DNA from: an uncultured Veillonellaceae bacterium
GTDB lineage: Bacteria > Bacillota > Negativicutes > JARBTT01
Direction: 5' to 3'
DNA length: 64,000 nt
NCBI GenBank assembly: GCA_963805085.1
Contig: CAWDTA010000002.1
Coordinates: 992,001 to 1,056,000, forward strand
Positions 1 through 64,000 of the stretch are shown here, in pieces (the first letter of the stretch is position 1; the number at the start of each line of letters is the position of its first letter). The notes below the pieces were generated by a model. That model was not told the origin of the DNA. It saw nothing but the letters and a program-made list of their open reading frames with translations, and ran no database searches. The translations under genes and the position numbers were made by a program.

Positions 1-1
1 C

Positions 2-565
2 CAAAATGTAAATGAAGTAAAGGCTGGTAAGTGGAATAAAGCTTCTGGTGTGGAACTACGAAACAAGACTGTCGGAGTGATTGGTCTGGGAGCAATAGGT
101 AAAGAAGTTTCAAGAATGTCCCAAGGAATTGGTATGAAGGTTATTGGTTATGATCCTTTCGTCAACAAAGAGGAAATGAAAGAAAAATACAATATCGATA
201 TAAAGTCTTTTGAAGAAGTGTTACAGGAAAGTGACTTTGTCACACTACACATGCCTTTGACAGAAGAAAATAAGTATTTAATAAATAAAGCTACGTTGCG
301 ATTAATGAAATCTACAGCCTATTTAATTAATACCGCAAGAGGTGATTTAGTCAATGAAGATGATTTATATGAGGCATTGATAGAAAATATTATCGCAGGA
401 GCTGCTGCGGATGTATTCTCTAACGAGTCGCCGTCAAAAGATGAAAAGTTATTGAAGCTTGATAACTTCATATTATCTTCTCACATTGCTTCATTAACTG
501 TAAATGCAGAACTGAATACCATTAACTTAGCTACTCATAATTTATTGGAAATATTAGAAAAATAG
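2..565 (+). CDS. D-isomer-specific 2-hydroxyacid / phosphoglycerate dehydrogenase family protein, 5'-truncated by the window edge
   Basis: Frame is open from base 2 (QNVNEVKAGKWNKASGVEL...). NAD-binding GLGAIG, LINTARG, AAADVF and catalytic SHIA motifs are present. Confidence 0.9.
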   Translation, partial: QNVNEVKAGKWNKASGVELRNKTVGVIGLGAIGKEVSRMSQGIGMKVIGYDPFVNKEEMKEKYNIDIKSFEEVLQESDFVTLHMPLTEENKYLINKATLRLMKSTAYLINTARGDLVNEDDLYEALIENIIAGAAADVFSNESPSKDEKLLKLDNFILSSHIASLTVNAELNTINLATHNLLEILEK

Positions 566-586
566 CATGAATTTTGGAGGATTGTT

Positions 587-1465
587 ATGGAAGTAAAGGG
601 TATTATTACGGCAATGCTTACTCCTCTTGATGAAAATCAAGAAATTAATAGCAGGTCGACAAAACAGTTGGTTAACAAATTAATTAATTCAGGTGTAAGT
701 GGTATTTTTATTCTTGGCACAAATGGAGAATTTCATTTACTAACTAATGATGAAAAATTGGCCTTCGCAAAGATTGTGATTGATGAAGTAAACAAGCGAG
801 TACCAGTATATGTTGGCACTGGTGGAAATAGTACTAGGGAAGTAATTGAACTGTCAAAGAAGATGGAGGCACTTGGTGCTGATGCCTTATCGGTGATTAC
901 TCCATATTTCTTAGTTCCTTCACAGAGTGAAGTAATTCAGCACTATAAAACAATTGCAGAATCTGTAAAAACCCCAATTGTTTTATATAATATTCCAAAG
1001 AACACTGGGATAAACTTAGATCCTGAGACTGTAAAAGAATTAGCAAAAATAAAAAATATTATAGCGATTAAAGACAGCAGTGGTAATCTTGAAAATATTG
1101 CAGAGTATATTCAAATCACGAAAGATGAAGATTTCTCTGTATTATCAGGATCAGACTCCCTGATTTTGCGTGCTTTAAAAATTGGAGCTACTGGAGCTAT
1201 TGCTGCTACTTCCAACTTAATCACAGAATTGGATGTTTCTATCTATAAAAAATTTTTAAAAGGAGATATAGCAGGGGCTGAAAAAGCTCAACAGGAAATT
1301 GAAATATTACGTACAGTTCTAAAATTGGGAACTGTTCCATCTATTTTGAAGAAGGCCGTTCAGATGTCGGGAATTCCAGTCGGACCCGCTCGATTACCAG
1401 TTGCTCAACCCAAGCAAGAAGTAGTAAAAAAAATCCAAGAAATGCTGGATTGCTATAATTTATAA
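587..1465 (+). CDS. DapA/dihydrodipicolinate synthase-family aldolase
   Basis: GTNGEF, YNIP and IKDSSG (Schiff-base Lys) motifs; GGAGG RBS. A catabolic paralogue is possible given the neighbouring dehydrogenase. Confidence 0.88.
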   Translation: MEVKGIITAMLTPLDENQEINSRSTKQLVNKLINSGVSGIFILGTNGEFHLLTNDEKLAFAKIVIDEVNKRVPVYVGTGGNSTREVIELSKKMEALGADALSVITPYFLVPSQSEVIQHYKTIAESVKTPIVLYNIPKNTGINLDPETVKELAKIKNIIAIKDSSGNLENIAEYIQITKDEDFSVLSGSDSLILRALKIGATGAIAATSNLITELDVSIYKKFLKGDIAGAEKAQQEIEILRTVLKLGTVPSILKKAVQMSGIPVGPARLPVAQPKQEVVKKIQEMLDCYNL

Positions 1466-1505
1466 AGGGCAGTAAAGCACTTGGTTTGGTCAGGCGGATA
1501 AGGGC

Positions 1506-1595
1506 ATGATTGCCTTAACTTATTTTGTTATCAACTATGCAATTTCATGTTACTCGCGCAGAGTACAGCATAAGTTGACTTGTAAAAGTTATTAA
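1506..1595 (+). pseudogene. Probable remnant of the C-terminus of an amino-acid ABC transporter permease
   Basis: My translation, MIALTYFVINYAISCYSRRVQHKLTCKSY*, resembles the last TM helix (YFxINYxxSxxxRR) of HisM/GlnP-type permeases. A terminator follows. Confidence 0.5.
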
Positions 1596-1604
1596 GACTA
1601 AACT

Positions 1605-1658
1605 AAAAACGTCGTTGGAATTCTTTTCGAGAGAATTTCGTCGGCGTTTTTGTTTTTT
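1605..1658 (+). terminator. Intrinsic terminator
   Basis: aaaacgtcg..gaattct / agaattt..cggcgtttt stem followed by a T-run. Confidence 0.65.
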
Positions 1659-1777
1659 GACGGAGCTTTTTGCAGGAAGTTTATTTTTAATAGGGAAAGG
1701 TAATAAAAATATAAGTAAATATTTAAGAAAATTGAGAAAAATAGTGCATGATCTGTTGAATAAAGGGGGTATTTATT

Positions 1778-2428
1778 GTGAAGTATTTGGGAATTATATT
1801 TGATCTTGATGGGACACTGCTAGATACGATTGAGGATTTAGCAAACTCAATGAATTGTGTCTTGCAAAAGCGAGGTTTTCCTCAACATACGATTGAAGAA
1901 TATAAAACTTTTGTTGGCAATGGGATGGAAAAGTTGGTGGAAAGAGCATTGCCATCCGAGAGTAGGGATAAAAAAATAGTAGAGCTGTGTTTAGCCCAGT
2001 TGCATAAAGAATATGGATGTAGGTGGGATGAGCGAACAAAACCCTATCAAGGAGTAAATGAATTGCTCGATAAACTCGCGGTTCTCGGTGTGAAGATGTC
2101 GATCCTTTCGAATAAGCCCGATCTATTTACCAAGCAAATGGTTGATAAATTTTTTGGCTTAAAACGTTTTCAGCTTGTTTTTGGTGCGAGAGAAGATGTA
2201 GCAAAAAAACCAGACCCCGTTGCCGCCTTGGAAATAGTGAAGCTGTCAAAAATTGCGGCAGAAAAATATCTTTATCTTGGTGATTCAGGGGTGGATATGA
2301 AGACCGCTAATGCAGCAGGAATATATGCGGTTGGTGCTACATGGGGGTTTAGAAAGGCTGATGAGCTCATGGAAAATGGCGGAAAAATCCTTATCGATAA
2401 CCCATTGGAGATCATTAAGCTAATTTAA
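1778..2428 (+). CDS. HAD-family hydrolase (phosphoglycolate phosphatase-like)
   Basis: FDLDGTL motif I, SNK motif II, KPDP and GDS..D motifs. Confidence 0.9.
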   Translation: MKYLGIIFDLDGTLLDTIEDLANSMNCVLQKRGFPQHTIEEYKTFVGNGMEKLVERALPSESRDKKIVELCLAQLHKEYGCRWDERTKPYQGVNELLDKLAVLGVKMSILSNKPDLFTKQMVDKFFGLKRFQLVFGAREDVAKKPDPVAALEIVKLSKIAAEKYLYLGDSGVDMKTANAAGIYAVGATWGFRKADELMENGGKILIDNPLEIIKLI

Positions 2429-2595
2429 TGGCAATCAATGATTTAATAGTACGTATGTGCAATTAAAATAGTGGCAACAACTAATATGACAAAATGCAAT
2501 TTTCATTTAGTTGATAAGCTTTATAAGATGAATTATAGTTATAGCTGTAAAGATTAATTAAATTTTGTCAACAAGAATAAAATAAAGGGAGGTAA

Positions 2596-4008
2596 ATGAA
2601 AGTGCAGAAATCTTCAATTACTCAAACGGAAACGGCAGGAGCACGCGTTGCTGTTCAAAAGTTTGGCAGATTCTTAAGTGGGATGGTAATGCCAAACATT
2701 GCTGCTTTTATTGCATGGGGTTTTATTACGGCATTATTCATTCCAACAGGTTGGTTACCAAATGAGGAGTTAGCTAAATTAGTCGGTCCGATGATTCAGT
2801 TTCTTTTACCATTACTAATCGCTTATACTGGCGGTAAAATGGTTTATGATGTTAGAGGTGGGGTTGTTGCAGCTGTTGCAACCATGGGAATTATTGTTGG
2901 TGCACCACAGCCAATGTTTTTAGGAGCAATGGTAATGGGGCCGTTGGCTGGCTGGGCAATGAAGAAAGTGGATAAGTTATTTGAAGGAAATATTCCGGCT
3001 GGTTTTGAAATGCTGGTTAACAATTTTTCAGCTGGTATTCTTGGAGCAATTCTAGCAATTTTGGCATTTATGGGTATCAGCCCAATCATGCTAGGAATAA
3101 CAAAGGCATTGGTCGCTGCTGTAGATGTAGTTGTTGCTGCCGGAGTATTACCACTCGCAAATCTATTTATTGAACCTGCGAAGATTTTATTCTTAAACAA
3201 TGCGATCAATCATGGTATTTTAAGTCCAATAGGTATGGATCAAGCAGCGAAAGCAGGAAGCTCAATTATTTTCTTACTTGAACCAAATCCAGGTCCTGGT
3301 TTAGGTGTGTTATTGGCATACTATTTAGTTGGTAAAGGTAATGCTCGCCAATCTGCACCAGGCGCTATGATTATTCATTTCCTTGGTGGTATTCATGAAA
3401 TTTATTTCCCTTATGTTCTTATGAATCCTCGCTTGCTATTAGCGGTTATGGGCGGTGGTGTTGCAGGAACATTAACATTCCAAGTGTTAGGAGCAAGTTT
3501 AGTTGCTGTACCAGCACCAGGTAGTATTTTTGCTCTAATTGCAATGGCACCAAAAGGCGGGCTCGTAGCAGTCTTGGCTGGGGTTGCAGTTGCGACTATT
3601 GTATCTTTCCTTATCGCGTCTGCACTATTAAAAATGGGTGGACAAACGGACGATGAAGGTTTAGAAGCAGCAAGTGCTAAAATGCAGGAATTAAAAGGAA
3701 CAAAAGCAGCTGTTGCAACTAAAACGGCAACTAAACATGTAAGTAAAGTTGTATTTGCTTGCGATGCGGGAATGGGATCTAGTGCTATGGGAGCTTCTGT
3801 TTTACGCAAAAAATTTAAAGATGCCGGACTAGATATTACAGTTATCAATACGGCAATCAATGAAATACCTACTGATGCAGATATTGTGGTTACGCAGAAA
3901 ACGTTAACTGAACGTGCTAAGGATAGAGTTCCCGAAGCTGAGCATATTTCAATTGAGAATTTTTTAAATAGTCCAGAATATGAAGCGTTAGTTAAACGAT
4001 TATCATAA
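2596..4008 (+). CDS. mtlA: PTS mannitol transporter EIICB
   Basis: FGRFLSGMVMPNIAAFIAWG start, GGIHEIYFPY, and EIIB ACDAGMGSSAMG. Confidence 0.97.
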   Translation: MKVQKSSITQTETAGARVAVQKFGRFLSGMVMPNIAAFIAWGFITALFIPTGWLPNEELAKLVGPMIQFLLPLLIAYTGGKMVYDVRGGVVAAVATMGIIVGAPQPMFLGAMVMGPLAGWAMKKVDKLFEGNIPAGFEMLVNNFSAGILGAILAILAFMGISPIMLGITKALVAAVDVVVAAGVLPLANLFIEPAKILFLNNAINHGILSPIGMDQAAKAGSSIIFLLEPNPGPGLGVLLAYYLVGKGNARQSAPGAMIIHFLGGIHEIYFPYVLMNPRLLLAVMGGGVAGTLTFQVLGASLVAVPAPGSIFALIAMAPKGGLVAVLAGVAVATIVSFLIASALLKMGGQTDDEGLEAASAKMQELKGTKAAVATKTATKHVSKVVFACDAGMGSSAMGASVLRKKFKDAGLDITVINTAINEIPTDADIVVTQKTLTERAKDRVPEAEHISIENFLNSPEYEALVKRLS

Positions 4009-4015
4009 TAAAAAA

Positions 4016-4052
4016 TCACGCTAGTTAGCTTAACTAGCGTGAACTCTTTTTA
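4016..4052 (+). terminator. Hairpin/terminator between mtlA and mtlR
   Basis: Perfect 12-bp stem tcacgctagtta/taactagcgtga, then a T-rich tail. Confidence 0.7.
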
Positions 4053-4065
4053 TTTGTAAGGGGTT

Positions 4066-6177
4066 ATGGTTATGAGTGTGAGTTCGAGACAACGCGCGAT
4101 TTTGAATATTTTATTGACCGAAACACAGGCAATAACCATAAAAGATGTTGCTGATCGTGTTGAGGTAAGCACCCGGACTGTGCATCGTGAACTGAATGAT
4201 ATTGAACCTTTGCTGGAAGAATATCAGTTAGAGCTTATTAAGAAATCCGGCATCGGTGTTGTAATCGATGGCGATGAAGAACTAAAAGAAGAGCTACGGT
4301 TATCTTTATTTAATCAGACGAGTGTTGAATATTTGCCAGAAGAAAGAAAGTTATTGATTCTCTGCCAGCTACTAGAAGCTACCGAGCCGATAAAATTAAT
4401 CGCTTTGGCTTATAATCTAAAAGTGACAACAGCAACTATTAGTTACGATTTGGATGAAATCGAAAATTGGTTAAATAGATACGGGTTAACATTAGTTCGC
4501 AGGCGTGGCTATGGCGTTGAATTATGTGGATCAGAGTCATCCAAACGCAAGGTGATGAGCGCTCTTATTGCTGAACATTTAGATGAATTCGAGCTTTTAG
4601 GCGTTCTTAAAGAAAATATCCATAGTAAATCAACAAAAAATATCAATACTGTTTCAGAGCGATTATTAAATCTAATCGAAAAAGAAAAGTTGATTATGAT
4701 TGAAGATTCTTTGCGAAATTTAGAGCAAGAGCTTCCCTATCCTTTAGCTGATAGTTCGTTTATCGGGCTAGTGATTCATTTGGCACTCGCGATTGAGCGC
4801 ATTGAAAAAGGCGAAGAGATTCTTTTTGATGAAGATCATCTGAAGGAAATAAGAGGAACGCCAGAATTTCAAGTAGCCGAAGTTATTATTCAAAGATTAC
4901 GCAGTATTTTTCAAATGGATATCCCTGATTCGGAAATTGGTTATATTACTATGCATTTACGAGGGGCAAAACTAAGAAATTCTTATGATGATTGGTTTGA
5001 ATTTAAAAATTTAGAGTTAACGACTAAAGTACACAAAATGATTTGTTATTGTGAAGACAAGTTAGGTGTTTCTTTCCATGAGGATGCTACCTTGATACAA
5101 GGACTCCTCACCCATATTGAACCAGCATTGTTTCGTATTAAAAAAAATATGAATATCCGTAATCCACTGTTAGAGGAGATAAAAGCTCGGTATAGCAACT
5201 TATTTCAGGTACTAAAAGAAGCTGTAGAAGAGATCTTTTCGGATTTAACGGTTCCAGATGCAGAGGTCGGTTATTTGGTAATGCATATCGGGGCATCATT
5301 AGAACGCATGGGACAATCAAATCAGCAGCAATATCGGGCACTGGTTGTTTGTTCTAGTGGAATCGGATCATCGAAAATACTATCAAGTCGAATTGAAAAA
5401 GAACTACCATATATTGCTTTGGCTAAGAATATTTCGTTGTTTGACATTGATAAGGTACCGAAACACGACTATGATTTTATTATCTCGACGGTACCTTTGT
5501 CATTAGCAAAAAAAGAGTATGTTTTAGTAACGCCGTTGTTAACGAAAGAGGATATTCACAATATTAATATTTTTCTTAGGGATATTACGTATCCTCAGCA
5601 AACAAAAGCTTCGGAACCATTAAACAGCGATTATTTGCTAAGTGAGTTAAAGGATTGGCAAACTTATATTGCCCATAGCCTTTCTATTATTGAAAATTTT
5701 CGTTTTGATACAATGCAGAATCTAAACATGAATATAGAAGACATGATTGACCGAATCTGTGGGCAATTGGAGCAGGACCAAATCATAGATGATAAAAAGA
5801 AAGTGGTTGAAAAATTAATGGAACGACAACGATTAGGCGGGCTTGGGATACCCAATGCGCAAGTGGCGTTGTTTCATAGTAAAACCGAGGCAATCATAAT
5901 GCCTTTTGTCCGACTATATTATTTAGATACGCCTATCTCAATAAAAGCAATGGATGAAAAATATATCGATGTAGATAAAATTTTGGTATTGTTGGCGCCT
6001 ACTACCATAAAAAAAGAGGGGCTAGAGGTACTAAGTGAGATTAGTTCACTGTTAATTGAAGAAGAGTTTGTTGAAATCCTGGCATTGAGAGATCATCAGC
6101 GAATTACTTCGTTCTTTGTCACACACCTATATAAATATATTTTAGCAAAGATAAAAAAAGGAGATCATTATGAGTAA
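4066..6177 (+). CDS. mtlR: Mannitol operon PRD-containing transcriptional activator (HTH-Mga-PRD-PRD-EIIB-EIIA)
   Basis: N-terminal HTH, PRD His motifs (VIHLALA, TMHLRGA, LTHIEP, VMHIGA), EIIB VCSSGIGSS; operon context. Confidence 0.93.
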   Translation: MVMSVSSRQRAILNILLTETQAITIKDVADRVEVSTRTVHRELNDIEPLLEEYQLELIKKSGIGVVIDGDEELKEELRLSLFNQTSVEYLPEERKLLILCQLLEATEPIKLIALAYNLKVTTATISYDLDEIENWLNRYGLTLVRRRGYGVELCGSESSKRKVMSALIAEHLDEFELLGVLKENIHSKSTKNINTVSERLLNLIEKEKLIMIEDSLRNLEQELPYPLADSSFIGLVIHLALAIERIEKGEEILFDEDHLKEIRGTPEFQVAEVIIQRLRSIFQMDIPDSEIGYITMHLRGAKLRNSYDDWFEFKNLELTTKVHKMICYCEDKLGVSFHEDATLIQGLLTHIEPALFRIKKNMNIRNPLLEEIKARYSNLFQVLKEAVEEIFSDLTVPDAEVGYLVMHIGASLERMGQSNQQQYRALVVCSSGIGSSKILSSRIEKELPYIALAKNISLFDIDKVPKHDYDFIISTVPLSLAKKEYVLVTPLLTKEDIHNINIFLRDITYPQQTKASEPLNSDYLLSELKDWQTYIAHSLSIIENFRFDTMQNLNMNIEDMIDRICGQLEQDQIIDDKKKVVEKLMERQRLGGLGIPNAQVALFHSKTEAIIMPFVRLYYLDTPISIKAMDEKYIDVDKILVLLAPTTIKKEGLEVLSEISSLLIEEEFVEILALRDHQRITSFFVTHLYKYILAKIKKGDHYE

Positions 6178-6607
6178 TGTTGTAATAGCGAAAGAGCAAA
6201 TTAAGTTAAATGCTAATATTGGTGATAAACGGGAGGCGATAGCGTTAGCTGGAACCCTTCTTGTCGATGGACAGCATGTAACAAAAGATTATATTGATAA
6301 AATGTATGAACGCGAAGAATTGTCGACAACGTACATTGGCAATGGAGTAGCGATCCCGCATGGAACAAATGAATCTAAACCGTTTATTAAGTCTTCAGGA
6401 ATTTCTATTGTACAAGTGCCTAGCGGAGTAGATTTTGGCAGTGGTAATATAGCATACCTTATTATTGGTATTGCTGGAATCGGTGATGAGCATCTAGAGA
6501 TTTTGTCAAATATTGCAATCGTATGTGCTGAAGAAGAAAATGTTAAAAATCTCGTTCGGGCAACTACAAAAGAAGAAATTATCGAAATTCTTGAAGGGGG
6601 TCTATAA
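6170..6607 (+). CDS. mtlF: PTS mannitol EIIA
   Basis: STTYIGNGVAIPHGT phospho-His motif. Confidence 0.95.
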   Translation: MSNVVIAKEQIKLNANIGDKREAIALAGTLLVDGQHVTKDYIDKMYEREELSTTYIGNGVAIPHGTNESKPFIKSSGISIVQVPSGVDFGSGNIAYLIIGIAGIGDEHLEILSNIAIVCAEEENVKNLVRATTKEEIIEILEGGL

Positions 6608-6608
6608 T

Positions 6609-7757
6609 ATGTTAGCAGTTCATTTTGGCGCTGGTAATATTGGCCGTGGTTTTATTGGGCAATTATTATATCAAGCAGGCTATGAAGTTTGTTTTGTAGA
6701 TGTGAGTAAAGAACTGGTTGAAGAAATTAATAATCGAAAAGAATATATGGTGATGCTTGCTGCTGAAGAGAAGACGGCTTTTACCGTAAAAAATGTAAGC
6801 GCCATTGATGGGAAAGATGTAGCAGCAGTTATTCAAGCGATAGCGCAGGCTGACCTTGTTACGACGGCGATTGGTCCAAATATTCTTAAGTTTGTTGCCC
6901 CTGTCATTGCCAAAGGAATTTCTCTCAGATTGAAGCAAACTGGCAAAGAGCTGAATGTGATTGCTTGTGAAAACATGATCGGTGGTAGCTCGGCACTTAA
7001 ATCATTTGTGTATGCTTCGTTTGGTGAACAGGATAAAAAGCAAGCCACAGAAAAGATTGGCTTCCCCGATGCTGCTGTTGATCGTATTGTTCCTTTACAG
7101 AAAAATGAGGATAAACTGCTGGTAACAGTAGAGCCATTTTATGAATGGGTTGTAAATAAGTCACAAATTATTGGCAAAGTTCCAGCTATTGAGGGCGTTA
7201 CGTATGTTGATAATCTAGAGCCATTCATTGAGCGTAAGTTGTTTACTGTCAATACTGGGCATGCAACAGTCGCATATCTTGGTTATCTCAATGGATTTGA
7301 AAGTATTGAGAAAGCGATTCAAGATGACCATATTTTAACGGTAACGGAAAAAACATTGCATGAGACTGGTGCTCTTATGGTAGCAAAATATGATTTCGAT
7401 AAAGACCAGCATGAAGCCTATATTCAAAAGATTATAAAAAGGTTCAAAAATCCTTATATTTCGGATGAAGTTACTCGCGTAGGTCGTTCGCCAATCCGTA
7501 AATTATCAGCGAATGATCGTTTAGTGAGTCCAGCTATGCAAGCTATGAATCACAATATTGAGTTGACTGGTTTGCCAACCGTTATTGCTGCAGCATTATT
7601 GTTTGACTGTAAGCAAGATCCAGATGCTGTAGAGATTCAAAAATCTATAAGTGAAAGTGGTTTAGAAAAAACGATAGAACAATATACAGGCATTGCTACG
7701 GGGAATCCACTATTTAAATTGATTGTTGAGAACTATCAGCATTTGAGCAAAAAGTAA
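6609..7757 (+). CDS. mtlD: Mannitol-1-phosphate 5-dehydrogenase
   Basis: MLAVHFGAGNIGRGF start (ATG 6609, shorter than the ORF track), ACEN, VDRIVP, ERKLFTVNTGH. Confidence 0.96.
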   Translation: MLAVHFGAGNIGRGFIGQLLYQAGYEVCFVDVSKELVEEINNRKEYMVMLAAEEKTAFTVKNVSAIDGKDVAAVIQAIAQADLVTTAIGPNILKFVAPVIAKGISLRLKQTGKELNVIACENMIGGSSALKSFVYASFGEQDKKQATEKIGFPDAAVDRIVPLQKNEDKLLVTVEPFYEWVVNKSQIIGKVPAIEGVTYVDNLEPFIERKLFTVNTGHATVAYLGYLNGFESIEKAIQDDHILTVTEKTLHETGALMVAKYDFDKDQHEAYIQKIIKRFKNPYISDEVTRVGRSPIRKLSANDRLVSPAMQAMNHNIELTGLPTVIAAALLFDCKQDPDAVEIQKSISESGLEKTIEQYTGIATGNPLFKLIVENYQHLSKK

Positions 7758-7791
7758 AATAATTGTCCGTTAGGGGAAAATAATATAATTG

Positions 7792-7842
7792 AAATTAGGA
7801 AAAGTTTTCACAAAAAATGTGAAAGCTTTTCCTAATTTTTTT
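7792..7842 (+). terminator. Intrinsic terminator of the mtl operon
   Basis: aattaggaaaag..tcaca / tgtga..cttttcctaatt stem plus T-run. Confidence 0.8.
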
Positions 7843-7913
7843 AGTTAAATAAAATAGGGGCAAATTGGACGATTTGACTAAGATAATAAAGCATTGTTTT
7901 CATATATGTTTTA

Positions 7914-7942
7914 TTGACTTAAGCCTTTATCCATGTTATAGT
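7914..7942 (+). promoter_or_regulatory. sigmaA-type promoter for the symporter gene
   Basis: TTGACT-N17-TATAGT. Confidence 0.5.
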
Positions 7943-8102
7943 TTTGAATGTAAAAAGAAGGAATTGATTTGATATTATCGTGAATTGTTTTTAGTATCAA
8001 CTAAGTTTATTTAAAAAATTTTGTTGTGATAAATAGAACGATTCGTAAAATGTAGAATCAATCATTTAGTTTAAAATATTTTAAGGAGGCGTTATTTTTT
8101 TT

Positions 8103-9443
8103 ATGGTAGCTACAGTTATTATTAATATTTTTCTTCTTTTAGTGTTGTTTTATGGATTATATGCTATGCAAAAAAAACAGGTTGATTTTGGTAAGCGTGT
8201 TATCACCGGCTTAGCTGCAGGCGTAGTGTTTGGAGTCGGGCTACATTGGATTTTTGGCGAGGCATCGTCGATCGTGAAAGAGACCAATAGTTGGTTTGAT
8301 ATTGTCGGTTCGGGGTATGTAAGACTTTTGAAACTGATCGTTGTTCCGCTTGTTTTCGTATCGATTACTTCATCGATTATTCAGATTAAAGATTTAAAAA
8401 CTTTTAGAAAAACTGGTGTATTGGTTATTGGTATTTTATTGTTTACGACGGCAATTGCGGCTTCTATTGGGGCAGCTTCTGCGATTGGGTTCCATTTATC
8501 CGCTGAGGGAATAGTAGCAGGTGATGCAGAATTGGGTGCAGCAAAGAAAATGGAAACAAAACTTGATAGTTTTCAAGCGAAACCAATTCAGCAACAGTTG
8601 ATCGAAATCATTCCGACCAATATTTTTCAATCTATGACAGGGCAAGGCAGTGCAGATACTTTATCGGTAGTATTTATTGCGGCATTACTGGGTATAAGCA
8701 TTTTAAAAATTAGACAGTATAAACCGGAAACGGCGGAGTTTCTGACCAAAGGAATTCAAGCATTACAAGATATCGTGATGCAAGTGGTTGATTTTGTGCT
8801 TATGCTTACGCCGTATGGAGTGCTTGTGCTGATTACGAAATTTATTTCTACAAGCAATATTGATGAAATATTGAAATTGGTACAATTTGTGTTAGCTTCT
8901 TATGTAGCACTCATTCTTATGTTCGGTGTACATTTACTTCTACTAGTGCTGATACGCTTTAATCCTGTTCAATATGTGAAAAATTCGTTTGCTGTTTTGG
9001 CGTTTGCATTTACTTCACGGACAAGTGCGGGAACATTACCACTTACTGTAGATGCACTTGTCAATAAATTGAGCGTTTCACAGGGCGTTGCGAATTTATC
9101 AGCTTCGTTTGGGGTAAGTATCGGGCAGAATGGTTGTGCAGGGATTTATCCAGCGATGCTGGCGGTTATGATTGCGCCGACGGCAGGAATTGATCCGTTA
9201 ACACCAATGTTTTTAATCAAATTAGTTGTTGTCGTAGCTTTAGGCTCTTTTGGAATTGCTGGAGTAGGTGGCGGAGCAACCTTTGCAGCGTTGGTTGTAC
9301 TTTCTACCATGGGCTTACCAGTAGGCCTTGTTGGACTATTGATTGCAATTGAGCCACTCATTGATATGGGGAGAACTGCATTAAATGTCAGTGGGGCAAT
9401 GACGACTGCGATCGTTGCCGAAAAAATATCTGGTGCTAAATAA
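8103..9443 (+). CDS. tcyP: Dicarboxylate/amino acid:cation symporter, L-cystine transporter TcyP-like
   Basis: FAFTSRTSAGTLP, SIGQNGCAGIYPAMLA and IEPLIDMGRTALNV motifs typical of TcyP/YdjN. Confidence 0.82.
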   Translation: MVATVIINIFLLLVLFYGLYAMQKKQVDFGKRVITGLAAGVVFGVGLHWIFGEASSIVKETNSWFDIVGSGYVRLLKLIVVPLVFVSITSSIIQIKDLKTFRKTGVLVIGILLFTTAIAASIGAASAIGFHLSAEGIVAGDAELGAAKKMETKLDSFQAKPIQQQLIEIIPTNIFQSMTGQGSADTLSVVFIAALLGISILKIRQYKPETAEFLTKGIQALQDIVMQVVDFVLMLTPYGVLVLITKFISTSNIDEILKLVQFVLASYVALILMFGVHLLLLVLIRFNPVQYVKNSFAVLAFAFTSRTSAGTLPLTVDALVNKLSVSQGVANLSASFGVSIGQNGCAGIYPAMLAVMIAPTAGIDPLTPMFLIKLVVVVALGSFGIAGVGGGATFAALVVLSTMGLPVGLVGLLIAIEPLIDMGRTALNVSGAMTTAIVAEKISGAK

Positions 9444-9469
9444 AGTAAGATAAAGTATTGTTTAAAACA

Positions 9470-9516
9470 AAAAGGCAAAGTGTGTATTCAGTTTACACGC
9501 TTTGCCTTTTATTTTT
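9470..9516 (+). terminator. Intrinsic terminator (possibly bidirectional)
   Basis: aaaaggcaaagtgtgta / tacacgctttgcctttt. Confidence 0.75.
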
Positions 9517-9638
9517 ATTTTAACGAAATGTAAATGTGTATTTCGGCATTGTTCATATCTAAGCCACTCTGATATAACATTGGTATTTTACAACTGCTTT
9601 GTCATATTAGAAATACAAAAAGTCTCAGTTATATTTAA

Positions 9639-10238
9639 TTAAGATTTACCTCTCTTATTATGCTTCATCCACAGTATCCCTATGAATACTAAACCAACTA
9701 CGATTACCAATGCTGCATTGTGCCCTACAGTTTCAAGCTTGTGCCAGTTTTCACCAAGCAGCATGCCTGCATAGATTATAGCAACTGTCCAAGGAATTGA
9801 CCCCAAAATAGTGTAGAGGATGAACTTCTTAAAATCTACTTGAGCAAATCCTGCTGGTAATGAAATAAAAGTACGCACAACTGGCAGAAAACGGCTATAG
9901 AAAGTAGCCTTTAACCCGTAACGGTCAAACCAATTTTGGGCAATATCAACATGATTTTGCGACAGTAATACATACTTACCATATTTATGGATAAAAGGCC
10001 TGCCTCCATAATATCCTATTGCATAAGCAATGATCGATCCCAACAAACCGCCGATCACACCAGCAGCAACTGCAAAATTCATATCCATTCGTCCGACGAA
10101 AACCAAATATCCAGCGAATCCAAATATTAATTCACTCGGAATAGGCAGACAGGCATTCTCCATTGCCATCAAGACAACAATAGCGATATATCCCCAGGTA
10201 TCAATAAAGTTAAGAAAACCTTGATAAAACTGCTCTAT
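9639..10238 (-). CDS. DedA family membrane protein
   Basis: ENACLPIPSELI, SRFLPVVRTFISLPAG motifs. Start placed at the ATA 8 nt after AGGAGG; it is uncertain (ORF track start 10307). Confidence 0.88.
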   Translation of the reverse strand: MEQFYQGFLNFIDTWGYIAIVVLMAMENACLPIPSELIFGFAGYLVFVGRMDMNFAVAAGVIGGLLGSIIAYAIGYYGGRPFIHKYGKYVLLSQNHVDIAQNWFDRYGLKATFYSRFLPVVRTFISLPAGFAQVDFKKFILYTILGSIPWTVAIIYAGMLLGENWHKLETVGHNAALVIVVGLVFIGILWMKHNKRGKS

Positions 10239-10590
10239 TTTCAAAACCTCCTTTATTTTTTGTGTTGATAGATCATAACTAGCAAACATTACAGTAACAT
10301 TAAGCAAGGATTAAAATCAAATTAAAAATTAGATATCTGAATGAAATATTAGCTTGATCATATTTTATAGTTTGTCCATTTAGTATAACATAAATATGGC
10401 TAACGACTTAAAAAGGATGCTAGCCATCGAAGGATATTTCAAACAGATCGGCGAATTAATTGATTAGGTACTACTTTTAACTATATGCTATTGAAATAGT
10501 AAACCAAACCAGGGCATATTTAATGGTACGAAGCCAATCTTTTTAGGTTTGGTAATAAAATTATTGATATCATTTTTAGAAGGTGAAATA

Positions 10591-11397
10591 TTGAAATTAA
10601 AAGTTTTAGTTGATAATAATACTTATATTAACCAGTACTATTGTGGTGAACCAGCGGTTTCCTATTATATCGAAGATGAAGGAACCCGCTTGCTACTGGA
10701 TGTGGGGTATTCTGATATATTTATTAAAAATTCAAAAGCTTTGGGCATTGATCTTAGAAGTATAGATACAATTGTTATCCCCCATGGTCATGATGATCAT
10801 ACGAGGGGGTTGCAATTTTACTTTGAATGAGGCCGTGAAAATAAACCAACAATAGTTGCACATCCGGAAGCTTTTGAAGAAAAATTGATCGATGAATTAA
10901 TAGTAGGGTCACCTATCTTAGCCAATGAATTAAAAACAAAATGTAAATTAAAACTTTCTAAAACGCCAATTCAAGTGAGTGAAAATATTACTTTTTTAGG
11001 CGAAATACCACAGACGAATAATTTTGAAAGCAGGAAGTGCATCGGTAAGAAGATCATTGCAGGGAAGCCAAGTGATGATTATGTAACAGATGATACGGCG
11101 ATTGTCTACAAAAATGATAAAGAAATTTATATTATGACAGGTTGTTCCCATAGTGGAATCTGTAATATTGTAGAATATGCGAAAAAAGCCTGTAATGAAA
11201 GTAATGTGCTAGGGATTATAGGTGGCTTACATATATTTGATAAATCTGAACAGCTAGATCAAACAATCGCTTATTTAAAACAATATCATATTAAAGAGTT
11301 TTACCCTTGCCATTGTACTTCTTTTTTAGCGCGAGCAGAGATTCATAAAACGATACCTATCAAGGAAGTTGGTGTAGGATTAGAAATCAATTGGTAA
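10591..11397 (+). pseudogene. MBL-fold metallo-hydrolase interrupted by an in-frame TGA at 10828-10830
   Basis: ORFs 10549-10830 and 10885-11397 are in the same frame. Read-through gives YFE*GRENKPTIVAHPEAF. Motifs HGHDDH, TGCSHSG and PCHCT are split across the stop. Confidence 0.8.
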
Positions 11398-11497
11398 GAA
11401 ATATCGATGTTTAAAAATTTATAAAAAAACAAAGAAATAGATATAGGTTAATAATCATATGTTATAACTTATTCTGCACATTATAGGAGCGGATGGT

Positions 11498-12880
11498 ATG
11501 AAACAAATCGATATGTTTATGGCAGAAAAAGCTGAAACTATAACCAACGTGTCAGCTTTACCGAAGCAATTGGAAGATCTGCCGAACATTTTCAATCTTC
11601 GTAAGAAACCTATAACCTATACCCTGCAGCAAGAAACAGCTCTTCATGAAATCGCGGCTTTTATCCAGATGAAGGATAAAGTATCCTATATCCTTGCAGG
11701 ATATGCTGGCACAGGGAAAACGACAATTGCGGAGAATGTCATGAACTATATTGAAGCCGTACATAAAGAGTGCATTATAGCTGCTCCCACAAATCAAGCT
11801 GTCAAAGTGCTAAAGGATAAGCTGGGTGGGGAGAATAACAACATAGTTTTCAAAACCTTGCATGCAACTTTATATGGTAATCCTGATGAAAGTGGGAACT
11901 GGATACCAAGTGTGACATTTACTGCAGATCATGTTCTTATAGTGGATGAAGCATCAATGATTAGCCGAGCTGTCTATACGGATTTAATAAAAGAAATTCA
12001 ACAGGCGAGAGCTAAAGTTATCTTTTTTGGCGATGATTTTCAGCTTGAACCGGTGGGCGATGATCCTAAAATTTTAAACAATAAGCACTTTGAACTTACT
12101 GAAGTTAAACGGCAAGGCGTAGGCAGTGAAATTTTGCTATATGCTACATGCCTTAGAAATCTCAAAAAAATCATCATTCCAAGTGAATCCAGAGGGGAAG
12201 TCATCCTGCTGAGTAAACAAGTCGCAGTTAGAGAATTTCTGCGATCTGTCCTTCAAAATGAAAATAGCATATTTATTGTTGGTACCAACAGGGCTAGACT
12301 TGTGCTAAACCAAAAAGCGCGGGAAGTGAAATTTGGCAAAGAAGTAGGGCAGGCTCCCCAGCATGGCGATCATATCATCTTTATTGGCAACGGTAATTTT
12401 TTTACTAACGGCGATAGGCTCACACTAGATCATCCAGACCTTATTGCGATTAAAAGCCTGCTCGTTAAAGAAACTGAAAAAGATATGCCTCGATTCATTG
12501 AAGTCTATTTACTTAGGAACAGAAATTATAAAATCATTCTTCTGCCAGCAATCGAAAAATCATCAGTTTATCACAGTCAGTTCATATCACCTGATAAATA
12601 CCTTCCCATAGATTGGTATGAAAAAAATAAATTTTCACGCAAATATGAGCTCTCTAAAGATGTTTCCATCGCAACCTACGCTTATGCCGTTACAACTCAT
12701 AAAGCGCAAGGAAGTCAATGGGAAAAAGTATTTGTCCACCAAGATGCATTCAAAAATAATCCCCGTTGGCTCTACACTTCGGTCACTCGTGCCGAAAAAA
12801 TGCTTACGGTAACAATTGAAACTAATTCGAACAAGCGAACATGGGAAGAGATTACAAAGATGGCGTATCCTGGTAATTAA
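11498..12880 (+). CDS. Superfamily 1B (RecD/Dda-like) ATP-dependent helicase
   Basis: GYAGTGKTT, VDEASM, GDDFQLEPV, LTEVKRQ, TTHKAQGSQW, YTSVTRA. Confidence 0.88.
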   Translation: MKQIDMFMAEKAETITNVSALPKQLEDLPNIFNLRKKPITYTLQQETALHEIAAFIQMKDKVSYILAGYAGTGKTTIAENVMNYIEAVHKECIIAAPTNQAVKVLKDKLGGENNNIVFKTLHATLYGNPDESGNWIPSVTFTADHVLIVDEASMISRAVYTDLIKEIQQARAKVIFFGDDFQLEPVGDDPKILNNKHFELTEVKRQGVGSEILLYATCLRNLKKIIIPSESRGEVILLSKQVAVREFLRSVLQNENSIFIVGTNRARLVLNQKAREVKFGKEVGQAPQHGDHIIFIGNGNFFTNGDRLTLDHPDLIAIKSLLVKETEKDMPRFIEVYLLRNRNYKIILLPAIEKSSVYHSQFISPDKYLPIDWYEKNKFSRKYELSKDVSIATYAYAVTTHKAQGSQWEKVFVHQDAFKNNPRWLYTSVTRAEKMLTVTIETNSNKRTWEEITKMAYPGN

Positions 12881-12952
12881 TAATATTTCAGCATATAAAA
12901 TACATGCTTCAGAGTAAGTTGTTTACTGTAAATGCGGAATACGCATGGCCCT

Positions 12953-13012
12953 AAAAAAAGCAAACAGAAAAAGCCTTCCGACGTTAGTCAGAAGGCTTTT
13001 TCTGTTTGTTCT
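12953..13012. terminator. Bidirectional intrinsic terminator
   Basis: caaacagaaaaagccttc / gaaggctttttctgtttg 18-bp stem with A/T runs on both sides. Confidence 0.85.
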
Positions 13013-13048
13013 TATAAATCTTTTTCTTAAAGGAAAGGAGTTGGGTAC
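12953..13048 (-). ncRNA. Candidate ~95-nt small RNA with a C/U-rich anti-SD-like motif
   Basis: Minus-strand TATAAT at 13060-13055, followed by GUACCCAACUCCUUUCCUUU and ending in the strong terminator; no ORF. Confidence 0.4.
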
Positions 13049-13096
13049 TTATCTATTATAATATCCTTTTCCTCCCAAAAAGACAATAGCATATTT

Positions 13097-13181
13097 TGTC
13101 GAATACAAAAAAAACACATAAATATTTTTCGACATTTGTCAGTTTACTAAAAATGATGTCGAAAAATATTTATGTTCGACA
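13097..13181. promoter_or_regulatory. Cluster of four perfect Spo0A boxes (TGTCGAA/TTCGACA)
   Basis: TGTCGAA at 13097 and 13157; TTCGACA at 13128 and 13175. Confidence 0.6.
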
Positions 13182-13223
13182 TTATTGGAGATTATGGCTA
13201 ACTTTTAAATCTAGTAAAAGTGG

Positions 13224-13955
13224 TTATGGCTTTCTTAAAAAAGATTTTAATTTTTGCACAGAAGTATTTACGACGAGGTCTTCAGGAAAGTGAAGTTTTG
13301 TGATTAATCCTTGGGAATATTGGTGATCACCAACAGCGGTGTCTACATGGGCATCGCTATTCATCACGATGCAAGCGCCGTATTTCTTGCAGAAGGTAAG
13401 CATTTTTGTATCATTGTCCCAAGCGTTTAAACGGTGTGAATCAGGACGCAAGGAACTATTGTTAAGCTCTAATAACACATGATGTTCTTTCGCGGCGAGT
13501 ACAATCGCTTCATAATCAAGTGTGTAATAGCCATCGTCAGGGTGACCAATGATGTTGACATAGGGATTTTTGATTGCGCCGATGATCGCAGCGGTGTTTT
13601 CAGTAATTGTGCCTGGATCGATGCATACATCATGCATACTGGCAATCGCATAATCAAGTTTTCCTAGCTTTTCTTCAGGGAGATCTATTGTGCCGTTGTA
13701 GTCCATAATATTTAGTTCTGAACCCAATAGTAATTCAACACCATAAGCGTTTCTGTCTACTGCGCGGAGATTACCAAAGTAAAATTCATGACAAGTTCCT
13801 GGCATGGAAGGCGCATGCTCAGTAATACCTAATAATTCAAGTCCTTTATCAGCAGCAGACAATGCCATTTCTTTTAATGTGTTATACGCATGGCCACTCA
13901 CGATGGTGTGAGTGTGCACGTCTAAAATATCTTTCAATATAAAACCTGCTTTCAT
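13224..13955 (-). CDS. PHP-domain phosphatase (YcdX-like)
   Basis: DVHTHT, ITEH, GHPD, ELNNSS and NSDAH metal-ligand motifs. Confidence 0.9.
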   Translation of the reverse strand: MKAGFILKDILDVHTHTIVSGHAYNTLKEMALSAADKGLELLGITEHAPSMPGTCHEFYFGNLRAVDRNAYGVELLLGSELNIMDYNGTIDLPEEKLGKLDYAIASMHDVCIDPGTITENTAAIIGAIKNPYVNIIGHPDDGYYTLDYEAIVLAAKEHHVLLELNNSSLRPDSHRLNAWDNDTKMLTFCKKYGACIVMNSDAHVDTAVGDHQYSQGLITKLHFPEDLVVNTSVQKLKSFLRKP

Positions 13956-14379
13956 GTTTCAATATGCTTTAATTGTATACCAATTTGGGAGGAAAGTGAA
14001 GTTCAGGAGGTATGATTTCCTATTTTGAGTATATTCTGAAATTTTGTCACGGGATTTTTTGTGCTTTGTTGTTTCTTTTGAAACAACGTTCCTAAAGAGA
14101 GCAAGTCTATTGAAGATTATTAGAATGTTTGGTTTCAGATCTTGCACATATTTTATTTTGATTGTGATATAAATTTCTTAGAGGGGATAAAGAAAATGAG
14201 TGCCTTTTTGTTTGCTGTATTGTGATTTTAAAAGCCTTTCGGTATAATATTCATGTAGATGCCTTATTTGAGGAAGACAGTGTAGTAGGAAGATTATGGA
14301 AAAAAATTAATGATTGTAATTTTTGATAAAATACCGATAAAAACACCGAAAATGATACAAGAAAAGGAGACGGCAATGC

Positions 14380-14808
14380 GTGGAAGAAACGAAGTATTTG
14401 AGTCTTGATATTGGCAGGGCAGCACTGAAAATCGCTGTGACAGCGAGTCGTGATGAAGAAAATGATGTCAAAAGTAGGCTTGCAGAGCAAGACATCACAG
14501 CTACAGCGGTTGATTTTGGCGGTGAATTTATTCACTCAATCGTGAAGATCGTTGAACGTGCAGTGGTCGCGGCGCAACGGCAAGGCTTAGTGCCGGATAA
14601 TCATATTGGTGCTGGGGCAGTAGCTGGAGCGACCAGCGCGGCCTTAGAACAGGTGAAAAATAAGGCGATGGGCTTTAATGTCGGTGGGAAAATCGGGATT
14701 GCCCGCTATGGTGAACATTTATGCGTCGCGATTTACATGGGCGTTGGTGTACTGAATTTAAATGAAATGTGTGTCGGATTGGCGCATCGTTCGATTTATA
14801 AAGCATAA
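14380..14808 (+). CDS. hutP: HutP-family RNA-binding antiterminator (divergent clostridial type)
   Basis: IGRAALKIA, AVDFGG, ERAVVAA, GGKIGIAR and GLAHRSI pattern of the HutP family; no hut genes nearby. Confidence 0.75.
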   Translation: MEETKYLSLDIGRAALKIAVTASRDEENDVKSRLAEQDITATAVDFGGEFIHSIVKIVERAVVAAQRQGLVPDNHIGAGAVAGATSAALEQVKNKAMGFNVGGKIGIARYGEHLCVAIYMGVGVLNLNEMCVGLAHRSIYKA

Positions 14809-14814
14809 GTAGAT

Positions 14815-14856
14815 AGGGATATTGCAAAGAAAACTTTGTGATATTCCTTATTTTTA
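14815..14856 (+). terminator. Terminator directly after hutP
   Basis: agggatattgcaaag-aaaa-ctttgtgatattcct stem (15 bp including G-U pairs) plus T-run. Confidence 0.65.
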
Positions 14857-14993
14857 TAGTTTCGAGTAGTACTCTGGTAAAGACTTCGATTGACGATGAT
14901 TAGGAAAATAATCTATAATAATTATTATGAAGTAGGTTATCGGAAAGATTATCTTTTATATTAAAGATTTTGGGGAGAAAGGAGTGGAGTAGT

Positions 14994-15917
14994 TTGAATT
15001 TAAGAATAGCAGCGGCTGGCAGTAACCAGTTGAATGCTGAGGAAGTCTTAGGGGCGGCAAAAATGATTATCGGTGATACCGCGAGCTTTACCACTGTGAT
15101 TACGGATGAAATTGTCAATGCTACGAGTGCGGATTTATTCATTTGCGCGGCGACACAGTCAGAAGCATTGGCTAAAGTTGTACCAAGAAATAAGATTATC
15201 GTTCTTGATTTGATGCCAACGTCGCAGTTTTTTGTTCAGGTGGCACGTATTCCTGCTCACGAAGATGTGTATATCTTTAATTCCAATTTACGCTATCCAG
15301 CGCGATTAGCAAAAGCGTGTAGAAAATTGGGGATAGAAGCGAAATTTAGCTTTATCGGCTATGAGGATATGCAAAAAGAGGAAGTCATTGCAGCCTTGAA
15401 ATCGGCAAAATATATTATCGGTATTGCAAAATTGGTGGGGAAAACGGTATTGTTATCGGAGGAATATGCGCCATATCTACGTAAGGATGTTGTGATTATC
15501 GGCAGCACGCGTGTCGCATCGATGCAGTCAGCATGTATGTTGATTCAATGGGTAGCATCGTATTTTCATCAATCGATTTCCGAGCAGGTTTCAACCTTGA
15601 CGAATAAATTGAAATCGTCGGTAGTTAGTTCCAAGGAAAGTGATTACGCTCATAATTTAGCAAGCGTTGCGCATGACCTAGAAGAGCTGATGGCAGAAAA
15701 TAACCATTCCATGCTGACGATGCATGATGTGGTAATGCAATCCTTTGCAAATCAGATTTCACCGGATATTATGATGTTTGATCATGGGCATCAACCTAAA
15801 TTGCCAGCGCAGGACAAGCCGGAGCAAGGTCATTCTTCGAGTAATGAAATCGTAAAAACGTTAGAGAATATCAATTGTTTAAGTGAAAAGTTAACGAATC
15901 TTTCTTGTCAAATATAA
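14994..15917 (+). CDS. Hypothetical protein (alpha/beta N-terminal region, helical C-terminus)
   Basis: Long ORF with typical composition; TTG start after a GGAG RBS; no recognisable motif. Confidence 0.7.
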   Translation: MNLRIAAAGSNQLNAEEVLGAAKMIIGDTASFTTVITDEIVNATSADLFICAATQSEALAKVVPRNKIIVLDLMPTSQFFVQVARIPAHEDVYIFNSNLRYPARLAKACRKLGIEAKFSFIGYEDMQKEEVIAALKSAKYIIGIAKLVGKTVLLSEEYAPYLRKDVVIIGSTRVASMQSACMLIQWVASYFHQSISEQVSTLTNKLKSSVVSSKESDYAHNLASVAHDLEELMAENNHSMLTMHDVVMQSFANQISPDIMMFDHGHQPKLPAQDKPEQGHSSSNEIVKTLENINCLSEKLTNLSCQI

Positions 15918-15958
15918 AAGGTCGCAGGTACTAGCAAAAGCTATTACTTGCGACCTTT
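15917..15958. terminator. Terminator between convergent genes
   Basis: aaaggtcgcaggta..tagc / gcta..tacttgcgaccttt. Confidence 0.75.
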
Positions 15959-15965
15959 GTTGTTC

Positions 15966-16841
15966 TTAAATTGCATATGATGTCTTGATAAAATCACATA
16001 ATGTTTGAGCGGCATGGGAGAGATGTTTATTTTTTTTGTGGGCTAGGCAAATAGAAACAGTGAGTGGCGGTCTCAGTGGGATACCAACAAAATTATTGTC
16101 ATTTTCGATGGCCTCTGTCGGTAAAATGGCAATGCCAGCGCCGCAAACGATGAATCGCTTTATTGTTTGAATTGCATTTGACTCAAAACTGATATATGGT
16201 TTGATTTCAGCCTTTTCGAATTCAGCTAAGATAATATTATGTATCGGACAGTCCTCTTTGAAGAGGATAAAACATTCATGTTGCAGAGAAATAAGTGGCA
16301 AGTTTTCTTTCCCTTTTAGCATGTGATAAGAGGGGAGACAAGCCACAAGTTCTTGCTTCCCTAATTCGATTGTCTCTAGCATATCAAGATTTCCATTTGC
16401 AATAATTAACCCCAGATCTATTTTATCTTCTTCAAGCTGCTTTTGAATATTAGTAGAGCCTTCTTCGATAAAGACTAAGTTTAGGGAAGGATAAAGATTG
16501 CGGAATTTTGCCAGTAAAAAGGATAATACAGAGACACCGGTCACTGGTGATATACCGATCGTAATCGTACCACTATTGAGATTTTTGAGCTCCGTTACCT
16601 TCGTAATTGCCTTGGACACATCATTCATAATAATTTCAATATGATTAAAAAAAACGCGCCCTTCTGCTGTCAAAATTGCATTTTTCTTATTGCGGATAAA
16701 TAGTTGAATGCCAAGTTCTTCTTCTAGTCTCTTAATGGCTGTGGTCACACCTGGTTGTGAAATGTAGAGTTGTTCTGCAGCAAGCGTAAAACTTTTTAGC
16801 TTGCTTACCATGAGAAAGCATTCTAACTGTTTTAATTCCAT
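15966..16841 (-). CDS. LysR-family transcriptional regulator
   Basis: MELKQLECF..SFTLAAEQLYISQPGVT HTH; divergent from the dcuC/amidohydrolase operon. Confidence 0.93.
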   Translation of the reverse strand: MELKQLECFLMVSKLKSFTLAAEQLYISQPGVTTAIKRLEEELGIQLFIRNKKNAILTAEGRVFFNHIEIIMNDVSKAITKVTELKNLNSGTITIGISPVTGVSVLSFLLAKFRNLYPSLNLVFIEEGSTNIQKQLEEDKIDLGLIIANGNLDMLETIELGKQELVACLPSYHMLKGKENLPLISLQHECFILFKEDCPIHNIILAEFEKAEIKPYISFESNAIQTIKRFIVCGAGIAILPTEAIENDNNFVGIPLRPPLTVSICLAHKKNKHLSHAAQTLCDFIKTSYAI

Positions 16842-17173
16842 AATTATTACTCCGTTAATCAAAAAGTGAAACTTAGTACCCAAAAGTAATACAAATCAAA
16901 ATATATATAACTTATTATAGCATAAGTTGATGAAAAATTTTAAAAAAATTAGGATGTATACTGTTCAAATTACAGCTGGTTATTCTAGCATAAGAATATC
17001 ATATATGAAATAGAGCGTAACATGATAAAATGTAGGAGAAATATTAACATTTTAAAATTATAAATTTACAGCGTGGTAACATAGTAAAAAGCTTTTCAGT
17101 AGAGAAAATTTTCAGCTATGATGGTTTTGCATGTGGAATGTTTCGCAAATTATTTGAAGGGGAGGTCATTTTT

Positions 17174-18427
17174 ATGATGACATGGTTTGGGGTAGCTATG
17201 GTAGTGGCTACCATCTATTTCTTGCTAAAACGTTATGATTCTCGTTTGGTATTATTAGCTTCTGGTATTATTATGGCTTGCGTCGCTGGTACGCCAATGG
17301 TCGCGTTTGATGCTTTTTCTAAAAATATGACAAATGGCGGTCTCATCGAAGCAGTTTGTTCGGTAATGGGTTTTGCACTCGTTATGAAGTTTACGGAATG
17401 TGACAAGCATTTAATCAACCTAGTTGCAGGTTTGCTAAGCAAAGTGCGTCCGATCTTAATTCCTGGTGCTGTTATTGGTACCTTTGCGATCAACATTGCA
17501 CTTCCTAGTGCAGCAGGCACTGCTGCGGCTGTTGGTGCCATTTTCATTCCGGTAATGATGTCTGCTGGTGTCCATCCAGCAATGGCGGCTGCCGCGGTAA
17601 AATCAGGTACATATGGTAGTATGCTGAGCCCCGGCTTATCACATAATCCTTTTGTTGCTAAAATTGCTGGCATAGGCGTAATGGATGTTATCTCAGTTCA
17701 CTATAAAGCTGATATTGCATCTGTTGTTATTGCTGCGATTGCATTGTTTTTTTTAGGTTATGTACTGAAGGAAAATAAAGGCCATAAAGCAGAAGGCCTT
17801 GAAGCGGACAACAATTTCGAAGTCAATTTCTTATATGCTATCGTACCAGTATTGCCAATTGTTATGCTCTTATTGGGTTCAACAGGCGTGGCACCAGCAT
17901 TCAAAATGGGTGTACCACCAGCAATGGTGATCGGAGCAATCATTGCATTGTTAGTAACAAGAAAAAATCCAGTAGGCTTAACGAAGTCTTTCTTTGATGG
18001 TATGGGACAAGCGTATGCATCCATCATGGGGATTATTATTGCGGCTGGGGTATTTGTATCTGGAATGGAAGCAATGGGCTTGGTAAAAGCCTTCATCGCT
18101 ACAATGCTAAATTCACCAGGTATCGTAAAACTTTGTGCAGCAGTTGGTCCATTTGTACTTGGAATCATCTGTGGCTCGGGTGATGCTGCTGCTTTTGCGT
18201 TCAATGAAGCAGTAACACCACATGCCGCAGACTTTGGTTTAACCCCAGCACAAATGGGTAGTATGGCAACTCTAGGTGGTGCGCTTGGTAGAACGATGTC
18301 ACCAATCACGGGCGCAACCATCATCTGTGCAGGTATTGCCGGAGTAAATCCAATGGAAGTTGCCAAACGTAACTCCCTTGGCATGGTTTGTGCCATGATC
18401 GTTGCAATGTTACTTCTTTTATATTAA
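17174..18427 (+). CDS. DcuC-family C4-dicarboxylate/ion transporter
   Basis: Highly hydrophobic; GSGDAAAFAF and LGRTMSPITGATIICAG motifs of the DcuC/DcuD family; ATG after GGAGG. Confidence 0.82.
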   Translation: MMTWFGVAMVVATIYFLLKRYDSRLVLLASGIIMACVAGTPMVAFDAFSKNMTNGGLIEAVCSVMGFALVMKFTECDKHLINLVAGLLSKVRPILIPGAVIGTFAINIALPSAAGTAAAVGAIFIPVMMSAGVHPAMAAAAVKSGTYGSMLSPGLSHNPFVAKIAGIGVMDVISVHYKADIASVVIAAIALFFLGYVLKENKGHKAEGLEADNNFEVNFLYAIVPVLPIVMLLLGSTGVAPAFKMGVPPAMVIGAIIALLVTRKNPVGLTKSFFDGMGQAYASIMGIIIAAGVFVSGMEAMGLVKAFIATMLNSPGIVKLCAAVGPFVLGIICGSGDAAAFAFNEAVTPHAADFGLTPAQMGSMATLGGALGRTMSPITGATIICAGIAGVNPMEVAKRNSLGMVCAMIVAMLLLLY

Positions 18428-18545
18428 TCTGAACGGTAAAATTCATAGTTAAGATAAAAGAGAAGAGGCTGTTGCAGGGATACTGTAACAGCCTCTTCGT
18501 ATAAAACTTAAAAATAATGGTTTGTTTTTGAAGGAGAGTTTAGCT

Positions 18546-19859
18546 ATGTTCGATCAAAAAATTATAAATTTAGCAGAAAACTTAAAAGGAATTACGATTG
18601 AGCGTCGTCGTGATTTACATCAATATCCAGAGGCTGCTTGGACGGAATTTCGCACAGCTGCTTTTGTAGCGGATATGCTTACAGAATTAGGTTACGAAGT
18701 TAGCGTTGGCGCAGATACGATTGCTGAAGCTGGTATGATGGGGGTTCCAACAAATACGGTATTAGCAGAGCATATGGAACGTGCAATAGCGCAAGGGGCA
18801 AATCCTAATTGGGTGGAAAAGATGGCGGGTGGTAAAACTGGAGTTGTCGGCGTTTTAAAATTTGCCAAGCCCGGCCCAGTCGTAGGTCTTCGTTTTGATA
18901 TGGATGCCAATGATGCAATTGAAGCAACAGAGAAAAAGCATCGTCCAGCAAAAGACGGTTTCTGTTCTATAAATCAAGGCGCAATGCATGCTTGCGGGCA
19001 TGATGGGCACACTTCCGTGGGCTTAGCAGTTGCGGAAATACTAATGAAGTTAAAAGATGAGCTTGCTGGCAGCGTAAAATTGATCTTTCAGCCAGCTGAA
19101 GAAGGTGTTCGCGGGGCCAAGGCAATGGTAGAAAAAGGCATTGTTGATGATGTAGAGTATATGTTAGGGGCGCATTTTGGGTTTCAAATGAAAAAGACGG
19201 GGCAACTTGCTTGTAATGTAACTGGTTTCTTAGCGACAAGTAAATACGACGCTGAGTTTACTGGTTTACCGGCACATGCTGGAGCAGCGCCAGAAACAGG
19301 TAAAAATGCCTTGCTTGCAGCCGCAGTTGCCGCTGTCAATTTGCATGCGATTTCTCGGCATAGTGATGGCGTCTCTCGTATCAATGTTGGGATATTAAAT
19401 GCAGGTAGCGGGCGGAATGTCATCCCAGCAAATGCGGTGATTAAACTAGAAACCCGTGGCGCAACCAGTAAAATCAATCATTATATGATTGCGGAAGCAA
19501 CTAAAGTGATTAAAGCTGCGGCAATGATGTATGATGTTGAAGTGGAAATCACGGAAATGGGTGGTGCCGCTGGCGGAAATAATTCAGTGAAACTGGCGGA
19601 TACCATAACAAAAACAGCGGAGCGTCTTGGGATCTTTGAAGAAATCGTACCAATTTGTAACTTTGGCGCAAGTGAAGATTTTTCTTATTTCATGGAGAGG
19701 GTTCAAGAAAAAGGCGGGCAGGCCGCCTATATGATGATTGGGGCGGATTTAGCTGCAGGACATCATGATTCTTATTTTGACTTTGATGAAAGAGCCCTCA
19801 ATCTCGCAACGAAAATGATTGCGACAGCAGCGATAGATTTATTAACCAAAGAAAAATAA
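18546..19859 (+). CDS. M20D amidohydrolase (AbgA, p-aminobenzoyl-glutamate hydrolase subunit A-like)
   Basis: RRDLHQYPE, RFDMDA, MHACGHDGH, FQPAEEG, SEDF, GHH. Confidence 0.88.
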   Translation: MFDQKIINLAENLKGITIERRRDLHQYPEAAWTEFRTAAFVADMLTELGYEVSVGADTIAEAGMMGVPTNTVLAEHMERAIAQGANPNWVEKMAGGKTGVVGVLKFAKPGPVVGLRFDMDANDAIEATEKKHRPAKDGFCSINQGAMHACGHDGHTSVGLAVAEILMKLKDELAGSVKLIFQPAEEGVRGAKAMVEKGIVDDVEYMLGAHFGFQMKKTGQLACNVTGFLATSKYDAEFTGLPAHAGAAPETGKNALLAAAVAAVNLHAISRHSDGVSRINVGILNAGSGRNVIPANAVIKLETRGATSKINHYMIAEATKVIKAAAMMYDVEVEITEMGGAAGGNNSVKLADTITKTAERLGIFEEIVPICNFGASEDFSYFMERVQEKGGQAAYMMIGADLAAGHHDSYFDFDERALNLATKMIATAAIDLLTKEK

Positions 19860-19881
19860 GTGATACTCAACTGCATATAAA

Positions 19882-19984
19882 CACCATAAAATAAAGTATT
19901 ATATCACGCTGAAACACAGTTTTTGGGTATGCCATTGATTGTGTTTGGCGGATTATAAATTCTTATTTTATGGTGCTATTTTTT
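19882..19984 (+). terminator. Long imperfect hairpin / terminator
   Basis: caccataaaataa...ttattttatggtg outer stem with inner cgctgaaacaca/tgtgtttggcg, followed by a T-run. Confidence 0.55.
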
Positions 19985-19989
19985 AATTG

Positions 19990-20024
19990 TATAGTTGATT
20001 AGGTCAACTATAATGCTGTATAAT
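19990..20024 (+). promoter_or_regulatory. Palindromic operator (likely MarR) overlapping a sigmaA promoter
   Basis: Perfect 9-bp arms tatagttga-N5-tcaactata (19990-20012) covering TTGATT; TATAAT at 20019. Confidence 0.7.
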
Positions 20025-20050
20025 ATAGATAAGAAAAACAATGATATGGA

Positions 20051-20533
20051 GTGAAACCTATGGATGAATTAGATATTGCAAGGCAATTTGGCCTGTTAAA
20101 TAGACGATCACAAGCATTTATCACCACTGCTTGCGGTGATATGGGAATTGCTTTTTCGGAATGTGTGTTGTTACTGAATTTATATCATCGCGCAGGGATT
20201 AACCAAGAGAATATGTCAGCTATTTTATTTGTTGATAAGGCGGCAACGACGCGAACGATTAAATCTCTTGAAAAAAAGGGCTTTATTAAAAGGAAGCAAA
20301 GCAAAGCTGATAAGCGTGTGAAGAAATTGTATTTAACAGAAAAAGGTGAAGCGACGAAGGAACCTATTTTTGCAATTCTAGAGAGATGGATGGATTTTCT
20401 TAGTGAAGGTATGGATAAAGCAACTTTTGATACCGTATTAAAAGGATTAAAGTTCATTGCCGAGAAAGCAGGCAGCAAAGAATTTTATGTGTTATGTGAA
20501 AAAGAGGGAGACGAGGGGGGGGAAACGTTATGA
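20051..20533 (+). CDS. MarR-family transcriptional regulator
   Basis: wHTH VDKAATTRTIKSLEKKGFI and DKRVKKLYLT. Confidence 0.92.
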   Translation: MKPMDELDIARQFGLLNRRSQAFITTACGDMGIAFSECVLLLNLYHRAGINQENMSAILFVDKAATTRTIKSLEKKGFIKRKQSKADKRVKKLYLTEKGEATKEPIFAILERWMDFLSEGMDKATFDTVLKGLKFIAEKAGSKEFYVLCEKEGDEGGETL

Positions 20534-21621
20534 AGAATAGAGTGGTACAAATAGCAATCATTGTTTGTTTGATTAGTTTACTTGTGCTAAGTGGTTGTGG
20601 TAAAAAAGCAGAGGTTGCAGAGGAAGTTCCAGTGGTTAAAACAGAAAAAATCATGATAGGCAATCTAGCTGGGGCGGCGAATTATTCTGGAGAAGTGCAT
20701 GGTCGTTATGAATCGCAACTTTCTTTTCAAGTGAGTGGGAAACTGATTGCCCGGCATGTTGAACTTGGCAGTACGGTCAATGCTGGCGATGTACTGATGG
20801 AAATAGATAGCAAAGATATTGTACAAAATGTAAATATCGGGGCGGCGCAAGTTGATTCGGCGCGGGCGCAACTTAGTTTGGCAGAAGCTAATTTAAATCG
20901 ATATCGTCAGCTTTACGAACAATCAGCAATCAGTGCCGCGCAATATGAGCAATATCAAACTTCCTATGATTCCGCCTTGGCAACCTTAAAACAAGCACAG
21001 GCTCAATATACCCAAGGAAGCAATAGTTTAGGCTACAGTAAATTAGTTGCTGATAGTGCCGGGGTTATTTCCGCGATTAATGCTGAAGTCGGACAAGTTG
21101 TTTCGGCAGGGCAAAGCATGGTAACTTTAGTGAAATCAGGTGAGATGGAAGTAGAAATTAGTATTCCAGAAAATCGATTAGAGGAAATCAAAGCAAGTAA
21201 ACAAATTGCGGTGTCTTTTTGGGCGCTAAACAATGTCACGGTAACTGGTCAAGTGCGCGAAATTGCGCCAATGGCGGATAAGACTTCGCGCACTTATAAA
21301 GTTAGGATCAGTCTGATTAATCCACCAGAGCAGATTAAACTGGGGATGACGGCGAATGTAGCGATTTCTACTGCTGATCCTACGATGATGACTGCTACTA
21401 CGATTCCATTATCAGCGATCTATCAAACTGGTGATGTGCCGCAGGTTTGGGTAGTGAAAGATGGGGAAGTTAATTTACAAACGGTTACGATAGAAGCGTT
21501 TGGCGACAATAAGGTAAAGGTAATGTCGGGCTTAAATAATGGCGATATTGTCGTGGTAGCAGGCGTGCACAAATTGAGAGCGGGTCAAGAGGTGCGATTG
21601 TTAGAAGGTGAGGGCAAGTGA
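20530..21621 (+). CDS. RND efflux periplasmic adaptor (MFP), lipoprotein
   Basis: Lipobox LSGC, lipoyl/hairpin architecture, directly upstream of an RND permease. Confidence 0.92.
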   Translation: MKNRVVQIAIIVCLISLLVLSGCGKKAEVAEEVPVVKTEKIMIGNLAGAANYSGEVHGRYESQLSFQVSGKLIARHVELGSTVNAGDVLMEIDSKDIVQNVNIGAAQVDSARAQLSLAEANLNRYRQLYEQSAISAAQYEQYQTSYDSALATLKQAQAQYTQGSNSLGYSKLVADSAGVISAINAEVGQVVSAGQSMVTLVKSGEMEVEISIPENRLEEIKASKQIAVSFWALNNVTVTGQVREIAPMADKTSRTYKVRISLINPPEQIKLGMTANVAISTADPTMMTATTIPLSAIYQTGDVPQVWVVKDGEVNLQTVTIEAFGDNKVKVMSGLNNGDIVVVAGVHKLRAGQEVRLLEGEGK

Positions 21622-24600
21622 AAAATTTCAATCTAACAGAGATTGCTTTAAAATATAAATCCTTGGTCTATTATTTTATCATCGTAGTTTTTTTGATGGG
21701 GTGTTTTTCCTATACGAAGCTAGGCCGGATGGAGGACCCTGATTTTGTTATAAGGCAAATGGTGGTAACAGTTGCTTGGCCAGGAGCGAGTGCAAAGCAA
21801 ATTGAGGAACAGGTAACTGATAAAATTGAGAAGAAGTTACAGGATTTACCGGGGCTTAATTACCTTAAAAGTTATTCTCGTCCTGGCTCTTCGGTTATTT
21901 ATGTAAATTTGCGTGAAGATCTTAAAGCAAATACGATTCGTTCGAGCTGGGTAGAGGCTAGAAATTTAGTAAATGATATGAAAAGTGATTTGCCACAAGG
22001 CGTGGTGGGTCCGGCGTTTAATGATCATTTTGATGATGTATATGGTTCTATTTATGCACTGACAGCAGATGGCTATAGTTATGAAGAAATGCGTGTCGAA
22101 GCGGAGAAGATCCGCCGGATGCTACTTGATGTCGGTAATGTAAAAAAGGTGGAACTGGTTGGTGAACAATCAGAAAAAATTTATATTGAAATCGAAAATA
22201 GTAAATTAGCACAATTGGGGATTAATCCGAATACTATTGCTAGCATTATTTCTAAACAAAATGCAATGAATCCCGCAGGGATGGTAGATACGACTACCGA
22301 TAATGTTTATCTTCGTATTACTGGACAATTCGATAATATCGAAGCAATTCGTAGTTTGCCGATTCGCGCGAATGAACGGACCTTTCGTTTAGGTGATATC
22401 GCAACGGTTGAACGTAAATATGTAGAACCGGCTGAAGCTAAAATGTATTTCAATGGTGAACCGGCGATCGGCATTGCAGTATCAATGGAAAATGGCGGAA
22501 ATGTATTAACGTTAGGTGACGAATTAAAAAAGACAATCAGCAGTATTAGAAAGGAATTGCCCTTGGGATTAGAAATCAATCAAGTTTCTAACCAACCAGA
22601 GGTTGTAAAAGAAGCGATTGATGACTTTATTAGTACATTACGGGAAGCGATTATCATCGTGTTGATTGTTAGCTTCTTGAGTTTAGGTGTACGCATAGGT
22701 CTTGTGGTGGCGCTATGTATTCCACTGGTTATTTCAGGGGTATTTTTAGCAATGGAAATAGTCGGCATTGATTTGCACAAAGTATCGCTCGGCGCACTTA
22801 TTATTGCCTTGGGGCTATTGGTCGATGATGCAATTATTTCCGTGGAAATGATGGCGGTAAAACTCGAAGAAGGCTATGATCGATTCAAGGCGGCGTGTTA
22901 CGCCTATACTGCAACGGCGATTCCAATGTTAACAGGGACGTTGATTACTTGTGCTGGCTTTATTCCCGTCGGTTTTTCTAAAGGAACGGCGGCAGAGTTT
23001 ACCAGTAGTTTATTTCCTGTGATTGCCATTGCGCTGATCATATCTTGGGTAGTATCCGTTATGGTTACACCGTTATTTGGCTATTATTTAATTAAAGTAA
23101 AAGTTCATGATAAAACCAAAGAAAACGATGTATATAATAGCAAGTTTTATCAAGTGTTTAGAAAAATGTTAACTTGGTGTTTAAGACACCGTAAACTAGT
23201 ACTTATTGGGACGGTTCTTTGTTTCTTTGTTTCGATATTTATGATGAAATTTATTAAACAGGAATTCTTCCCGCCATCGATTCGTCCCGAAATTATCGTA
23301 GAGATGAACTTACCAGAGGGATCATCAATGAAAGCCACCGAAGCGGCGGCAAAGGAGTTTGCAGAGCAGCTAAATGGTGATGAAAATATCCAGAATTATA
23401 GCTTCTACGTAGGTACGGGTGCTCCACGGTTCGTGCTGACGACAGAACCAGTATTGCCTGCTAATAATTACGCACAATTTATTATTGTCGCCAAAGATAT
23501 TGCTACGAGGCAAAAACTTACGGATAAAATTCATAAAATTATAGAAGAGCAAATGCCAAATGTTCGTAGTAATATAAAATTGATTCAAACAGGTCCGCCA
23601 GCAGCATATCCAGTGATGCTTCGGGTTACTGGCTATGACCATGAAAAAGTTCGGCAACTTGCTTATCAAGTTGCTGATAAAATGGCGGACAATAGCAATT
23701 TAAGACAAATTAACTTTGACTGGAATGAAAAGAGTAAAGTAATGCATCTTGATTTGAATCAAGACAAACTGCGTGTACTTGGTATTGATGGACAATCGCT
23801 GGCAACAACCTTGCAAACACAATTAACAGGAGCCGCAATTGCCGAGTATTATGAACAAGATAAAACAGTAGATATTGTGTTTAGAATGCACAATGAAGAT
23901 CGTGATGATTTGTCAAAAATTAAAGATATGCCGATTGCTATTGGTGATGGTAGTTATGTACCACTTGAACAGATTGCAAAAATCAGTTATGATGCCGAAG
24001 AGGGGCTTATTTGGCGTCGTGATCTGAAACCAACTATCACTGTTCGGGCAAATGTGATTGATGGCATAACGGCAAATGATGCAACGCAGCAAGTTTATGA
24101 TGCAACAAAAGATCTTCGCGATAATCTACCAATTGGCTATACCATCAAAGCAGACGGTGCCTTGGAAAATAGCAGTAAAGCAATGAACTTTATGATTGTG
24201 CCGATTCCTGTGATGATTATCATCATTATTACATTGCTCATGTTACAATTACAACGGATGTCGTTGATGTTCTTGACCTTAATGACTGCACCACTTGGTA
24301 TTATTGGCGTTAGTTTTGGGATGCTACTGACCAATCAATCCATGGGCTTTGTAGCTGAACTTGGTATATTGGCTCTTAGTGGTATGATTATCCGTAACTC
24401 CGTTATTTTGGTCGATCAGATTGAGAAACATATTGCTGATGGTCAACCGATGTGGCAGGCGATTATCGATTCAGCGGTTCTTCGTTTTAGACCGATCATG
24501 TTAACTGCTGCTGCAGCAATTTTGGGTATGGTTCCACTGATGCGCAACACTTTTTGGGGGCCAATGGCAGTTGCCATCGCCAGCGGTTTATTCTGTGCTA

Positions 24601-24671
24601 CTATACTAACCTTGCTCGTGTTACCAACAATGTACGCGGCCTGGTTTAAGGTAAAGGAAACAAAAGAGTAA
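21618..24671 (+). CDS. RND efflux permease (AcrB/AcrD/AcrF family)
   Basis: 1017 aa; GLLVDDAII and RFRPIMLT proton-relay motifs. Confidence 0.95.
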   Translation: MKNFNLTEIALKYKSLVYYFIIVVFLMGCFSYTKLGRMEDPDFVIRQMVVTVAWPGASAKQIEEQVTDKIEKKLQDLPGLNYLKSYSRPGSSVIYVNLREDLKANTIRSSWVEARNLVNDMKSDLPQGVVGPAFNDHFDDVYGSIYALTADGYSYEEMRVEAEKIRRMLLDVGNVKKVELVGEQSEKIYIEIENSKLAQLGINPNTIASIISKQNAMNPAGMVDTTTDNVYLRITGQFDNIEAIRSLPIRANERTFRLGDIATVERKYVEPAEAKMYFNGEPAIGIAVSMENGGNVLTLGDELKKTISSIRKELPLGLEINQVSNQPEVVKEAIDDFISTLREAIIIVLIVSFLSLGVRIGLVVALCIPLVISGVFLAMEIVGIDLHKVSLGALIIALGLLVDDAIISVEMMAVKLEEGYDRFKAACYAYTATAIPMLTGTLITCAGFIPVGFSKGTAAEFTSSLFPVIAIALIISWVVSVMVTPLFGYYLIKVKVHDKTKENDVYNSKFYQVFRKMLTWCLRHRKLVLIGTVLCFFVSIFMMKFIKQEFFPPSIRPEIIVEMNLPEGSSMKATEAAAKEFAEQLNGDENIQNYSFYVGTGAPRFVLTTEPVLPANNYAQFIIVAKDIATRQKLTDKIHKIIEEQMPNVRSNIKLIQTGPPAAYPVMLRVTGYDHEKVRQLAYQVADKMADNSNLRQINFDWNEKSKVMHLDLNQDKLRVLGIDGQSLATTLQTQLTGAAIAEYYEQDKTVDIVFRMHNEDRDDLSKIKDMPIAIGDGSYVPLEQIAKISYDAEEGLIWRRDLKPTITVRANVIDGITANDATQQVYDATKDLRDNLPIGYTIKADGALENSSKAMNFMIVPIPVMIIIIITLLMLQLQRMSLMFLTLMTAPLGIIGVSFGMLLTNQSMGFVAELGILALSGMIIRNSVILVDQIEKHIADGQPMWQAIIDSAVLRFRPIMLTAAAAILGMVPLMRNTFWGPMAVAIASGLFCATILTLLVLPTMYAAWFKVKETKE

Positions 24672-24681
24672 TAACTACAAT

Positions 24682-24717
24682 AAAAAAGTGCTTTGGCATA
24701 ACGCTAAAGCACTTTTT
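24682..24717 (+). terminator. Intrinsic terminator
   Basis: aaaaagtgctttggc / gctaaagcacttttt. Confidence 0.8.
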
Positions 24718-24803
24718 ACTGTGAGTGATTGGCATGGAAGTGATAAAGTATGATATATTAAGAGATAATATATTTTATATGTTTGATAGGATGTGCAACT
24801 TGG

Positions 24804-25052
24804 ATGAATGAAAAAATAAGTTATTTTATCATTGCGTTTTCAATTTATTTACTAGGAAAGTCAGCAATTTTTTTTAATCACATGCCGATTTATTCCGTCT
24901 TGTTTGATATATTTATGGCGATTTCGTTACTCTGTAGTAATATTCCCCGCGTATTACCAGTCAAATCGCAATATTTATATTATATGAAAAAAGTGGAATA
25001 TGTCACTTTGGGACTCGCATTACTGATGTTTGTACTACTGATTATTCGCTAA
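24804..25052 (+). CDS. Small hypothetical membrane protein (~3 TM)
   Basis: Hydrophobic ORF in an otherwise empty intergenic space. Confidence 0.6.
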   Translation: MNEKISYFIIAFSIYLLGKSAIFFNHMPIYSVLFDIFMAISLLCSNIPRVLPVKSQYLYYMKKVEYVTLGLALLMFVLLIIR

Positions 25053-25084
25053 AGGGTAGATTTTTCTTTAAAATTATCAAACGA

Positions 25085-25762
25085 TTATCGTTTCATGCTA
25101 CGAATCAGTACCTTTTTCTCTTTTGTAATGCGGATTGATTCGGTTATTTTTTGTAGCGCTTTATTATAGGTGAAATCATCTAATGTATTGTGTTTTAAAT
25201 AATGCATTGCTTTTTCTGGATATTTGATATAGCAAATGGAAATTGCCCAAGCGATGGCCATTTTGACGTAATACCCATTGTGCTTTATTTTGTCTAGTGC
25301 AAGGAGTACTTGGTCAATAGATTCTTCCGTGATATAAAAATCAAGGAGCATGACGATGGCGAAGCGTAGTTCGAATTCTTGTGTTGAGGCCAAATAAGGC
25401 TCTAAAAATTTTTGTACGCGTGCGAGATTCTTTTTGGTGACTTTTAAACTAGCGCAAAAACCATCGCAGATCGCCCAATTGTCTATTTTAGGAATAAAAT
25501 CGGCTGTGTAACGTAAAATTTCTTCGATATCTGCTTTGACTGTGCCGATGACAAGCCCTTGTAGTAAGACTTCCTCATAATAGTCGTTTTGCGCACTTGC
25601 TAAATAAGTTCGCCAGTCGCCTTTTGCTATTTCCTTTGCAAGATTCCTAAGTAAGGGGACTCTTACGCCGAGAATATTATCCGTATTTGGGCATAATCGG
25701 CTGTGAAATTGGCGATAGTTTTCGTCAGTTAATGCAAATAGTCGTTTTCTGATTGTATCCAT
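25085..25762 (-). CDS. DNA alkylation repair protein (AlkD-like HEAT-repeat)
   Basis: LGVRVPLLR, IDNWAICD and YYVKMAIAWAIS motifs. Confidence 0.88.
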   Translation of the reverse strand: MDTIRKRLFALTDENYRQFHSRLCPNTDNILGVRVPLLRNLAKEIAKGDWRTYLASAQNDYYEEVLLQGLVIGTVKADIEEILRYTADFIPKIDNWAICDGFCASLKVTKKNLARVQKFLEPYLASTQEFELRFAIVMLLDFYITEESIDQVLLALDKIKHNGYYVKMAIAWAISICYIKYPEKAMHYLKHNTLDDFTYNKALQKITESIRITKEKKVLIRSMKR

Positions 25763-25911
25763 GATGCTGCTCCTTATATTCTTTAATAGCGTAAAGTATA
25801 GCACAGGATGCTAGTATTGTTAAGAGTAGTTAGTCTAGGATAAACATATTACTTTTTACTTTGTACATGCTATAATGATAGTGAATAAAGTGTGAAGGGA
25901 AGCGACTGCTG

Positions 25912-26493
25912 ATGAGTATTTTAAACGTTATAAAAAAACGTAAAAGTGTAAGAAAGTTTAAACAACAACAAATTACCAACGAAGAAATGCATTTAATTGT
26001 TGAAGCTGGACAGCTTGCCCCAAGTGGTCATAATAGTCAAACGTCACATTTCGTTGTGATCCAAAACCAAGAAGTGTTAAATGAACTAAGAGAATTGGTC
26101 AAAGTGGAATTTGCTAAAATGGAATTTGATGAAACGACTTATAGTAGTATCAAAACTTCTATTACCTTATCAAAAAAAGGCAAATATAATTTTATGTACA
26201 ACGCACCAGTTTTTATCATTGCAACGAACCTACGTGGTTATGGTAATGCAATGGCAGATTGTTCGTTGGCATTGGGGAATATGATGCTCATGGCAGCGGA
26301 GTTAAATATCGGTACTTGTTGGATTAATCAATTAAAATGGTTAGCCGATAATGAAAATGTAAGAAAATATCTTGAAAAAATCGGTATTTCTGCCAATGAA
26401 ATGGTTTGTGGGTGCTTGTCGGTGGGCTATTCTGATCAACCAAACTTAGCGCCTGTTATTAGAAAAGGTAACGTTGCTGATTTTATCCGATGA
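25912..26493 (+). CDS. Nitroreductase family protein
   Basis: RKSVRKF, APSGHNSQ, NMMLMAAELNIGTCW. Confidence 0.92.
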   Translation: MSILNVIKKRKSVRKFKQQQITNEEMHLIVEAGQLAPSGHNSQTSHFVVIQNQEVLNELRELVKVEFAKMEFDETTYSSIKTSITLSKKGKYNFMYNAPVFIIATNLRGYGNAMADCSLALGNMMLMAAELNIGTCWINQLKWLADNENVRKYLEKIGISANEMVCGCLSVGYSDQPNLAPVIRKGNVADFIR

Positions 26494-26621
26494 TAATTGT
26501 AGACAAACTATGGACAGATAGGACGCGGGTCGGTGACCTATCTTCGTACTAGGCTACAAGTGGAACGGATTTTGTTATTTTATGTTCATCGATATAATTA
26601 TTTTTATTTTATCTATAGTCT

Positions 26622-26656
26622 GACTCCCGCTTTGTTTTTAGGCGGGAGTTTTTTTT
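26622..26656 (+). terminator. Intrinsic terminator
   Basis: gactcccgc / gcgggagtt plus T-run. Confidence 0.85.
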
Positions 26657-26753
26657 AGAATGCAAAAAAAAGATTAATTTTTAATTTTTTATTTACACTC
26701 TTAGTGATTTATGTTAATTTTAACACATCAAATAAAGATAAGAGGTTAGGGCG

Positions 26754-27050
26754 ATGTTTTTTAATATCTCTATTAATAAAACAATTAAATATTTTGAGGA
26801 AGTAGATGACATTACAGCGATGAGCGTGCGCTTATCTATGAAATATTTTGGTTGGGATTCTGAGGATCGGATTGATGCAGATCAAACAAAAAATGATGAT
26901 CTTTATCATATCAAATTTACGCGCAATGACTGGCCGGGCATTTGCTTTGAAACGCAAACCAAGGATGTTGGTAAAATCAATCAAATCACGAAGGAATGTG
27001 CAATGCGAGCGTTAAAGACATATCTTGATAAAGAAAATATTTCAGAGTGA
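26754..27050 (+). CDS. Hypothetical protein
   Basis: 98-aa ORF with a GAGG RBS; no recognisable motif. Confidence 0.6.
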   Translation: MFFNISINKTIKYFEEVDDITAMSVRLSMKYFGWDSEDRIDADQTKNDDLYHIKFTRNDWPGICFETQTKDVGKINQITKECAMRALKTYLDKENISE

Positions 27051-27109
27051 TAAAGCAGCTGGTAGTTGAAGTTATTATTATTGTGCTATAAGAGAAGGTA
27101 GGAGATCAA

Positions 27110-28048
27110 ATGATATTATTAAACGCCATTGAAGGCGTGCTTAGTTTACTTTTGATGGGGCTTGTCGGCTATGTATTAGCTGGTAAGGGGTGGTTCAATA
27201 AAGAAACATCTGCTTTGCTGCCCAAACTGGTCACCAAAGTTTCGTTGCCATTATTTTTATTATGTAACTTGATTACCACGTTTCATCGGGATGATTTAGT
27301 CCACATGATTTATGGTGTAATTGTGCCGATGCTATCCATGCTGATCTGTTTTGTGCTCAGTTTAGGGTTGGGCAAACTATGTAAAGTCAACAAACGACAT
27401 ATTGGGATTTTTTATAGTACGTTTGTCGCTTCTAATTCTATTTTTGTTGGTCTTCCGGTAGATATTGCACTATTTGGTGAGGAGTCCTTGCCCTATACCT
27501 TGCTGTATTTTTTTGCGAATACAACATTCTTTTGGACCTTTGGCAATTATTACATAAGCTCTGATGGCGATAGTCGTAAGGTGGCATTATTTAGTATGGA
27601 GACGGTAAAAAAGGTCTTTTCAGCGCCGATTATCGGTTTTTTATCGGCAATTGTCATCATTATGCTAGAAATTTCGGTGCCGGATTTTCTCGTCAAAACT
27701 GCGCGATATCTAGGCGGAATGACGACACCCTTGGCGATTATTTTTATCGGAATTGTTTTATACGGAATTGATTTGAAAAAGATTCGGTTGGATAAAGATA
27801 TTTTATTAGTGCTCTTAGGTCGTTTTGTCATTAGTCCACTTAGCATTGTCCTAGTTACTTACTTTATTCCGATCCCAGACCTTATGCGGAAGGTGTTTAT
27901 TATCCAAGCGTCGCTGCCAGCAATGGCCCAAACCGTAATTTTGGCGAGCTTTTATAAGGCTGATAGTGAATATGCGACGATTCTTGTATCGCTGAGTACG
28001 CTGCTTTCGATACTTACCATTCCTTTATATATGGTAATGATTTCTTGA
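27110..28048 (+). CDS. AEC (auxin efflux carrier/malate permease) family transporter
   Basis: SNSIFVGLP, RFVISP, QASLP motifs; about 10 TM. Confidence 0.9.
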   Translation: MILLNAIEGVLSLLLMGLVGYVLAGKGWFNKETSALLPKLVTKVSLPLFLLCNLITTFHRDDLVHMIYGVIVPMLSMLICFVLSLGLGKLCKVNKRHIGIFYSTFVASNSIFVGLPVDIALFGEESLPYTLLYFFANTTFFWTFGNYYISSDGDSRKVALFSMETVKKVFSAPIIGFLSAIVIIMLEISVPDFLVKTARYLGGMTTPLAIIFIGIVLYGIDLKKIRLDKDILLVLLGRFVISPLSIVLVTYFIPIPDLMRKVFIIQASLPAMAQTVILASFYKADSEYATILVSLSTLLSILTIPLYMVMIS

Positions 28049-28254
28049 GGAATTAATTGTAAACAGAGATAAATTTAAATTTAGCAATTTATAAAGCAGG
28101 TTTTTCCATAATAGAGTCGAATGTTACAAATAATTGTGAAATTCGACTTTTTTCGCGTGAAACGTTAAAAATAAAGAGTACATAGTCGCAAGTACTGTAG
28201 TAAGAGGCTAGAGGATTAGCTGTAAGTATTCATAAGAATAAAAGACATAAGGAT

Positions 28255-30288
28255 GTGCAGATTGTGAAGTTTCAAAATGTTAAGACAAAGTTTCTGATTT
28301 TTTTATTACCGTTATTTATTTTAAGTTTTCTAGTTTTATCGGCAATTAGTTATTATTTTGCTAATAAGACCTTAAATGAGTCTGTTGATGAAACCGTAAG
28401 AGCAATGGGGAAAGAATCTTCGATGCAAGTACATGAAGGGATTAATGAACGAATTATCAGATTGGAAGAATTGGCAACAGATGAAGTGCTTCGTGGTGCG
28501 AATGAACAAGCAAAAGTTGCTTATTTAGCTGATTCGCAAAAACGTTTAGGGTTTGATTCGTTATACTATGCTGATCTAAAAGGTGATTGTATTCGTGCTG
28601 ATGGTAAGAAATTTAATCGATCAGATCGTGATTACTTCAAAAAAGTATTGGAAACCAAAAAGCCATATGTACCAGAACCTGTAGTATCAGCCGATACTGG
28701 TAAACTAATTCTCGTATTGACTGTGCCAGCGTTTGAAAATGGACAGCTCGTTGGTATGATGATGGGAAGTATTACATTAGAAAAGTTATCAAAAGTGTTA
28801 GATGGCATAAAGTTTAGAGAATCTGGGTATGGTTATATCGTCGAAAGTAAAGGTAAGGTGATTGCCAATAATAAAGCACCAGAATTCATTAACAAGCTAG
28901 ATTTGACAGAGAAAACAATAAACCCAGAGCTTAAGACAAGTATGAGTGAGCTCGATGAGAAGTTGATGAAGAGCTTTAAAGAAGTTGTCCAAACAGGCGA
29001 GGCTGAGAGTTGTTACTATAAAAATGTATTTGGTAGAGACGATGTAGCCGTACTAACGCCAATAGAGCTTTTTGGGCAACGGTGGGTAATGGTAATTACT
29101 GCGCCAGAAGAAGAGGTAACTGCTCCCGTAAAAAGATTAGCAAATTATATGTTTGGGGTATCTATTTTCTTTATCTTAGTTGCGAGTGTATGTATCTATT
29201 TATTTGCGAAAAAAATTGCAAAACAAATAGAATTAATCCGTGATGACTGCATGCGACTAAATGAGGGTGATTTTAAAGATAGACCGATTAGTATTGATAG
29301 TGAGGATGAATTTGGTCAACTTGCAAGGGGATTTCATACGATGCGAACGACCTTAAGAACGTTAATTAAGAAAGTTCAAAATGAAGCAGAGCAAGTTGCC
29401 GCATCAAGTGAAATGCTCAATGAAAGTGCTGGACAATCTGCTGAAGCATCCAATCAAGTGGCTGTCTCGATTACAGACATAGCAGCAGGGGTAGAAAAAC
29501 AATCTCATTCAGCAAAAAATGTAAATGGGATAGCGCAGAAAGTGGCCAATATAGCTGGTGAAATCGCGGGGAAATCTAAAGATGTTGCCAAAGTTGCCCA
29601 TGAAGCAAGTGGCGATGTCGAACTTGGTCGTACGGCAATTGCTAGTGCGGTTAAACAAATGGAGCAAATCGGATCAGGGTCTGAAGAAATTCAAGAGGCA
29701 ATTGGCAAATTGGCGCAGGGATCACAAGAAATTAGCAATATTGTTGAGTTGATTTCTAATATTGCGGCACAAACTAACCTCTTGGCACTGAATGCGGCAA
29801 TTGAAGCGGCGCGTGCTGGTGAGCATGGTCGTGGTTTTGCCGTTGTAGCTGAAGAAGTGAGAAAACTTGCTGAGGAATCTCATCAGTCTTCACAAAAAAT
29901 TGGAGAACTTGTAAAACATAATCAAGTCGATATGGATAAGGCAGTTTCTGCAAGTAAGGCAGGGACCGCTGGAATTGGTCAAGGAATTGAAGCAGTCAAT
30001 ACAGCAGATGAAACCTTTAAAACAATTGTTAAGGCAATTGTTCATTTATCGGCTGAAATCACAGCGATTTCTGGGTCGATCAATATGATGGCAGATGGTA
30101 GTAAAGATATGCTAAACTCCATGCAAGAGATTGATGAAGTAAGTAAGAATAGCGCTGCAGAAGTACAATCTGTATCAGCAGCTACAGAAGAACAATCAGC
30201 GTCTATGCAGGAAATTGCATCAGCGAGTCAAAGTTTAGCGATGCTTGCCAATGAGTTACAAAGTGCAATCGCTAAATTTAAAGTTTAA
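28255..30288 (+). CDS. Methyl-accepting chemotaxis protein 1 (TM-dCache-TM-HAMP-MA)
   Basis: [34 protein letters not shown] hairpin; DEFGQL HAMP. Confidence 0.95.
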
Positions 30289-30314
30289 GACAATATATCT
30301 CATGCATGTTTTTA

Positions 30315-30423
30315 TTGACAAACGAATTAAAACATGTAGATTAGATGGAATAGTAAATTTAATAGTTAACTGATCATAAAACTGAAGGCAAAGGGTACTT
30401 ATATGAGTATTCTTTGCCTCTTT
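30315..30423 (+). ncRNA. Candidate short transcript/attenuator: promoter followed ~40 nt later by a terminator hairpin
   Basis: TTGACA(30315)-N16-TAGATT, then a ggcaaagggtactt/gagtattctttgcc hairpin with T-tail. The hairpin may simply terminate MCP1. Confidence 0.3.
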
Positions 30424-30784
30424 GATTATAGAAATACAACAGGTTAATGCTTTGTAATTTATAATTTGAATACGTAGACATAATTTAAATTTGATATAAT
30501 TGCATCGGGATAAAACAATGTGTTTTAGGGAGGCACCTTTAATAGCATATTACTATTAGTTATGAAATCATAAGAAAATATGATTTCAATAATTGGATAT
30601 TTATGGTATTAATTTCGCAAAAAACTGATAAATTATGATAAAATAAATTATAGCTATAATAGCTTGGAGGTAAAAATAATGTGATTTAGGGGAGCGATAA
30701 CAAAATAATGATGTTTATAAGGTTGGCCAAGGTATTATTTATTATACTAGTTTAGAAATAATGTCTGTTTGGGAGTGTTTTAAT

Positions 30785-32824
30785 ATGAAATATGATGAAC
30801 ATTTGAATACAGTTAGAGCAAAATTTTTAATTGTTTTAATTCCTTTGTTTATATTGAGTTTTATGATTTTATCGGGAATTAGTTATTATGTGGCAAATGA
30901 TGCTTTGCTAAAGGGTTCTGATGAAATTGCTCGCGGTGTAGGGGATAAATTTGCCGCACAAATCGATAAAACCATGAATGAAAAAATGATTCGTTTGGAT
31001 GAATTGGCATCATTACCTGCAATTATAAATGGTGATGATACAATAAGAATTCAAGCCTTGGCAGAGGCGAAAAAACGTAGTCCGGGTTTTGATACAATAT
31101 GTTTTGCTGATCTAAAGGGGCATACCGTTAATGAAGTAGGGGCACATCTGGAACGTGGTGACCGCGAATACATAAAAAAAGTCAAAGAAACACAAAAACC
31201 TTATATGTCTAATCCATCAGTCTCAGGGACTACAGGAAAATTAATTACAGTGATGACACGACCGGTGATAAATAGTGGAAAATTAGTGGGCTATGTATTT
31301 GGTACCGTTAGTTTGGATAATATATCGAAATTGATGGATCAAGTAAAGTATGAAAAAACAGGATATGGTTATATTGCCGATAGTTCTGGAGTCGTATTAG
31401 GGCATGGGTCAAACCCAGAAATGGCTGGAAAGCTAAATTTGACGGAGAAAAAAGTGAATCCAGAATTAAAAGATGCTGGTACAGAACTTGATGATCGTTT
31501 AATCAATAGCTTTAAAGGTGTCGTTGAAACAGGAAAGCAAGCTTCTTCAGAATATGTAACCCCGACAGGCATTGAATCTGTAACGGTTATAACCCCGATA
31601 GAGCTAGATGGTCGTCGTTGGGTTATGATTGTTACGGCACCTAAAGCAGAAGTGCAAGCAGGAGCTAATTTGTTATTTAAAGTTATGACAGGTATTTCTA
31701 TTGGTTTCATTGTACTCGCAATTGTAGTAATTTATTTCTTTGCGAAACGTATTTCAAAACCGATAGAAGAAATTCGTGATGAATGTGTCGTTTTAAATAA
31801 TGGGGATCTGAGGCAAGATCATGTTAGTGTAGATTCTAAAGATGAAATAGGACAGCTAGCAAAAGGGTTCAATGATATGCGCAAAAATTTACGTGCTTTA
31901 ATCCAGAAAGTCCAAGACCAATCGCAGCAAGTTGCTGCTGCCAGTGAAGAACTTACGGCAGGAGCACATCAATCAGCCGAAGCTGCTAATCAAGTAGCAA
32001 CATCAATTACAGAAATAGCGCAAGGTGTGGAGAAACAATCGGCAGCAGCTGATGGCGTTAATGGTGTAGCGCAAAACTTCTCAAGTAGCGCAGAACAAAT
32101 TTCTGTAAAAGCGCAAGGTATCGTGGAAATTGCCAAAGTAACGTCGGAAAATGCGGGTCAAGGTCGTGAAGCGATAGCGAAAGCCGTAAATGAAATGCAG
32201 CAAATCGGTGAAGGCTCAGAAGCGATTCAACAGGCAATTACAAAACTAGATAAAGGGTCCCAAGAAATTAGTAATATTGTAGAATTAATTTCAAGTATTG
32301 CAGGGCAAACGAATTTACTAGCACTCAATGCGGCAATAGAAGCGGCAAGAGCAGGCGAAGCTGGACGTGGATTTGCTGTTGTAGCCGAGGAAGTAAGAAA
32401 GCTTGCTGAAGAATCCAATCAATCATCCCAAAAAATCGGGGAACTTGTAAATCGTAATCTGATGGATATGCAAGACGCTGTTGTTGCAAGTAAGGCAGGA
32501 ACAGCGCGTGTAGCAGTCGGTATTGGTGCTGTACGATCAGCAGATGAAACATTCAAACATATCGTGAGTGCAATTGAAAATTTATCAGGAGAGATCACCG
32601 TGATTTCAGCTGAAATTAATCAAATGGCAACTGGCAGTGAAGCAATGCTAACCTCGATTAGTCAAATCGATGAGATTAGCAGGAATAATGCGGCGGAAAG
32701 CGAAGCGGTATCTGCTGCGACTGAGCAGCAATCGGCAGCAATGCAAGAAATTGCTTCGGCAAGCCAAAACTTAGCAAATTTAGCGATGGAATTGCAAGAA
32801 GCCGTATCAAGATTTAAGGTTTAA
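30785..32824 (+). CDS. Methyl-accepting chemotaxis protein 2 (dCache)
   Basis: Same architecture and MA signature; ATG 30785 follows GGGAG. Confidence 0.95.
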
Positions 32825-32838
32825 AATAATATAAGGAA

Positions 32839-32877
32839 AAGACCAGTGAAATAATCTAATTTGTTTTACTGGTCTTA
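32839..32877 (+). terminator. Intrinsic terminator
   Basis: aagaccagtgaaa / ttttactggtctt. Confidence 0.65.
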
Positions 32878-33020
32878 TTCTATTTTATGAGGTATAACTA
32901 GGATTTATTGAACACGTAGGTTTTTGGTGGAAAAGATTGAAAGTAATACTACTAAGGTGTAGAATTATAATGCAATCATATAAATTAATGGAAAATAGAA
33001 AATGCTAGAGGAGATGCACT

Positions 33021-35051
33021 ATGAAATTAGATCGTATTAGGACTAAATTTTTACTCATATTAATACCATTATTTTTAGTTAGTTTTATTATGTTATCAAG
33101 TGTAAGTTACTATGTTGCAAATCGTGCACTCATGGAAAGTTCTGTAGAAACGGCAAAAGCTGCTAGTGACAAATTCTCTACACAAATCAAAGATATTATA
33201 GAAGAAAAAATGATACGTCTAGATGATTTATCAAGAGAAGATGTGTTGATTAGCACAGATGATAATAGTAAAGTTACATTAATGCAGGCGACGTTAAAAG
33301 AAGTAAAAGGGTTTGATTCTTTATTACTTACGGATAATAAAGGTGCTGGTATCAATTCAAAAGGTCAACACTTGAACCGCGCAGATAGAGAATATATTCA
33401 GCAAGTGATAAAAACAAAAAAACCTTATGTATCAGAAGCATTAGCATCAGGAACGAGTGGGAATCTAATTGTTTCCTTGGCACAGCCAATCCTTAGAAAT
33501 GGGGAATTAAAAGGGATTATCGTAGGAACGGTCAGCTTAGAAAAATTGTCAGGTGTATTAGAAAATGTGAAATTTAAAGAGTCTGGTTATGGGTATATTG
33601 TGGATAGTTCAGGGATTGTTGTTGCCCATAATAAAAGACCAGAGTTAATCAATAAATTAAATATAAGTGAGAAGACTGTAAATCCAGAATTAAAAACCAA
33701 GAATCTAGAACTAGATGAACGGCTCATCACGGCATTTAAAAGTGTGAGTACTAGTGGGAAACAAGCAGAAAATATCTTTTATACAAGTACAGCAGGGGGA
33801 GCAGAATCTGCTGTTTTAACGCCGATAGATTTAGATGGTAGAAGATGGGTTATGGTAGTGACTGCGCCAGAACAAGAGCTGACAGCCGCCATCAATCAGT
33901 TAGCAAAATGGATGGTTGGATTATCTGTGATTGCAATTCTGATAGCAATCTTTGTGATATTTATGTTTAGCAAGAATATTGCAAAAAAGATAACCATGAT
34001 TCGTGATGAATCAGTGGCGTTGAATCAAGGTGATTTAAGAGAACGTGTCATTGATATTCATTCCGAAGATGAAATTGGTCAGCTGTCCAAAGGCTTTATC
34101 GGGATGCGTCAGACGCTAAATCAATTAATCACTACGGTGCAAACCAAGGCAAATCAAGTTACTGAGTCTAGTAATCAGTTAAAAGAAAGTGCCAATCAAT
34201 CCGCTATAGCGTCTACTCATGTTGCGGAATCAATTACCGATATCGCAGCGGGGGCAGATCGTCAATTCAGTGCGGTGAATGAAGTAAATACGATTGCCAA
34301 AGAAATTTCTAACTCAGCAAGTGATATTTCTAGAAAAGCCAGTGACATTGTCGAAGTGGTAAAAACTACAACAAAGCATGCTGAACAAGGTCGGTCTTCC
34401 ATTGCGAAGGCAGTGATACAAATGCAGCAAGTGAGTCAAGGTTCTGAAGCAATTCAAACTGCAGTAATGGATCTAGAAAAAGGTTCACAAGAAATTGGCA
34501 ATATTGTAGAACTTATTTCAAGCATTGCTGGACAAACTAATTTATTGGCACTCAATGCAGCAATTGAAGCGGCTCGAGCTGGAGAGTCAGGACGTGGGTT
34601 TGCCGTTGTAGCAGAGGAAGTAAGGAAGCTCGCCGAAGAATCGAACCAATCCTCACAGAAAATTGGTGAGCTGGTAAAACGTAATCAAATTGGGATGGAA
34701 CAGGCTGTTAACGCGAGTAAAACGGGTGCAGAAAGTATCAATTTAGGTATGGAAGCAGTTAGCTCTGCCGATGAGACTTTTAAAAGTATCGTTAGTGCAA
34801 TTGAACAGCTCGCGCAAGAAATCAATACAGTTGCCGAAGCTATCAATCACATGTCGGCAGGTAGTGCGACAATGTTGAATTCGATAAATGCAATTGATCA
34901 AGTAGCAAAAGCAAATACCTCAGAAGCACAAGATGTCTCCGCTGCGACTGAAGAACAATCGGCTTCTATGGAAGAAATTGCAGCAGCAAGCCAGAGCTTG
35001 GCAATGCTCGCGATGGAATTACAAGGAACGGTTGGAAAATTTAAAGTATAA
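33021..35051 (+). CDS. Methyl-accepting chemotaxis protein 3 (dCache)
   Basis: Same architecture and MA signature. Confidence 0.95.
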
Positions 35052-35066
35052 TACTATTTCTATTAT

Positions 35067-35116
35067 AGTGTTAGGAATTTTATGAGAATAAAAATTCCTA
35101 ACACTTATTTTTTTTT
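35067..35116 (+). terminator. Intrinsic terminator
   Basis: agtgttaggaattttat / ataaaattcctaacact perfect stem plus T-run. Confidence 0.88.
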
Positions 35117-35139
35117 AAGAATGAATTTAAAGTAAACCT

Positions 35140-35187
35140 AAAAAAATGTCGAAAAAACTACAAAAAACTACAAAAAACATGAAAAAA
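35140..35187. repeat. Five phased A-tracts (~10-bp period) including a TGTCGAA box
   Basis: aaaaaaatgtc gaaaaaacta caaaaaacta caaaaaacat gaaaaaa. Confidence 0.7.
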
Positions 35188-35263
35188 TATATGTAAGTAC
35201 AAAAATGTGTTACAATATTATAGGTGTATTTTATAAGTTGTCGTAATTGAGGGGGAATTTAAA

Positions 35264-37288
35264 TTGAAAATTAGAAATATTAGGACAAAATTCTTAATTG
35301 TTTTAATACCGTTGTTTCTGGTAAGTTTCGTTATATTGTCGTCAATTAGTTACTATGTTGCGAATAAAAGCTTGACGATGGAAACCAACGAGACTGCTGG
35401 CGCCATGGGAGAAAAGTTTTCTTGGCAAGTGAAAGCTGAGATAGATGGTAAAATGAATATGCTGAATGAAATGGCTGTGAATCCAGTATTTCACACCAAT
35501 GATGCAGAAGCAAAAGTAAAGTTTATGGCAGAAGCTTGTAAACGCACTGGTTTTCCAACGGTAACATTTATTGGGCTAGATGGTAAAGGCGTTGGTAGTG
35601 ATGGCGTTCCAATAGTTAGAACTGATCGTGAGTTTTATAAAAAGGAAATGGAAACGAAGAAGCCTTATGTTGGTGCACCAGTTATTTCATCTTTGACACA
35701 TACGTTAATGGTTGCGCTGGTTACACCAATTATGGAAAATGGACAAATGGTAGGGATGATTACTGGTACGATTGATTTAGCAGCGTTTTCGAAAGAGTTA
35801 CAATCTGTTAAATTAAAGGAAACTGGCTACGGGTATATCGTAGATAATACAGGGCTTATAATTGCACACCCTAATAATCCTGAATTTATTAATAAACTCA
35901 ATATCTCAGAGAAAAACATCAATCCAGAATTTAATACCAAAAATAAACAGCTGGATGATCGATACACAAATGCTTTTAAAGAAGTCGAGCATACAGGAAA
36001 CCAGGTAACTGTTAATTATATTGAGCTAGACGGTCAAGATCATAAGGCAGTTTTGACTCCAATAGAAATATCGGGGAAGAGATGGGTAATGGTTGTTACG
36101 GCTCCGATGGAAGAAATTACTGCAGAAGTTAGTAAGTTAGCAAATGTAATGCTAGGGGTATCTATTTTATTTATATTGCTTGCAATTGCGACTATATTTG
36201 TTTTTAGTAAAAATATTGCAAAACAAATAGCCTGTATTCGAGATGAATGTCTTGAAATTGATCAAGGGGATCTCCGTGATAAAGAAAGTAAAATACATAC
36301 AGAAGATGAAATTGGTCAATTAGCACAAGGGTTTGTTAGTATGAGAAAAAAATTGGGTACTTTGGTTAGTGGTGTACAAGCAAAGGCAGAACAAGTTGCT
36401 GCTGCAAGTGAAGAACTTACTGCTGGAGCAGAGCAATCAGCGGAGGCATCTAATCAGGTTGCTATTTCCATCACGGAAATAGCACAAGGGGTAACGAAAC
36501 AATCTACTGCTGCAGATAATGTTGATGCTGTTGCAAAAGACATTTCACATAGTGCAGACGAAATTTCAGCAAAAGCACAGGAAGTAGTACAAATTGCGCA
36601 AGCGACATCAAAAGAGGCTAATCAAGGCCGAGAGTCAATCGCAAAAGCTGTAAATCAAATGCAGGAAATTGGTGAAGGATCTAAAGCAATTCAGCAAGCT
36701 ATTGTTAAATTAGACAAAGGGTCACAAGAGATTAGTAATATTGTAGAATTAATTTCAAGTATTGCAGGTCAAACGAATTTACTAGCACTCAATGCGGCGA
36801 TAGAAGCGGCAAGAGCAGGCGAAGCTGGACGTGGATTTGCTGTTGTAGCCGAGGAAGTAAGAAAGCTTGCTGAAGAATCCAATCAATCATCGCAAAAAAT
36901 AGGAGAACTCGTAAAACGTAATCAAGTTGATATGGAAGATGCGGTTATTGCTAGCAAAGCGGGAACAGAAAAAGTTGTGATTGGTATTGAATCGGTAACG
37001 TTAGCAGATGAAACATTTAAAAATATCGTAAATGCTGTTGGTAATCTTACGGAACAAATTGCAGTCATTTCTGAGGCAATTCATAAGATGGCAAAAGGTA
37101 GTGCGACGATGCTAACGTCTATTGAACAAATTGATAAAGTTAGCAAAACAAATGCAGCGGAATCCCAAGCAGTATCGGCTGCAACCGAAGAACAATCGGC
37201 AGCGATGCAAGAGATTGCATCCGCAAGTCAGAACTTAGCAAACTTAGCTATGGAATTACAAGAGGCCATTTCTATTTTTAGAGTGTAA
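35264..37288 (+). CDS. Methyl-accepting chemotaxis protein 4 (dCache)
   Basis: Same architecture and MA signature. Confidence 0.95.
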
Positions 37289-37346
37289 GCAAACGATATC
37301 ATTGTTCGTTACGAAAAATTTCAGGATAAATAATTGTAAAAAATAG

Positions 37347-37390
37347 AACAGGTCTAACTAAGCTAGAAAAACTTAGTTAGACCTGTTTTT
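37347..37390. terminator. Terminator between convergent genes
   Basis: aacaggtctaactaag / cttagttagacctgtt. Confidence 0.85.
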
Positions 37391-37426
37391 GTTGGCGATA
37401 GAGGCTGTGGGTCTTATATTGGCGAG

Positions 37427-38821
37427 CTAGGGCTGTTTCTTTGCCGTTGGCTTATTATCTTTGGGTCTCGGAGAAGGTTGTTCCTCTAGTAATCTAGTAC
37501 CAAAGACAATCACTTCATCTTCAGGGGAATATTCGTCGACATAAAGCAACTCGCGGTTAACTTCTTTGTTGTTGATACTTTTAATACGATAAGAGGATAC
37601 AATATAACCAGTTAAGCCATCTTCTTGAATGATTGCTTTACCAGCTGGTAAATTTGGATCATATCTGGTTACCGTATGGTATTCAAGTGTTTTATCAACA
37701 TTGGCGGTTATTGAAATTGATTCTTTGCTCAGATTGCTTGCACTACCCAAGATAACTACAGTTAAAGTTCCGTTGGAAATCTGGGCAATTACATAGGCAT
37801 TTTTGCTTAAAGTGTTCTTAAATTTGAAATCAAGTAAATTATCAGCGACTGTTGCATCTAAACCAATGGGAACATAACCGAGTGGATGAAAATGTGGTGT
37901 TCGTTCAATTGGTTTCATGTCAGCAAGTAATATCGAGTTATATAATGTACTGCTTACTTGACAAACTCCACCGCCGATATCAGGCACGGTTTTGCCCTCA
38001 ATAATAACTGGAGCTTCTTTAAAACCAGCCTGAGCAATGCGCAGACCAGTCAAATCGTTAAATGAGATAAGTTGATCTGGTTGTAACAGTAAATGATTGA
38101 TACTATTGGCGGCGATTCGAATGTTTTCACTGCGATTAGTATTAAACTGATCAAATTTTGAACTGTATACGGCTAATACGGTATCAATTTCTGCTAAATC
38201 TGCTTTGGTTACCTTAGGCACTGACGTTTCGATAGGCAATTCAAGCGAAATTGGCACATTTAATGCTGATAATTTTTGGGCTAAGTTGATAAATAAGTCA
38301 GCATTGTTTACTTTTTGACCAACAATTTCTGGAATGATGGAAATTGTTCCATTATTGAATTCAACGGAAGCATCTTTAGTTTCACTTGCTGTCTCAAGAC
38401 CAATTTGCCAAATGATTGCTTTTAGCTTTACTGGATCATATGTAAGGTCATAGGGTAACGTGATACCGTGGTGGGCACTTTCTAAACGCTCCCACAGACG
38501 GTGTAATATATTGTCTCTACGACCAATCAGATAAGCTTTTTGGACAGTTTGTTCAAACTCTATATGCAAGTCAATATCATCTGGAGTTATATTCCATGAT
38601 TTATCCTTGTAAGTGATTCGAATAATTGGCTTTTTACCAAGTTTATTTTGAAATGATTGTTCAAGCTTGGCGGTTGCCTCTTGTACAGTGTGCCCGCCAA
38701 TCGGAATATCTTCAACAGTAACCCCGTAAAAAATACGATCAGAAACAGATAAGGCCATACTAAGACTGATGAGAATGATAGAAGAAAACAAAATAATAAT
38801 CGTAGAAAATACAAGGCACAT
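37427..38821 (-). CDS. VanW-family protein with peptidoglycan-binding and C-terminal G5-like domains
   Basis: GGGVCQVSSTLYN, GLDAT and DFKFKN VanW motifs; N-terminal anchor. The start may extend to ATC 38851. Confidence 0.88.
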   Translation of the reverse strand: MCLVFSTIIILFSSIILISLSMALSVSDRIFYGVTVEDIPIGGHTVQEATAKLEQSFQNKLGKKPIIRITYKDKSWNITPDDIDLHIEFEQTVQKAYLIGRRDNILHRLWERLESAHHGITLPYDLTYDPVKLKAIIWQIGLETASETKDASVEFNNGTISIIPEIVGQKVNNADLFINLAQKLSALNVPISLELPIETSVPKVTKADLAEIDTVLAVYSSKFDQFNTNRSENIRIAANSINHLLLQPDQLISFNDLTGLRIAQAGFKEAPVIIEGKTVPDIGGGVCQVSSTLYNSILLADMKPIERTPHFHPLGYVPIGLDATVADNLLDFKFKNTLSKNAYVIAQISNGTLTVVILGSASNLSKESISITANVDKTLEYHTVTRYDPNLPAGKAIIQEDGLTGYIVSSYRIKSINNKEVNRELLYVDEYSPEDEVIVFGTRLLEEQPSPRPKDNKPTAKKQP

Positions 38822-38892
38822 TTTTGCATTTTGTGAAAGTCCTTTAAAGATACTTCATCCCTCCTTTCAACGTAATAAGACCAAAAGAACAT

Positions 38893-38918
38893 AAAACCCC
38901 TGCATTAGCAGGGGTTTT
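38893..38918 (-). terminator. Terminator hairpin after the PRC-barrel gene
   Basis: aaaacccctgc / gcaggggtttt. Confidence 0.75.
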
Positions 38919-38944
38919 ATTATTACCAAAATGCTGGCATTTTA

Positions 38945-39814
38945 TTATTGAATATTCATAGAAAGTTCAACGAATTTATTTGCTAATTTTGCTTTTTGTA
39001 ACACTTCTTCAGTGATGTCTGCGCCAGCTTCAACGATAACAATCCCATTATCAGTTGTAATGCGACGACTAGCTTTTTTGCCAAGCAAGAAGCGACGATG
39101 CCTATCATCAGCTACTTTATCAGCTTGTTGTTTGGCAGCTCCTGTTTCTAAAGGTTTTGTTTCTACTTTAGGCGTAGGCTCAGGTTTCACTTCTGCTTTA
39201 GAAACTTCCGCTTCAACCTTAGGAGCTTCGACTTTGACCTCAGCAGATTTTAATTCTTCTTTTGGAACTTCTACTTGAGGTACAGGTTTTACTTCAGGCG
39301 TAGAAGATATAGTTTTGGTTGGTTTTAGTGCATCGCTAAGGTTTCTTTCAGGGACTTCGCTATCGATAATCGTAACTTGTTTACCAAAAACAGATACTTG
39401 CTCTGCAGAAACTTCGGTTACTTCGCCTACTGGAGTAGTAATTTCACATTTTGCAATGCTACCATTGTCATCAACAATGATTTCATTCACAATACCATGA
39501 ATGCTACCAGACTTGGTAATTGCTTTTGTAGCAATTACTTTGATATTGGCAGTAAGTAATGGTTCAAATTCAGTAGCTTCATCTATGGATAGAATACTTT
39601 CGCTACTTGTAATAGTAATAGCATCATCGCCAATGGCTATTACGGACGTATATGGTAATATTTTAACGCCACGATACCAATCTTCATCTTCAATAACTAA
39701 AGCAGTAATCATTCCTTTTGCAGCGTCGATTACCAATGATTTACTGATACCTAATTCTTTACCTTCAGTAATACTTATGATTGGTAATCCTAAAATATGT
39801 ACACTTTTTTTCAT
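38945..39814 (-). CDS. PRC-barrel domain protein (two barrels, Pro/Glu/Lys-rich linker)
   Basis: MKKSVHILGLPIISITEGKELG and IGDDAITI PRC-barrel pattern. Confidence 0.78.
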   Translation of the reverse strand: MKKSVHILGLPIISITEGKELGISKSLVIDAAKGMITALVIEDEDWYRGVKILPYTSVIAIGDDAITITSSESILSIDEATEFEPLLTANIKVIATKAITKSGSIHGIVNEIIVDDNGSIAKCEITTPVGEVTEVSAEQVSVFGKQVTIIDSEVPERNLSDALKPTKTISSTPEVKPVPQVEVPKEELKSAEVKVEAPKVEAEVSKAEVKPEPTPKVETKPLETGAAKQQADKVADDRHRRFLLGKKASRRITTDNGIVIVEAGADITEEVLQKAKLANKFVELSMNIQ

Positions 39815-39837
39815 TTATAATCCCCCTAAATTTGAAT

Positions 39838-40956
39838 TTATAAGTTTTGTGTGCGCCAATTTTGAAACTCGGTTTCGATTTCGCTAAATGCTTTTTGCGA
39901 AATATCTTTAAACGGTGTACGAGTAATATTGCGTCTAAGCAAAGCGTTTTTTATGATACGCAAATACGCAATGTTATTAATAAACTCTTGTCTTAGCTCG
40001 TTATTATGAACTAATGCTGGTAATTTAAGAGCCTTATTATATATTACAATGGCATCGTCATATAAGCCAGTATTTTTGTAAATATTACCGATTTCTATGA
40101 CAATAAATGGAGCATAATCGTTAGTTTGGTATAATTTTAGTGCTTTTTTAAAGGCATAAAGTGCAGAATTTTGTTCATTATTATCCCTTTGATTCAAAGC
40201 ATAATCCAATAAATCATCTAACTTTTCTAGCTTTGCAACGTGATTGACGATGCAAAGGTTCTTTTGTTTTTTTGCTTCAGTAATTAAATCAATGACCTTC
40301 GTCTCGTGTTGTATTTCTTTCGGTGGGACAGGAACAACCAGCTGAGATTCTCGGTCATTTTTCACCAAGTACAATGGTACTTTAGTGGGTAGTTGCATGG
40401 GCTGGATGGATTCAACTGCGGTCGTTGCTGTTGCTAGGGCAATATTGAGGCTGGCTTTCTGTTTTGATGGAACAACAAAGGTCGCAGGTTCTGATTTTAG
40501 ACTAGGCCCAATTAGCTTCAATTCCGTTAAGAGAGATTCAGGATTAGGTTTTACAACTTCTGCGATTTTTATTTCTGATTTATCTGATTTATTTAAAGCT
40601 ACAGTTTCTAGTTTTTTTTCTAGTGGCTTTGCTATAGCTGGTTCAGCCACGCTATCCCCTTCAAGGACCAAATTGTTGATTGTCTGTTGATTTAAGGTTA
40701 GTTTTGCGTTATAACGTGCGATAAAATACGAGGACAAGATTGTAATGCCTAAAATCATAGGCAAGTGGTATTGAGCGAAATGCACGGTAATGATTGGCAA
40801 AGAAAAATTAATCACAAGTGCACAGAATGCACATAATATCAAAGGCTTAATATTTAATGAAAGTCCTAGGTAATTCATTATTTTAAATGCAAAAAAAATA
40901 CTGAGTACGATGGACAAGAATGTAATTGCAATATAATCCACTTTAAACATCACCAT
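39838..40956 (-). CDS. Membrane-anchored protein with a C-terminal TPR-like region
   Basis: Three N-terminal hydrophobic helices; EIGNIYKNTGLYDDAIVIYNKAL TPR motif. Confidence 0.7.
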   Translation of the reverse strand: MVMFKVDYIAITFLSIVLSIFFAFKIMNYLGLSLNIKPLILCAFCALVINFSLPIITVHFAQYHLPMILGITILSSYFIARYNAKLTLNQQTINNLVLEGDSVAEPAIAKPLEKKLETVALNKSDKSEIKIAEVVKPNPESLLTELKLIGPSLKSEPATFVVPSKQKASLNIALATATTAVESIQPMQLPTKVPLYLVKNDRESQLVVPVPPKEIQHETKVIDLITEAKKQKNLCIVNHVAKLEKLDDLLDYALNQRDNNEQNSALYAFKKALKLYQTNDYAPFIVIEIGNIYKNTGLYDDAIVIYNKALKLPALVHNNELRQEFINNIAYLRIIKNALLRRNITRTPFKDISQKAFSEIETEFQNWRTQNL

Positions 40957-41161
40957 AACTATACAAAATAATTTATCTTATTTTGTCCTATCTTCGACGG
41001 GTTTTACAAAAATCCTGTAATTTTTACAAGATTATTTTAATTATATTTTAAAATTGAAGGACTTTTGGACTATGGGCAGATTTGATTTGGTATCTAAGAG
41101 GAGTATGAGGTATAATAAAACCTATCAGATAAGTAAGTATGTTCGGAAAGAGGTTTGACAT

Positions 41162-43180
41162 ATGTTGTTTGAGAAACAAGCGACAATTAGGCATGAAAGT
41201 GGCGTTCATGCCCGGGTTGCAGCAATGATTGTGCAAAAATCAATGGATATTTATCAGAAGTATAGATGTAGGATGCAACTGAGAGCTGAAAATAGTGGAC
41301 GCTTTGAAATACAAGGACTAATGCCGATTGTTGCTTTAAAGATTGCTCAAGGTGAAAATGTTTGGGTGTCGGCAGAAGGTGACAAAGCCGAACAAGCAGT
41401 AGAAGCTATGGCTGTATTTCTTGAAGGTGATTTTACGGTACATACGCCAAATGAAATGCGTGAGGTTGACCAATTATTACATGAAAATGCCTTTACAGCT
41501 GAACAGATCTTCTATAATATGGCAAATGGACTAATTGTTACTAATCAACATGATATTATCACGGTTTGCAATCCAGCTGCGGCAAGAATTATTGGTATTC
41601 ACGAATCAAATGCGATTGGAAAAAATGTAGAAGATGTGGTGCCAAATACACGCCTCAATATTGTGAATAAAACTGGTAAGGGCGAAATAGCATCCCGACA
41701 AATGATGGGGCAAGCCATGACCGTAACCAATCGCACGCCAATTATTATTGATGGTGAAGTCCGGGGGGCAATTGCTGTTTTTGAAGATATTTCAGCGCTT
41801 GAAAAGATAAAATGGGAGTTCTATGAAGTCAAAGAACTCCAAGAACGTTTACAGTTGATTTTAGAGTCTGTACAAGATGGTATCTGCGTTGTCAGTAAAA
41901 CAGGTGAAGTGATTTATGTGAATTCTTCCTATCTAAGAATTGTCAAACGGCAGCGAGAGCAAGTTCTTGGCACGAATGTATATGAAGTTGCCTCGCAGGG
42001 CACGCGTTGCACGGTTCTTAAAACGGGCAAACCAGCTTTTAACAGCTTTAGTAAGAAACGTGATGGTACCATGGTGGTTGCTAATGTTAATCCAATCATG
42101 GTCGATGGTGAAATCTCTGGAGTTGTTTCGGTTATTAAGAATATCACTGAAGTGCAAAATTTGTTAGAAAAGCTTAGTACGATGTCAGCAAAAGCGGAAT
42201 ATCTTGAACAAGAGTTACTTAGAACGAAAAAAACTAATAAGGCGTTTGAACATTATATTGGCTCGAGTGGCCGTATTTTAGATTTACTAGCGATGGCAAC
42301 AAAAGCAGCCAAAAGTACGGCAACTGTTTTGATTCGTGGTGAAAGTGGCACGGGTAAAGAGCTTGTTGCCGAGGGAATTCATTACGCGAGCAGTCGATCA
42401 AAAGGGCCATTTATCCGGGTCAATTGTGGGGCAATTCCCTCGGCGCTCTTGGAAAGTGAATTATTTGGTCATGAGAAGGGTGCTTTCACCGGTGCGCTAA
42501 AACGAAAACTTGGTAAGTTTGAACTTGCGAATAATGGCACGATATTTTTAGATGAAATTGGTGAGATGGATAAAAATATGCAGGTAAAATTATTGCGCGC
42601 TTTGCAACAAAAAGAATTTGATCGAGTGGGCGGCGAGACGACCATTAAAGTGGATGTGCGCATTATAGCAGCGACAAATCGTGCACTAGAAGAAATGGTT
42701 CGTCAAGAGACTTTTCGGGATGATTTATATTACCGTTTAAATGTAATTCCGCTATGTTTACCGCCACTTCGTGAACGTGTGGAAGATATTCCGCTGTTAA
42801 CAGAACATTTTATTAAGAAATTAAGTGAGCAAGCGGGAAAACAAATAAGAGGAATTACCTCAGAAGCGTTGGGGGTTTTAATGGCTTATAAATGGCCAGG
42901 TAATGTGAGGGAATTAGAGAATATTATTGAGCGTGTGATTACCTTAATGGATGCAGATTATATTTCTATTGAACAGTTGCCTTCCTATATTACGGGAGAA
43001 ATCGTGATGAAGGAAGTGAAAAGTTTTGAGTGTGGGGCGGTCCTTCCTTGGGAAGAGTATGAGAAACAAATTATTAGTAATGCACTTAAACGATGTGGCA
43101 GTTTTAATGCTGCGAGCAAAATGTTGAAACTTACGCATAAAACAGTCGCAACTAAAGCAAAAAAATATGGACTCGTATAA
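41162..43180 (+). CDS. sigma54-dependent enhancer-binding protein with N-terminal HPr domain, two PAS domains, AAA+ and HTH
   Basis: GVHAR (HPr His15-like), two PAS-like repeats, GESGTGKE, GAFTGA, FLDEIGE, WPGNVRELEN. Confidence 0.92.
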   Translation: MLFEKQATIRHESGVHARVAAMIVQKSMDIYQKYRCRMQLRAENSGRFEIQGLMPIVALKIAQGENVWVSAEGDKAEQAVEAMAVFLEGDFTVHTPNEMREVDQLLHENAFTAEQIFYNMANGLIVTNQHDIITVCNPAAARIIGIHESNAIGKNVEDVVPNTRLNIVNKTGKGEIASRQMMGQAMTVTNRTPIIIDGEVRGAIAVFEDISALEKIKWEFYEVKELQERLQLILESVQDGICVVSKTGEVIYVNSSYLRIVKRQREQVLGTNVYEVASQGTRCTVLKTGKPAFNSFSKKRDGTMVVANVNPIMVDGEISGVVSVIKNITEVQNLLEKLSTMSAKAEYLEQELLRTKKTNKAFEHYIGSSGRILDLLAMATKAAKSTATVLIRGESGTGKELVAEGIHYASSRSKGPFIRVNCGAIPSALLESELFGHEKGAFTGALKRKLGKFELANNGTIFLDEIGEMDKNMQVKLLRALQQKEFDRVGGETTIKVDVRIIAATNRALEEMVRQETFRDDLYYRLNVIPLCLPPLRERVEDIPLLTEHFIKKLSEQAGKQIRGITSEALGVLMAYKWPGNVRELENIIERVITLMDADYISIEQLPSYITGEIVMKEVKSFECGAVLPWEEYEKQIISNALKRCGSFNAASKMLKLTHKTVATKAKKYGLV

Positions 43181-43186
43181 ATACTA

Positions 43187-43256
43187 CTAGTAAAAAATAT
43201 CAACGCCTAGTAAAAAATATCAACATATTGAACAAAATTGATACTTTTTACTAGGC
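43187..43256. repeat. 18-bp direct repeat plus an inverted third copy (candidate upstream activator sites / terminator)
   Basis: ctagtaaaaaatatcaac at 43187 and 43207; inverted ttgatactttttactaggc at 43238-43256. Confidence 0.75.
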
Positions 43257-43391
43257 ATTGTTTGTTTTAGGTATGATAATATAAATAATACTAATCATAT
43301 ATGTGTACGATATTAAGCTTTTTTAGCCGAAATATCAAAAAAGTATGTAATAAATAACGAATGTGCTGCGAAAAATGACGAAAATTGAAAG

Positions 43392-43408
43392 TTGGCACAA
43401 CACTTGCA
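43392..43408 (+). promoter_or_regulatory. sigma54 (-24/-12) promoter upstream of ptsHI
   Basis: TTGGCAC-AACAC-TTGCA with correct GG/GC spacing. Confidence 0.85.
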
Positions 43409-43565
43409 TGTTATTAAGAATATAGTTGTACATTTTAAGTTTTTCAATTTATCTTATAAATTAAAAAAAATAGTAAATAATACATGGTGTTATTTGTAAT
43501 GTATAACGGCTAGTTTAATTTAAAAAAATTTAAAATATTAAAATTTGAATGGAGAGATTATTATT

Positions 43566-43829
43566 ATGGAAGCAAAAGTAGTTATCGCAAATAAAGCAGG
43601 TATTCATGCAAGACCAGCATCAATGTTAGTACAATCAGCAACTAAATTCCAAAGTAAAATCAAATTAGCTGCAAAAGGTAAAACAATTGATGCAAAAAGC
43701 ATACTTATGATCATGAGTCTTGGCTTAGTAAAAGGTACTGAAGTTGTTATTAGTGCAGAGGGTGCAGATGCAGATGCGGCTGTAAAAGCAATTAAAGATT
43801 TAGTAGAATCAAAATTCGGCGAAGAATAA
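43566..43829 (+). CDS. ptsH: Phosphocarrier protein HPr
   Basis: GIHARPA (His15) and DAKSIL (Ser46). Confidence 0.96.
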   Translation: MEAKVVIANKAGIHARPASMLVQSATKFQSKIKLAAKGKTIDAKSILMIMSLGLVKGTEVVISAEGADADAAVKAIKDLVESKFGEE

Positions 43830-43843
43830 GGAGGCTCACAAGT

Positions 43844-45550
43844 ATGCCAGAAGTGTTACGAGGTAAAGGTGTTATTTCTGGGATTGCTATTGGCAAAATT
43901 ATGCTTGTAAGTCAAAATATCGACGGTTATCTTGCCTCTTATCAAACAGGTGATGTGCAAGTTGAAACAGAAAAAGCAAGAAATGCTTTAAAAGCCGTTG
44001 CAGAAATATTACAAAACAATGTAAAAACTTTACAAGAAAAAAATATGCCTGAACAAGCTGCCATTATGGAAGCGCATCGTATGATGGCGCAAGATCCAAT
44101 GATGGAAGATTCCATTATGACAAAAGTAAAAGAAGGTATTGCTGCGCCGCGCGCTGTCCTTGCGGCAAGTGAAGAATCTGCAACGTTGTTTGAAAACATG
44201 GATGATGCCTATTTCCGTGAACGTGCTGTAGATATTCGTGATGTAGGTAGACGTATTGCAAAATACATCTTAGGCGTAAAAGAACCAGAACTTGGTGATG
44301 AAGCAGTTATCCTTTGCGGTAACGAAATCGAGCCATCTGTTATCGCTAATATTCCTACGGAAAAAATTCAAGGGGTTATTTTAGGTCAAGGTAGTACAAC
44401 CTGCCATGCGGTAATTATTGCAAAAGCAAGAGCGATCGCAACGGTTGTTGGTCTTGGTGAAAAAGTCGAGACCATAGCCGATGGTGCCAAAGTTTTACTT
44501 GATGGTGAAACTGGGGAAATTGTGATGAATCCATCCGATGAAATCATCGCAACTTACGAAGAGAAACTACAAAAACAGCATGAGTTAAAAGCTTATTATG
44601 CAAAACTTGCTCCACTTCCAGCAGAAACTACTGATGGTGTACGCGTACAATTGGCGGCAAACATCGGCGGTCATACGGATATGGATAGTGCGTTATCCTA
44701 TGGCTGTGAAGGTGTAGGCTTATTTAGAACTGAATTTGTCTTCATGGGTAGAGAAGATATTCCTACAGAAGAAGATCAGTATAAAGCCTATAAAGAAGCG
44801 ATCGAAAAATGTGCTGGTAACATTTGTGTTATTCGTACGATGGATATTGGTGGTGATAAACCACTTGCTTATTTAGATATTCCAAAAGAAGAAAATCCAT
44901 TCTTGGGTTGGCGGGCAATTCGTATTAGTTTAGCTAGACATGAATTGTTTATGCCACAGCTAAAAGCGATTCTTCGTGCTGGTGTTTTTGGTAAAGCTGC
45001 GATCATGCTTCCAATGGTGATCAGTGTAACTGAAGTAAAACAAGTAAAAGAATTGATTACGCAAGCAAAATTGGAATTGACACATGAAGGTAAAGCTTTT
45101 GCTGATAATGTTCCGCTTGGTATTATGGTAGAGACTCCTGCAGCAGCAGTATTGACACCAGTGTTAGCGAAACATGTTGATTTCTTTAGTATTGGTACCA
45201 ATGATTTGGTTCAATATACGCTTGCAGTTGACCGTGTAAATCATAACGTAAGTTATTTATATAGTCACTTCCATCCAGCTGTTTTAAAATTAATCCAGAC
45301 AACAATCAAAGCCGCTCGTGAGAATGGCATCTGGTCTGGTATGTGTGGCGAAATGGCAAGTGATCCATATGCAGCGGTTATCTTAATGGCGATGGGGATT
45401 CATGAACTTAGTATGAGTGCTCCTTCGATTCCAAGAGTAAAAGAAAAAATTCGTTCTATTAGTTCTCAAAAAGCAAAAGAAGTATTAGATGCAGTTCTTG
45501 AGTTAGAAGATAGTGAAGCTGTTAAAGAATATTTATACAAGAATTTATAA
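43844..45550 (+). CDS. ptsI: PTS enzyme I
   Basis: TCHAVIIAK phospho-His, GVGLFRTEF, RTMDIGGDK, SIGTNDLVQY. Confidence 0.97.
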   Translation: MPEVLRGKGVISGIAIGKIMLVSQNIDGYLASYQTGDVQVETEKARNALKAVAEILQNNVKTLQEKNMPEQAAIMEAHRMMAQDPMMEDSIMTKVKEGIAAPRAVLAASEESATLFENMDDAYFRERAVDIRDVGRRIAKYILGVKEPELGDEAVILCGNEIEPSVIANIPTEKIQGVILGQGSTTCHAVIIAKARAIATVVGLGEKVETIADGAKVLLDGETGEIVMNPSDEIIATYEEKLQKQHELKAYYAKLAPLPAETTDGVRVQLAANIGGHTDMDSALSYGCEGVGLFRTEFVFMGREDIPTEEDQYKAYKEAIEKCAGNICVIRTMDIGGDKPLAYLDIPKEENPFLGWRAIRISLARHELFMPQLKAILRAGVFGKAAIMLPMVISVTEVKQVKELITQAKLELTHEGKAFADNVPLGIMVETPAAAVLTPVLAKHVDFFSIGTNDLVQYTLAVDRVNHNVSYLYSHFHPAVLKLIQTTIKAARENGIWSGMCGEMASDPYAAVILMAMGIHELSMSAPSIPRVKEKIRSISSQKAKEVLDAVLELEDSEAVKEYLYKNL

Positions 45551-45575
45551 TTATTTATAATTCGTGTATACAAGA

Positions 45576-45610
45576 AAAGTGCTACATTCCTTAGGAATGT
45601 AGCACTTTTT
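45576..45610 (+). terminator. Intrinsic terminator of ptsHI
   Basis: aaaagtgctacattcc / ggaatgtagcactttt. Confidence 0.9.
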
Positions 45611-45615
45611 GTATG

Positions 45616-45644
45616 TTTACAAACAACGTATAGCGTAGTATAAT
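45616..45644 (+). promoter_or_regulatory. sigmaA-type promoter ~270 nt upstream of the oxidoreductase operon
   Basis: TTTACA-N17-TATAAT. Confidence 0.6.
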
Positions 45645-45915
45645 TATAAACAGCAAAGATGCTGTGCTTCTAAGAGAAGGTAAGCATCTTTTTGCCTATT
45701 TTTAGGCCTGCTGGTGATTAAATGGTAATGATGCTAGGTATAAATGTATTTTATCGTTGGATAAAGATAAAATAAATTTACAAATATCATGGATTTTCAA
45801 GATGGTATTTGGTATTATTGTTTATAGCATTTTAGATAAGGGACTATCCAAAAATGTAAGAGTCAATGTTACTTTTTATAAATTAATTTTGGTATATGAT
45901 TAAGGAGGCTGCTCT

Positions 45916-46116
45916 ATGAAAGCGGAAATATTGATTAAGCAAGAAAGATGTAAGGGCTGTGATATTTGTGTTTCATTCTGCCCGAAAAAAGTACTAAAAC
46001 TAGATACCTTAGGAAAAGTTCAAGTGATCGATGGCGAGGCATGCATTGCCTGCGGACAATGTGAACTACGTTGTCCTGATTATGCGATTTATGTAGATAA
46101 GAAGGTGAACGCTTAA
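45916..46116 (+). CDS. korD: 2-oxoacid:ferredoxin oxidoreductase delta subunit (2x4Fe-4S)
   Basis: CKGCDICVSFCP and CIACGQCELRCP. Confidence 0.88.
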   Translation: MKAEILIKQERCKGCDICVSFCPKKVLKLDTLGKVQVIDGEACIACGQCELRCPDYAIYVDKKVNA

Positions 46117-47264
46117 TGGGTAATATAAAACTTATGCAAGGCAATGAAGCTTGCGCTGAGGGAGCACTTGCTGCTGGAGTTAGATTTTTTGGTGGATATC
46201 CAATTACACCTTCAACTGAAATTGCTGAATCAATGGCGGTTATGCTGCCAAAGGTTGGCGGTACATTTATTCAGATGGAAGATGAAATTGCGGGCATTGC
46301 AGTTGTTTTAGGAGCGTCCCTTGCCGGTAAAAAAGTATTAACAGCGACCTCGGGACCTGGTTTTTCTTTAAAACAAGAATTAATCGGGTATGCGGCGATT
46401 GCTGAAATTCCACTTGTTATTGCCAATGTACAACGTCTTGGTCCTTCAACAGGACAACCAACATCACCAGCACAAGGGGATGTGATGCAGGCTCGTTGGG
46501 GTACACATGGTGATCATCCGATGATTGCATTGTCTCCATGGACAGTAAAAGAAAGCTTTGAAGTCGCAGTCAAAGCAGTAAATTATGCGGAACGTTTTAG
46601 AACGCCGGTAATTATCCTGCTTGACGAAATCGTAGGACATTTACGTGAGAAGGTAGAATTGCCTGACGCGAAAGATATAGAGATTTATCCACGTCGTAAA
46701 CCAGATTGTAGCCGTGAACAAGGGTATGAACCATATAGACCAGCAACTGACTTAGTACCAAATGTTGCTAATTTTGGTACTGGTAACCGTATTCATGTTA
46801 CTGGGCTTGTGCATGACGAAACAGGGTTCCCGTCAGGTAGCCCAAAAGTTACCGAAGACAGTATACGCCGTCTACATCAAAAAATTGAAATCGTCCAAGA
46901 TGAGATTACCCATTATGATGAATTCTTTATGGAAGATGCCGAGTATGCGGTAGTTTCCTATGGCGGTACGGCGCGCACAGCTTATGCAGCGGTACTAGAA
47001 GCACGTAACAAAGGAATCAAAGTGGGAATGGTTCGTTTGATGACAATTTGGCCATTTGCAGATAAGATTGTCAAAAAAATTGCCAATCAAGTGAAAGCAA
47101 TTTTGGTACCAGAGCTCAACTATGGTCAATTGGTGAATGAAGTAGAACGCGCAGCAGGTGGCAAAGCTAAGGTGAAACTGCTTGCTAAGTATAATACTGA
47201 AATTTTTACACCAAATGAAATTTGCACTGCAATCGAAGACCTTACTGCGGAGGTGACAGATTAA
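46116..47264 (+). CDS. korA: 2-oxoacid:ferredoxin oxidoreductase alpha subunit
   Basis: GYPITPSTE, QMEDE, TATSGPG, QRLGPSTG. Confidence 0.9.
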   Translation: MGNIKLMQGNEACAEGALAAGVRFFGGYPITPSTEIAESMAVMLPKVGGTFIQMEDEIAGIAVVLGASLAGKKVLTATSGPGFSLKQELIGYAAIAEIPLVIANVQRLGPSTGQPTSPAQGDVMQARWGTHGDHPMIALSPWTVKESFEVAVKAVNYAERFRTPVIILLDEIVGHLREKVELPDAKDIEIYPRRKPDCSREQGYEPYRPATDLVPNVANFGTGNRIHVTGLVHDETGFPSGSPKVTEDSIRRLHQKIEIVQDEITHYDEFFMEDAEYAVVSYGGTARTAYAAVLEARNKGIKVGMVRLMTIWPFADKIVKKIANQVKAILVPELNYGQLVNEVERAAGGKAKVKLLAKYNTEIFTPNEICTAIEDLTAEVTD

Positions 47265-48079
47265 TGAGAAGTTATGATAAATATTTTCGCGAAAATAGAT
47301 TACCACATATGTGGTGCCCTGGTTGTGGTAATGGTATCGCGATGAAAGCAATCGTTCAGGCGATTGAAGCAAAAAAATTAGACCAAGATAAAACAGTTAT
47401 TGTTTCAGGAATTGGCTGTTCTTCAAGAGCATCTGGTTATATGAATTTTGATACCTTGCATACCGCACATGGTAGAGCAATTCCGTTTGCAACAGGGATC
47501 AAACTGGCAAATCCAGAGCTTAATGTAATCGTAATCACTGGTGACGGTGATTGCACTGCAATTGGTGGTAATCACTTTATTCATGGTGCGAGAAGAAATG
47601 TCGATTTGACGGTTATTTTATTCAATAATAATATTTATGGAATGACTGGCGGGCAAGCGTCACCATTGACACCACTCAATAAAAAAGCAACAACAGCACC
47701 ATATGGCAGCGTTGATAGACCATTTGACCCTTGTCATTTAGCAGAAGCAGCAGGAGCAACCTATGTTGCGCGTAGCACAGCGTTCCATGTCAAACATTTA
47801 TCTGATATGATCTTCCAAGGTATGGGGAATAAAGGATTCTCTTTTATTGAGGCGATTACCCAATGTCCGATTGCCTATGGACGTAAAAATAAATTAGGAG
47901 ACGCACCTGAAATGCTCAAATGGATGAGTGAAACAGCAGTGATGAAAGCTGCTTATGACAAATTGCCAGAAGAAAAACGCGAAGGCAAATTCCCAATTGG
48001 TGTATTCTATAATAGTGAGTTCACAGAATATACAACCGCATATCAGAAAGTAATTGACTTGGCCGGAGGTGCGAGATAA
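47264..48079 (+). CDS. korB: 2-oxoacid:ferredoxin oxidoreductase beta subunit (TPP-binding)
   Basis: WCPGCG, SGIGCS, GDGD...NNNIYGMTGGQ; ATG 47264 overlaps the korA stop. Confidence 0.9.
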   Translation: MRSYDKYFRENRLPHMWCPGCGNGIAMKAIVQAIEAKKLDQDKTVIVSGIGCSSRASGYMNFDTLHTAHGRAIPFATGIKLANPELNVIVITGDGDCTAIGGNHFIHGARRNVDLTVILFNNNIYGMTGGQASPLTPLNKKATTAPYGSVDRPFDPCHLAEAAGATYVARSTAFHVKHLSDMIFQGMGNKGFSFIEAITQCPIAYGRKNKLGDAPEMLKWMSETAVMKAAYDKLPEEKREGKFPIGVFYNSEFTEYTTAYQKVIDLAGGAR

Positions 48080-48600
48080 TGAAACAAATACGTTTATCTG
48101 GTTCAGGTGGGCAAGGGGTTATTACCGCGGCAATTATTTTTGCCGAAGGGGCAGTAAGAGAAGGAAAAGAAGCAGTTCAATCACAATCTTATGGTCCTGA
48201 AGCGCGTGGTGGTGCTTCAAAAGCGGAAGTTATCATCTCAGATCAAGCAATTTATCATCCTAAAGTGACGACACCGGATATTGTGCTTGCCATGACACAA
48301 CAGGCAGCTGACAAATATTATGATGACTTGCATGAAGATGGCATTTTAATTGTGGATGAAGATTTAGTGCCAAACGTGCCGAACTTTCCTAATGTCATTA
48401 AGGTGCCGATTACACGAATCGCTGTTGAACAAGTAGGAAAATCGCTGTTTGCCAATATGGTAGCATTGGGCTTACTTGTTAAAGTATCTGGCTTGGTTTC
48501 TTTTGATGTGATCAAAGAAACAGTTGCGAAACGTGTACCGCCAGCAACGATTGAAAAAAATACGATGGCATTAGAGCTTGGCTTTGATGCGGTTAAATAA
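48079..48600 (+). CDS. korC: 2-oxoacid:ferredoxin oxidoreductase gamma subunit
   Basis: GSGGQGVI, SYGPEARGG, ANMVALG. Confidence 0.88.
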   Translation: MKQIRLSGSGGQGVITAAIIFAEGAVREGKEAVQSQSYGPEARGGASKAEVIISDQAIYHPKVTTPDIVLAMTQQAADKYYDDLHEDGILIVDEDLVPNVPNFPNVIKVPITRIAVEQVGKSLFANMVALGLLVKVSGLVSFDVIKETVAKRVPPATIEKNTMALELGFDAVK

Positions 48601-48611
48601 ATTATAGGTTA

Positions 48612-48655
48612 GAAATCCCACTGCGATATGATAAAATATGAGCAGTGGGATTTTT
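48612..48655 (+). terminator. Intrinsic terminator
   Basis: aaatcccactgc / gcagtgggattt. Confidence 0.75.
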
Positions 48656-48675
48656 ATTTTTAAGATAAGGGTGAT

Positions 48676-49353
48676 ATGATGCAGATATTTAAAAATGATT
48701 GGGCAGATTATTTAAATTTAGAATTAACAGAGCCTTATTATGTAAAATTACGTGAATTTTTGATCAGTGAATATAAAACCCGGACTATTTTCCCGAGTAT
48801 GTATGATATTTTTAATGCGCTTCATTATACAAGTTACGAAAGCACAAAAGTGGTTATACTAGGACAAGATCCATATCATGGTCCGAAACAGGCACATGGG
48901 CTTAGTTTTTCTGTACAACCAGGGGTGGAAGCGCCACCGTCACTTCTTAATATTTTTAAAGAACTTCATACGGATTTAGGTTGCACGATACCGAATAATG
49001 GCTGCTTAGTACCATGGGCAGAGCAAGGGGTATTATTACTAAATGCGGTTCTTACAGTTCGCGAGCGTCAGGCCAATTCACATCAAGGCTTAGGTTGGGA
49101 GCAATTTACCGATAAAGTGATTTCGCTTTTGAATGAACGCACAGAACCCTTGGTATTTATTCTTTGGGGCAAACCAGCCCAAAAGAAAAAAATGATGATT
49201 ACCAATCCAAATCACTTTGTGATTGAATCACCGCATCCTAGTCCATTATCAGCCCATCGGGGCTTCTTTGGCAGTAAACCTTTTTCTAAGGCCAATGAAT
49301 TTTTAATAAAAAATAACAGTCGACCGATTGATTGGCAATTGCCTAATTTGTAG
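48676..49353 (+). CDS. ung: Uracil-DNA glycosylase
   Basis: GQDPYH and HPSPLS motifs. Confidence 0.97.
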
Positions 49354-49482
49354 AAATTTAATTTAGACATGATTTTGCGAATAATTAGAAAAAAATAAAG
49401 GTTTTTTTAGTTTTAGATAGAATTTTGTGGATAGATAAAATGGAATAGAAAAATATAATACATTGATAGAGGAGAAAACGGT

Positions 49483-50727
49483 ATGGATTCTTTTGATATA
49501 CATCCTGTTAATTTAATCAAAGCGCTATCCATGGCTCTCGAACTTGCCGTCCATGGTATGTCCAGCCATCATTGGCGTACAGCGCTTGTTTGCGATCGAA
49601 TTGCCAAGAACATAAGATTGAATGCGGTAGAGCATCAACGATTGGTTTATACTGCATTATTACATGATATAGGGGCGGCATCAAGCTGGAGTGAACGTAA
49701 AAAAATTATAGCAAATGAACAAACCAACGATCAAGGGATGTATCGACATGCAGAAGATGGGTACCTTCTATTAAAGGATTCTGTGCAACTTGGTGATTTA
49801 GCGGAACCCATTCGTTATCATCATGATAGATGGGCGGGGGGCAACTATTCAGGGCTTAGGGGAGAACAGATCCCCTTGATTAGTCGTATTGTGCATATTG
49901 CGGATCGTATTGAGATCTTGATTCATAATAACGAGTTTATATTTGATCAATCTAAACGGATTTTAACTGTGATTGAGAAGGAATGTGGAATAGAATTTGA
50001 TCCTAGTTTAGTCACGGCGGTAAAGGAACTTACGAAAAAAGAAAGCTTTTGGTTAGATCTTGTGAATCCAAATTATTATGAAGTGTTTTTCAAAAGTTTA
50101 GATGTTTATGGATCGATACGTTATTCTTTGGATGATGCGATTAATATTGCGGAAATCTTCGCGACCATAATTGATAGGATGAGCTCTTTTACAGCGACGC
50201 ACTCGCGTAGTGTGGCTAAGATCGCAGCTTTTTTAGCAGAAATTAAAGGCTTCAGCGCAGATGAAGTTAAAAATATGAAAATTGCTGGTTTGTTGCATGA
50301 CTTAGGAAAACTGGCAGTTCCCAATGATATTTTAGAAAAACCAGGTAGGTTAAACAATGAGGAAGTTGTTATTATTAGACAGCATACCTATTATACATAT
50401 CGTATTTTGGAACAAATTGATAATTTTGATACTATTGCTAAGTGGGCGGCATATCATCATGAAACGCTAGATGGACAAGGTTATCCATTTAGAATTAAGG
50501 AAGAATCGATTCCGTTGGGATCAAAAATAGTTGCTGTTGCCGATATTTTTGTAGCACTTACAGAAAATAGACCATATCGTGAAAACTTGTCGGAAGCAAA
50601 AGTGAAATCAATTATTTCCAAAATGGTTGAGAATGGTAAAATAGACAGATCAATCGTAAATGACTTGTTTGAACATAATCATGAAGCGATGGTCATTATG
50701 CTTGATTTAAAGGCGATTGCAATATAA
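49483..50727 (+). CDS. Tandem HD-GYP protein (putative cyclic-dinucleotide phosphodiesterase)
   Basis: Two HD domains (LHDIG, LHDLGK). The C-terminal domain has HHETLDGQGYP and RPYR; the N-terminal GYP loop is degenerate. Confidence 0.85.
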   Translation: MDSFDIHPVNLIKALSMALELAVHGMSSHHWRTALVCDRIAKNIRLNAVEHQRLVYTALLHDIGAASSWSERKKIIANEQTNDQGMYRHAEDGYLLLKDSVQLGDLAEPIRYHHDRWAGGNYSGLRGEQIPLISRIVHIADRIEILIHNNEFIFDQSKRILTVIEKECGIEFDPSLVTAVKELTKKESFWLDLVNPNYYEVFFKSLDVYGSIRYSLDDAINIAEIFATIIDRMSSFTATHSRSVAKIAAFLAEIKGFSADEVKNMKIAGLLHDLGKLAVPNDILEKPGRLNNEEVVIIRQHTYYTYRILEQIDNFDTIAKWAAYHHETLDGQGYPFRIKEESIPLGSKIVAVADIFVALTENRPYRENLSEAKVKSIISKMVENGKIDRSIVNDLFEHNHEAMVIMLDLKAIAI

Positions 50728-50868
50728 ATTTTATTGAAAGACCGTGCCGGAGGGCGTTGAGAGTCCTTGTGAGGTGTTTGCTTATCTGTGTATTTTGCAT
50801 ACTTCCAATGAAAACTGCCACCAGCACGTGCCCTGCCAAGGGCAATTTGAGAGATATCTATCACTAAT

Positions 50869-50988
50869 ATTCCGATTACGCTATTTGGCGTGGATAGAAT
50901 TCTTGATATGCTCAGAACAGCAGTAAATATTATCGGTGATGCTGCTTGAGCAACTATCGTAGATAATTTAAGGGATGAAGAAAAATAA
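50869..50988 (+). pseudogene. Remnant of a dicarboxylate/amino acid:cation (GltP-type) symporter C-terminus
   Basis: Translation IPITLFGVDRILDMLRTAVNIIGDAA*ATIVDNLRDEEK* carries the DRxxDMxRTxVNxxGD TM8 signature with an internal TGA. Confidence 0.8.
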
Positions 50989-50999
50989 TTTACAATAAA

Positions 51000-51031
51000 A
51001 AATCCTAGAGCGTATGCTTTAGGATTCTTTT
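51000..51031 (+). terminator. Intrinsic terminator
   Basis: aatcctagagc / gctttaggatt plus T-run. Confidence 0.7.
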
Positions 51032-51251
51032 ATGCCATTAATCAACGAAAAGCTTCAAGGAAGATTTAGAAAATTGAATAAGTTTGAAGGAATAAAGGAC
51101 AATAATGTATAAATAGTAAATGTATGGAGCTTTGTGCTGTTATAGTGGGAGGTGTTAAGAGTGTTCAGCTAGCAATAGAAACTGAGCGTGATGACTAAAT
51201 GAGGGGCATCCTACATGGTTAGATATGCAGATCATTAATATTTAAGATAGG

Positions 51252-52178
51252 GTGATAAATTTGAAAAATAAGAGAATATTCTGTTTAATTCTACTAATAT
51301 TAGTTGGAATCGTAAATGTAGCAGCTGCGAAAACAACGTATGATGTTTCTGCTGGTGATCGGAAGGATGAGGTAAACTTTAATTTTGCGAACGATACGAA
51401 TACACCTAATATATTATCTGAATTAAAATGGACGGATTTAAGAACCTATGAAGTCAGGCTGAATGGGAAAAGTGATATAAATAACAAATCATTTGTGGAA
51501 GGTTCGCTGGGGTATGGTTGGATCCATAGTGGGCATAATCAAGATTCCGATTATGCAGGGGACAATCGGACAGGGATGTCTTCAAGATCTGAAAATAATG
51601 CTGGGAATGGACATGTGGTGGACGGCTCCATAGGTTACGGATACTATATTAATAAACAAAAAAAGAGTAAGACAGCCCTAGTGGCTGGGTACTCAGTGAA
51701 TAAACAATCCTTGACACTCACAGATGGAAACCAAACTTTTTCTGATTTCGTGAATCAGTTTCAACCCATTGGTCCATTTTCTGGACTCAACAGTACCTTT
51801 GATACGCGTTGGAAGGGGCCTTATATTGGTTTGACTTTTGAAAAACAAGCGAGCGCAAAACTAAATCTTTTTTCACGATTTGAATATCATTTCACAAATT
51901 ACTATGCAGAAGGTAACTGGAACTTAAGTAGCGCATATGCTCATCCAAAAAGTATTGAACAAAGTGCCAGTGGATATGGTACAATTTTTAGTGTAGGGTC
52001 AGAATATCAAATGAATAAAGAATGGGCTTTAAAAGCAAAGATGAATTTTTCTCATTTTAAAACGAAAGCTGGAGTTCATAGAGCTTTTGCAGCTGATGGC
52101 AATACATATGAAACACGTTTGAATGAAGCAAACTGGGGCTCACGATCCTTTAATCTAAATGTAACTAAAAAATTCTAA
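51252..52178 (+). CDS. Outer-membrane beta-barrel, omptin/Protochlamydia-OMP-like
   Basis: Signal peptide (AAA-K), NILSELKW and QDSDY omptin-like motifs, amphipathic beta strands, C-terminal Phe. Confidence 0.75.
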   Translation: MINLKNKRIFCLILLILVGIVNVAAAKTTYDVSAGDRKDEVNFNFANDTNTPNILSELKWTDLRTYEVRLNGKSDINNKSFVEGSLGYGWIHSGHNQDSDYAGDNRTGMSSRSENNAGNGHVVDGSIGYGYYINKQKKSKTALVAGYSVNKQSLTLTDGNQTFSDFVNQFQPIGPFSGLNSTFDTRWKGPYIGLTFEKQASAKLNLFSRFEYHFTNYYAEGNWNLSSAYAHPKSIEQSASGYGTIFSVGSEYQMNKEWALKAKMNFSHFKTKAGVHRAFAADGNTYETRLNEANWGSRSFNLNVTKKF

Positions 52179-52273
52179 TAATGGCGAAAGTCAATAGTAT
52201 GGATTGAGAAAGTATAGAAAGAGAACTACATTGGAATTTTTAACATTATAATTAAATAGGACAAAAGTCCCGT

Positions 52274-52302
52274 TTGACATAATTTGCTAAAAGATATATA
52301 AT
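52274..52302 (+). promoter_or_regulatory. Consensus sigmaA promoter driving the riboswitch-agr transcript
   Basis: TTGACA-N17-TATAAT, a perfect consensus. Confidence 0.85.
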
Positions 52303-52311
52303 TTAGACAAA

Positions 52312-52398
52312 ATAATACGTTGGCAAACTCATTGAAAAGTGAGGACGCAAAGCTATGGGTCTAGAGGGTTTTTAACCTATGATTGCCAGGTTGCAACT
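52312..52398 (+). ncRNA. c-di-GMP-I (GEMM) riboswitch aptamer
   Basis: GGCAAAC-stem-GAAA loop-GGACGCAAAGC..GGGUCUA..AUGAUUGCCAGGUUGC matches the GEMM-I consensus; G at the Vc2 G20-equivalent position. Confidence 0.92.
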
Positions 52399-52401
52399 TG
52401 A

Positions 52402-52433
52402 AAAAGTGAGGCTAGATGTCTTGCTTTTTTTTT
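52402..52433 (+). terminator. Riboswitch expression-platform terminator
   Basis: aagtgaggc / gtcttgctt stem (with G-U pairs) followed by a T9 run, immediately 3' of the aptamer. Confidence 0.75.
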
Positions 52434-52596
52434 GACAACGAAAACGTTATTTCGTATTTGATTCGCATTTAATGGGAAATAAGGGGGGATTTTATTACCG
52501 TAGTTTAGTTAAGAAACTGTTGTGTGTGAAATAGATAAGAAAATCGTCATAGAAATAAATGGTTAATTCTAATATTAGTTTAAGGAAGGGAAGAAA

Positions 52597-53910
52597 GTGC
52601 CAGAAATTGATTTTAAGGTAGTAATTTTTAATTCTTTTCCTGAAGCGATGGTATTAGCATGGTTAAGCCTGTCGCTTTTAGGGATAAGGCCACGTTTTTA
52701 CCAAATACTATTGATCGGATGTTTACAGACCGTTTTTGTTATGATTCTTTATTTTGTTATTGGGAAATTGATTCCCATCCCTTTTGGTGTTCATACAATA
52801 ATGCAATTGGCTTGTTTGGCTGGAATAATACACGTTGTCACAAGGATTCCTTATAACAGCAGTTGCTTGGCTACTTTGTTCGGAATTAGTATTTATTGCT
52901 GTATTGATTGTTGGGTGACGCCAATATGTGTTTATATTTGGGGACAGTCTCTTGTCGATTTCGCAAATAACTGGTGGATGCGAATGTCTTATTTCACTTT
53001 GCAAATGTTCATTAATATAATGATTATTTTTTTGATTCGCAAGTTTAGTCTTTGGTTACCAGACGGAGCAGACTCTGGGCGTAGCAAAACGTTGCTAGGA
53101 TTGGCCGGGCTGTTGGCTACGCAAACGTTAATAATAGATTTTTTTTGTTGGAAATATTATCTGGCTTATGCGGATGCTTTTAAGGCGCCCATACATTTAT
53201 ATTTTGTTTTAATAAACGCAATCTTACCGTTGATTACGATGGTTATTATCAGGCAATTCATGGGGTTTATTCGTCGGGAAGTAGAAGATAAGACGCAACT
53301 CGATACGCTTAGTCATGTGGAAGGACTGCTGTATACAATGCGAACGCAGCGTCACGATTTTAGCCATGAATTACAGGTGATTTACGGTTTGTTGCAAGTA
53401 GAGGAGTATCAAGAAGCCCTAAATTATTTAAAAAAGAGTGTGACCGAGGTTGCTGCGACTTCAGAATTGGTCAAAACCGATAATCTTGGTGTCACGGCAT
53501 TGCTCTACACGAAGACTGGCTTGGCAGAAGCCCGCAAAATTACTTTGCATATTACCGTGGAAACGAGTTTGAAACAAGCTCCCTTAGAAGCAAGGGATAT
53601 CAATGTGATTCTGGGTAACCTGATTGACAATGCCATGGATGCGGTGGAAAAATTGCCAATACCAGAAAGGCAGGTGTCAGTTACCATTGGGCTGGGAATA
53701 GACGGGTACATATTGGAAGTACAAAACTATGGAGCACCAATTCCACCAGCTATAATTGGCAAAATATTTATGCCCGGTGTTTCGTCGAAAGGACAGGGGC
53801 ACGGCATGGGATTATACAGCATTCAAAAGCTTGTAAGTAAATACAATGGTAAAATCAAGGTGAAAAGCGATAACAATGGTACTTCTTTTCATGTCGTGAT
53901 TCCGGAGTAA
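52597..53910 (+). CDS. agrC: AgrC-like membrane sensor histidine kinase
   Basis: About 6-7 TM N-terminus, RHDF phospho-His box, NLIDNAMDA N-box, SKGQGHGMGL G-box; adjacent to agrB/D/A. Confidence 0.88.
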   Translation: MPEIDFKVVIFNSFPEAMVLAWLSLSLLGIRPRFYQILLIGCLQTVFVMILYFVIGKLIPIPFGVHTIMQLACLAGIIHVVTRIPYNSSCLATLFGISIYCCIDCWVTPICVYIWGQSLVDFANNWWMRMSYFTLQMFINIMIIFLIRKFSLWLPDGADSGRSKTLLGLAGLLATQTLIIDFFCWKYYLAYADAFKAPIHLYFVLINAILPLITMVIIRQFMGFIRREVEDKTQLDTLSHVEGLLYTMRTQRHDFSHELQVIYGLLQVEEYQEALNYLKKSVTEVAATSELVKTDNLGVTALLYTKTGLAEARKITLHITVETSLKQAPLEARDINVILGNLIDNAMDAVEKLPIPERQVSVTIGLGIDGYILEVQNYGAPIPPAIIGKIFMPGVSSKGQGHGMGLYSIQKLVSKYNGKIKVKSDNNGTSFHVVIPE

Positions 53911-53947
53911 TTAGAGATTAACAAGTTACAAGTGTTAATGATTTTGG

Positions 53948-54604
53948 ATGGAGATGAGAAATATGAGAGATTTAAGAAGTGTTGCCGAAGATACGGCGCA
54001 TTATTTGGGGGCGGAATTGCACCTTGATACTAAAGAAACGGCGGCGATACGGTTCGGACTAGAATCGCTTTTGGACTTCATTATTAATCTTGGGGCTATA
54101 ATTGGTGTTGCCTGGTGGATGGGAATTACGTCGTACGTTTTGGCAGTTTTGGTTCCATCAAGTTTGTTACGACTTGTTTCTGGGGGGGCTCACTGTTCTA
54201 CTTTTTTGCGTTGCTTAGTTCTGAGTTTGGCTATTATGATCGGTTTTGGCCAGTTGGCTGCTAAAATAATGATATCGCAATCCTTACTTTACGCTTTAAT
54301 TGTTTTTTTAGCCGCTAGTGGAGTGTACACCATACATAACTGGGTACCAGCCGATACGCCAGCAAAACCGATTGTTTCAACTAGGAAAAGAGCGATGTAT
54401 AGGAAAATTTCTTATATCTATATGGCTATTTGGACAGTTGCGATGAGCGGGCTAACCTCTTGGGGAGAGTCGGTTTCGGGGGTCGCTTTCGCGAGTATAG
54501 GGGGAGTTGGCTGGCAAATTTTTAGTATTACGCCTGCTGGTTATCACTTCGTTGCTATAATGGAGAAGTTGGTTGATAAAACAATAGTGCTTTTTAAACA
54601 ATAA
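53948..54604 (+). CDS. agrB: AgrB-family peptide-processing membrane endopeptidase
   Basis: LRLVSGGAHCSTFLRC (catalytic His/Cys) and PADTPAKP motifs. Confidence 0.92.
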   Translation: MEMRNMRDLRSVAEDTAHYLGAELHLDTKETAAIRFGLESLLDFIINLGAIIGVAWWMGITSYVLAVLVPSSLLRLVSGGAHCSTFLRCLVLSLAIMIGFGQLAAKIMISQSLLYALIVFLAASGVYTIHNWVPADTPAKPIVSTRKRAMYRKISYIYMAIWTVAMSGLTSWGESVSGVAFASIGGVGWQIFSITPAGYHFVAIMEKLVDKTIVLFKQ

Positions 54605-54610
54605 AATAAC

Positions 54611-54678
54611 CTTTTTGGACAAACATGCGGTCTTTTTTGACAAGAAATATTGTATGTAGTAAATACCTTGTCTATACT
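54611..54678 (+). promoter_or_regulatory. LytTR(AgrA)-type direct repeat and promoter for agrD-agrA
   Basis: CTTTTTGGACAA (54611) and CTTTTTTGACAA (54632), 21-bp period, just upstream of TTGTAT-N17-TATACT. Confidence 0.7.
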
Positions 54679-54724
54679 TAGGATAGTAATTATTATAACT
54701 TTTAGTCAGAAAGGAGGAGTCAAA

Positions 54725-54892
54725 TTGCTTAATTTTAAACAGAAGATGTTACATTATGCAGTTAATAAACAGAAGATGTTACATTATGCAGCTAAGGCAA
54801 TGCTTGGGGCATCGATTTTATTTTTCCTACCAGCTTGCATGGTTGGTGCATATCAACCACAAGTGCCAGAACATTTATTAGACCATGAATAA
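54725..54892 (+). CDS. agrD: AgrD autoinducing-peptide precursor (55 aa; predicted ring CMVGA)
   Basis: AGGAGG RBS plus TTG; MLNFKQKMLHYAVNKQKMLHYAAKAMLGASILFFLPA-CMVGA-YQPQVPEHLLDHE fits the clostridial C-x4-YQPxxP pattern. Confidence 0.88.
   Translation: MLNFKQKMLHYAVNKQKMLHYAAKAMLGASILFFLPACMVGAYQPQVPEHLLDHE
54736..54795 (+). repeat. 30-bp in-frame tandem duplication within agrD
   Basis: taaacagaagatgttacattatgcag(t/c)taa repeated twice, 1 mismatch. Confidence 0.95.
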
Positions 54893-54922
54893 TAACATGA
54901 GGGTATAAAAGGTAAATTTCAT

Positions 54923-55672
54923 ATGCTAAAAGTCATTATCGCCGATGATGATCCTTTAATGCGGCGGATTTTAAAACGCGTGCTTACGGAGATTCCAGGA
55001 GTAGATATCGTTGGTGAAGCGGAAGATGGACGGCAGCTCGTTGATATGGTGGAGAAACTGGAACCAGAAGTTATATTCTTGGATGTTGATATGCCAGAAC
55101 TAAACGGCATTGAGGCATCCAAAGAAATCTTTGATGTTAATCCTAATATTTTTCTCATCTTCGCGACTGGTTTTAATTGTTATGCTCGTGAGGCGTTTGA
55201 AGTTTACGCCTTTGATTATCTGACGAAACCTTTTGATTTAGAACGAATTCGGCAAACAATAAACCGTATTGCAGGATTAAAAGCAGAAAAAGAGCAGGTT
55301 GAGTTACTAAAACGCGAAAAGCCGTTGCCTAGAGAAGAGAATCTCAAGCTTAAGGTTCTATCTAATGATAAAAGCACATTTATCAATGTTTCCGATATTA
55401 TATTTATTACCCGGAATGAGCGTAAAACTATGATTTATGTTACAGGAGAGATGGTAGTTCAAACGTATGAGCCACTGCAAAAGTTTGAAGAGTCCTTAAA
55501 AAAACACCGTTTTTTCCGTTGTCACAAGGGATTTATCATTAATCCAGATATGGTGATGGAACTTTCTCCTTGGGGGAATAAAACCTATTTGGTTAAGTTG
55601 GCGAATACAAAAGAAACAGCGTTGATGACCTTGGAACACGCCAAGGAATTTCAGAATCGATATTGTTTATAA
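54923..55672 (+). CDS. agrA: AgrA-like LytTR response regulator
   Basis: REC domain (ADDD, FLDVDMP, YLTKP) plus LytTR FFRCHKGFIIN. Confidence 0.92.
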   Translation: MLKVIIADDDPLMRRILKRVLTEIPGVDIVGEAEDGRQLVDMVEKLEPEVIFLDVDMPELNGIEASKEIFDVNPNIFLIFATGFNCYAREAFEVYAFDYLTKPFDLERIRQTINRIAGLKAEKEQVELLKREKPLPREENLKLKVLSNDKSTFINVSDIIFITRNERKTMIYVTGEMVVQTYEPLQKFEESLKKHRFFRCHKGFIINPDMVMELSPWGNKTYLVKLANTKETALMTLEHAKEFQNRYCL

Positions 55673-55695
55673 ATAGAATACTAGAAGTTGGTTAA

Positions 55696-55757
55696 GTCTC
55701 CTTGGTAGATATATAGTATGTTACTACATGCTTGTATCTGCTAAGGGGATTTTTTTC
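55696..55757 (+). terminator. Long terminator hairpin after agrA
   Basis: tctccttggtagata..gtatgt / acatgc..tatctgctaagggga plus T-run. Confidence 0.75.
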
Positions 55758-55792
55758 TTTCTGTAAAGCGAATAGTTTCATTCATACAAATC

Positions 55793-55863
55793 GACCTTTT
55801 AATCAGGAAAGTTGCTTTTTCTGACAATATCTATAGAAATAGAGGCAAAATTTTGGTAAAAAT
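55793..55863 (+). promoter_or_regulatory. Second putative AgrA site and extended -10 upstream of loaP
   Basis: CCTTTTAATCAG / TTTTTCTGACAA at a 21-bp period; TGnTAAAAA lies at the same offset from the repeat as the -10 of the agrD promoter. Confidence 0.5.
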
Positions 55864-56056
55864 AAGTAGAAACAATAGGAATAATCACTTAAATGTTGTT
55901 ATGCATGTGTAATCAAGCAATGCAAAAAAATTCTCTTGTATTTTTATAGCGGAGGCGCGTGAAAAGGGTCGAGGGAATGTTATAAATTACATTGAATGAG
56001 GGCCGCTTTTTCGTCTTTTAATGGTTCTAGATGATATTTTTTAGGAGGCAATTGTT

Positions 56057-56557
56057 TTGGAATGGTATGTATTGCGTACGGTTTGTGGCAAAGAGGATGC
56101 AACGTTAACTATTTTACGAAAAATGTTTTCTGAAGTCGAGCTTATTTATCCTAGGAGAAGGATCAGTTGGCGTAAGCAAGGTAGTTATATTGATTTAGTA
56201 AGACCATTGTTTGATGGGTATCTGTTTATTTCATATCCGAAAGAGAAAATTAGAGTCTTTGATCAAATATTACGTATGCGTAATTTAAATATTGCTTGGT
56301 TAGTATATAGCGGTGGCGAATTAATCCCGATTTTAAGTGAAGAAAAGCAATTAATTCAAAAACTTATGGGTAGTGATGGAATCGTTGAAGTAAGTACAGT
56401 TGAGAAACAGAATGAACAATTGCAGGTAGTCAACGGGCCACTCGTAGGATTAGAGCATATAGTTACAAAAGTTTCCCGTAGGAATCGGCGTATTACAGTA
56501 GAAATCCCGATGTTAGACGAAGTAAGGAAGATAGAGTTAGAAGGGAATTTAATATAA
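56057..56557 (+). CDS. loaP: NusG-paralogue antiterminator (LoaP-type)
   Basis: WYVLRTVCGKE NGN start, PLFDGYLF, KOW with NGPLVGLE and basic SRRNRRI; located at the head of a PKS cluster. Confidence 0.85.
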   Translation: MEWYVLRTVCGKEDATLTILRKMFSEVELIYPRRRISWRKQGSYIDLVRPLFDGYLFISYPKEKIRVFDQILRMRNLNIAWLVYSGGELIPILSEEKQLIQKLMGSDGIVEVSTVEKQNEQLQVVNGPLVGLEHIVTKVSRRNRRITVEIPMLDEVRKIELEGNLI

Positions 56558-56567
56558 AAGATGGAAA

Positions 56568-56596
56568 GGGGACGCTTTATGGCGTTTCTTTTTTTT
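56568..56596 (+). terminator. Internal terminator after loaP
   Basis: gggacgc-tttatg-gcgtttc stem plus T8. Confidence 0.7.
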
Positions 56597-56624
56597 GTAG
56601 TGAAGAATTAGGAGGAAGAGTAGT

Positions 56625-57425
56625 ATGACAGAAATAAGTATAGTAAATAAGTGGATTCCGTATAGAAGACCAAATAAGTATCCGGGGCTACGCCTTTTTT
56701 GTTTTCCTTATGCAGGAGGTAGTGCCTCCGTCTTTCGCGATTGGATTCATTCTTTTCCAAAGGGAATAGACGTTTGCCCCATACAGTACCCTGGAAGGGA
56801 AAAAAGAATATTTGAGGAGTCATTTACTTCAATGGAATGTTTAACGGAGGAGTTATCTAACGTACTACTGCCGGAATTAGATATTCCATTTGCTTTTTTT
56901 GGACATAGCCTAGGTGCCTTGATTAGTTTTGAACTAGCTCGTCGACTTCAACGAAATGGTGTCAGTCCAGTTCATTTATTTATATCTAGTTACCGTGCGC
57001 CTATAATAGCAAGAAGAAAGGCGCCCATGCATTTATTGCCAGATGCTGAGTTTGTAGAGAGATTGCGTGAATATAATGGTACTCCAGATGCCGTACTGCA
57101 AAACAATGAATTGATGAAGCTGCTATTACCTACGCTCAGAGCAGATTTTGCACTTCATGAAACATATGTATACTCAGCTGGCGTTCCATTAACCTGTCCT
57201 ATTTCTGCTTTTGGAGGACTGGAAGATCTAGAGGTCAAAATTAATGATTTGGAATTATGGAAAGACCAGACCACGGGAAATTTTCGACTGCAGATGTTTC
57301 AAGGAGATCATTTTTATATTCATAACAATGATAAAGGTTTAATTAATTCGATAGTTAAAGATATGACTATTGATTATCAAAGAGTTTTGACAAATCAAGA
57401 ATATAGGAATACTCAAAGTAACTAA
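56625..57425 (+). CDS. Type II thioesterase (GrsT/RifR-like)
   Basis: FPYAGGSAS, QYPGRE, GHSLG nucleophile, LRADF, GDHFY. Confidence 0.93.
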   Translation: MTEISIVNKWIPYRRPNKYPGLRLFCFPYAGGSASVFRDWIHSFPKGIDVCPIQYPGREKRIFEESFTSMECLTEELSNVLLPELDIPFAFFGHSLGALISFELARRLQRNGVSPVHLFISSYRAPIIARRKAPMHLLPDAEFVERLREYNGTPDAVLQNNELMKLLLPTLRADFALHETYVYSAGVPLTCPISAFGGLEDLEVKINDLELWKDQTTGNFRLQMFQGDHFYIHNNDKGLINSIVKDMTIDYQRVLTNQEYRNTQSN

Positions 57426-57532
57426 AATTTTATTGCGTAAACACTGTTAATATGAAGGATATCACAAAGTGATAATAGATGATTTAAAATAGCAACATTA
57501 TCTATTTAATCATCATATAAGGAGATTTCAAT

Positions 57533-59233
57533 ATGTTTAAAGGAAAAAGAATTTCATTATTAATACAAATTGTAGGTATGTATATTTTAATTATTGTTTT
57601 GTTTATCTCAACGGCTGTTTTTTCTGTTTATAGTATAGAAGCTATAGACAATGAGATAGATGCAGTTTCAGATCGTACGGTGCCGCGTATGATACAGATG
57701 AAAGAAGCTCAAAATTTATTTACGCGTGCGTTATTAAATATGAGAGGCTTTATACTGTATGCTGATGGATCAGCTTACGAAACTAATTACCGAAATGATA
57801 TTAGCAAAGCGATAAAAGAAGTGCAAGGGTATAGAGAAACTTCAAATGAAAAAGAAACCCAAGTACAAAGTGAAAAAATACTGCAAGAATTACAAGCATA
57901 TCAAATGGTTGGTGACAAAATAATAAATGCTAAAAAAAATAATGCTCCAAATCTTGGTGAGATAACGTCGCAAGGAAGAATTATAGTAGATAGAATTAAT
58001 GATGAATTTATAAAGTTGGCTGGCATACAAACGCAATACTTTAAGGATCAAACAGCTAATATGAATAACGATATGGATAAAACAATTTCAAGAATGCAAA
58101 TGGCTTCCTTAATTATTTCAATTTTGAGTATACTATTAGCATTTTTCTACACGAAAAGATTATTAAAACGTATTTCAGTATTAAATGACGTTATAGTTCA
58201 GATTGGCAGATTAGATTTAACACCTAGCTTATATAAAGTGTCAATTAATGATGAAATTGGTGATATGCTACAACATCTTGAAGAGGCAAAGAAAGGTGTT
58301 TGTCAAACCGTTGTTTATGTTCAAGAGTCAGCGGCTACGTTAGCCGCTTCTTGCGAAGAGTTGACGGCTACAACAGAAGAATTTTTACGGTCTATTGAAT
58401 CGGTTACGACGAATGTAAATGATATTGCTTCTAGCAGTTGTGAATCAGCAACTAGTATTACTGATATTTCGGCAACGATAGAAGAAGTTTCAGCGAGTGC
58501 AGAAGAAATGAGTGCAGGAACAATGCGAATAGAGAAAAATGCGCAAGACGCAGTAACTGAATCGCAAAAAGGTATGAATTTACTAGAAGAAGTAGTAAAT
58601 CAAAATGGGACGATTTCTAATTCTATGGGAAAAATGGGGAAAGCTGCAAATGCTTTAAATAAATCATCGGAAAAAATCAAAATGATTATTGATGTTATTT
58701 CAAATATTGCAGGTCAGACCAATTTACTTGCATTAAATGCTGCCATTGAGGCGGCACGTGCTGGTGAGGCAGGAAGAGGCTTTGCCGTGGTTGCTGAAGA
58801 GGTCAGAAAGCTTGCTGAACAATCTGAGGATTCAACGAAAGAGATTACTATTATTATTAAAGAAATCAGTGATGAAATAAACAATATGTCAGAGTTCTCA
58901 AGCATTGCATCAATTGAAACAGAAAAAGGCAAGGAATTCGCTTTAAATACCAAACAAGGTTTTGAAAAGATTATTGAACAATTAGAAAAAATTAGTGATA
59001 GCATCAAAGACATGTCTCATGCCTCGGAAGGAATTGCGCAAGGAACACAAGATACTGCTGGAAGTATACAAGCGATTAGCGAAACGGCTTCGTCTACTTC
59101 TAGTAAAACGCAAACGGTAGCAGCTGCTTCAGAGGAGCAGACAGCTAGCATGACAGAAGTGGCTAGGAGCATTGATCAACTAGCTAAATTAGCCATGAAA
59201 ATGAATGAAGAGATAGGCAAATTTAAAATTTAG
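57533..59233 (+). CDS. Methyl-accepting chemotaxis protein with a four-helix-bundle-type sensor, embedded in the PKS cluster
   Basis: TM-helical sensor (MRGFILY)-TM-HAMP (DEIGDM)-MA signature. Confidence 0.92.
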
Positions 59234-59323
59234 ATATAGACTGATTTAAAGATTGGATGATGCAAGAATTTGAGTTGAAAGAATTGGCAAATAAAAAATC
59301 ATGAGTCATAAATAGAAGTAAAG

Positions 59324-59350
59324 TAAACGCCTTAAGGCGTTTTCTTTTTT
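59324..59350 (+). terminator. Internal terminator before the FAAL/PKS genes
   Basis: aaacgcc-ttaa-ggcgttt plus T-run. Confidence 0.75.
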
Positions 59351-59380
59351 ATGAAAAATATAAACTTTGGAGGTTAATTC

Positions 59381-61174
59381 ATGGAAAAGGCAGTTATTGA
59401 TTCAGTGGATAAAATTTTTACTTTAGTGGAACTTCTTCAATATAGGGCTCTTAAAAACTCTGAAAAAAGAATCTATACTTTTTTAGCAAACGGTGAAACA
59501 GAAGCTAGCTATTTAACGTATAAAGAATTGGACCTGCGGGCCAGAGCGGTTGGGGCTTATTTACAAAGTCTTAATTTGCAAGGGGAGCGTGCGTTACTGC
59601 TTTATCCTGCTGGATTAGATTATATCGTTGCTTTTATGGGGTGTCTGTATGCTGGAGTTATTGCAGTACCTGCTTATCCGCCACGGCTTAATCGAAATTT
59701 ATTAAGACTCCAGAATATTGTACAGGATTCAAAAGCGCAGGCAGTATTAACTACTTCAGCGATTATAGCAAAGTTTGAGCCTATGATTGTGCAGACACAA
59801 GGGTTATCTGAAGCGCAGTGGCTAACAACAGACAACCTTAATACGACAATTGCAAGCTTATGGCAGGAGCCGTCAATAACAGAAAATACGTTGGCGTTTC
59901 TCCAATATACCTCTGGTTCAGTAGGAGCACCAAAGGGAGTTATGGTAAGCCATGGGAATGTTCTTAATAATGAAAAGATGATTAAAACAGCTTTTGAACT
60001 TCATGCGAACAGTGTTATTGTAGGTTGGCTGCCTATTTATCATGACATGGGGCTAATGGCCAACGTACTTCAACCTCTTTATTCCGGTAGCTCTTATGTT
60101 TTTATGTCACCAGTTGATTTTTTACAAAAACCATATCGTTGGCTAAAGGCGATTTCTGATTATAAGGGGACTTTCTGCGGAGCACCAAATTTTGCTTATG
60201 ATTTATGCATTCATAAAATTACTGATGAGCAAAAGAAAACGCTGGATTTAAGTTCCTGGAAAGTAGCTTTCAATGGAGCTGAACCTGTTCGTTATGAAAC
60301 TCTTGAACAATTTGTGACTGCTTTTGAACCAGTCGGATTTAGGCGGGAAGCTGTTTGTCCATGTTACGGTATGGCCGAAACTACGCTAATGATTTCTGGA
60401 GGAGCGGTAAGCGAACCTTTTGTATACAAGATGTTCAGCGCGCAGGATCTGGAAAAAAATATTGTCTCTATTGGCAATAATCAGGAGAAGGATCATGTTC
60501 TAGTTGGCTGCGGGCATGCTTGGTTGGATCATAAGTTTACGATCACTGATCCTGAGACATTAGTTCGGTGCGCGCCTGATAAAGTAGGAGAAATATGGAT
60601 TTCTGGTTCTAGTGTTACGCAGGGCTATTGGGAAAAAACTGATATTACAAAAAATGTTTTCCAAGCATATCTAGCTGATAGTGGTGAGGGCCCTTTTTTT
60701 AGAACTGGGGATCTTGGCTTTATTCATGATGGTGAGCTTTTTGTTACAGGACGTCTTAAAGACCTCATAATCGTACGTGGAACAAATCATTACCCACAAG
60801 ATATAGAACTAACAGTTGAACAATGTCATGAAGCAATCCGTCCTGGATGCTGCGCAGCTTTTTCTATAGACGTTGACGGTGAGGAATGTTTGGGTATCGT
60901 TGCTGAGATCGAACGGCGGTATCGACCTCGCGTGTATAAGAATCAGGACGATACTAATAGACAAGAAATCGGTCAAAACAAAATCATAGAAGAAATTTAT
61001 ATGGCGATTAAGAAGAGTGTATTTAATAGTCACGAGCTTCAAATTCATGAAATATTGCTACTCAAACCAGGCAGTATTCCGAAAACTTCAAGCGGAAAAA
61101 TTCAACGGTATGCCTGTCGTAAGGGATTATTGGACGGAACGCTGGGGGCTGAAAGGGGAATTGTTAATGGATAA
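59381..61174 (+). CDS. Fatty acyl-AMP ligase (FAAL)
   Basis: LQYTSGSVGAPKG, WLPIYHDMGL, CYGMAETTL, RTGDLG, GTNHYPQDIE, IPKTSSGKIQR. Confidence 0.92.
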   Translation: MEKAVIDSVDKIFTLVELLQYRALKNSEKRIYTFLANGETEASYLTYKELDLRARAVGAYLQSLNLQGERALLLYPAGLDYIVAFMGCLYAGVIAVPAYPPRLNRNLLRLQNIVQDSKAQAVLTTSAIIAKFEPMIVQTQGLSEAQWLTTDNLNTTIASLWQEPSITENTLAFLQYTSGSVGAPKGVMVSHGNVLNNEKMIKTAFELHANSVIVGWLPIYHDMGLMANVLQPLYSGSSYVFMSPVDFLQKPYRWLKAISDYKGTFCGAPNFAYDLCIHKITDEQKKTLDLSSWKVAFNGAEPVRYETLEQFVTAFEPVGFRREAVCPCYGMAETTLMISGGAVSEPFVYKMFSAQDLEKNIVSIGNNQEKDHVLVGCGHAWLDHKFTITDPETLVRCAPDKVGEIWISGSSVTQGYWEKTDITKNVFQAYLADSGEGPFFRTGDLGFIHDGELFVTGRLKDLIIVRGTNHYPQDIELTVEQCHEAIRPGCCAAFSIDVDGEECLGIVAEIERRYRPRVYKNQDDTNRQEIGQNKIIEEIYMAIKKSVFNSHELQIHEILLLKPGSIPKTSSGKIQRYACRKGLLDGTLGAERGIVNG

Positions 61175-61205
61175 GGAACGGCGTTGGAGAACAGGAGAAA
61201 CAAAT

Positions 61206-64000
61206 ATGAAAACAGCAAGTACTGGACTTACAAGAACAAGTCAAGAAATTCAAAGCTGGCTGGTCTCTCAAATGGCGGAAAGATTAAAAATAGCAGAGGA
61301 CAAAATAGACATTCGTGAACCTTTATCTATTTACGGGTTAGATTCAGCTGAAGCAGTAATTATTACAGGGGAGATGGGGGAGTGGTTAGGCCAAGATGTA
61401 TCGCCAACCTTAGTATGGGATTACCCTACCATTGATAGTATTACGCGATTTCTGACTAGTGTGCCTAACGATTCTGCTGCCAAGGCTATAGATAAGCAAG
61501 ATGCTATAGCAGAACCAATTGCAATCATCGGGATTGGTTGTCGTTTTCCTGGTGCTAATGGACCGAAAGCATTCTGGAATTTGCTCAAAGATGGTGTAGA
61601 TGCAATAAGTGAGCGCCCAGCAGATTATCGGAGAAATCAAGGATATTCGGAGCAAATTTGCAGCACAGACGCGAAAATGAGTTGGGGAGGATATCTTGAT
61701 AGCGTTGATGAATTTGATGCTGAATTTTTCGGTATTTCACCACGGGAAGCTGCCAGTATGGATCCACAACAACGATTATTATTGGAAGTAGCTTGGGAAG
61801 CATTAGAAGACGCTGGACAGGTACCTGAACGATTAAGTGGAGAATCCGTAGGGGTATTCGTTGGTATCTCTAGTTGTGATTATGGAACGATGTTAAGAAA
61901 TTTCTCGGAGATGGACATTTATGCTGCAACTGGAAATGCATGGAGTATTGCTGCTAACCGTATTTCCTATTTACTCAATCTCCAAGGACCAAGTTTATCG
62001 GTTGATACGGCATGTTCATCTTCGCTGGTATCGGTACATTTGGCTTGTAAAAGTTTACAAAATGGTGAATCAACGATTGCTTTAGCCGGCGGGGTCAATC
62101 TTTTGTTATCACCGGAAGTAACAGGCGCTTTTGCAAAAGCAGGTATGTTAGCACCCGATGGTCATTGCAAAACCTTTGCTGCAGAAGCCAACGGCTATGT
62201 CCGTGGTGAAGGTGCGGGGATTGTAGTATTAAAATCATTATCTAAGGCTCTTCAAGATGGCGATCCAATCTATGCATTGATTCCAGGGAGTGCTGTTAAT
62301 CAGGATGGGCGCAGTAACGGGCTGACAGCGCCTAATGGTCCGGCTCAAGAAGAGGTGCTATTGGAAGCATATAAACGGGCGGGCATTTCTCCTAGTAAAA
62401 TTCAATATATTGAAGCCCATGGGACAGGAACTTCTTTGGGAGATCCCATTGAGGCTAAAGCCTTAGGAAAAGTACTTGCGACAGAACGCTCGCCCGAAAA
62501 TCCTTGCTTAATTGGTTCAGTAAAAACCAATATCGGACATTTGGAAGCGGCGGCGGGGATTGCAGGGATAATTAAGGTTGCTTTGGCGATGAAACATCGG
62601 CAAATTCCAGCAGGCCTTCACTTCGATAAACCAAATCCTTATATTCCCTTTGAAGAATTACCTTTACGTGTACAAACAGAACTGGGTCCATGGCCAGATA
62701 TGTCTTCTTCTCTTCTAGCCGGGGTGAGTTCATTTGGTTTTGGAGGAACGAATGCCCATGTGGTTCTGGAGAGTTTTCAAGCTGCCTCTTTAAAGAAACA
62801 TAGTATGACAGATTATTTACCAAAGGTGGAGCAGTTGCTTACTATTTCAGCGTCTAGTCAGGAAGCTTTATGTGATTTGACAAGGGCTTATCTGGAGTAT
62901 TTAGGTGGAGAAGGCAAAAGTTTTTCTTGGAACGATATATGTTATACAACTGGAGCACGCCGTGGGCATCATGATCATCGCCTAGCTTTGGTTGCCAGCT
63001 CAAGGGAAGAAGCGGTAGATAATCTTGATAAATATCTTAAAGGAGAACTTCCATCGAATCTTCAATTTGGACCAAAACCATCTGGAGCTTCATCTAAGCT
63101 TGTTTTTGTTTTCTCTGGACAGGGACCTCAATGGTGGGCAATGGGACGGGAACTCTTTCAAAAGGAACCAGTGTTTCGGGAGACAATAGAAGAATGTGAT
63201 GTATTATTCAGTCAGCATGCGGATTGGTCATTGGTTACTGAATTAACAGCAATAGAATCAAAGAGTCGCTTGGATCAAACGCAATTTGTCCAACCGGCTC
63301 TATTTGCTGTACAGGTAGCTTTAGCTAGGTTGTGGATGTTATGGGGAATTCAGCCAGAAGGCGTTGTTGGTCATAGTATGGGTGAGGTTGCCGCAGCATA
63401 TATTGCGGGCGCTTTAAGTCTTTCTGATGCTGTACGGGTTATTTTTCATCGCAGCAGACTTATGCAGAGAACGACTGGTCAGGGGAAAACCGTGGCAGTC
63501 GAACTTGACGGGCAAGAAGCAAAATCGTTAATTGCTAGATATGAAAATAAAGTTTCTATTGCATGCTATAACGGTCCAACTTCATTGGTTTTATCCGGAG
63601 AACCTGACAGTGTTGAAGAAATCATAGCGACCTTAGAACAAAAGAATGTATTTTGTAAGGCGTTACCTGTAAGTTATGCCTTTCACAGTTATCAGATGGA
63701 ACCGTTGATGAGCGAATTGGCGGAATCTCTGCAAGGTATGCAGTCAAAATCTGCAACGATTCCTATTTATTCAACAGTTACAGGAGCGTTAATTGATGGG
63801 CAAGACCTTAATGCCGATTATTGGGTGAAAAATCTCAGAGAATCGGTACTGTTTTCCACTGCTGTAGAGCGTCTAGTAGAAGATGAATACAATGTATTTT
63901 TGGAAATTAGTCCGCATCCAGTCCTTTCAAGCGCTATTCGAAAAAATGTAAGTAAGCAGGATAAAGAGAACATTGTATTACCTACTTTGCGCAAACATAA
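61206..64000 (+). CDS. Type I polyketide synthase (ACP-KS-AT...), 3'-truncated by the window edge
   Basis: Missing from the ORF track because it has no stop in the window. My translation gives ACP YGLDSAEAV; KS EPIAIIGIGCRFPG, DTACSSS, HGTGT and NIGHLE; AT FSGQG, GHSMG and YAFH. An alternative in-frame ATG lies at 61167. Confidence 0.95.
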   Translation, partial: MKTASTGLTRTSQEIQSWLVSQMAERLKIAEDKIDIREPLSIYGLDSAEAVIITGEMGEWLGQDVSPTLVWDYPTIDSITRFLTSVPNDSAAKAIDKQDAIAEPIAIIGIGCRFPGANGPKAFWNLLKDGVDAISERPADYRRNQGYSEQICSTDAKMSWGGYLDSVDEFDAEFFGISPREAASMDPQQRLLLEVAWEALEDAGQVPERLSGESVGVFVGISSCDYGTMLRNFSEMDIYAATGNAWSIAANRISYLLNLQGPSLSVDTACSSSLVSVHLACKSLQNGESTIALAGGVNLLLSPEVTGAFAKAGMLAPDGHCKTFAAEANGYVRGEGAGIVVLKSLSKALQDGDPIYALIPGSAVNQDGRSNGLTAPNGPAQEEVLLEAYKRAGISPSKIQYIEAHGTGTSLGDPIEAKALGKVLATERSPENPCLIGSVKTNIGHLEAAAGIAGIIKVALAMKHRQIPAGLHFDKPNPYIPFEELPLRVQTELGPWPDMSSSLLAGVSSFGFGGTNAHVVLESFQAASLKKHSMTDYLPKVEQLLTISASSQEALCDLTRAYLEYLGGEGKSFSWNDICYTTGARRGHHDHRLALVASSREEAVDNLDKYLKGELPSNLQFGPKPSGASSKLVFVFSGQGPQWWAMGRELFQKEPVFRETIEECDVLFSQHADWSLVTELTAIESKSRLDQTQFVQPALFAVQVALARLWMLWGIQPEGVVGHSMGEVAAAYIAGALSLSDAVRVIFHRSRLMQRTTGQGKTVAVELDGQEAKSLIARYENKVSIACYNGPTSLVLSGEPDSVEEIIATLEQKNVFCKALPVSYAFHSYQMEPLMSELAESLQGMQSKSATIPIYSTVTGALIDGQDLNADYWVKNLRESVLFSTAVERLVEDEYNVFLEISPHPVLSSAIRKNVSKQDKENIVLPTLRKH

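Follow-up and report, generated by a model that had tools for sequence, protein, structure and literature searches.

Organisation of the locus

The window analysed here is a 64,000-nucleotide stretch of DNA from a member of the Negativicutes. Towards its end lie, all on the forward strand and co-oriented, a promoter, a riboswitch, the agr genes, a loaP-type gene and genes for a thioesterase, a methyl-accepting chemotaxis protein (MCP), a FAAL-like enzyme and an ACP-KS-AT protein; every element named in an initial annotation of this sequence is present on that strand. Read along the strand, the riboswitch for c-di-GMP, an operon for peptide quorum sensing and a gene for a putative antiterminator of the LoaP type come in series ahead of a lipopeptide synthetase cluster of very large size.

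The riboswitch leader

The leader of the agr operon contains the following elements:

52274..52302, forward strand: sigma-A-type promoter, TTGACA-17-TATAAT, 12 of 12 consensus matches
52312..52398, forward strand: c-di-GMP-I (GEMM-I) aptamer, RF01051, 72.7 bits (gathering score 35), E 2.5e-12, model positions 1-87
52389..52413, forward strand: candidate antiterminator hairpin, GGUU..ACUU-GAAA-AAGU..GGCU, predicted fold
52401..52433, forward strand: intrinsic terminator serving as expression platform, -18.7 kcal/mol, z -3.15

The aptamer proposed in the initial annotation is confirmed by the RF01051 covariance model, which has nine matches in the host genome, this one among them. Homologous aptamers scoring 72-80 bits are found ahead of agrC in G110, G184 and L048-L052, and promoter, aptamer and terminator are kept in all eight leaders. 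The promoter hexamers and their spacing are identical in seven of the eight related leaders, with TACAAT in G184; G184 also carries U-A in place of C-G as the top pair of the platform terminator.

The stem of this terminator begins 3 nt past the aptamer and has no bases in common with it, unlike at least three other c-di-GMP-I elements of the host genome, in which the 3' strand of the aptamer is itself an arm of the terminator (ON type). The candidate antiterminator would use bases of both the aptamer 3' strand and the terminator 5' arm. It is predicted in seven of the eight leaders (-4.6 to -7.1 kcal/mol; missing in G184), and in truncated transcripts the predicted pairing probability of its best-paired 5'-arm bases is 0.86-0.98. 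It is nevertheless weak, having just eight pairs, whereas the terminator came to -10 to -13 kcal/mol in the same computation, and the sequence changes within it are one-sided only. By eye, no covariation support for the aptamer P1 helix was seen in the leader alignment. When the leader is folded over its full length, the minimum-energy structure contains both the terminator and an aptamer-like fold. No structure that would let the bound aptamer block the terminator was found in the leader alignment or in the predictions for truncated transcripts.

A slight preference goes to an OFF switch, with termination at high c-di-GMP. It is based on the separation of terminator and aptamer, in contrast to the ON-type elements in the same genome, on the candidate antiterminator predicted in most of the leaders, and on C. 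difficile, where expression of genes controlled by class I riboswitches declines with rising c-di-GMP (PMC6200980).

The agr genes

Four agr genes follow the leader:

52597..53910, forward strand: agrC, AgrC-type membrane histidine kinase (HATPase_c_5/GHKL, SPOB_a)
53948..54604, forward strand: agrB, AIP-processing membrane protease (PF04647, 1.8e-31, 109.4 bits against 23)
54725..54892, forward strand: agrD, AIP precursor of 55 aa with a TTG start at 54725 (TIGR04223, 21.9 against a cut-off of 19)
54923..55672, forward strand: agrA, response regulator with REC and LytTR domains (PF00072, PF04397)

The order agrC-agrB-agrD-agrA is as first described, and all four genes were found by family models, agrD by TIGR04223. 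The N-terminus of AgrC is a multi-transmembrane region with roughly six to seven hydrophobic segments within residues 1-217. The staphylococcal AgrC model aligns to residues 48-414, and the staphylococcal equivalog cut-offs are far from reached, by both AgrC (47.8 bits against 500) and AgrA (43.2 against 400). AgrB is the sole copy in the host genome. AgrA, encoded by the last gene of the operon, likewise has no close second copy; the nearest other protein is 30% identical.

The predicted ring of AgrD is C-M-V-G-A, which is followed by YQPQVPEHLLDHE. All nine homologues have C-x4 and then YQP(Q/V)VPEH; in their alignment (n=9) there are eight distinct ring sequences, and the tail is conserved. 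When AgrC is compared with its distant relatives, the sensor domain is 44-50% identical and the kinase domain 66-74%. Both the ring of AgrD and the sensor domain of AgrC thus show the hypervariability known from agr pherotypes, which speaks for a working agr system.

Common boxes at two promoters

Two promoters in the locus carry LytTR-type direct repeats:

54589..54643, forward strand: three LytTR-type direct repeats, GCTTTTTAAACAA, CCTTTTTGGACAA and TCTTTTTTGACAA, with a 21-bp period
55794..55862, forward strand: loaP promoter without a -35 element, with distal and proximal boxes and an extended -10

The 21-bp-period repeats noted earlier before agrD and loaP are real. They share the consensus CTTTTTnGACAA; three lie before agrD, starting at 54589, 54610 and 54631, and two before loaP, starting at 55794 and 55815 (distal box ACCTTTTAATCAG, 55794-55806; proximal box CTTTTTCTGACAA, 55815-55827). 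The first group belongs to an internal promoter of agrD-agrA, whose -10 is TATACT at 54673-54678, while the extended -10 of loaP is TGgTAAAAA at 55854-55862. In both promoters 34 nt separate the proximal box from the -10 hexamer, counted from the G of GACAA. LytTR-regulated promoters typically lack a good -35 and are preceded by imperfect direct repeats spaced at about 21 bp; both features are found here.

With a matrix built from the boxes of relatives alone, the boxes of this locus being left out, the agrD pairs rank 1 and 2 of 8,422,916 genome positions and the loaP pair ranks 16 of 8.4 million. Two or three boxes are present in eight of nine agr cassettes inspected. All 12 related loaP promoters have the boxes and an extended -10, and their alignment has invariant columns; GACAA and the -10 are spaced by 33-35 nt in 11 of them and, as read by eye, by 34 nt in G172.

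The LoaP-like protein and the terminators

The agr operon is closed by a strong terminator, beyond which lie the loaP promoter and the following elements:

55694..55752, forward strand: strong intrinsic terminator closing the agr operon, followed by a T run, -34.5 kcal/mol, z -9.0
55931..55977, forward strand: conserved loaP leader hairpin with compensatory changes, candidate LoaP recruitment element
56057..56557, forward strand: loaP-like gene for a specialised NusG paralog with an NGN domain (NF033641, 119.2 bits)
56563..56594, forward strand: terminator following loaP, ahead of the thioesterase gene, -15 kcal/mol, z -4.5
59320..59347, forward strand: intrinsic terminator after the MCP gene and ahead of the FAAL gene, -11.2 kcal/mol, z -2.9

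LoaP is known to let transcription pass the intrinsic terminators of long antibiotic operons, and loaP genes sit beside such operons (PMC12691694; PMC7819879). The gene described here adjoins a secondary-metabolite operon that contains intrinsic terminators, and it is found at the head of the cluster in all 15 informative loci. Its assignment as a loaP antiterminator held in part: LoaP is the best-matching NusG family (UpxY 40.5, RfaH 34.3 and NusG 29.2 bits), and the protein matches PDB entry 8f5g (E 1.8e-14), but its score falls 6 bits short of the curated NF033641 cut-off (119.2 against 125; 119.3 in the genome search), and the UNCG hairpin of the dfn/mln type is missing, no UNCG with even one flanking pair being found in six noncoding stretches of the operon.

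The loaP leader has instead a conserved hairpin with the outer helix UUCUCUUG/CGAGGGAA and the apex GCG-GAGG-CGC at 55949-55958. Five of its 18 predicted pairs are retained via two-sided changes in 12 sequences, and the motif has a single occurrence in the genome in a loaP-leader context. No clear terminator was found in this leader.

The terminators noted inside the biosynthetic operon are both present here but differ in conservation. The terminator ahead of the FAAL gene, for which the scan marked 59325-59342 and a T tail, has a counterpart at the same place in eight of ten loci; a crude finder detected none in G110 and L052. The one behind loaP, on the other hand, was seen in two of 12 loci only, namely here and in L049, the closest relative. 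The pre-FAAL terminator is proposed as the main target of antitermination.

The biosynthetic cluster

The genes downstream of loaP in the window are:

56625..57425, forward strand: stand-alone type II thioesterase, 266 aa (PF00975, 9.8e-52)
57533..59233, forward strand: methyl-accepting chemotaxis protein within the operon (PF00015, 6.4e-47)
59381..61174, forward strand: FAAL-like starter enzyme (AMP-binding, 2.1e-67)
61017..64000, forward strand: start of a 6289-aa megasynthase, ACP-KS-AT in the window from about 61200

These are the type II thioesterase, MCP, FAAL-like ligase and ACP-KS-AT of the initial annotation, co-oriented as described. Of the 13 related loci long enough to include this region, 11 have the MCP gene. 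Excluding a large synthetase model, the best NCBIfam matches of the FAAL-like ligase are PRK05850 (450.7 bits) and FadD32 (428.4 bits), both under their cut-offs; the ligase is followed by an ACP.

The cluster extends for about 45 kb more. Past the window the megasynthase continues with KR-ACP and then four NRPS modules, and the synthetase as a whole has one KS, one AT, one KR, about ten A and about 13 C domains, plus a single TE and a single terminal reductase, that is, one PKS module and then about ten NRPS modules. The label of a lipo-polyketide cluster was wrong, because the synthetase beyond the window is mostly NRPS; a polyketide cluster is ruled out by the single KS against about ten adenylation domains. 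By its domain content, the product would be a FAAL-primed lipopeptide. Downstream of the synthetase lie a PPTase gene and a MacAB/TolC-like efflux set, with genes for an ABC/FtsX transporter, an HlyD-family protein and an OEP. The description of the host as a diderm Firmicute fits: a Pelosinus MAG falls in the same class, and genes for OMP and TolC-like proteins are present by family models.

Conservation across related loci

The full layout riboswitch-agrC-agrB-agrD-agrA-loaP recurs in eight of 15 informative loci. These are three genomes (the host, G110 and G184, in the families f1, f6 and f33) and five metagenome contigs, out of eight informative ones. Orthologues of AgrA (65-93% identity) immediately precede loaP in 12 of the 15. 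Every cluster-linked agr cassette has the riboswitch (8 of 8, all beside the cluster), and an unlinked agr operon in G051 has none at the gathering score.

Clusters lacking the agr cassette had been named beforehand as evidence against a cascade, and such clusters make up about half of the set: riboswitch and agrCBD are absent from seven of 15 loci, most of which still have an AgrA-like regulator. A search of three of these genomes, G108 (99% complete), G034 (100%) and G172 (65%), gave no match to the AgrB family. This distribution suggests that one sub-lineage has added the input by c-di-GMP and AIP, which is not intrinsic to the cluster, and that cluster and AgrA-like regulator operate elsewhere without it.

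A proposed control cascade and its alternatives

The elements described above suggest the following scheme. A constitutive consensus sigma-A promoter would fire into a c-di-GMP-I riboswitch with a stand-alone terminator platform, and therefore the level of c-di-GMP would set transcription of agrC, encoding the receptor kinase, and agrB, encoding the AIP maturase. In the OFF version, high c-di-GMP would terminate the transcript, and low c-di-GMP would allow the small antiterminator to form. AgrD would be processed by AgrB to a thiolactone peptide with the predicted ring, which AgrC would sense, phosphorylating AgrA. Phosphorylated AgrA is then expected to bind the direct repeats at the two promoters of the same geometry, giving positive feedback before agrD-agrA and acting at a second site before loaP. 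The transcript from the latter would comprise, in order, the leader hairpin, loaP, the thioesterase gene, the chemoreceptor gene and the pre-FAAL terminator; the LoaP-like protein made in the first rounds may then allow later polymerases to read through into the synthetase genes. Of this scheme, the sequences show the parts with their order and conservation, the common box with its geometry, and the pherotype-like variation; the ligand response and its sign, the binding of AgrA, and the action and recruitment site of LoaP are inferred.

The wiring looks real because the same layout is kept in related DNA, and a serially wired, layered regulatory front end of this lipopeptide cluster of about 50 kb is what we consider fairly probable. 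The cascade as first proposed gains comparative evidence from the shared layout and the common boxes, but the absence of the agr and c-di-GMP input at the remaining loci restricts it to some of the clusters. The sign of the riboswitch may still be the opposite. Were it an ON switch, high c-di-GMP, as in the sessile state, would permit expression of agrC-agrB, and therefore the lipopeptide would be a biofilm-stage product. The coexistence of aptamer-like fold and terminator implies that termination could be the ligand-free default, the antiterminator is weak and missing in G184, and ON-type switches occur in the same genome; yet these have the aptamer 3' strand as the 5' arm of their terminator, an overlap that is lacking here, and the predicted folds offer no means by which the bound aptamer would block termination. 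An ON switch within the same wiring is judged rather unlikely.

The modules might also be neighbours that form no cascade, the AgrA-like regulator being a cluster-specific activator under another signal or kinase, and the riboswitch-agrCBD segment an independent or newly acquired quorum-sensing unit whose main regulon is a different one. In some genomes the regulator must indeed answer another signal or kinase, because these are without agrB. An AgrA orthologue precedes loaP without agrCBD in G172, G034, L055 and L056; G108 retains the boxes, with the AgrA orthologue on a different contig; a GerE/LuxR-type gene adjoins the orphan AgrA gene in G034 and G108; and 13 kb separate agrA from loaP in G184. 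At this locus, however, agrA closes the agr operon and is the sole close copy, agrD and loaP share box and distance to the -10, and at all eight loci with agrCBD it lies with its riboswitch directly beside the cluster, all of which leaves independent modules improbable. There is similarly little reason to favour a LoaP relative with another role, its leader hairpin being an unrelated cis-regulatory RNA, in place of an antiterminator of this operon. The sub-threshold family score, the missing UNCG hairpin and the poor conservation of the first internal terminator would agree with such a role, but LoaP is by far the best NusG family (119 bits against at most 40), the gene heads every cluster, and the pre-FAAL terminator is widely kept.

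Relation to known systems

The individual modules are textbook cases and known ones; their combination is new. The agr system of Staphylococcus aureus has the genes agrB, agrD, agrC and agrA, imperfect direct repeats with a 21-bp period, a promoter without a good -35, and a hypervariable AIP ring and sensor. The locus shares with it the four genes, 21-bp repeats upstream of a promoter without a good -35, and a hypervariable AIP ring and receptor sensor domain. It differs in its gene order, agrC-agrB-agrD-agrA, in having an autoinduced promoter that is internal and covers agrD-agrA only, and in placing agrC-agrB under a constitutive, riboswitch-gated promoter. The box, CTTTTTnGACAA, is unlike the staphylococcal AgrA site, and no RNAIII-like effector was seen at the locus. 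In the ComQXPA system of Bacillus subtilis, peptide quorum sensing likewise switches on a lipopeptide NRPS operon, that of surfactin; the signalling family (ComX/ComP/ComA) is a different one, and there is to our knowledge no riboswitch or antiterminator layer.

As in the class I riboswitches of C. difficile (for example, the flgB leader), also a Firmicute, a GEMM-I aptamer is followed by a terminator; the controlled genes here, in contrast, are an operon for a quorum-sensing receptor and maturase. In C. difficile, only a modest, unexplained effect of c-di-GMP on agrB1D1 is reported, and no riboswitch there (PMC13724677). The dfn/mln operons of B. velezensis similarly pair a specialised NusG paralog with a very long thiotemplate operon, intrinsic terminators and a structured leader upstream of the target genes (PMC12691694). 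Here, however, loaP follows the leader within the very transcript on which it would act; a GAGG loop caps the hairpin in place of the UNCG needed by B. velezensis LoaP; the target is mostly NRPS and not polyketide; the promoter bears LytTR-type boxes; and the protein is 6 bits below the family cut-off. In the literature searched, no direct RNA-level link of c-di-GMP to peptide quorum sensing was found, nor a quorum-sensing promoter driving a LoaP-type antiterminator, nor any paper joining these modules, in agreement with the initial view that the combination is undescribed.

Implications

A more far-reaching reading, which we hold tentatively and regard as somewhat short of an even chance, is that the locus is a hard-wired, three-input licence for a costly secreted lipopeptide in diderm Firmicutes. 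The c-di-GMP input would act directly on the receptor and maturase mRNA; the pherotype-specific AIP would act via AgrA boxes on a self-encoded LoaP-class antiterminator, recruited by a new GAGG-loop hairpin instead of UNCG; and co-expression of the chemoreceptor from the same transcript would tie a surfactant to the motile, low-c-di-GMP state. If true, this would be the first riboswitch-gated agr system.

If the serial wiring itself holds, the locus would provide a compact and testable case in which lifestyle state, cell density and transcription processivity together license a 50-kb synthetase. From the conserved box and its geometry a motif for the regulon of this AgrA clade would follow, and the leader hairpin would suggest that LoaP recognises hairpins of a second type. 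The same wiring would predict the inducers, a defined thiolactone peptide and altered c-di-GMP, needed to switch on a silent lipopeptide cluster of a little-studied group.

Organisation of the regulatory region

All of the parts that the initial annotation had listed, from the promoter through to ACP-KS-AT, were located on the + strand and are co-oriented. The RF01051-type check that it had proposed returned the c-di-GMP-I aptamer well above the gathering score.

Features of the region (window = C2:992001-1056000 of the source genome, G000)
from 52274, +, promoter TTGACA-17-TATAAT (12/12 matches)
52312-52398, +, c-di-GMP-I aptamer, full length (72.7 bits; gathering score 35)
52401-52433, +, terminator 3' of the aptamer
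+, agrC, agrB, agrD and agrA, in that order; agrD starts with TTG at 54725
55694-55752, +, very stable terminator after agrA (-34.5 kcal/mol, z -9)
+, intergenic region of 385 nt between the agr side and the gene for the LoaP-like NusG paralog
+, LoaP-like NusG paralog (NF033641, 119.2 bits; cut-off 125)
56563-56594, +, terminator between loaP and the type II thioesterase (TEII) gene
+, 3' of the 56563-56594 terminator, type II thioesterase, then MCP
59320-59347, +, terminator ahead of the FAAL-like ligase gene
+, 3' of the 59320-59347 terminator, FAAL-like ligase, then ACP-KS-AT

Other NusG-family models score lower on the LoaP-like protein (UpxY 40.5, RfaH 34.3 and NusG 29.2 bits). In the whole source genome there are nine matches to c-di-GMP-I, a single AgrB and, besides the LoaP-like gene listed above, a second one at C4:105912-106415 (83.6 bits).

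Conservation of the gene series

A LoaP protein query against 400 further genomes of the class gave matches in 14 at E <= 1e-10; in six of these LoaP is 65–78% identical and lies at a homologous cluster. Metagenome contigs scanned with an alignment of seven LoaP proteins gave a further ten loci, two of them too short to be informative. The synteny search that had been proposed upholds the layout in part: the full series is present in 8 of the 15 informative loci and missing from the other seven, while an AgrA ortholog lies directly 5' of loaP in 12 of the 15. Five metagenome loci (L048–L052) carry the entire riboswitch–agr–loaP series, with riboswitches of 72–80 bits. The related genome G110 reads riboswitch (74.5 bits)–agrC–agrB–agrD–agrA–loaP–TEII–MCP–FAAL. 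Another, G184, has a Pom-type outer-membrane protein gene, a riboswitch (77.5 bits), two agrC genes, agrB, agrD and agrA, followed by about 13 kb of other genes and then loaP–TEII–FAAL. Searching genome contigs with LoaP also found an uncultured Pelosinus MAG (54%), Pelosinus being within the Negativicutes, the same class as the source, and four further distant matches. The source genome's order is represented in the collection by one other genome only, and the order-level searches covered just 2 and 15 genomes.

In the shorter layouts, G172 and G034 have an AgrA ortholog alone ahead of loaP. G108 has neither an agr cassette nor an AgrA ortholog beside loaP, its AgrA ortholog (71%) being on another contig. 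In G051 an AgrA ortholog lies at the contig start, 5' of loaP, and an agrCBDA operon is found at a separate place, with no riboswitch at the gathering score. A search for the AgrB family in G108, G034 and G172 (99, 100 and 65% complete) found none. The metagenome locus L054 resembles G108, and L055 and L056 resemble G172; since the identity values coincide, each is probably of the same species as the genome it resembles.

Several further features of these loci were observed. In G184 the gap between agrA and loaP (positions 1007-14175 of its locus, L041) contains genes resembling transporters as well as the last 94 aa of a second AgrA, a content that suggests an insertion with partial duplication. 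The two agrC genes of this locus form a tandem full-length pair (15938-18708), and L050 (2326-2988) and L051 (469-1131) encode a 223-aa sensor-only AgrC paralog between riboswitch and agrC. In four of the eight full loci a Pom-family outer-membrane protein gene (60–81% identity) lies directly 5' of the riboswitch promoter (window 51252-52178; L041 19158-20000; L048 5230-6159; L049 5227-6156). In agrB-less genomes a gene for a GerE/LuxR-type regulator (360–378 aa) adjoins the orphan AgrA ortholog (loci L029 13522-14658 and L058 8112-9194). The locus of the G108 type, which lacks agr, carries a tmRNA gene 1.7 kb 5' of loaP (L025 2158-2504; L054 2186-2532), a possible mark of the site where the cluster inserted.

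Putative AgrA-type promoters

The initial annotation's repeats of 21-bp period ahead of agrD and loaP were borne out. The agrD promoter has three boxes (GCTTTTTAAACAA at 54589, CCTTTTTGGACAA at 54610 and TCTTTTTTGACAA at 54631) and the loaP promoter two (55794 and 55815), all with this period. A position matrix built from relatives' boxes only was scanned over both strands of the source genome as pairs 21 bp apart. The agrD pairs rank 1 and 2 of 8,422,916 positions, and the loaP pair ranks 16 by the same approach once two boxes are put in register. One pair among the genome's top 20 (score 18.5) lies within the last NRPS gene (L004 about 6627 = C2:1090626), where it may be due to chance.

All 12 loaP promoters examined share an extended -10 (TGnTA) and two boxes 21 bp apart, of which the proximal one reads TTTTT(C/CT)GACAAT. 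From the G of GACAA to the -10 is 33–35 nt by script in 11 of them; the G172 promoter was missed by the script pattern, and its distance, read by eye, is 34 nt. The agrD promoters of the source genome and G110 likewise have 34 nt to TATACT, as read off the sequence. Of the nine agr cassettes, eight have two or three boxes ahead of agrD; in L050 the box pattern search at this place gave nothing. Such a layout of boxes and -10 is, by analogy, that of a LytTR-regulated promoter, as known for AgrA and regulators related to it.

The first transcribed bases of the riboswitch promoter (52303-52311, TTTAGACAA) also resemble a single AgrA-type box. This stretch is kept in six of eight leaders, with one base different in each of L050 and G184. 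It may mean that AgrA feeds back on the riboswitch promoter, or simply that the leader is conserved.

Variation in the agr system

Nine AgrD sequences all have a Cys, four variable residues and then YQP(Q/V)VPEH, and eight distinct ring sequences occur among them. In distant loci the AgrC sensor domain is 44–50% identical to the source protein and the kinase domain 66–74%; in the two closest loci the values are 71–73% and 90–97%. AgrB, AgrC and AgrD are far less conserved than AgrA, LoaP and the biosynthetic proteins. Such variation is what diverging pherotypes show, and it argues for an agr system under selection. Within agrD of the source genome there is an in-frame 30-bp tandem duplication (54738-54797; KQKMLHYAVN / KQKMLHYAAK), present as a single copy in the closest relative, L049.

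The riboswitch and its sign

Promoter, aptamer and terminator are retained in all eight leaders. Terminator and aptamer have no bases in common in the agr leader. This differs from c-di-GMP-I elements elsewhere in the source genome, at least three of which (C5:353921, C1:256518 and C3:112889) have an ON design where the aptamer 3' strand doubles as the terminator 5' arm. A small hairpin is predicted in the agr leader, in which GGUU, at the aptamer's 3' end, and ACUU could pair with AAGU and GGCU of the terminator 5' arm. Folding of truncated transcripts predicts it for the source and G110 leaders, and a comparison of all eight leaders predicts it in seven (-4.6 to -7.1 kcal/mol). Should this hairpin truly form, a bound ligand would release the terminator arm and the element would work as an OFF switch. 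Because the hairpin is weak and its sequence support consists of one-sided changes only, we lean just somewhat towards an OFF switch.

Pairing of the aptamer P2 strands with the terminator arms, sought because of the likeness between the terminator 5' arm and the P2 3' strand, was dropped after inspection by eye, the pairings being lost in G110 and G184. A P1 helix closing the aptamer was unsupported across the three genomes compared.

Three of the eight other c-di-GMP-I riboswitches (C5:353921-354008, C4:350753-350840 and C5:383093-383177) precede paralogs of the cluster MCP (36–38% identity), so chemoreceptor genes are a recurrent predicted target of c-di-GMP in this genome.

The loaP leader and proposed antitermination

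The leader that separates loaP from its promoter contains a conserved hairpin (55931-55977) whose apex, GCG-GAGG-CGC, is invariant. Five of its 18 predicted pairs are maintained through two-sided changes among 12 sequences, and in this setting the genome has only one copy of the motif. LoaP of B. velezensis is reported to depend on a hairpin with a UNCG loop in both the dfn and the mln leader, and to antagonise NusA at intrinsic terminators (PMC12691694). The hairpin here has a GAGG loop in place of the UNCG loop of those leaders, and no UNCG hairpin was found in the noncoding stretches of the operon. The GAGG hairpin is a candidate recruitment site for this clade of LoaP proteins.

A terminator precedes the FAAL gene in eight of ten loci and follows loaP in two of 12, as called by a crude finder with stems of up to 50 nt; because it missed the long hairpins after agrA, its AgrA–LoaP rows were left out. 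A second leader hairpin (GGGG...CCCU) was rejected as a terminator as no U run follows it. A short leader ORF (ATGGTTC...) was dropped, its reading frames differing among relatives by eye.

Contigs from a peat metatranscriptome RNA library (X3) show 90–99% likeness to pieces of agrC, agrA and the MCP gene, to the end of agrB and to the leader and beginning of loaP; the library could contain DNA, so this is not proof of transcription, and uncovered parts carry no meaning. Sequencing runs with cluster-like sequence all gave small shares (0.06–0.11), all of them contigs.

The synthetase cluster

The cluster beyond the window was read from 60 kb fetched downstream.

Synthetase proteins, in order
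first, 6289 aa, ACP-KS-AT-KR-ACP, then NRPS modules
second, 1352 aa, NRPS
third, 3359 aa, NRPS with C-terminal thioesterase domain
fourth, 430 aa, weak condensation-like match only
fifth, 2966 aa, NRPS with reductase at the end

There is one KS domain against about ten adenylation and about 13 condensation domains, these counts being approximate as pieces are cut at locus borders. Next, 3' of the synthetases, come genes for a PPTase, an ABC/FtsX pair, an HlyD-family protein and an outer-membrane efflux protein. The lipo-polyketide product class of the initial annotation does not hold, the cluster being mostly NRPS beyond the window; by its predicted domains it is not of the polyketide but of the FAAL-primed lipopeptide type, and it includes tripartite efflux. 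Elsewhere in the source genome, PKS-like genes also occur near 1.12 Mb of C2 and at 157–236 kb of C3.

A new combination of known modules

Literature searches found no paper placing a c-di-GMP riboswitch ahead of an agr operon, none linking LoaP to agr, and none on Negativicutes that joins biosynthetic gene clusters, NRPS and quorum sensing; supplementary lists of riboswitch-associated genes or LoaP leader hairpins may contain earlier mentions. The suggestion that the combination was undescribed thus agrees with the literature searched. The nearest reports are from C. difficile, where agrB1D1 falls modestly at high c-di-GMP, unexplained (PMC13724677), and from C. beijerinckii, where a hybrid cluster is noted to contain a LoaP gene and agr systems are mentioned apart from it (PMC7884928).

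The identity of the parts and the conservation of their series stand on firm ground. That they would act as a cascade, from riboswitch through agr to LoaP, is well supported by sequence comparison and on balance probable. Known modules are here combined, and varied, in a new way.
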